A stretch of 30,116 bases of DNA from a virus. Its lineage: Duplodnaviria; Caudoviricetes. Position numbers and translations under genes: made by a program. The notes under the pieces are model-generated. The model was not told the origin of the DNA and did no database searches. It saw nothing but the letters and a program-made list of their open reading frames with translations. This document shows, in pieces, positions 1-30,116 of the stretch; the first letter of the stretch is position 1; the number at the start of each line of letters is the position of its first letter. The stretch lies in the IMG/VR virus record IMGVR_UViG_3300031519_000146, positions 1 through 30,116 of that record. One strand, written 5' to 3'.

Positions 1-2367
1 CTCTTTCCACTCGACAACAAACATCGTTACAGGATCTTGATACGCAGGTATCTGTTCGTGTGCGTAGAAACTTACGATATAATCAGGTCCAATATATCCA
101 TAGATTTCTGCATCAGTGCCTGTGTAACTACCTGTACTCGTTACAGGAGTAGTCCAAGAAGCATCTGCATACAACACACCAGTATTTCTACCTGTAATGA
201 ACAAGTAAACGTCAGATGTAGAAAGCGTCATACCTTCAAAACCATCAGACTTAGTAGTGCCGTCATTGTTTCTTACTTTGTATTGACCACCCGCCGGGTT
301 TGCACCAAAAGTTTTTATATATTTTTCTGGCAATGTGTGTCGATCAGCCGTCAAAGTAATCCCTACAGGATTCGTCACAGCGATTGCCTCACCACCAGCA
401 AAACTTCCGGTGGTAACAAAAGGTCTGATTTCTACTGTAGTTCCATCTGTAATTGCATGAACATGACTTCCCGCAGGAATGTTTGTGCCCGTAATAGAAC
501 CACCTATTAGAAACCCAGCGGTAGCAGTCACTTTAACTGTCAGACTATTACCTGCGTCTGCTAAGGCAGTTGTGTTTGCCACAGTCGATGGTACAACAGT
601 TGTTATCGGGTCTGCACAAGTTCCACCATCGTCTGACGCTTGTTTCCACGCACCATTCTGCAATCCGATAAAAGTATCCGAAAGTGATTTCTCACTTCTA
701 CCAATAGACATATCTTCAAAAAGTCGTGTTGCATCAGAACCGACTGCTGCTTCGTAGTTAAACCCTGAAGTCGAGGCACGCAAAGTGGTGCCTGGAATAT
801 CTGTCCAAGTATGATTATGATGAACCGTATTAAGAGATGCTCTCCAATGAACGATTGCTTCTCTGTTTAAACCCGCCTGGGTTACAGGATTACTAACGTT
901 AGCATCATAAGAGATGTTCGTAATCTTTGTAGGAATAACAATAGAGTGGTTGGTATCTACTCCGTTATCTGCAAGAGGTTGAATGCCCATAGAGAACAAG
1001 TATTGGAAATCAGCTCCATCTACTGCTTGGTGACCTGTTGAGTAACTCTTTTGCGATCCTAATTGTTTTATGTCAATATCCGTTTCTGTCCAAACTGCTT
1101 GACTGAACTCACGAATATACACGTCATTATTACTAATTGCTGTTGGTGTAGGTGTCAATGCACTCCATACTGGGTTTGCATCCAATTCGGATTGTTGATA
1201 TCCGTAAACTGCGCTACAACAGGGTAGGGATATCGTCTGGTTCATAGGAAGAACATTACGATTGTCGTGATAGTATTCGTGGATAACTACACGTTCACCA
1301 TTATGGAAAGTTCCAAAACGAACTCTTCCCGCACCATGCCATTGATGATCAATCCAATATTGATTGTTCTTTGCAAGATCTAATAACATGCCACTTGGAT
1401 TTAATCCGCCCTTAGCACCATTAACTAAATCTTTGTTGAAGGTTTCAATACCCAGAACAGTTGCAGTCGTAGCATCAGAACATGCGAGGAACGTATCTAC
1501 TTTTGCTCCAGAGTTAGAATTTCTTCGTTCTAGGTAAAGTACTCCATCAGGACCAACATGAAACATAAATCCGTTCTTCGAATCAAAAACACCGAATCGT
1601 CTACTCGCTCCATTATTAGTAGGAGCATTAACTGTTCCAGCATCACTAAACAAACAAGTACCCATGAATAGATGAGAAGATCCTGCCACGTATGAGTGAT
1701 ATGTTTTTGCTGTTGCCGTAGCGATATCCGAGGGGTTTTTAACTGCAACATCTACATAACGCCCAGTTTCATTAAAGGTCACGTAGGAGGTCTCACTTCC
1801 GTAAATCGCACTAGCACCCGCTTGAGCCGCTACTGTAGAAAAATTATTATCAAGAACTTCCTTAGCAGAAAATACATAGTCACCTAAAAGAGTTGCGCCA
1901 GATGTTCGCAACTTACCCCATGCGTCTAACTGTGGTTGCCCTTCAGCAAATCGTACATTAGCAGATCCGAGAACGTCAATATCAAGACCATGTTCTGGGT
2001 TATCGTAACCCATAATGTTTTGAGTAGGAATGTACACGTCATTTGCCGAAACGACTTGGCCCACAGTAATACCGTCTAGCGAAATAAGAGAATCGGCAGT
2101 AGGTTCAATATTTTCAAATTTATTAGCTTTGCTGTAGTGAACTGACAGAATACCTGTTCCATTTTTTCTATCATACACACCATGAATGTGTACTAGACCA
2201 AAACCTGCAACTGTATACCTCTCTCCAATTTCCCAAGTATGAGGACCATAGAGTGACCCTGCATCTTCACCACCATTAGAAAACGCAATCTCGGCAGCAT
2301 GTATCATGTATATACGGTCGCCAGTACTCTCCGGTGGTATTCTAGTATATCTCTTTTCTCCGCTCAT
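1..2367 (-). CDS. Large beta-rich putative virion/appendage protein, >=789 aa, 3'-partial (runs off the left edge); absent from the supplied ORF track
   Basis: ATG at 2367-2365 overlaps the TGA of the 191-aa ORF (ATGA) and is preceded by AAGGA. Manual translation is open to base 1: MSGEKRYTRIPPESTGDRIYMIH...QLDAWGKLRTSG...RRFGVFDSKNGFMF...YWIDHQWHGAGRVRFG...MFVVEWKE. The protein is Gly/Thr/Ser-rich, as expected for a structural protein. Confidence 0.85.
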   Translation of the reverse strand, partial: MSGEKRYTRIPPESTGDRIYMIHAAEIAFSNGGEDAGSLYGPHTWEIGERYTVAGFGLVHIHGVYDRKNGTGILSVHYSKANKFENIEPTADSLISLDGITVGQVVSANDVYIPTQNIMGYDNPEHGLDIDVLGSANVRFAEGQPQLDAWGKLRTSGATLLGDYVFSAKEVLDNNFSTVAAQAGASAIYGSETSYVTFNETGRYVDVAVKNPSDIATATAKTYHSYVAGSSHLFMGTCLFSDAGTVNAPTNNGASRRFGVFDSKNGFMFHVGPDGVLYLERRNSNSGAKVDTFLACSDATTATVLGIETFNKDLVNGAKGGLNPSGMLLDLAKNNQYWIDHQWHGAGRVRFGTFHNGERVVIHEYYHDNRNVLPMNQTISLPCCSAVYGYQQSELDANPVWSALTPTPTAISNNDVYIREFSQAVWTETDIDIKQLGSQKSYSTGHQAVDGADFQYLFSMGIQPLADNGVDTNHSIVIPTKITNISYDANVSNPVTQAGLNREAIVHWRASLNTVHHNHTWTDIPGTTLRASTSGFNYEAAVGSDATRLFEDMSIGRSEKSLSDTFIGLQNGAWKQASDDGGTCADPITTVVPSTVANTTALADAGNSLTVKVTATAGFLIGGSITGTNIPAGSHVHAITDGTTVEIRPFVTTGSFAGGEAIAVTNPVGITLTADRHTLPEKYIKTFGANPAGGQYKVRNNDGTTKSDGFEGMTLSTSDVYLFITGRNTGVLYADASWTTPVTSTGSYTGTDAEIYGYIGPDYIVSFYAHEQIPAYQDPVTMFVVEWKE

Positions 2368-2939
2368 AATTTAATTCCTTCCTTACTTAGTAGGTCTTTG
2401 AGTTTCCTTATCAGTTCGGAATCCTCGGATATATCTTCGCCCTTGCTCAGGTCTATCGTTTCGTTGTGCACAGCGGTTCTTAAAGGAACAACTTTAGGCG
2501 GCTGTGGAAAATTTACTTGATTCTTTTTAGTCTTTGAACTTCTAACTTCTATTCTTTTCGAACCTTGGTCGACTATTACTTTCCAAGTCTCTCCATACTT
2601 AGAGAAATCAGGCTCTATTGAATTCAACAGAACTATATTATAAATATTTTTCTGTCGATCACTTAATTCTTTGTATATATCTTCATCAGAAATACCCATA
2701 TTAGTTTTAACCTTAATTTCAGTACAAGTAGTATGTATGAAATCAAAGTCCACTTCAGGAATTATTCTGGTAATTTTATCACGCCCTACAAATATATCCC
2801 AAACATCGGAAAAACCTTCCCACGTATCCGTGGGAAGTAGAGCTTTTTCAACATCGTCTAGAAGAACCTGATGTTCTTCTGTGTGGGTACTATTTTGTTT
2901 TCTGTAGCAAGCGTATCTTATCTTTGATCTACTAAACAT
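2364..2939 (-). CDS. Hypothetical protein (191 aa), charged; possibly an assembly chaperone for the neighbouring proteins
   Basis: AAGGA ribosome-binding site before the ATG and ATGA coupling to the next gene; no family motif recognised. Confidence 0.7.
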   Translation of the reverse strand: MFSRSKIRYACYRKQNSTHTEEHQVLLDDVEKALLPTDTWEGFSDVWDIFVGRDKITRIIPEVDFDFIHTTCTEIKVKTNMGISDEDIYKELSDRQKNIYNIVLLNSIEPDFSKYGETWKVIVDQGSKRIEVRSSKTKKNQVNFPQPPKVVPLRTAVHNETIDLSKGEDISEDSELIRKLKDLLSKEGIKL

Positions 2940-2951
2940 GTTATCCTTATG

Positions 2952-2969
2952 GGCGGGGTTGCCCCCGCC
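2952..2969 (-). other. GC-rich RNA hairpin with a GNRA tetraloop (GGCGGGG-GCAA-CCCCGCC) between the 652-aa and 191-aa genes
   Basis: Perfect 7-bp GC stem in an AT-rich context. No U-tract follows on the minus strand; the next RBS starts directly after it. Confidence 0.65.
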
Positions 2970-2983
2970 TGGTTATTTAAGGT

Positions 2984-4942
2984 TTATGGGAAAGTTGTGC
3001 CTTGACTATAGTTTCTTTCAAGTGCAGACGTTAGTGTTACTGATGAGGTCTTGTCCCTCTTAATAGTTCCAGTAGCTCGTACCCACTGACTCTTTTCTAG
3101 ACCGATACCAATAACCGTTACAGGAGCATCAGTACCACCAGTACCGCCGCCACGTTGAACGTTAGTATCATAATCGAACTGGTGTGCGACAAAGTTTCTT
3201 TCATTCGGGGTATTGGTCGGATTAACAAGTCCGGTCATATCTCCTGGGCTAGGGTCAACGTGATCTACTAGAACTGCGTTGATTTCTCCATAATTTTCAT
3301 TAGCACCACCAGAGGTAGTAAAGAACACATAGTACTTAGAGTAAGGATCTTGCTTCAAGTTATCCCCAAAGTTAATTGTAAACAATGCAACGAAGTTAAA
3401 CTCTCGTACCGTCCCAGAATAGTCAGTAAACTGAATCGAGTTGGTATCACCACTAGCGAAAGAATCAATGTATACGCCTGTTGAGGTTAACAGAGTAGGA
3501 CCAACGAAAGTTAAAAGCTTATCAGCAGTCTTACCGATTACAACTCCTGGAGCCGCTGTGTCAATATCTGTTGCTTTTCTTAGCTGTGCCTGTACAAATT
3601 CGTAAGTATAGAAAGTACTGGCGTCACCATCATTAGCATTTGCAGTGCCTGTATCAGCATCAATAGCTACGTTGAAAGCATACCAGTTATCTGTATTAAT
3701 CTCTCTTTCAAAAGTGTACGAAGAATAACTTACGTTACCATCAGAACCACCCGCTAAGTCTGTAGCATCTCCTGTAGAAGTTCCTGCTGCAGTAACAATA
3801 AACCATCGAGCCGGAGTATTAGTGTCTTGTACAACGTCGCCGATAATGTAAGCAGTTCCTGTACCCCACACTCCTTTAATATCTGATAAAGTAACACGAG
3901 CATCTCCGCTGTCTCTAGAATAAGTGATATTCATAGCACCGTAAAGGTCTAATTGTACAGCAGCGGTACTGGTAGCACCTGATTCAGAACCTGCTACAGT
4001 AAACGAAGTCGTAGTAGGAGCACCTGTTACTACTAAGGAAGCTCCATTATACCCCGCAGTAGTTGAGCCAGTAATTGTCACAACATCATCTGTGACTAAC
4101 CCGTGGACTGTAGTACCAGTAGTATAAGTCTGAACCGTACCCGTACCAGTGATGGCTGTAATAAAGGCAGCAGTATTGTTAATCACTTCTTCTGCGTGAG
4201 TTACATTCAAATCGGCTGCATTAGTAAGCGGGAATCGATATGCTTGGAAAGTAGCGACAGTAACACCAATATCGGTAAAAGCTGCAACTCCATAAGTTTT
4301 CTTCCACTCTCGTACAAACATCTTGAAGTAAGTTTTCAGAGATAAGTCTGGAGAAGGAGCGACATCGAAAATTTGAACCGCCTGGTTAACCTTTCCTTTA
4401 AGAATAAAGTTAGTAGTATTATCAGTGGTTTCGTCATCTGCTTGCTGGTAATAAACTTGGTCAGTAGCCGCCAAAGATCCAAGAGAGATAACACCTGCCC
4501 ATTCTTCAGTAGTAGTACCCCCCACATTAACAACCTGCCACCCACCTGTACGTAGAAGTTCTATAGTGTCTGCCTCAATACCATCTGTTCCAGACGTTCT
4601 TGTGGGAGAAACAGCTTGGCCTCTATCCCAGTTCCAACCATTAATCATTTCAAACTGTTCGTCTGTAATTGGACCCATAGGGAAAGGGAATTTAATTAAG
4701 TCTACATCGTCTTTCCAAATATCTTTTAATTTAGAGTATACTGCTTTAATTGTTGCTCCATCATTAGTTAAGTTACTAGGAGAGGCGGATGACCCAACGT
4801 AAAGACCAATAAGTTTATTTACATAGTCAATTACGATTTCTTCTGTGGGAACACCGGCCCATGTAGCTGCAATATCCGTACTTTTTATATACGACATTTT
4901 GTCGGGGTCGACAATGGGATTTTCTGTATAGTTTGTGGCCAT
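2984..4942 (-). CDS. 652-aa beta-rich putative virion structural/appendage protein with inserted small beta modules
   Basis: RBS AAGGA; Thr/Gly/Asp-rich. Contains HGLVTDDVVTITGSTTAGYNG (a small beta module common in phage tail proteins) and WGTGTAYIIGDVV...WFIV (resembles a CBM5/12-type carbohydrate-binding motif). Confidence 0.7.
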   Translation of the reverse strand: MATNYTENPIVDPDKMSYIKSTDIAATWAGVPTEEIVIDYVNKLIGLYVGSSASPSNLTNDGATIKAVYSKLKDIWKDDVDLIKFPFPMGPITDEQFEMINGWNWDRGQAVSPTRTSGTDGIEADTIELLRTGGWQVVNVGGTTTEEWAGVISLGSLAATDQVYYQQADDETTDNTTNFILKGKVNQAVQIFDVAPSPDLSLKTYFKMFVREWKKTYGVAAFTDIGVTVATFQAYRFPLTNAADLNVTHAEEVINNTAAFITAITGTGTVQTYTTGTTVHGLVTDDVVTITGSTTAGYNGASLVVTGAPTTTSFTVAGSESGATSTAAVQLDLYGAMNITYSRDSGDARVTLSDIKGVWGTGTAYIIGDVVQDTNTPARWFIVTAAGTSTGDATDLAGGSDGNVSYSSYTFEREINTDNWYAFNVAIDADTGTANANDGDASTFYTYEFVQAQLRKATDIDTAAPGVVIGKTADKLLTFVGPTLLTSTGVYIDSFASGDTNSIQFTDYSGTVREFNFVALFTINFGDNLKQDPYSKYYVFFTTSGGANENYGEINAVLVDHVDPSPGDMTGLVNPTNTPNERNFVAHQFDYDTNVQRGGGTGGTDAPVTVIGIGLEKSQWVRATGTIKRDKTSSVTLTSALERNYSQGTTFP

Positions 4943-4982
4943 TATTAATTTCCTTTAATAAGCCTTGCCCAAAAGGGCTAGT

Positions 4983-6623
4983 TTATTGAGAGCCAAAGTC
5001 ATATTGCCTATCAAAAGTTTGTGCGATCTGAAAAGTGTTATTCGTTGAGCCTAGGGTTACATTTTGCCTAAAAAACTCGTATTCGAGATTATGGCAAACT
5101 ACAAAGATAGGTTTATCTACAGAATAACTATAGCTTAACTTCACGGTTCTATTGCCGGGGTTGTTAGCGTCTGCTTGAGAAGCGGATACTGTGTACCCCG
5201 TGGTTGAATCAGGAGCTGGTTCTGATGCTGCTAGTACATCTTCTATACCGCCCAAAGAAACTGGGGGACTAACAGCGGCATCAATAAATCTTATTTCTGT
5301 ACTAGGAATGATATTGGAAACTGTAAATTCTACTGTTTGCACAATGGTAGTACTTGCTCCAGCACCATTTCGTACTGTTATTCCAGAGCTAATTCCGCTA
5401 ACATTTAGCGTTACGGCTCCTCCTGAATTATTATAGATAGAGGCATCATTGCTAGCATCGGCCCCATATCCTGTAAAAACATTTCCTACAAAACTATAAG
5501 TTCCTGCAGCAGTAATCTCTATCGCGTGGCCCACTCCTCCTGTGTTATTGAACGTGCTATTAGATATGTTACCTGGGTTATTAGAGGTAACGTAAGCTAC
5601 TCCAGAAGTTGTGTTAGGAGAAACTACTGAGATATCAGATAGAGTAGAGGTATTCTGTAGTAAAGAATTCCCATTAATAAACGTGGTTCCGGTCATTGTG
5701 CTGTTTGTATTTAAGGTAATAATATCGGAACCCACATAAGTACCACTAGTATCATCAAAGTTTCCAGTGGCGGAATCTATCGTTAAAGACCATCTTCCCG
5801 TAGTAGTATTAGCAGCCTGAATATTGGCTAGGGAGAACTGACAATCCGTATTTGCTCCTCTCACCGCTATTTCGTAATGACCAGTAGCGACTTTTTCATC
5901 TGCGAAGTTGACTGCAAAAGCCGAATCAACAAAAACAGAAGTAGCTGTACCAGTAGCGGGGCCAATGAAAGCTTTTCCTTTTCCTACGAAAGCACCGTTA
6001 CTAGAACTCCACCAACCCCAGAAATTAGTATCTTCGTCTGCGGCTCTTATTGTTTCCCAAGTATTTGGGGTTCCGGTAGAGCCTCCGTCAGCTCTAACAC
6101 CTAATCCGACAGTTATTTGGTCTACCTGGCAGTTGTTAAAGTTACCCATGATAGAAGTAATAGTAGTAAACTGAAATCCTATCGTATTTACAGCTGATAA
6201 CTGAGCAGGGTTACCCGTAGTAGTAAAACCAGAGGCCGCATCAGCAGTTCTAGCGGGATTCATACATCGAGTAACGAAACCGCCTTTATAGAAACTAGCA
6301 GGAATCGCATTATAAACTACAAAACTATTTGTTTGGGCTATGTAAACTTGTATCCCCGTAGTAGCATCAACAGGAGTTCTAGTGTTTACCCACCCAATCA
6401 CATGATAACCTTCCTCCGTCCCCCCAACAGAAAAGTCTACAGCTCCTCCAGTTAAATTATCAGAAGCTAAAATTTCAGTGGTATTAGACATTTTGTCGCC
6501 TATAGCACCAGTACCCTGCACAAAATCATCATCAGTACTGATGTTTGATCCACCATTTACACCACTGAAGTCGTTTTCAACATCCGCATTTGTAACTACT
6601 CTGCCTACAAGTGTAATAGCCAT
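4983..6623 (-). CDS. 546-aa putative virion protein: N-terminal beta-sandwich, central right-handed beta-helix-like region, C-terminal Ig-like domain
   Basis: Asn/Ser/Thr-rich periodic segment (NISNSTFNN..GHAIEITAAGTYSFVGNVFTGY..IYNNSGGAVTLNV) resembles pectin-lyase-like beta-helices. Its start codon directly follows the upstream stop (TAAATG). Confidence 0.65.
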   Translation of the reverse strand: MAITLVGRVVTNADVENDFSGVNGGSNISTDDDFVQGTGAIGDKMSNTTEILASDNLTGGAVDFSVGGTEEGYHVIGWVNTRTPVDATTGIQVYIAQTNSFVVYNAIPASFYKGGFVTRCMNPARTADAASGFTTTGNPAQLSAVNTIGFQFTTITSIMGNFNNCQVDQITVGLGVRADGGSTGTPNTWETIRAADEDTNFWGWWSSSNGAFVGKGKAFIGPATGTATSVFVDSAFAVNFADEKVATGHYEIAVRGANTDCQFSLANIQAANTTTGRWSLTIDSATGNFDDTSGTYVGSDIITLNTNSTMTGTTFINGNSLLQNTSTLSDISVVSPNTTSGVAYVTSNNPGNISNSTFNNTGGVGHAIEITAAGTYSFVGNVFTGYGADASNDASIYNNSGGAVTLNVSGISSGITVRNGAGASTTIVQTVEFTVSNIIPSTEIRFIDAAVSPPVSLGGIEDVLAASEPAPDSTTGYTVSASQADANNPGNRTVKLSYSYSVDKPIFVVCHNLEYEFFRQNVTLGSTNNTFQIAQTFDRQYDFGSQ

Positions 6624-7073
6624 TTATAACCCCTGTAGTATTTTATACCTGTGTGCAAGTATCGTAGTCGCTGCATGAATAGAATGTAAAGCTCCGAGAC
6701 CCTCTTGCGGAATGTAAACTTTAGTAGAGCCGGAAATTTGTGTAGTATGCCACCCACCAGCAGGACCAAAGATGTACCAGTCCGCGGTATGGTTATAATC
6801 CCAAACACTTGTTTTAGAGTCGTCAGGGTAATCCCAAGGACATACAATTTGAGCAATTGAGCCAGTCATCAAGTCCGTAGCTGCCGTAAGGCTCGTTACT
6901 ACAGTGCTGGAAAAAGCTCTATTAATACCTTCAGGGGTAGACTCAGATAAATTAATAATTATAACATCCGTGAAGCCGCTGGAAGCTACTAGAGAGTAGT
7001 TCCAGGCATCGTTCTTCTTGCCGGACCAAACGTCCGTATCCGAATCTTCATAATAAAAAACAATGCCTGTCAT
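6624..7073 (-). CDS. SPOUT-fold (TrmL/TrmH-like) SAM-dependent methyltransferase-like protein, 149 aa
   Basis: Colinear resemblance to TrmL: MTGIVFY (beta1), ASSGFTDVIII, WYIFGPAGGW (cf. LMFGPETRGL) and KVYIPQEGLGALHSIHAATTILAH (cf. KIRIPM..SMNLSNAVSVVVYE). The size fits a minimal SPOUT domain. Confidence 0.65.
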   Translation of the reverse strand: MTGIVFYYEDSDTDVWSGKKNDAWNYSLVASSGFTDVIIINLSESTPEGINRAFSSTVVTSLTAATDLMTGSIAQIVCPWDYPDDSKTSVWDYNHTADWYIFGPAGGWHTTQISGSTKVYIPQEGLGALHSIHAATTILAHRYKILQGL

Positions 7074-7441
7074 TATGCTATACTACGAGTAACATCTTTC
7101 ACTACTTTTACCTTCCCAATTAAAAGAGTCTGAACTTTCCCAGACCCATCAACTTGTTGAACATCGTAGTTGAAAGTGCCTGGAGTTACTAACTCAGTTG
7201 CGGTTTTACTAGCTGTGATATAAACTATGCCTTGCGAAGCTTCTGTAGGACTAGTAGATATATCAGGGGTAATAGAAACTTGTAATGCCCCTGGATCAGC
7301 ATCATCTATATTATCTTTTAAAGTAAACCAGTATGTAAACCCTGTAATATTTAGAGCTGACCCTGAATCGCTTAAAGTAAGTTTTATGGTCCAATCATCC
7401 CCTCTTACAAGGGGTGATAGGTCTCTGGCCTGATACGACAT
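7073..7441 (-). CDS. BppU N-terminal-like Ig-fold adaptor / baseplate-attachment protein (122 aa)
   Basis: Motifs LVRGDDWTIKLTL..G.ALNITG, GIVYI..., and PGTFNYDVQ..D.SG.V.TLL.GKV.V..DVTR are characteristic of this small phage protein family. Confidence 0.7.
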   Translation of the reverse strand: MSYQARDLSPLVRGDDWTIKLTLSDSGSALNITGFTYWFTLKDNIDDADPGALQVSITPDISTSPTEASQGIVYITASKTATELVTPGTFNYDVQQVDGSGKVQTLLIGKVKVVKDVTRSIA

Positions 7442-7498
7442 AGCAATTGATTTCCGGAAAATACTTGTCTCTAGATACGAAACTATAAGAATATGAAA

Positions 7499-7527
7499 AT
7501 TATATCAACAGAATAGAAGAAAGTCAA
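7499..7527 (-). promoter_or_regulatory. Strong sigma70-type promoter driving the BppU-SPOUT-beta-protein cassette
   Basis: Minus strand reads AAAAAATAATTC-TTGACT(7527-7522)-17 nt-TATAAT(7504-7499), with a TG extended -10 and an A-rich UP-like tract. It lies in the only sizeable intergenic gap (7442-7567). Confidence 0.85.
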
Positions 7528-7567
7528 GAATTATTTTTTGCAAGGTTATATTTTTCATATAATGTTC

Positions 7568-10500
7568 TTAATATTCGATAGTCGTCCATTCTAACCGTCT
7601 TAGTGTCGCTTGACCGTCATTAGTATTCCACTGCAGTTCAATTGTTCTTGATCCAGAAGCAGGAGTGTATAAAAAAGTATGGCATTCAGTACCAAACCAA
7701 CCATTTGGGAATTCTGCATTGGTTCCTGAAATAGCAACTCCATCAAAGGGATCAAAAATAGTAACAGGTGTACCGGTGGTATCTTGTATTCTCCACCTGC
7801 CCGTACTAGTACTTTGGCCCCCGCTATCAATAGAATAACTCTGGTCTACAATTATCATTGTAGTCCCTCCTGAAGAAGTCCAAGTATGTGAATCTCCCAT
7901 AGAAGAGTATGTAGTGCCTACAACGTCTAGAGTAGATACAGGGTTTACCGCAGTATTTGTTGTGGTATTTATTGTCGGCGCACCACCAGTAGCCGGAGCT
8001 ACCCAATCATAATCAGCACCCGTCCAGCTTAGAACTTCATTTGTTCCAGCAGTACCAGTGTTTAAGTGAGTATCTACATCCGCGTCAGTGTATTGGGTAG
8101 CCCCTGCAGTTAAAAATGTAATTTGAACAGTCGAAGAAGCAGAAACATTAGTAGATCCTGAAGGCCTTATTTCTACAAAACCAGTGATTCCGCTTATCGA
8201 TTTAGTAGTAGGTACCGTATAATCGTAAAAATCAGCAGAGCTAAAAGCTTGAACTATAGATCCATCAATATAGAATTGGTACTCCGGAGAAGTTACCGTT
8301 CCAGAAATAATAGAGGCGGACAGGCGTATGTCTGTAGCTAGCCCTGCTGGGCTCTCTGTATCTGCTCCAGTAAAAGTAGGGTTTTGATTAGAAGCGTCAT
8401 AATCAATACTTGTATCTGTTGCTGAAATAGTTGCGGTGACTCCTTCCGCTCCCGTGATAGAGTTTGAAATATTAAAAGAGTTGGAGGCAGTAGCTTCTGG
8501 TAGGGAAGCCTCTCTTCCTGTAATATCTACTTTTATACTATTAAGGGCTTTGGTAGTAGGTACCGTATAATCGTAAAAATCAGCAGAGCTAAAAGCTTGA
8601 ACTACTATTCCACCTATAGAAAATTCATACTCAGCAGAAACGAAACCAGAAGAATTTGCAAATAATCTAATATCTGTAGCTGCTCCTGCTGGGCTCACTG
8701 TATCTGCTCCGTTAAACTGTGGATTACTTGAACTAGAGTCATATTCTATGCTAAAATCTGTAGCATCATATCCTATAGCTTTTGCCGAAGATTCTTTAGT
8801 TACTATAAAAGGATCGTAAACATAAGCCCCATTAATGTCTTTAGATACTTTCGCAAGAAGAGCGTCTCCAGCAACATCTACTAAAAAAGACGGCTTTTGA
8901 GCGTTCTGTCCCGATCGAGTTCTTAAAAAAGGAGTATTAACAGATAAAGAAGTATCGCTTAATACTTGAGAAACAAATCGATACTCTGAATCTACGGGTT
9001 CTATAGCTCCAGTAGTAGAGCTTACGCGTATAAAGCTTCCTTCTACAAAATCAGCTGTGAAGGTAGTTCCTAAGCCAGTAACTGTTGCACTTCCTTGAGT
9101 AGTCGATACGGTCCCCGTAATATCTAATAATCTATCTGTCTGGGCTTCAGTCCAGTAAGAAAATGAGATAGGATCTCCAGATAAATCTTTAACATTTGTG
9201 TCTACTCTAAGATACACAGCTTTCCAAGGATCCGAATCTCTAGTACTTTTATCGTATAACCAATAAATTTCGTTTCCACTAATAGTTTCAAAAGAGTAGA
9301 CATGCGCTCTACCATCTACACCACCCCCATCTTGATTAGTTGTTTGGATAAGTTTTTCGCCATTATCCGACCAATATACAGCAGATGAATAACCTGTTGG
9401 CCCACCAGAAACGATGTTCGTATACTCCGTGTTTCCTGAATCAAAGTCTATAAAGCTTATAGTGTCTACTTCAGTATTATATAAAGCAGCTACTCTAGCT
9501 TGTGAGTTTATAGCTAAACTAGCTAAACCACCAGAGCTAGAAACACTTTTAGTAGAGCTGGCATTATCAGTAGCTACTCCATAGTTGGCACCTTCATAAA
9601 ACTCGTATATATAGGAGTCCGGAGTAACTGTGTTTCCCCAACATATCCCGAGTATTCCTTCATCAGCGTCAATAGATTTAATTCTAATATTGCCCCCAGG
9701 TGTAGAAGCCTCGTATGCTAAGACGGTTGCTGATTTAGGAATATAAGAAGTAGTTCCGAAAAGAGTATAGTTACCAGTAGTATGCTCGTTCTCATTACCT
9801 GCTTGCCATCCATGAAATCCTGCAGTAAAATTCCAAGAAGACACTAAGTGGCCGCCCGACAAGGAGGCTAAGGGTTCCGCCCAATTAACCTCTGGGTACC
9901 CCGGACTATAAGCAATATGAATCTTACTATTAATAGTGTCTAGAGCAACTCCTTTCTGTATATTTCGACTTGCTGCATAAATCGCGTGTGAGTCGAGTGT
10001 ATTTGAATTAAATCCTGGAGCTTGTAGGTTTGAGTATTGAGAGTGTACTGTTATATCACCGTTTTCGGCAATTTCAAAAACAAAAACAGACCCCTTTGTA
10101 TTGTCCGAAAGCTGCGCGCTGGCGGTCGCGCCTACTCCATCACCGGTAACAGCAACGAGTGGAAGACCTCCACCAGGCAATGGATTACCGTATTGAGTAA
10201 CAGTACCTCCAATAACTTCGCCACTTTGGATCGTTGCTGTTGCTGCTAAGCCGGTATTAATAGAAAATACAAAACTAGCGGTGGTGTACCCACTGCCAAC
10301 AGTTCCAGTACCCACATTGGCAGGCACCAAAACACCAAAAGGGTTATAGGGGCTATCTCTTTGCCACTCTCTAAAATTTATAACTGCGTAGCCGTCTTTG
10401 CAGAAAGACTCGCTTGTCATATTCCAAGCAACACTATTAGTAGTAGCGATGTAGGTATCAAGAAGGCTCCCTGATACTATATCATAGGTTTTTATAGCCA

Positions 10501-13500
10501 TATTGGCTGTATCCAAAGCTACAGCAATACTATCTCTTACAATACCGAAAAGACCGTTTGCAGCTTCAGCTAGTAGCGGATTGCTAACATCCGTTAAAGA
10601 GGTTAAGTCTAAAACTTCGCTGTTGTCACTATTACTAAATACTTTTCCTTTTAAGCAGTAGTAGCTTTCTGAAACGCCTGCTGGCCATAGTTTGTCTAAA
10701 GTAACTTGGGTTGTACCGGTTGAGTTAGTTACAAGAGTTGGTACAAACTCAGGAATAGCTAAGGACTGCTCTGACTGATTTGTTGTTGAATTTAGTACTG
10801 AATAGTCTTCCTTAGAAGGAGGGGTAAATAAATAGTTTTCTTCATTTAAAAACACTTTTCCCGTCAAAGTAGAAAAAGTTTGAGAGGTAGTTAGCACTCC
10901 TCCCTTTGCTAGTCCACCTAATATTCCTCCTACTGACCCCGCAGCGGAAAAGAGATTCTTTGACACATATGACCAGGAGGACTTAATTCCTAAATCATTT
11001 ATAGTTCTAACTCGAATAGTATTATTTCCTCCAGATGCGTTGGGAACTGTAAAGCTTGTAGCGTTCGCAGGAACGTTTACAGTAGTAAAACCTGTATTAC
11101 TATTAGGAGTAGAAAAACTATGTTGCAATTCAAACGCAGATAAATATCTATAAGGAACAGTAATGTCCGTTCCGTTTGTATCTCTAAACGTTTCTGTAGG
11201 GCTTTCCCAAGAAATAACTCCATCAAAAGAGTTAGTTCCTCCAGTACCTGAATTAGCTCCAGAAGGAACGAGCTCTACAGCTACATTACCAGGGCCAGGC
11301 ACCTTATCTCTTCTTCCGGAAACACTAATATAGGAGACTTGAGGGGCTCTTTTTTCTATATCTATTTCATCAAACTTTAGAGAATAATAAGCAGCAGCTG
11401 TTATATTATATACTTCTTCTGTTTCCTCTATTGCTAAAATTCTATAGGGTTTTAAATCTGCATAGGTAGAAGAGGAAGATTTTATAGCCCATATAACATC
11501 TTTTTCTGCAGACGAAGAATAGTTCGCTACTACTGCTATTTCTGTCCCAGAAGTTGCTCCCGTAGAAATTTGCTGAGTCTCGATTCTAGTATTTTTAGAG
11601 AATTGTGTTGCTACATTATTACCAGAGGCATCTGTTAAGTTTGCCGCATCTGTTTGCGAACTAATAGGATTTCCCAAGTTGTCTTCAGTTAAAAGAGCAC
11701 CCCTAAAATAATCTACGCCATTAATATTTGCAGAAGTTTGAGCTAAGTATATGCCTGGCTCCGGAAATATTAAGTATAAGAAATACTCTTCTGAAGATAA
11801 TAGATCAATAGTTCTATCTATTTGTATTAAATTCTGTGTTGATCCGACAACGGTTCTACCACTAAAAATAGTATTTAGTTCGTCTGAGTCCGCTACATTT
11901 ATCAAGTCTCCTGGACGTAAAAATCCGGCATTGATAGAGGTTGAAAAAGAAACTAGCTCTGTTTCATTAATATCGGTAGATAGGGACCACTTACCCAAAC
12001 GTCTTGCCTGAGATTCTGAAGTACACGCAAAAGCAACAAGATCTTTCTTTATTATTCTACCTTGTTTTGCTATATTAGGAACATCGTCTAAAGTGAGAAT
12101 GGTTTGTTTATAGAGCTCTTCCGGATTATTCCAGGTAACATTTACTTGGTTAACTCTTGCCTTTTGACCAGTATAAATATAGCTGAAAGATCCTTCTGAT
12201 ACATTTGCTTTATTAAAAGTGTATACAGGTTCTTTGGGTCTGTCTTGTACTGCTGTAATTTTCCCATCAATCCAATACATCATTCCTCTAAAAACAGAAG
12301 CGAAATCTTTTAATACTTTATAAGCTTCTTGCTGACCTTGTAAATACACATTACAAGTGAATCTAGGCTCTGTTCCTCCTTCACCGTCAGCAACTAATTC
12401 GTCACAATATCTGGCTATTTGATAGAGGGCGTACACATCAACGTCCTCTTCGTTTATGTATTCTCCGAGTCCTATCTCCTTATCAACAAGCAGGTCATAA
12501 AAAATCCACGCAGGATTATTAGTATAAACTTTATAAAAATTAGGGTTGCTCCCCCCTAGACTCTTATCTCCTCTAAAAGTTCCGTCCCAATCTTGGTAAG
12601 ACCCTATGTCGAAACCCGTAGTAATATTTCTAGTGTATAATGCTGAGTTCGATCCTGTTTCTTCTCTAGTAAAGTAGTTTGTGGGTACTTTTACCTTTCT
12701 CCCCCTAACAAGATAACTTCTATTCGGGGGAGTAGGGAAATCTTCGGCCGAAAATCCTGTGACAACATAAGCAGAGTTCGGATAAGTTAATTTATCTAAA
12801 AAGATCGCCTCTACTGTTCTTATTACGCAAAGTCCTTGAAAATTATTATCATCTATTGCGTACTTAGTTAAAGTTTCTGGAGATAATCTTTTTATACCAA
12901 CTCTCCAGTTACTACCTAATTCAGCTATATTTAGAGAGGCGATATTAATTTCAAACTCTGCAGTAAACTTTGTAGCATTCCCTTTTCTATGTACCACTCC
13001 TCTGTTATATCTTGTACCATCAGGATATTTATAAAAATTCTTGGCAGTATTTATATTTCCCGCATCCCAGGAAGGGATTGAGGAAGTGAAGTCTGCTCCG
13101 CCATAATTTCTACCTGTTACTAAGTATTCTTGAGTGGGTGTAATTCCTGGGTCAAAAGTAATCTGAAATTCTGCATAAGTGTCCCTCTCTTCTCCCTCTC
13201 TACCATTATGCCGTAACCCTGCAGGAAACTCTACATTTATCTTTATCTTATCTATTTCTTTTGCGGCATTTTGCCCAAAGTTAAACTCTCCTGCGGTAAT
13301 ATATTTTGTGGCTTGGGTTCCTGCAGTTGCAATATCTTTCTGGTCAACACCTGAACAAGAATCGTGCCACTTTAATTCAAAATTAGGAGCAATTAGATAA
13401 GAAGCAGAAGGCACACCTACAACTTCTGTTATAGGGGGCTGATCGACTTTCCCCGACCTAAAAACAGCAAAAGTATTGTCATATGCCAAATCCTCATTAA

Positions 13501-14140
13501 GATCGGTAGACTTTAGGACGGAAATAGGCTGAGACAGTTTTACGTAAACATTGGTTGGTTGGCCGACATTAACAGAGGCATCTAATACTACAGAAGAGTC
13601 CGATACTTTTGATGATACCTTGCCGATAAAGTCTACAACAACACTTTTTCCTGTTAGACTATTCGGCGGGGGCGGATAGAGTTGATCTAAAAGAACCCCC
13701 GACCAGTCTGTCCCACTTTCGTCCCCTCCTATAACTCTTACTAAGTTTTTTAAAGGGTCATCAAGTTGAGTTGGTCTACCGTTTAATACATTAGAACGAT
13801 ATGAGGAAGTAAAGGAATTAATAGTTTGCCCTACTCCGTCTACCGCTAAAGGTGCTACTGAAGTAATAGTTCCAGCTAGCTGTGCTCCATATATTTGAAT
13901 ATAATAATCACCCGAACTTAAGTCTAAATCTGCAAACAAATTTCCAGCATCAGTTATTAAGTTTCCCGTAACTTTAGCAGTCCCAACTTTATAAGAGTTA
14001 TTGTTATATGTAGAAGAGTCTAATAGAGCAGTATTATTTAAATATACCCCCGCTAGACCATCAACAATCCCCTCTATTTCTCCAGCGGAAAGTAGGTCTG
14101 TTACTACGCCATATTGTTTTTCTGTTTTAACAACCGTCAT
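7568..14140 (-). CDS. Tail tip / central tail fibre protein, lambda gpJ-like, with an extended C-terminal receptor-binding region (2190 aa)
   Basis: gpJ motifs DLLSAGEIEG, YTNNPAWIFYDLL, LYQIARYCDELV.DG.GG.EPRFTCN, ACTSESQARRLGKW and LRPGDLI; an FN3-like domain (ISWESP...IRVRTINDLGIKSSW); position after gpK and gpI; RBS TAAGGA. Confidence 0.93.
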   Translation of the reverse strand: MTVVKTEKQYGVVTDLLSAGEIEGIVDGLAGVYLNNTALLDSSTYNNNSYKVGTAKVTGNLITDAGNLFADLDLSSGDYYIQIYGAQLAGTITSVAPLAVDGVGQTINSFTSSYRSNVLNGRPTQLDDPLKNLVRVIGGDESGTDWSGVLLDQLYPPPPNSLTGKSVVVDFIGKVSSKVSDSSVVLDASVNVGQPTNVYVKLSQPISVLKSTDLNEDLAYDNTFAVFRSGKVDQPPITEVVGVPSASYLIAPNFELKWHDSCSGVDQKDIATAGTQATKYITAGEFNFGQNAAKEIDKIKINVEFPAGLRHNGREGEERDTYAEFQITFDPGITPTQEYLVTGRNYGGADFTSSIPSWDAGNINTAKNFYKYPDGTRYNRGVVHRKGNATKFTAEFEINIASLNIAELGSNWRVGIKRLSPETLTKYAIDDNNFQGLCVIRTVEAIFLDKLTYPNSAYVVTGFSAEDFPTPPNRSYLVRGRKVKVPTNYFTREETGSNSALYTRNITTGFDIGSYQDWDGTFRGDKSLGGSNPNFYKVYTNNPAWIFYDLLVDKEIGLGEYINEEDVDVYALYQIARYCDELVADGEGGTEPRFTCNVYLQGQQEAYKVLKDFASVFRGMMYWIDGKITAVQDRPKEPVYTFNKANVSEGSFSYIYTGQKARVNQVNVTWNNPEELYKQTILTLDDVPNIAKQGRIIKKDLVAFACTSESQARRLGKWSLSTDINETELVSFSTSINAGFLRPGDLINVADSDELNTIFSGRTVVGSTQNLIQIDRTIDLLSSEEYFLYLIFPEPGIYLAQTSANINGVDYFRGALLTEDNLGNPISSQTDAANLTDASGNNVATQFSKNTRIETQQISTGATSGTEIAVVANYSSSAEKDVIWAIKSSSSTYADLKPYRILAIEETEEVYNITAAAYYSLKFDEIDIEKRAPQVSYISVSGRRDKVPGPGNVAVELVPSGANSGTGGTNSFDGVISWESPTETFRDTNGTDITVPYRYLSAFELQHSFSTPNSNTGFTTVNVPANATSFTVPNASGGNNTIRVRTINDLGIKSSWSYVSKNLFSAAGSVGGILGGLAKGGVLTTSQTFSTLTGKVFLNEENYLFTPPSKEDYSVLNSTTNQSEQSLAIPEFVPTLVTNSTGTTQVTLDKLWPAGVSESYYCLKGKVFSNSDNSEVLDLTSLTDVSNPLLAEAANGLFGIVRDSIAVALDTANMAIKTYDIVSGSLLDTYIATTNSVAWNMTSESFCKDGYAVINFREWQRDSPYNPFGVLVPANVGTGTVGSGYTTASFVFSINTGLAATATIQSGEVIGGTVTQYGNPLPGGGLPLVAVTGDGVGATASAQLSDNTKGSVFVFEIAENGDITVHSQYSNLQAPGFNSNTLDSHAIYAASRNIQKGVALDTINSKIHIAYSPGYPEVNWAEPLASLSGGHLVSSWNFTAGFHGWQAGNENEHTTGNYTLFGTTSYIPKSATVLAYEASTPGGNIRIKSIDADEGILGICWGNTVTPDSYIYEFYEGANYGVATDNASSTKSVSSSGGLASLAINSQARVAALYNTEVDTISFIDFDSGNTEYTNIVSGGPTGYSSAVYWSDNGEKLIQTTNQDGGGVDGRAHVYSFETISGNEIYWLYDKSTRDSDPWKAVYLRVDTNVKDLSGDPISFSYWTEAQTDRLLDITGTVSTTQGSATVTGLGTTFTADFVEGSFIRVSSTTGAIEPVDSEYRFVSQVLSDTSLSVNTPFLRTRSGQNAQKPSFLVDVAGDALLAKVSKDINGAYVYDPFIVTKESSAKAIGYDATDFSIEYDSSSSNPQFNGADTVSPAGAATDIRLFANSSGFVSAEYEFSIGGIVVQAFSSADFYDYTVPTTKALNSIKVDITGREASLPEATASNSFNISNSITGAEGVTATISATDTSIDYDASNQNPTFTGADTESPAGLATDIRLSASIISGTVTSPEYQFYIDGSIVQAFSSADFYDYTVPTTKSISGITGFVEIRPSGSTNVSASSTVQITFLTAGATQYTDADVDTHLNTGTAGTNEVLSWTGADYDWVAPATGGAPTINTTTNTAVNPVSTLDVVGTTYSSMGDSHTWTSSGGTTMIIVDQSYSIDSGGQSTSTGRWRIQDTTGTPVTIFDPFDGVAISGTNAEFPNGWFGTECHTFLYTPASGSRTIELQWNTNDGQATLRRLEWTTIEY
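8205..8604. repeat. Perfect 52-bp direct repeat (8205-8256 and 8553-8604, period 348 bp) within a tandem ~116-aa domain duplication in gpJ
   Basis: gtagtaggtaccgtataatcgtaaaaatcagcagagctaaaagcttgaacta occurs twice and encodes VQAFSSADFYDYTVPTT. Confidence 0.9.
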
Positions 14141-14151
14141 TGTATATATCC

Positions 14152-14856
14152 TTAGTACTTATAGTTATAAGAGCTATTCTCAGTGAAAAGATTTTCTGTA
14201 ATTGAAGCGCCATTTCTGGCTACTCCTTCGTTACCCGTTGAATAATTAATGAAACCTGTTGTCTGAAAAGGTGTACCTTGATAGTGAACTGAAATAGGCT
14301 TTCCTCCTATCAACAATTCGCCGTAACAAACAGGAACAGGTAGTCCTTGCTGTGTAGTGTTTACAGGACCATTAAATAAGTATCCCTCATTTTGGCCTGG
14401 ATCTGTCTCGGGCCCAGGAGCTAATAATTCTGAGATACCTGCTAAGGCTAAATTAGTGGCTAACCCAAGTACAGCACTACCCGCAAAGCTTAAACCACCA
14501 CCGGCAGCGGTTGCCCATCCGGCTGCTCCAAATCCACCAGTCAATCCTACTACCGCTATTATTGCGATAGCGGTAAGTATTTTTTTAACTCCTCCCTTGC
14601 TTCCGGAAGGAACTTCTGTTATTATAATATCTTCTTTACCTAGGCCATTTAAAAGTAACTCTTCGGGAGACTCTAAAAACTCCTCCCCTCTTCTTATCTC
14701 AAAGCCTACATCTGCTTCGGCAGCATCTATTAGGTATTGTCTAAATCCTTGCCTTTGGCACTCTATCAATTTAAAAATATCTCTTATATTATTACACTTA
14801 GTACTCCACTTGTTGCCAAATCTTTCTATGCCCCCGACTAAATAAACTGTTTGCAT
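14152..14856 (-). CDS. Tail assembly protein, lambda gpI-like (234 aa)
   Basis: N-terminal ubiquitin-like segment, a Gly/Ala-rich hydrophobic stretch, then YLFNGPVNTTQQGLPVPVCYGELLIG; lies between gpK and gpJ; RBS AGGAGG. Confidence 0.9.
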   Translation of the reverse strand: MQTVYLVGGIERFGNKWSTKCNNIRDIFKLIECQRQGFRQYLIDAAEADVGFEIRRGEEFLESPEELLLNGLGKEDIIITEVPSGSKGGVKKILTAIAIIAVVGLTGGFGAAGWATAAGGGLSFAGSAVLGLATNLALAGISELLAPGPETDPGQNEGYLFNGPVNTTQQGLPVPVCYGELLIGGKPISVHYQGTPFQTTGFINYSTGNEGVARNGASITENLFTENSSYNYKY

Positions 14857-15539
14857 CTAACATACCTCCTTATAAACTTTTTCCAGTCGTAAACAGAATC
14901 TCTGCAAGAGAGCCTGTTGACTGCATGATGTAAAAATACACCTTCCTCTAAATACACCCCGCAATGATTTGGAACTTCTGAGTATATACTAAAAATAATC
15001 CCATCCCCCTTCCTAGGGGAACTAACCTCTACGAACCCAAAATCTGTAAATAAATCATCAAAATAATTTAAGCCTTTTTCCCACCAGTTATCCTCAAATA
15101 GTATTGTTGGAAGCATTAAATCAAATTCTTGTCTGTAGTAATCCCTAACTAGAGAGTAACAATCACTCTCACCAAAAACATAGTCTCTTCCTAGCAAAGG
15201 TTTAGATACATGTTCTGGAGTATAAAAAGTTTTTGTTCCTTCTGGTATAGAGAATATTAAATAGGGTATCCCTAAAAAATTACTAGTTTTCTTGTCTTTT
15301 TCACTAGGATCACTACTTTGATCAGGATGACTATGTACAATAGCGTAGATATCTCCAGATAAGTTTGCTTTTATTATTTCTTCTGCAGGGATTACAAAAG
15401 AATCCTCGGGACTATCAGAAATATTTTCACAAGGTTTCCAATGTATTTTACCCTTTTTATTTACAAGAAGGCCGCAACCTTCTCTTGGATATTCTTCTAC
15501 AAAATGTTTTAATATGTTATTATCTTCGTTGCTGTACAC
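14838..15539 (-). CDS. Tail tip assembly protein, lambda gpK-like (JAB/MPN + NlpC/P60), probable GTG start at 15539 (233 aa)
   Basis: EYPREGCG and VHSHP..S.PS..D (JAB); DCYSLVRDYY, NHCGVY and FLHH (NlpC/P60). GGAGG lies 8 nt upstream of the GTG at 15539. Confidence 0.9.
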   Translation of the reverse strand: MYSNEDNNILKHFVEEYPREGCGLLVNKKGKIHWKPCENISDSPEDSFVIPAEEIIKANLSGDIYAIVHSHPDQSSDPSEKDKKTSNFLGIPYLIFSIPEGTKTFYTPEHVSKPLLGRDYVFGESDCYSLVRDYYRQEFDLMLPTILFEDNWWEKGLNYFDDLFTDFGFVEVSSPRKGDGIIFSIYSEVPNHCGVYLEEGVFLHHAVNRLSCRDSVYDWKKFIRRYVRCKQFI

Positions 15540-16683
15540 CGGGGTATCCTCCGAAGGGAAGCGGGCGACCCTTATTTGACATTTGAAACCTTTTCTTGCA
15601 GGAATTAAGACTCTTTCCACAAATATCAGCATTCTCCATAAAAGTTGGGTCCCCTAGTTGGATGGTTCCTGCAACTATATTTTGACTATCAAAACTTAGA
15701 TTTTTTACTTGATATGGCACATCTATAACACCTGTGTCGCTAAAATAGTCGTTATACCTCTTATCTACGTACCCATCTAGAGTAACAGCAGTTATTACTG
15801 CTTGTGTATTTACTAGCCTAACGTGTTCCCAAGAGGTGGACCCCGAAGTAGGAGAATCAGAAGTAGCCTTTACACAACAAAAAAAGTCTTTTACTGCCGC
15901 AGGACTAAGAGTCCCATCTTCGTTTTTTCGAGTAGTAGTAGAATCGATATATACTCTATCAAATTTACTATAGCTTCCTGCCACGTACAAAATAAAGTCG
16001 TCTTCATCGAGAGGCACTAGGTACTCGTCATCCTTATTTACGTATACTCCACCACCAAGACTTAGATTAAATAGGTCTGTCCCACCTCCCTTCGCACTTT
16101 CTTGTACGCTATAAGGGCACCCTCCTACTCTGTTTTGAATGAGAACTTCTTTAGCAGCTCCTTTATATTTCCAGCTACACGCCCCTCCAATAATTGATCT
16201 AGAAGGTAGCTTCACACCCGCTAAGTCAAAAGGTGCGCTGAGTTCAAAAGTTACTGTTACAGGATTCTTCTCTTTAATAGTATCAATGATAAAAGTAGTT
16301 TTTGGAAACTCTACTGGGTTGGTATAAGTAACAGAGTCTAAATATTTTTCTAAGGTAGTTCTTCTAGTTATTCTTCTTCCTATTAGATCTTCGAAAGTCA
16401 ATCCACCTAGCTGTTCTGAAAAAACACTTTCAATATTTGCAACTATTAATTCGGGTCTTGAATATACTCCATCACTACTAATATCGAATCCTGTAGCCGT
16501 TAAGGGTAAAGCGACATAAGTTCTAAGAACACTTCCTTCGTCTGGAAAAGTCACTTCTGCTAAATCACCCCCTACGCCTGCATAGAAATAGGCATAAGAT
16601 CCAGGAGAGTACTCTAGATCATAAAGATATATTAGCCCAAATCCCGGCTCTTGTAGTTGTGTTGTTTTTATAATATCAGTCAT
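15520..16683 (-). CDS. Minor tail tip protein, lambda gpL-like, with an internal insertion (387 aa)
   Basis: Motifs SRPELIVAN, DLIGRRITRRTTLEKYLD, VTFELSAPFDL..LPSR and C.W.Y..GC...DICGKSLNSCKKRF..LPFGGYPG, including the four-Cys pattern. Confidence 0.9.
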   Translation of the reverse strand: MTDIIKTTQLQEPGFGLIYLYDLEYSPGSYAYFYAGVGGDLAEVTFPDEGSVLRTYVALPLTATGFDISSDGVYSRPELIVANIESVFSEQLGGLTFEDLIGRRITRRTTLEKYLDSVTYTNPVEFPKTTFIIDTIKEKNPVTVTFELSAPFDLAGVKLPSRSIIGGACSWKYKGAAKEVLIQNRVGGCPYSVQESAKGGGTDLFNLSLGGGVYVNKDDEYLVPLDEDDFILYVAGSYSKFDRVYIDSTTTRKNEDGTLSPAAVKDFFCCVKATSDSPTSGSTSWEHVRLVNTQAVITAVTLDGYVDKRYNDYFSDTGVIDVPYQVKNLSFDSQNIVAGTIQLGDPTFMENADICGKSLNSCKKRFQMSNKGRPLPFGGYPGVQQRR

Positions 16684-17048
16684 GGGTAAACCCTTTTAAA
16701 TGTTGCTGAGCAGGAATAAATATCGAAATCTACGTATGATTGTATAAAGCTTTCACAAACAACGTTTACTGTTTCTTCCGGAGGGCTTATTGACCCATTC
16801 GGAATCACTAAAGGGAAAGATATATGCCCTTTCTTAGAGGATAGAAAAGAAATAATATCGTCTATATCAGCCTTTGCTCTGTTTGTAAAAGCTATATTCC
16901 AGGTCTCTTTTTCATGGTTAATATCTCCCTGAGTTCCTCTCTGAGAAAAGTTATTAACTTTATAGTCAATTTTATCCGTATCAACTTTGGTAGAGAAAAG
17001 TCTGTCTGGTACCCTGTTGGTTACTCCGTCATTAAACCCTAAAGCCAT
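16680..17048 (-). CDS. Stand-alone distal tail protein, lambda gpM-like (122 aa)
   Basis: WNIAFTNRAKADIDDIISFL..KKG..SF...VVCE...SCSATFKRVY; directly upstream of gpL with an ATGA overlap. Confidence 0.8.
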   Translation of the reverse strand: MALGFNDGVTNRVPDRLFSTKVDTDKIDYKVNNFSQRGTQGDINHEKETWNIAFTNRAKADIDDIISFLSSKKGHISFPLVIPNGSISPPEETVNVVCESFIQSYVDFDIYSCSATFKRVYP

Positions 17049-17057
17049 AATTATTCC

Positions 17058-20000
17058 TTATACTGTTGAGAAGTTGCCTAATGTTACATTGCTAGGGTGC
17101 TCTCCACTAGTCCAATTAAGATTTGTTTTTTGGTCTGCATTTAGAGAGAAATTCGCAGCATTGCCAGCACTAACTACTAGGTCAACATTCCAACCACTAA
17201 TATTTTGATTAAATGCATCTGCTTCTTCAAACATTCTCTCAAGACGGCTACAGGATGACATGTCCCAACCACTAATATCTTGGTTAAAGGCCGAAGCACC
17301 TTCAAACATATTATAAGCTTCTGTAACTGCGCCCATATCCCAACCTGTTGGAATGGTTCCATTGAAAGTTGTGCATCCTTTGAATACATTCGGCGTTCTG
17401 GCCATATTAGTAGTAATCCATGTTCCTGTAAAGTTACAGTTCATGGCCGCGCAGTCTGTAAACAAGCCAAGGGCTCCGAATGTCGAAATACTAGCAGTCA
17501 TATCACAGTTATTATTTACACCAGCGGATGACCCATTATTCCAGGAGGAGCACCCGGAAAACATACCGGTAAAGCTAGTTTCACCAATAGTGGCCATATC
17601 CCACCCATTAATAGAAAAGTTTAAATTTGAGCAGTTTTGGAACATGTTAGCATATCCTGCAAATGAGACTGCTTCGTAGATGCCCTGCCCTGGAGTAGTT
17701 CCCCAAGAACTAATGTCTTCAGTTAAATTAGTATTCGCGAACATATTTGACATGTTGATACCACCGCTATTATTACTAAAGGCCCAGCTGGATAGGCCGG
17801 ACCCTGTAAAAATACTACAGTTGCTAAACATATTTTGCATATTCGAGACTTTGTTACCTGTAAAAGTCCAGCTCAAGGGTTGATTTCCGTTATTGAATAG
17901 GGAATTACCCGAGAACATGGAATTAAGCCCAGTAACATTAGTCATATCCCAACCGCTAATATCATAGTTCATGTTACTACAATTTTGGAACATCTGAGTA
18001 CAGGAGAACCCACTACCAGTTTGAGTACTAGTGTCTATAGTTAGTTTGGGGTTTGTGAGAAGAGTGTTGCTCCTGAACATATTATCAGCTCCAGAAGTAT
18101 TCGTAGGAGCGCTCCAAGCATTCTCAAAAGAGACCAAAGAACTCTGCCCATCAAACGCGCTTACTAAGCTTCCTGCCGAGTTGGTTTCGCCTACACCCCA
18201 CTGTGATAGATTAATAGTACCGCTCACAGTAGAAAAAGTAGAGTCACCACCAAAATTCGTGTTCATAAAGTTAAGAAGAGTAGTAGGCTTAAAGTCAGTA
18301 GCAAAACCTACCGTAGTAATTTTCTCTCTATCGTCTGAAAAGAGTACAGCTCCAGCGCCTGTAATATCTATGTTATAAGTACCTGATACAGAATAAGTGT
18401 GAGTGATATCGCCTGTAGGAGTATCTGAATTTCCATCGCCCCAGTCTATAGTGATCGGATCACTAAGTGTAGGATCAGCGGAACTTACTTGTACACGGAA
18501 ATTGCTTGCGCCACTAGTACCTGCAACAGTAGTATCAACGGTTATACCTAGTCCTACAAAAGGAGATACTCCCCAGTTTGGTTTATTTACATTTTGTAGA
18601 GGGGCTCCCGTAGAAAAATCTAATGGTTCGGATGGAATGTTTTCTACATTCCATCCGGTAATGTTTTGATCAAAAACGATAGCATCTTGAAACATACTAA
18701 CCATGTTTGTGGCTGCAGCCGTGTTCCAAGTAGATAACGCTTGATTGAATGAATACGCCCCTTTAAACATAGAGCTATAATCACTAATATTTGCAGTAGA
18801 CAGGCTACTAATACTAGGATCATTAAACGAGGAGGCACCTTCTAAAAAGCTTTGTAAACTAGTTTCTGCTGCAGGCAAAGTAGTAAATAATGCCGAGTTA
18901 AAGTTCTTAGCGTTTTTAAACATAGAAGTTAGGCTATTTGCAGACTGGATATTGTTAGTCCAAGTCGCAACACTGAAGTTCATAGAACAATTTTCAAATA
19001 GACTTAAAAACTGTGATGCGCTCGAAGTGTTCCAACTAGAAAGATCTGCTGAGAAAGAAGTACAATCTTTAAACATATTAGTAATACTTACTACTGTAGA
19101 CATGTCCCATTCTTCTATTCCTATGCCTGTAAAAGAACTACAGCCCTCAAACATACTAAAAGTTTGAGTAACCCCATTTAAGTTCCATTTATTGTTTACA
19201 TATCTAAGAGAGCTGCACCCCTTAAACATATCCGGCATCTGACTGGCTCCTGACCAATCTACATTACCGTAAGAATTCACATACTCCAGTCGAGTATACC
19301 CTTTAAACATGGAATAGGAACTTTCAGGAGTATATGCCGACCCCCAATTCTCTACAGAAATGACTTTGTCGTCTCCATCTTGCAAAATGCTTTGGTTTGC
19401 TCGAATGGCTCCAGTACCAGTGATTTTTACTGTGTATACTCCAGGAATAGAATAAATATGTGTCGCGTATGAACTGCTAGAAGGGGTACTGCTTGTTCCG
19501 TCACCCCAATCTACATTTATAGGGTCTCCGCCGTTACTGCCACTAACGTAAAATCTCCACGACCCCTCTCCAGTTTGATCAGAAATAAAAGTATTAACTC
19601 TAAGTACTAAAGCTTCTTCTGGTGGATTTATTCTATGTACTGAGACAGCTCCTGTTGTATTTGGAAAGGCTGCTGTATAGTCATATGAGGGATACGCCCA
19701 TATTACGTGAGTAGAGTTTATAGCAGAAAAAAGTCCATTAGTTGTGCTTTGAGCAGTATCTGAATAGCTTCCAACTATTTTATTTGTAAATACGTCATAA
19801 AGTCTTGCATTTGCATCACCGCCAAATGATGCAGACTGTTTAGTGGGGAAATATCTTCCAAGAAGAGGTGGATCATTCTCTGGTCGATGGTCATTGGCGG
19901 CCTGATTCACACTTTGTATGTTTCGACTCTCTACATAAGGTCGTAAGTCCCTCCAAGTTCCTGAGTCAGATGTCCATACTATACCCTTATCGTCCCCAAG

Positions 20001-23000
20001 ATTTAGGCCTTCAGGATTAAATATCAAATAATTTTTATATACTTGTATTTTAGAAGAATTACCTAAATTATCTAAGTTTGTATAATCAGCCCAAGGAGAG
20101 TCATACTCTCCTATTCTCCATATAGTTAGCTGCTCTCCTTGCTCTCCTCTGAAAGCAAAAAGATATCTATCGTTAGCAGTTATAGAATAAATAAAGCTAT
20201 TACCAAAAGAAGCTGTATTTAAGTCCCAGTCTATAGTAGAAATTAAAACACCATTATAGTCTCTCTCGAATATTCTTTTTGGGGTAGCTAATTTTTCGCT
20301 TAAATGCCAAAATCTGTTATTGCCTAAAGCTACTCCACCAGAAAATTGAGAGATTCCATCATTAATTGGAGAAGTTCCTGCTTGATTATCATCTATTTGA
20401 TAGATATTGGTTAAAGTAGCTAAATTATAAATATCTAATCTTCTTACAGTACTCGCGGTAGGTATAAAATTACACTCTACAACAGCGAATAAATCTCCTT
20501 TAATATCCATCCATTGAGTAGTTTGGCCGCTTCCTTGAAAAGATCCTACAAAAGAAAAGGGGCTTGTGCTAGTATCATATACTAAATAGATTGCAGTATT
20601 TAACTGATTTGATCTAGTTACATACCAGTTATCGTTTGCTATTGCTTGACTACCAAATGAGGTGTTAGTAACACTTTGTCCAGGAGAGCCTGGAATTGTT
20701 AAGTAGTACTGAGAAGTCGAAGTAAAATCAACCTCCTCGTCAGTTGTTTTATATGCTTGAACCGCACCAACATCTGTAACAGTAATAGCCGGAGAAGAAA
20801 AAGTAGAGTCTGCTCCGGGATGCCCTGCGAATAAGAAAGGCGGTCGATATGCTAAAGTTTGATAAAATTGGTCGGATGAAGTAGGTACGGGTAGTTTATT
20901 TTCAAAAAGATTAACAAACTGAGAAGCGGCTAAATCATACTCTACGCAAGCTCCTTCGTATCCATTATAAAACGAAATAAATAATTTATTTCCATTAAGT
21001 TCCAGAGTTTGTCCGAAAAATCTATTAGTGTTTGGAGAAAATCCTGCTGGAATAGTAATGGTATCTATTAAAGTTACCGGAGAGGCGGTAATGTCATAAA
21101 TATAAACACTTCCTACATCTGCTACAGCCCCATCAGTTTTTGCAAAAACAGCTAGCTTATTCAAATATAGTGCGACGGACTCCCCAAAATTAGCGGGCTG
21201 AACTACAGGACCATCTATAGTATGTAACAAGTCTCCTGATATACTATATACATATACCTTACCTTGGTTTGTTTGAGCTGAAACGGTTGCATTCGGGGCT
21301 CCGATAGCTATAGTAGTATTATATATTGCTACTGAGGAGCCAAATCCGTCATTCTGAGAAGGTCCAGTAATAGAAGAAATCTCAGAAGGAGCTGTATCAT
21401 CTGGGAGAGAGTAAATGTACGCCTTACCAGCAACAGTTGATCCTGTTTCAAAAGTAACAACAAGTCTTTCGCTATAATCAGAGTAAGCTGAAGCGGTTCC
21501 AAAGTTGTAGGCGGAAGATTCTGGTGCGAAAGTGTAGAAAGTTATAGGGCTAGACTGTAAATCATAAATATACAGAGCCCCTACATTGGAAGACTTTCCG
21601 GGAGCTGTTACAGCTAACTTATTTGCCTTTCTAGAAAAATGTAGGGTGTTACCAAAAATATCAGCAGAAAGTCCTGTAGGGTTTTTGAGAGTAACATCAG
21701 TGTATATTTTATCTGGAGAAGATGCCACTAAAGGTGATACTGTGTTATAGTAAGTATATAATGATACCGCTCCAAACGCCCCTGGAGGACTCAGAGTTGC
21801 TCCAGGGGCGCTTATAGCTAATCTACCGGATTTAAAATCTATGCCCTTTCCAAAACTTGCGGAGGAAGTACCAAAAGGAGTATCAATATTCACATAGTCT
21901 GTAGAAGAAATAGTGTGGTATTGGCCAGGAGGAACTGCAGCACTTGTAGAAGTATCGCTAATATTTAAAAATAATACATTTAGCGGAGTACCCGTCTCGC
22001 TTCCTAGTCTTATATATAATCTTTTAGTTTGTGTTCCTTCTGTAAGAAGATCGGCTTTCGTAGTAATTGAGAAAGTTGCTAAAGCTTCTGTTAATGTACC
22101 AACAGTTACTACCGAACCGCTAATAGAATTAAACTCTAGAGTTGAAGAATCTTCTATTGTCCAGTATAATGTTGTACCTGCTGCTACTTGTTCTGTTTGT
22201 ATACCAATTAAATAAGAAGAATTACTTTCATCAATATTTAAAGTTGTTAATCCAATGTTAGGGGATACTGTAACATCTGTAAATTGATACTTTACCAATC
22301 CTTGAGAGGTATCGTCTACATAAAGAGTAATAGTATCGATAATCGTACCAGACGTACTAGTTTCTCTTAAATTAAGGGTATAGCTTTCCTGACTCTCAGT
22401 AGTAGAATCAGCTAAAGTTTGGATATCAAAAGTCCCTGTGCCTATGCCATCGACTATAGTGACAGGGAAATTGCCAACAACCGCCAGAAAATCGGCAGTA
22501 GTAGCTGACTCTAAAGTCCAATATAAAGTAGTGTCTGTTCTATACTGAGTTTTTACCTTTATTGTTTCCGTACTTCCTTCAGTCATAAATGTTTCAAGAA
22601 TAGGAGTATCTTCAGAGTCTAGTAATTCTGCTGTAGGAATTACTACGGTTAAGTCGATAGCCGAAATCAAATTCGAAATGTCGCCTACAAGATCCTGTGT
22701 GGCTCTTATTCTAAATGAAGTATCCTGAAATATTAATCCAGAGTTTGCCGTTATAGTTTGTTGAGCAGTATTATAGACCGGAAATCTATTAGAGGGATCG
22801 CTGCCAGCGTATGATACAGTTGCTTCGTCATCTACAAACAAAGAAGCATTTTGTGGAGATATAAACCAAGTTATATTTCCCGTAGCTATATTTCTTTTTT
22901 CTATATAAAAATTAAAAGAATCTCCCTCAGGTATAGTAATAGAATCGTATACTTGTCTAGTACTATTATTTGTGGAGACAAAAAGAGCGTCTTCAGGTCC

Positions 23001-25985
23001 AATAGAGTCGTCCGGAATCTCTAAAGTTATAACATCTATTATGCTTCCTGTAACGCTTCCTGTACGAAGATATAAGTTATAGAATAGGCTCTGTCCTGGA
23101 AAAGCGGTTTCGGTAATTCCATCAGGAAGACTAGTCACAGTAAAAGTCCCGCTAGAAGCTGTTGTTGTTCCTGATAGAGTTACATTTCCTGTTAAAGTTG
23201 AGAAATTGGATAAGGTGGGAGTGAGCAAAGATATGATAGGTGCAGATATAGTTGTATCTTTCAAGTTCGCGTTACTAGAAGTAAGAACCTTGTTACCAGA
23301 AACAGCTAGTACCCCTGCGCCCTGACCCGAGGCATTGGCGATATCAATGCTACCGTCAGACGTATCTGAGAGTAGATACCCGCTAAAAGCATCAAAAGGA
23401 TATGCCGTACCACCAACATCTGTTTTAACAGTCACCCATAAGATACCTCCAGAAACTTGAAGTAGCGGATAATAGGTGCTGCCGGTGTCTCCCGATAGGC
23501 CTTGGAAGTAGCTAGGATAAAAAACTTTATTTGAGGCTGTTATACCTTGAGGACCTCTGCTCCATAACCTATAACTAGTCCCCCAATTATTTTGGGTTCG
23601 AATACAATGAATTAAAGGAGTTCTATATAAACCAGGTGAAGCAGCATCCTGTTCAGCGCTTGCCGTGACATAAATATAGTCGCCGTCCAGTAGAAAGTAA
23701 AGCCCAAAATCGTCTCTATTACTGGAACTAGACGGAGCTACGGGACTCCCCTGAGATCCTGGCCCGTATAAATTAATACCGTCTAAAGTGCTTATATAGT
23801 CGAAGCTTCCAGAAGAAATATTAAATATACATACATCCTGATAAAGACTGCTAGTATCTGGCTCAAATCGTGTACCTATAGCGGCGTAATCTCCACTAAT
23901 ACTTACTCGATGCCCAAATACTGTGTCTGTAACGTTGGATCTTCCTATCTGAGTGAAATCGACAACATCCGTATCTGCTACAGTATCTACTATTGCATTT
24001 GTTTGGGTATCCCAAAGCTTGCAAGTTCTATCTAAAAGAGGTATAATAGCGTACCTATCGCCCTCCCAGTATACGCGTTCAGGCTTATCTGGTAGTGAAT
24101 ATGATACAGTCACTGCGTCTGTCCACAAGCCATTAGCAGTAGTAATTTTCCAGAGTTTGGAAACTATTCCTATAGTTACTAGAAGAGTATTTCCTGAAAA
24201 TTGAATACTTTGAATACCCTGTCCTGCGCTAGGAAACGGCGAAGATTCAGACGCGGGCGACTCGCTAAATACGGTTCCTACAAGAGTAGGTGAAGCCTCT
24301 GGAGCAGGAGTATGATCTATACAATATATTTCATACTTCTGATTCGATTGATTAAATGCTCCATAGAAATAGTACGTATCGCCCAACTGACTCCCAGGAT
24401 ATTCGGCACTCCAAGTCGTTCCTGAAAGAGTTTCTAGATCGAAATCAACTGTGTCGGGGTTGCTGGCTCTACTGTAATATATTGCGTTCCCTGGCTCTAA
24501 ACTCCAATAAAGATCTACAGATGAAGGGTCTATTCCTGCAGCTTCTACATTAACTACGGCGGTACTATTTTCGGTTCCAAATACTACAGCAGAAATATCG
24601 TTTCCTGCCCCATCTGTAAATCTGCCCGAGCCTGTATTAATAGTGACTGTGTCCCTTACAGGGCTTATTGATGCATTCTCACTAATATCTAAAGTATACG
24701 TTGTAGAAGTATTATCGTCTATTGACAGTACACTAAAACTTCCTGTTTTTCTAGCAGGAGATCCTGCTTCAGGAGTTAAGGGTACAGTACCTTGATCAGC
24801 CGAGAACTTTCCGAAACCTGAATTGATTCTCCAATAAGCATTAGAGCTAACCACATTTGTAGAGTCTACAGTTAACGAGCTGCTCTGATTAGTTACAAGA
24901 GTTACTGACTCTTGGGCAATGTCTATCGACGCTGGGGGCGTAGAAGTATCATTTACCTGAACATTTAAAGTGTCTAGTATAGGCCCACCAACAGAACCGC
25001 TTCTCAGTCTTAGTGTAAAGTTTTCCGTTCCTTCAAGAGTTAGGTCGTTTAATGTTGCTATACTAAATAAGCCAGAATTTAATGTAGAGGTTCCAGAAGT
25101 AGCAACAGTACCAGAAACAGATAAAAAATCAGCTGTACTTGCTGACGCTAATTCCCAATAATACGTGGCTGGAGGAGTATTAGTGCCTTCAACATATACG
25201 GTCGCTATAGATCCTTCGTTCATAACTATTGAAGTGACGGGGCTAAAGGAAGAGTTAGTAAATTGGACTAAAGAACCAGTAAAAGTTCCTTTCCATTTTA
25301 TCTCTAATTCTTTTACAACAGGCCCGTTGCTAGAACCCGTACGAAGCTGAAGTTGGTAGTAGAGGGCTTCTTCTGCTCCCACTCCAGCGGTGATCGATCC
25401 AGTTGTGACTCCAGAAGAAACAGTATTAGAAGCTGTAGTTACTCCTATTCTAAGACCCTGACTCGGTTGGGGATTATTTAGCACAAAAAATAAATTTGTT
25501 CCGTCGGGAACATTTTTAGTAGAAACTGGTAGAGTAAGACTGTCTCCTTCGAAGATTTCTATCTGTTGTACTTCAGACCCAAAGCCATCTGTAAATAAAT
25601 ATTCTAAATTTTGTTGTTCGTAAACTCGTAGAAACTCACAAGTTAAACTATAAATTTCTTCGTTAAAGTATTGTACTGAGTAAGGCTCAGCAACTACTAA
25701 AATATCTAGTTCTCCGCCTACTTCATTGTCGTTAGGAAGAGTAAAAGTAAAGGCCTCGACTCTCTTCTTTTGGTCTAAAAAGTTAATAATTGCTTGAATT
25801 TCTTCCGCAGATCTATTAGTAAAAGCTACAGAATACCGCTCCTCTAGATTATTTAATCCGAAAGCAAATCGTTGCTCGTAACCATCTGCAAAAGTGGTCC
25901 CTTTAGTAATAGGCTTTACTGTTTTTGTTACTCCATTATCAGGAGTTCTTTGATTCCCATTACTATCTATAAATCCAATAGTCAT
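17058..25985 (-). CDS. Giant (2975 aa) distal-tail (gpM-like) fusion adhesin: gpM domain, ~7 Ig/Calx-beta-like repeats, ~3 beta-propeller-like regions (one FG-GAP-like), and 2x (PKD + DUF285/BspA-like repeats)
   Basis: aa 1-123 carry FADGYEQR...FTNR...INFL...FTFT...EFLRVY. Repeats follow the pattern EG..LYW..DF..G.F...D..TEG...L.LR.GS..G..DTS. Propeller-like motifs FG.SVA..IAIGAP..G.VYVY; PKD motifs VDWGDG..THxYS..G.Y...ITG; repeated MF..C..FN..IS.W. TAATG coupling with the tape measure gene. Confidence 0.85.
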   Translation of the reverse strand: MTIGFIDSNGNQRTPDNGVTKTVKPITKGTTFADGYEQRFAFGLNNLEERYSVAFTNRSAEEIQAIINFLDQKKRVEAFTFTLPNDNEVGGELDILVVAEPYSVQYFNEEIYSLTCEFLRVYEQQNLEYLFTDGFGSEVQQIEIFEGDSLTLPVSTKNVPDGTNLFFVLNNPQPSQGLRIGVTTASNTVSSGVTTGSITAGVGAEEALYYQLQLRTGSSNGPVVKELEIKWKGTFTGSLVQFTNSSFSPVTSIVMNEGSIATVYVEGTNTPPATYYWELASASTADFLSVSGTVATSGTSTLNSGLFSIATLNDLTLEGTENFTLRLRSGSVGGPILDTLNVQVNDTSTPPASIDIAQESVTLVTNQSSSLTVDSTNVVSSNAYWRINSGFGKFSADQGTVPLTPEAGSPARKTGSFSVLSIDDNTSTTYTLDISENASISPVRDTVTINTGSGRFTDGAGNDISAVVFGTENSTAVVNVEAAGIDPSSVDLYWSLEPGNAIYYSRASNPDTVDFDLETLSGTTWSAEYPGSQLGDTYYFYGAFNQSNQKYEIYCIDHTPAPEASPTLVGTVFSESPASESSPFPSAGQGIQSIQFSGNTLLVTIGIVSKLWKITTANGLWTDAVTVSYSLPDKPERVYWEGDRYAIIPLLDRTCKLWDTQTNAIVDTVADTDVVDFTQIGRSNVTDTVFGHRVSISGDYAAIGTRFEPDTSSLYQDVCIFNISSGSFDYISTLDGINLYGPGSQGSPVAPSSSSNRDDFGLYFLLDGDYIYVTASAEQDAASPGLYRTPLIHCIRTQNNWGTSYRLWSRGPQGITASNKVFYPSYFQGLSGDTGSTYYPLLQVSGGILWVTVKTDVGGTAYPFDAFSGYLLSDTSDGSIDIANASGQGAGVLAVSGNKVLTSSNANLKDTTISAPIISLLTPTLSNFSTLTGNVTLSGTTTASSGTFTVTSLPDGITETAFPGQSLFYNLYLRTGSVTGSIIDVITLEIPDDSIGPEDALFVSTNNSTRQVYDSITIPEGDSFNFYIEKRNIATGNITWFISPQNASLFVDDEATVSYAGSDPSNRFPVYNTAQQTITANSGLIFQDTSFRIRATQDLVGDISNLISAIDLTVVIPTAELLDSEDTPILETFMTEGSTETIKVKTQYRTDTTLYWTLESATTADFLAVVGNFPVTIVDGIGTGTFDIQTLADSTTESQESYTLNLRETSTSGTIIDTITLYVDDTSQGLVKYQFTDVTVSPNIGLTTLNIDESNSSYLIGIQTEQVAAGTTLYWTIEDSSTLEFNSISGSVVTVGTLTEALATFSITTKADLLTEGTQTKRLYIRLGSETGTPLNVLFLNISDTSTSAAVPPGQYHTISSTDYVNIDTPFGTSSASFGKGIDFKSGRLAISAPGATLSPPGAFGAVSLYTYYNTVSPLVASSPDKIYTDVTLKNPTGLSADIFGNTLHFSRKANKLAVTAPGKSSNVGALYIYDLQSSPITFYTFAPESSAYNFGTASAYSDYSERLVVTFETGSTVAGKAYIYSLPDDTAPSEISSITGPSQNDGFGSSVAIYNTTIAIGAPNATVSAQTNQGKVYVYSISGDLLHTIDGPVVQPANFGESVALYLNKLAVFAKTDGAVADVGSVYIYDITASPVTLIDTITIPAGFSPNTNRFFGQTLELNGNKLFISFYNGYEGACVEYDLAASQFVNLFENKLPVPTSSDQFYQTLAYRPPFLFAGHPGADSTFSSPAITVTDVGAVQAYKTTDEEVDFTSTSQYYLTIPGSPGQSVTNTSFGSQAIANDNWYVTRSNQLNTAIYLVYDTSTSPFSFVGSFQGSGQTTQWMDIKGDLFAVVECNFIPTASTVRRLDIYNLATLTNIYQIDDNQAGTSPINDGISQFSGGVALGNNRFWHLSEKLATPKRIFERDYNGVLISTIDWDLNTASFGNSFIYSITANDRYLFAFRGEQGEQLTIWRIGEYDSPWADYTNLDNLGNSSKIQVYKNYLIFNPEGLNLGDDKGIVWTSDSGTWRDLRPYVESRNIQSVNQAANDHRPENDPPLLGRYFPTKQSASFGGDANARLYDVFTNKIVGSYSDTAQSTTNGLFSAINSTHVIWAYPSYDYTAAFPNTTGAVSVHRINPPEEALVLRVNTFISDQTGEGSWRFYVSGSNGGDPINVDWGDGTSSTPSSSSYATHIYSIPGVYTVKITGTGAIRANQSILQDGDDKVISVENWGSAYTPESSYSMFKGYTRLEYVNSYGNVDWSGASQMPDMFKGCSSLRYVNNKWNLNGVTQTFSMFEGCSSFTGIGIEEWDMSTVVSITNMFKDCTSFSADLSSWNTSSASQFLSLFENCSMNFSVATWTNNIQSANSLTSMFKNAKNFNSALFTTLPAAETSLQSFLEGASSFNDPSISSLSTANISDYSSMFKGAYSFNQALSTWNTAAATNMVSMFQDAIVFDQNITGWNVENIPSEPLDFSTGAPLQNVNKPNWGVSPFVGLGITVDTTVAGTSGASNFRVQVSSADPTLSDPITIDWGDGNSDTPTGDITHTYSVSGTYNIDITGAGAVLFSDDREKITTVGFATDFKPTTLLNFMNTNFGGDSTFSTVSGTINLSQWGVGETNSAGSLVSAFDGQSSLVSFENAWSAPTNTSGADNMFRSNTLLTNPKLTIDTSTQTGSGFSCTQMFQNCSNMNYDISGWDMTNVTGLNSMFSGNSLFNNGNQPLSWTFTGNKVSNMQNMFSNCSIFTGSGLSSWAFSNNSGGINMSNMFANTNLTEDISSWGTTPGQGIYEAVSFAGYANMFQNCSNLNFSINGWDMATIGETSFTGMFSGCSSWNNGSSAGVNNNCDMTASISTFGALGLFTDCAAMNCNFTGTWITTNMARTPNVFKGCTTFNGTIPTGWDMGAVTEAYNMFEGASAFNQDISGWDMSSCSRLERMFEEADAFNQNISGWNVDLVVSAGNAANFSLNADQKTNLNWTSGEHPSNVTLGNFSTV

Positions 25986-28900
25986 TACGCTGCACCATAG
26001 GGGCTAAGTATTCCACCCGGCCTTTTTTGTCTTTGTAGTTCTGCTTGTACTGCGGAGGAAATAGCTCTTCCGAGATTTCCGCCCTGTTGATCGTTTGACA
26101 CTACACTGTCCTTTGATTGTCCGTCTGAGGACATATTTACATTTACAGAAACATTACTAGTTTGTTGTGACCCTGCTCCAACGACAGGAATTGATTTCCC
26201 ATCTGGTAGTGGAACTACTGCTTCGTTCATTCTGCCTTCTCCTATTAAGCCTACTGTTGGCTTGTTAATAATACCACCATTTGCGTAGGCTTTCATACCT
26301 CCAGACATAATACCTCCAGAAGCAAAACCAAATATTCCTCCAAAAAGACTTGCCATACCACCGCCGCCACCGCCAAATAAACCCCCTAGAAGATCGGGCA
26401 GACCTTTGAAAAGACCTCCTAAACCAGAAGTAAGATTTCCGAAAAGATTACCCATTTTTCCTAAGAACCCGCCTTCAGCATTTTTATCAAATATTGCGCC
26501 AAAGTCGCTAACAAAGGTACCAAATATTCCTTTAGTAGGACCAGCAGCGTCTGGAGGAAGGATAGTAGTGCCTATATTTTCTGCCCCTGGAAGACCTAGA
26601 GACTTAGGGGTAGCTCCTTGGCTCAATGGGCCGTCTTTTTGTTCTTCCACTGCTTTAAGACAAGACAAGGTAGCAGTTTCTATTTCAGTAATAGCTGCTG
26701 TAGCCAAAGGAGGAAAGTCATTAACCAAGGGGCCAAATACTTCATCCCCTTTCATTAAGGGAGTACTGCCTCCCGCTGATGGCCCAAATACTTCATTCCC
26801 TCTCATTAAGGGAGTTCGTACAGTTCCACCATCAGAATCTATCATATCGGCTAGAGTACCTCTCGTCGGGGTTACAGGAACTGATGTATCAGTAAAAACA
26901 GGAGGACCATTAGGAAAATCAATAATGCCTCCAGTACTAGCCGGTGGAGTAACTGGTGGAGTAACTGGTGGAACTACGGGCGCAGCGACTTTAGCTTGAG
27001 CTGCGGTTGTTGGTTGAGGTATACAAACATCTTCGAATGCTTTCCTAATCTTCATACTAACTACTTCAGCGCCGGCTTCGTGTGCTCTAAATAACTTTGT
27101 CGCAGGATCTTGGAATAAGCCTATAGCTCCTAAGAGTTTTTCTGACATACTTTTTGCTAAGGTATCCGCTATACTTTCAAAAACCGACTTAGCAATTTTA
27201 GCTACAGCATCTTTTAAACTAGACTCATCGCCTTTTAAGAGATCAGCTATATTAGTAGTTAAAGAACTTTCTAAGCTATTCTTTATAGCTAGGTCGAGCT
27301 GTTTAATTAAACTCTCTTGATCCGATAGAACATCTCTTTGTGCCTTTAAAGTAAGTAGCTGATTTTCAAGTATTGCTTGCTTATCCGCATCTACTTTAAT
27401 GCCGGACGATTTTGCTACCTGTAATTGGGTCTCTATATCCACCATCTTAATGGTAAGATTAGTTATATCCTTTGTTCGTTTAAGTCTTGCTTTTTCATAA
27501 TTAGAAGCACCTCTAAGGCCTTTCTGATAGTTCTTTTCCGCTATACCTTTTTGTTTTGCCGCTGTAACTTCTAAAGATCTCAAGCGTGATATTAGAGCAA
27601 TCTGAGCATTTAGGGCATCTATTTGTCTGTCTACTTTCGTTTGGTCTAGATTTGAAGAATTAAGTACGGCTTTCAACTCTTTCTCTATAACTAATCTTTT
27701 GCGGAGAGTCTCTTCAAGCTGTCTACTTTTAGTATCGTATTGCAGTATACTTAGTATAGCCTTGTCATAAGCTCTATTATCGTCTATTCTAGCTTGAGTT
27801 AGGCCCCCGAGGATAGTTGATTGCTCCGCCATTGCTATAGCTAATTCATTGTATTTCTCTAGTTGTTTATCATTCAGTTTCGTACCGAGTGCTAGTATGT
27901 TGTTTAATTCTATGAACGCCTGGGCATCCTTTGTCTGATCGAGTCCAAGCTCTTTTAGCGCACTAGTTAGAAGTTTACCGCTACGGGCTAAGTCTAGCAG
28001 CGCCGTCTCTGCTGCTTCAATCGCCTTTGCGGTTGTACCTGCCTTACCTGTAAAATCAAGTATACTATCAAGCAAAGGTAACATGATCGAAAAATAACCA
28101 CCCTTACCATCAAATGAGTTCTGATAAGCCTCAGACGTCTTAGTAGCTTCTTCCATAGACTTGCTGAGTGCACTCACGTTTTGAGTTACAGAACTGATTA
28201 ATACGCCGACGGTTTTGAATGTGTCTGCCCCGACACCAGATTTTTCAATAAGTACTTTTTGAACCTCTACTAATTTACTATACTCTGTGACCAGCTTACC
28301 TTGACGCTTAGCCATTTCATCAAACGCCTCTACTTGATCTGTTATTTCTTTTGTAGCTTCTTTTCCGAAAAGAGCCTTAAAAGGAATCAGCAAAAGTTCA
28401 GCTGCTATTGCTACCAATCCAATTCCTGACACTATAGATAGTAGTCTACCCGCCCACTTTGCGAAAAAGCCTGCTACTTCTATAGCCGCAACTTTTATAG
28501 CTAGAAGCCCTGAAATAGCTTTTTGTGACATTATTTGAAAGGAAAGCCCGATAGATCGTGCACTTTGAACTAAGGATACAGTTATAGACTGAGCAGTAGT
28601 TTGGGCATTAGTCAGCATCATTTTAAGATTTGTTTTTAATATAACTCTTTCTTGTTTAGTCAATTTCTCGAAGGTTTTTGTTTTCTTCTCCAAGGAAGTT
28701 ATAATGCTTTTAATTTGTCTTTGGTTTAGCTTTTCACCATCTTGTAGCGCTTTAAGGCTAGTCCTTGCCCGGCCTTTCTCGAGTTTGGATGCTATTCCTT
28801 GTGCGTTACCCTCAGGGCTTCCAGGCTGAATTGAAGCTTTCTTTGCAGTCAGCTTATCGATCTTTTGTTGAGCTTCCGTCATATCTGCAACTACGGCTGC

Positions 28901-29854
28901 GGTAGCTTCTGAAGTAACCGCTCTCCAGTTTTCTAAGCTAGGTATAATTGATTTAATAATAGGTACTGCGAAAAGAAACATAACGGCTATCAAAGCCTCT
29001 ACATTGTTAGTAAAGAATTTGGCTACTGGAGAGGCGATTACTTCTACAAAACTTTTTATAACTTTTAGGGCATCATCAAACGAAACAGCTAATTCAGTAA
29101 AGGAGTTGTTCTCAGGAGACATAATATCGTTAATTCTAGAAAACTTGTCCTCTAACTGTGAACTAACTTCTACAAATACGGCTTGTTTTTGTTCTGCTAA
29201 AGTGAGGGCATCTCCTACCTTACCTAAAGATATTGCGAATTTTTCTTTTGCTTCAGTTAAGCGAAGTGTAATACCTAATTCATCTAGAAGTTCGGGTTCT
29301 GCTTTTGTAACACCCCTAACTAATCGATTAAAGGAATCAGTCACATCTCTACCCAGAATTTGAGAGACGTTTTTTGCGCCTTTAGCAAGGGTTTCAAGCT
29401 GCATACCAGATAGTCCAGAAGCGACACCAATAGCGGCAGCCTGGGCAGCATCCTTGAACTCTAGTAGTCCACCGGCTGCTTTTCTAATATCTGAGGTTAA
29501 GACTCCAAGTGCCACACCAGTTACAGATGCGTAGGCTACTTGACCTTCTTGAAGAACTCTCAAGTCTCCTGCGTCTTTTAAGAAACCGAATAAGGCGGTA
29601 ACGGCAAATATGTTGGCTGCTAGAGTTGCGTAGGCAGGTACAAGACCCCCTGTGATGCCCTGAGCCATTTTAGAGAAGCCTTTACCTGTAGATAGACTAG
29701 TCTGTCCGACACCCTTCATCTGCCTTTCAGTGTTTTTTGCTGAGTTACCTGCTTTTTCCAGGCCTCTTCCCAACTGTTTAGCAGACTTTTCAGTCAATCG
29801 CATAGTGCCATCGTCACTAACGATTACGGAGACTTTTACTTGTTTATCAGCCAT
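25985..29854 (-). CDS. Tape measure protein (1289 aa)
   Basis: Long Ala/Leu/Lys helical protein. N-terminal GGLVPAYATLAAN..LGRDVTDSFNRLVRGVTKAEPELLDELGI resembles T5 pb2; C-terminal FASGG..ANGG..GEG..EAVVPL..RQKRPGGIL resembles lambdoid gpH. Canonical position between the chaperone and the distal tail protein. Confidence 0.93.
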   Translation of the reverse strand: MADKQVKVSVIVSDDGTMRLTEKSAKQLGRGLEKAGNSAKNTERQMKGVGQTSLSTGKGFSKMAQGITGGLVPAYATLAANIFAVTALFGFLKDAGDLRVLQEGQVAYASVTGVALGVLTSDIRKAAGGLLEFKDAAQAAAIGVASGLSGMQLETLAKGAKNVSQILGRDVTDSFNRLVRGVTKAEPELLDELGITLRLTEAKEKFAISLGKVGDALTLAEQKQAVFVEVSSQLEDKFSRINDIMSPENNSFTELAVSFDDALKVIKSFVEVIASPVAKFFTNNVEALIAVMFLFAVPIIKSIIPSLENWRAVTSEATAAVVADMTEAQQKIDKLTAKKASIQPGSPEGNAQGIASKLEKGRARTSLKALQDGEKLNQRQIKSIITSLEKKTKTFEKLTKQERVILKTNLKMMLTNAQTTAQSITVSLVQSARSIGLSFQIMSQKAISGLLAIKVAAIEVAGFFAKWAGRLLSIVSGIGLVAIAAELLLIPFKALFGKEATKEITDQVEAFDEMAKRQGKLVTEYSKLVEVQKVLIEKSGVGADTFKTVGVLISSVTQNVSALSKSMEEATKTSEAYQNSFDGKGGYFSIMLPLLDSILDFTGKAGTTAKAIEAAETALLDLARSGKLLTSALKELGLDQTKDAQAFIELNNILALGTKLNDKQLEKYNELAIAMAEQSTILGGLTQARIDDNRAYDKAILSILQYDTKSRQLEETLRKRLVIEKELKAVLNSSNLDQTKVDRQIDALNAQIALISRLRSLEVTAAKQKGIAEKNYQKGLRGASNYEKARLKRTKDITNLTIKMVDIETQLQVAKSSGIKVDADKQAILENQLLTLKAQRDVLSDQESLIKQLDLAIKNSLESSLTTNIADLLKGDESSLKDAVAKIAKSVFESIADTLAKSMSEKLLGAIGLFQDPATKLFRAHEAGAEVVSMKIRKAFEDVCIPQPTTAAQAKVAAPVVPPVTPPVTPPASTGGIIDFPNGPPVFTDTSVPVTPTRGTLADMIDSDGGTVRTPLMRGNEVFGPSAGGSTPLMKGDEVFGPLVNDFPPLATAAITEIETATLSCLKAVEEQKDGPLSQGATPKSLGLPGAENIGTTILPPDAAGPTKGIFGTFVSDFGAIFDKNAEGGFLGKMGNLFGNLTSGLGGLFKGLPDLLGGLFGGGGGGMASLFGGIFGFASGGIMSGGMKAYANGGIINKPTVGLIGEGRMNEAVVPLPDGKSIPVVGAGSQQTSNVSVNVNMSSDGQSKDSVVSNDQQGGNLGRAISSAVQAELQRQKRPGGILSPYGAA
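26731..26815. repeat. Imperfect 51-bp-period tandem duplication in the tape measure gene (TPLMRGNEVFGP / TPLMKGDEVFGP)
   Basis: ggccaaatacttcatcccctttcattaagggagt (26731-26764) versus gcccaaatacttcattccctctcattaagggagt (26782-26815). Confidence 0.8.
26943..26975. repeat. 12-bp tandem repeat (ggtggagtaact) x~2.5 encoding VPPVTPPVTPP
   Basis: Visible directly in the sequence. Confidence 0.75.
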
Positions 29855-30116
29855 TATCCCTTCACATTATGGACGTATTGTTTTCCGCCCGCTGTAGCTT
29901 TTCTCTCATCAGCTTTTCGTTTGTTCTCTACTTTTTGATTGACTTTTTTGGTATAGTAGCCTTCCATCTTTGAAACGAATAGTACTACTAATCTTTTGTC
30001 TTCTACATTAAAAAGATCTAGAAAGAAATTTGCGGAAGACCAGTCTTTGCCAAAATAACCCCCCGACATAGAATCCCATCTGTCGGGTAAATAACCAAAA
30101 ATTGTAAAGGCTAACT
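29854..30116 (-). CDS. Tail assembly chaperone (gpT-like, T5-like phages), 5'-partial
   Basis: The frame stays open to the right edge (LAFTIFGYLPDRWDSMSGGYFGKDWS...). It lies immediately upstream of the tape measure gene with TAATG coupling. Confidence 0.7.
   Translation of the reverse strand, partial: LAFTIFGYLPDRWDSMSGGYFGKDWSSANFFLDLFNVEDKRLVVLFVSKMEGYYTKKVNQKVENKRKADERKATAGGKQYVHNVKG

Follow-up and report, generated by a model that had tools for sequence, protein, structure and literature searches.

An acidic phage protein with a predicted SPOUT fold is tied to a fibre-like virion gene

The gene at 6624..7073 of a virus record encodes an acidic protein, P0001, which is predicted with high confidence to have the SPOUT fold over its full length. 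The catalytic residues of the TrmH class of SPOUT RNA methyltransferases are replaced in its family, and its gene lies directly upstream of the gene for one fibre-like protein, of 546 aa in this record, at each of the related loci examined. Based upon the residues, the charge and this linkage, there is good confidence that P0001 functions in connection with the 546-like protein and not in RNA methylation. It is likely that P0001 serves or modifies the fibre-like protein rather than RNA. The best explanation is that it acts on this virion protein, most probably through SAM-dependent methylation, a putative function that is given a probability of about 40%.

Gene order in the virus record

The window, which is the whole stretch of DNA that was analysed, is the entire 30,116 base virus record, judged to be 32% complete. 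All of the long ORFs are on the minus strand. Upstream of P0001 is a lambda-like siphophage tail module, identified through Pfam and PHROGs, with genes for the tape measure protein, gpM, gpL, gpK, gpI and gpJ. After gpJ the order is the 122 aa gene, P0001, the genes for the 546 aa, 652 aa and 191 aa proteins, and then a phrog_1645 gene. The features are as follows.

25985-29854, minus strand: tape measure protein (Pfam/PHROGs)
17058-25985, minus strand: 2975 aa protein, gpM-like N-terminus fused to FG-GAP, PKD and DUF285 repeats (Pfam/PHROGs)
16680-17048, minus strand: second, stand-alone gpM-like gene (Pfam/PHROGs)
15520-16683, minus strand: gpL (Pfam/PHROGs)
14838-15632, minus strand: gpK with JAB and NlpC/P60 domains (Pfam/PHROGs)
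14152-14856, minus strand: gpI (Pfam/PHROGs)
7568-14140, minus strand: 2190 aa gpJ-like central tail fibre, the end of the tail module (Phage-tail_3, E 7e-22; phrog_31, E 1.7e-132)
7073-7441, minus strand: 122 aa protein, phrog_1084, function unknown, the coupled upstream neighbour (PHROG E 2e-17)
6624-7073, minus strand: P0001, 149 aa acidic protein with a predicted SPOUT fold (ORF, AF2 model, Foldseek, VIA, dN/dS)
4983-6623, minus strand: 546 aa fibre- or spike-like protein, family unknown, the constant downstream partner (homologs at all 25 related loci, near-duplicates included)
2984-4942, minus strand: 652 aa protein, family unknown, the usual third member of the cassette (homologs at related loci)
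1-2367, minus strand: phrog_1645 virion structural protein, cut by the window end (phrog_1645, E 6.8e-22)

The 2975 aa gpM-like protein contains five DUF285 repeats (E 1.8e-78), and a giant decorated gpM fusion beside a normal gpM is unusual in a lambda-like tail. The ORFs of gpL (15520-16683) and gpK (14838-15632) share 113 bases (15520-15632); the true gpK start is probably further downstream than that of the listed ORF.

The P0001 gene and its family

The P0001 ORF, on the minus strand, has an ATG start and encodes 149 aa. It is translationally coupled on both sides, as had been claimed in the first-pass annotation. On the upstream side, the TAA of the 122 aa gene overlaps the P0001 ATG by one base (TAATG) and, on the downstream side, the P0001 TAA directly abuts the ATG of the 546 aa gene. 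The associated claim that the neighbours are of structural type holds for the wider surroundings only, the immediate 122 aa and 546 aa genes being without known function. Against two relatives, the dN/dS of the P0001 gene is 0.077. P0001 is a real gene under purifying selection.

There are 15 D/E and 7 K/R in P0001, the hand count of the first-pass annotation being exact, and the pI is 4.74. The acidity is a family trait: the median pI is 4.86, with 65 of 71 members below pI 6, and the net charge is negative in 71 of 71, ranging from -2 to -17. A profile search of 1.84 billion representative proteins identified 83 relatives at E <= 1e-3, with 57 at E <= 1e-10. Among the matches listed from a word-indexed profile search there are 64 relatives of 132-166 aa, none of which has a precomputed Pfam domain. 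The family is compact, well conserved and known from metagenomes only.

The sole fused form among the 83 relatives is P0099, of 401 aa, in which the SPOUT-like domain occupies residues 251-396. Its N-terminal region has a weak match to Sulfotransfer_2 that is below the cut-off (Pfam E 0.036), and PDB and NCBIfam searches gave no confirmation of a sulfotransferase-type N-terminus. No locus was recovered for P0099.

Predicted fold

An AF2 model of P0001 built upon 71 sequences has alternating strands and helices, a pLDDT of 94.3 and a pTM of 0.89. In a Foldseek search of the PDB with this model there were 46 matches at E <= 1e-3 and, among those listed, all are SPOUT methyltransferases (TrmL, TrmH, TrmJ, CspR, AviRb, the nosiheptide-resistance enzyme and YibK). 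The best of these is TrmL (5co4; E 5.4e-6, TM 0.59-0.65).

A VIA alignment against 48,161 chains placed E. coli TrmH (7edc) first, with Z 14.8, an rmsd of 2.5 and 136 of the 149 residues aligned (model residues 1..149). The next matches are T. thermophilus TrmH (Z 14.3), the TARBP1 methyltransferase domain (13.6) and TrmJ (13.2-13.6). There are 48 chains at Z >= 8, and the best 50 rows are all SPOUT-type or unnamed structural-genomics chains. Lower scores were obtained for Sfm1 (Z 9.0), Trm10 (8.1-9.3) and RlmH (8.5). Among the predicted viral structures of BFVD, the confident matches are two giant-virus rRNA or TrmH methylases, with no phage protein.

SPOUT proteins have a deep trefoil knot in the C-terminal half that holds SAM, and most are homodimers formed through helix 1 and the C-terminal helix. 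The P0001 model aligns to knotted chains over residues 1-149, including the last strand, loop and helix. The TrmL-type SPOUT fold called in the first-pass annotation is thus supported by a model of high pLDDT for which the high-ranking matches, in both Foldseek and VIA, are SPOUT methyltransferases alone.

Sequence searches

P0001 has no match in Pfam (E <= 0.1), PHROGs or NCBIfam, and a phmmer search of the PDB gave chance matches only. For 14 of its relatives there is no Pfam match at E <= 10. When the window was searched in six frames with PF00588 (SpoU_methylase), there was again nothing at E <= 10, the same search having matched in 14 of 14 control genomes. PDB profile searches with the family gave nothing below E 0.2 and, with a deeper profile, nothing below E 0.5. 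A match to the SPOUT domain of TARBP1 in the first of these searches (E 1.2) was gone with the deeper profile.

When compared by hhalign with TrmL, or with an alignment of TrmL, TrmH, TrmJ and RlmB, residues 96-141 of P0001 always align to residues 93-143 of TrmL, a region that spans both C-terminal motifs as well as the final helix. Against the E. coli SPOUT enzymes the scores are non-significant (E 0.06, 0.029, 0.15 and 0.0037; probability at most 8.9%). Of 28 distant members, two have sub-threshold Pfam matches, to SpoU_methylase (E 0.0058) and to Methyltrn_RNA_4 (E 0.0011), the latter of which we take to belong to the SPOUT clan.

Searches for a link to phage tails were similarly sparse. 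A tblastn search of 50,697 phage records gave one match (E 0.01), which falls under an integrase and is due to chance. A feature search of the ESM Atlas returned 'Phage_tail_beta' clusters with a score of 0.91 on only 146 shared features, which was read as context or chance. There is no Pfam, PHROG or NCBIfam match of P0001 to the tail-fibre chaperone families. The full-text literature searched for SPOUT or knotted proteins with phage tail fibres, tailspikes or virions describes no such protein; the co-occurrences of SPOUT and phage found there are of 'spout-like' as a word for shape.

Conserved and replaced residues

Three regions of P0001 correspond in place to the motifs of SPOUT enzymes.

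6996..7058, minus strand: residues 6-26, F-x-x-E-x(4)-D-V-W-S-G-x(3)-D-A-W-x-Y, beta1-alpha1 loop (conservation in 71 relatives)
6750..6773, minus strand: residues 101-108, IFGPAGGW, counterpart of SPOUT motif 2, a knot loop (hhalign register)
6669..6719, minus strand: residues 119-135, VYIPQEGLGALHSIHAA, counterpart of SPOUT motif 3 (hhalign register)

The C-terminal motifs quoted in the first-pass annotation are all present in the translation: IFGPAGG at 101-107, VYIP at 119-122 and ALHSIHAATTIL at 128-139. It had also been noted there that motif 1 of TrmH/TrmL is missing and, indeed, there is no N-x-G-x-x-x-R in the N-terminal part of P0001. The place of the TrmH-class motif 1 (Asn...Arg) is occupied by the beta1-alpha1 signature, which has no conserved Arg; across the 71 relatives, Arg is not the majority residue at >= 80% at any position before 142. 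Within this signature F6, E9, D14, S17, G18, A23, W24 and Y26 are each present in 93-99% of the 71 relatives, with E9, D14, S17, G18, A23 and W24 at 96-99%, Y26 at 93% and, in addition, D22 at 87%. The residues conserved from E9 to Y26 lie in a beta1-alpha1 loop of extended length and in the first part of helix 1.

For motifs 2 and 3 the register comes from a non-significant hhalign profile alignment that agrees with the structural match. With G103 placed at G100 of E. coli TrmL, Ala105 replaces the motif 2 Glu (E102 of TrmL) and, with I121-P122 placed at I122-P123, Ala128 and His130 replace the motif 3 Ser and Asn (S130 and N132 of TrmL). G103 is kept in 71 of 71, A105 in 66 and G107 in 64, while H130 and H133 are each kept in 69. 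G103 and G107 remain at >= 90% even when the most distant members are included; H130 and H133 are not kept in these members. Also conserved in the family are N41 and P79, each at the end of a strand; H95, D98, W99 and Y100, which precede strand 5; and P104, P122, the I-P-Q sequence and R142. According to the secondary structure of the model, the conserved residues map to the C-terminal edge of the sheet and to two knot loops; in SPOUT enzymes it is these two loops that bind SAM, as reported in PMC9508554.

In T. thermophilus TrmH, PMC5372735 reports Asn35, Arg41, Glu124, Ser150 and Asn152 to be essential, with Arg41 proposed as the catalytic centre. The counterparts of these residues, N14, R20, E102, S130 and N132, are the same in all four of the E. 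coli SpoU-class enzymes compared. In the P0001 family all of the PF00588/TrmH-class catalytic residues are replaced: the Asn and Arg of motif 1, the Glu of motif 2, and the Ser and Asn of motif 3. The absence of all five essential residues fits a loss of catalysis as well as it fits new chemistry.

Linkage to the 546-like gene

The related loci were taken from viral and metagenome collections, plus one MAG contig; a scan of genome contigs found none with the close relatives and one MAG contig with the distant members. In 15 of 15 loci whose DNA continues past the SPOUT-like gene, and in 10 of 10 loci with distant members, the gene directly downstream is 546-like, at a gap of -16 to +13 bases. 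The linkage to this gene therefore holds in 25 of 25 loci, although these include the near-duplicates L020/L021, L022/L024 and L039-L041 and the independent cases are thus fewer than 25. The count excludes L032 and L036, which duplicate L031 and L035.

Other members of the cassette are less constant in position. The 652-like gene immediately precedes the SPOUT-like gene in 12 loci, and in the window, L003 and L015 it comes right after the SPOUT-like and 546-like pair. The 122 aa gene of phrog_1084 is found with close relatives only (L001-L004 and L013).

Contigs with the cassette bear sipho-, myo- or podo-like structural genes. L037, which has genes for a tail sheath, a portal and a collagen-like fibre, is a myophage-like contig, and the order within it (L037:5202-12157) is 652-like, SPOUT-like, 546-like, phrog_1645, the last at L037:10055-12157 (E 3.1e-41). 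As a phrog_1645 gene ends the window and also follows the cassette in L037, the mobile unit may comprise four genes. In L006 and L034, terminase, portal, scaffold and capsid genes are directly before the cassette. These differing surroundings, in the window, L037, L006 and L034, show that the cassette moves between phage types. In the Pseudomonadales MAG contig (L030:945-2095), the 546-like protein is 1016 aa, and acetyltransferase and HAD-hydrolase genes are a few kb away.

Over 18 loci, the pairwise identities of the SPOUT-like and 546-like proteins are correlated (Mantel r 0.70, a value attained in 0 of 5000 permutations), which shared descent alone could explain. Between the window and L002/L003 (8001-8447), the SPOUT-like gene has 93% DNA identity and a dS of 0.27, whereas the flanking 122 aa and 546 aa genes have about 75% identity and a dS of 0.92-1.5, that of the 546-like gene being 0.92. 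The low dS relative to the neighbours shows that the SPOUT-like gene has been exchanged or homogenised separately, as a mosaic patch.

The 546-like and 652-like proteins

The 546 aa protein has no Pfam, PHROG or PDB match, and PDB profile searches with the 546-like and 652-like families found none at E <= 1. Among 17 homologs of the two, Pfam gave one weak Beta_helix match, in a 546-like homolog. In the ESM Atlas, the 546-like family forms large clusters that are virus-only. Thr and Ser are abundant in both the 546 aa and the 652 aa partner.

In the genome of phage Rctr197k a 652-like and a 546-like gene lie side by side, and no SPOUT-like gene is present within its 197 kb. The 546-like partner can therefore exist without the SPOUT-like protein. 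The 133 aa gene that follows the 546-like gene in this phage shows no relationship to either the SPOUT-like family or phrog_1084. The Rctr197k 546-like protein keeps 17 of the 34 positions that are invariant in 11 SPOUT-linked homologs, and 10 of its 17 losses are in residues 138-177.

A block of the form G-N-P-x-Q-L ... I-M-G-x-x-N-N ... G-x-G-x-R, at residues 130-177 (window 4983-6623, minus strand; compared with L028:7944-9461), is invariant in the 11 SPOUT-linked 546-like proteins and is decayed in the Rctr197k homolog. From these alignments the block is a candidate contact or modification site, a lead that comes from one SPOUT-less genome.

Possible functions of P0001

If P0001 is a methyltransferase of the fibre-like protein, the knot loops F-G-P-x-x-G and I-P-Q would still hold SAM, and a new active site may have formed at the usual SPOUT cleft from E9, D14, S17, D22, W24, H95, D98, W99, Y100, H130, H133 and R142. 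The substrate would be, by analogy with Sfm1, a basic or amide side chain of the 546 aa partner, in which the invariant residues K44, N138, Q141 and R177 would be the leading candidates. Coupled translation would make both proteins together, allowing the enzyme to meet its substrate during folding. Methylation is favoured because the conserved residues are in the cofactor cleft, because the knot-loop glycines persist in the most distant members, and because the acidic, aromatic N-terminal loop recalls that of Sfm1. The lack of significant SPOUT homology at the sequence level counts against it, as does the low dS of the SPOUT-like gene (0.27, against 0.92 for the 546-like gene), which shows that it is exchanged independently of the supposed substrate. 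The occurrence of the partner without a SPOUT-like gene in Rctr197k and the loss of H130 and H133 in the most distant members also speak against it. Against methylation of the Sfm1 kind in particular, P0001 has no C-terminal domain, and the match to Sfm1 is below those to the RNA enzymes. A fuller version, that this is a phage SPOUT enzyme methylating a receptor-binding virion protein, and hence a second protein-directed SPOUT lineage, the first outside eukaryotes, that is mobile with its substrate through sipho-, myo- and podophages, is put forward tentatively and is more doubtful than methylation of the partner as such.

It is nearly as likely that P0001 is a non-catalytic partner, in which the activity was lost and the fold was put to use as a chaperone of assembly, an adaptor or a minor component of the virion that binds the conserved N-terminal part of the 546 aa protein. 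The replacement of every TrmH-class catalytic residue is consistent with this, as are the decay of the 130-177 block in the sole 546-like homolog that is SPOUT-less and the correlated identities of the two proteins, though for the latter shared descent could suffice. Strict adjacency and coupling to one fibre-like gene are also seen in fibre-chaperone pairs, and PMC10579305 reports host-recognition cassettes of a fibre and its chaperone that move between phage families. Conservation in P0001, however, is gathered in the cofactor-cleft loops rather than spread across the surface, there is no match to a chaperone family in Pfam or PHROGs, and separate exchange of the SPOUT-like gene would not be expected for a co-adapted binding pair. 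Known fibre chaperone genes are usually downstream of the fibre gene, whereas genes of the P0001 type are upstream. A third possibility, to which only a small chance is given, is that P0001 transfers a methyl or other SAM-derived group to a sugar on a virion protein, or to a small-molecule precursor, rather than to the protein chain. The conserved site contains many Trp, Tyr, His, Asp and Glu residues, a composition typical of sugar-binding sites, and the Thr and Ser content of the partner proteins, the Sulfotransfer_2-like region of P0099 and the acetyltransferase and HAD-hydrolase genes near the cassette in the one MAG contig would be in keeping with glycan chemistry. Yet Pfam and PHROGs identify no glycosyltransferase genes in the window, the sulfotransferase hint comes from one sub-threshold protein that may be a gene-calling fusion, and, apart from RNA ribose, no sugar is known to us as the substrate of a SPOUT enzyme.

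It is very improbable that P0001 is an ordinary, divergent TrmL-like RNA methyltransferase with a host or phage tRNA or rRNA target, its location among tail genes being an accident. The top structural matches are to the RNA 2'-O-methyltransferases TrmH, TrmL and TrmJ, and the sub-threshold Pfam matches of the two distant members are to RNA methyltransferase families. Against this, the catalytic Arg and the motif Asn, Glu, Ser and Asn are absent, the charge is negative in every family member, no tRNA-related genes are identified nearby by Pfam or PHROGs, and the adjacency to the 546-like gene is too constant to be accidental. The view taken in the first-pass annotation, that this is not an ordinary RNA methyltransferase, is supported by the replaced TrmH-class residues, the acidic family and the single virion gene found at all of the loci.

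SPOUT enzymes are generally treated as RNA methyltransferases, and the P0001 family has the predicted fold without the catalytic residues of the RNA enzymes. If P0001 is active, this would point to post-translational methylation of phage host-recognition proteins and to new SPOUT chemistry; should methylation of the partner be its function, phages would be altering the chemistry of their own apparatus for host recognition. An inactive P0001 would show clearly that a knotted enzyme fold can be taken over for a structural or assembly role. Either way, a function for P0001 would annotate three large virus-only protein families that are now without function.

Comparison with known systems

The nearest systems in predicted structure are TrmH, TrmL (YibK) and TrmJ (7edc, 1v2x, 5co4 and 6qkv; PF00588), which the P0001 model resembles over the whole chain (Z 14.8-11.2, rmsd 2.5-3.1). 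TrmL is likewise a minimal single domain, of 157 aa against 149 aa, and the TrmH-class knot-loop patterns F-G-P-x-x-G and I-P-[QM] are in register with those of P0001. Unlike the TrmH class, P0001 has no significant sequence match to these enzymes and its catalytic and motif residues are replaced. It is also acidic, where the TrmH class is basic and binds RNA, its beta1-alpha1 loop is longer and has a motif of its own, and its gene is within a virion module rather than among housekeeping genes.

Yeast Sfm1 is described in PMC9508554 as the single known SPOUT exception that is directed at a protein. Its active-site surface is reported to be negatively charged, with Glu9, Trp15 and Glu19 binding the target arginine (PMC4860837, PMC9508554). 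P0001 shares with Sfm1 (5h5d) the predicted SPOUT fold (Z 9.0), negative charge, by composition in the case of P0001, an N-terminal loop that in the P0001 family has E9, an aromatic residue at 16 and D14/D22, and a probable non-RNA role. The two differ in that Sfm1, a monomer, depends on an additional C-terminal domain, and there is no sequence relationship between them. The SPOUT domain uses all of the 149 residues of P0001, and therefore there is no extra domain of the Sfm1 type.

In the fibre-chaperone cassettes described for an Alteromonas phage in PMC10579305, as in the P0001 loci, a small gene is locked to a fibre-like gene and the pair moves between phages of different morphotypes. P0001 differs from the fibre chaperones in being unrelated in fold and sequence, in being encoded upstream of its partner, and in conserving a cleft of the enzyme type. 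What is new in comparison with all three is a SPOUT family with a virion-linked role, for which there is good confidence that the function is not on RNA and is tied to the 546-like partner.
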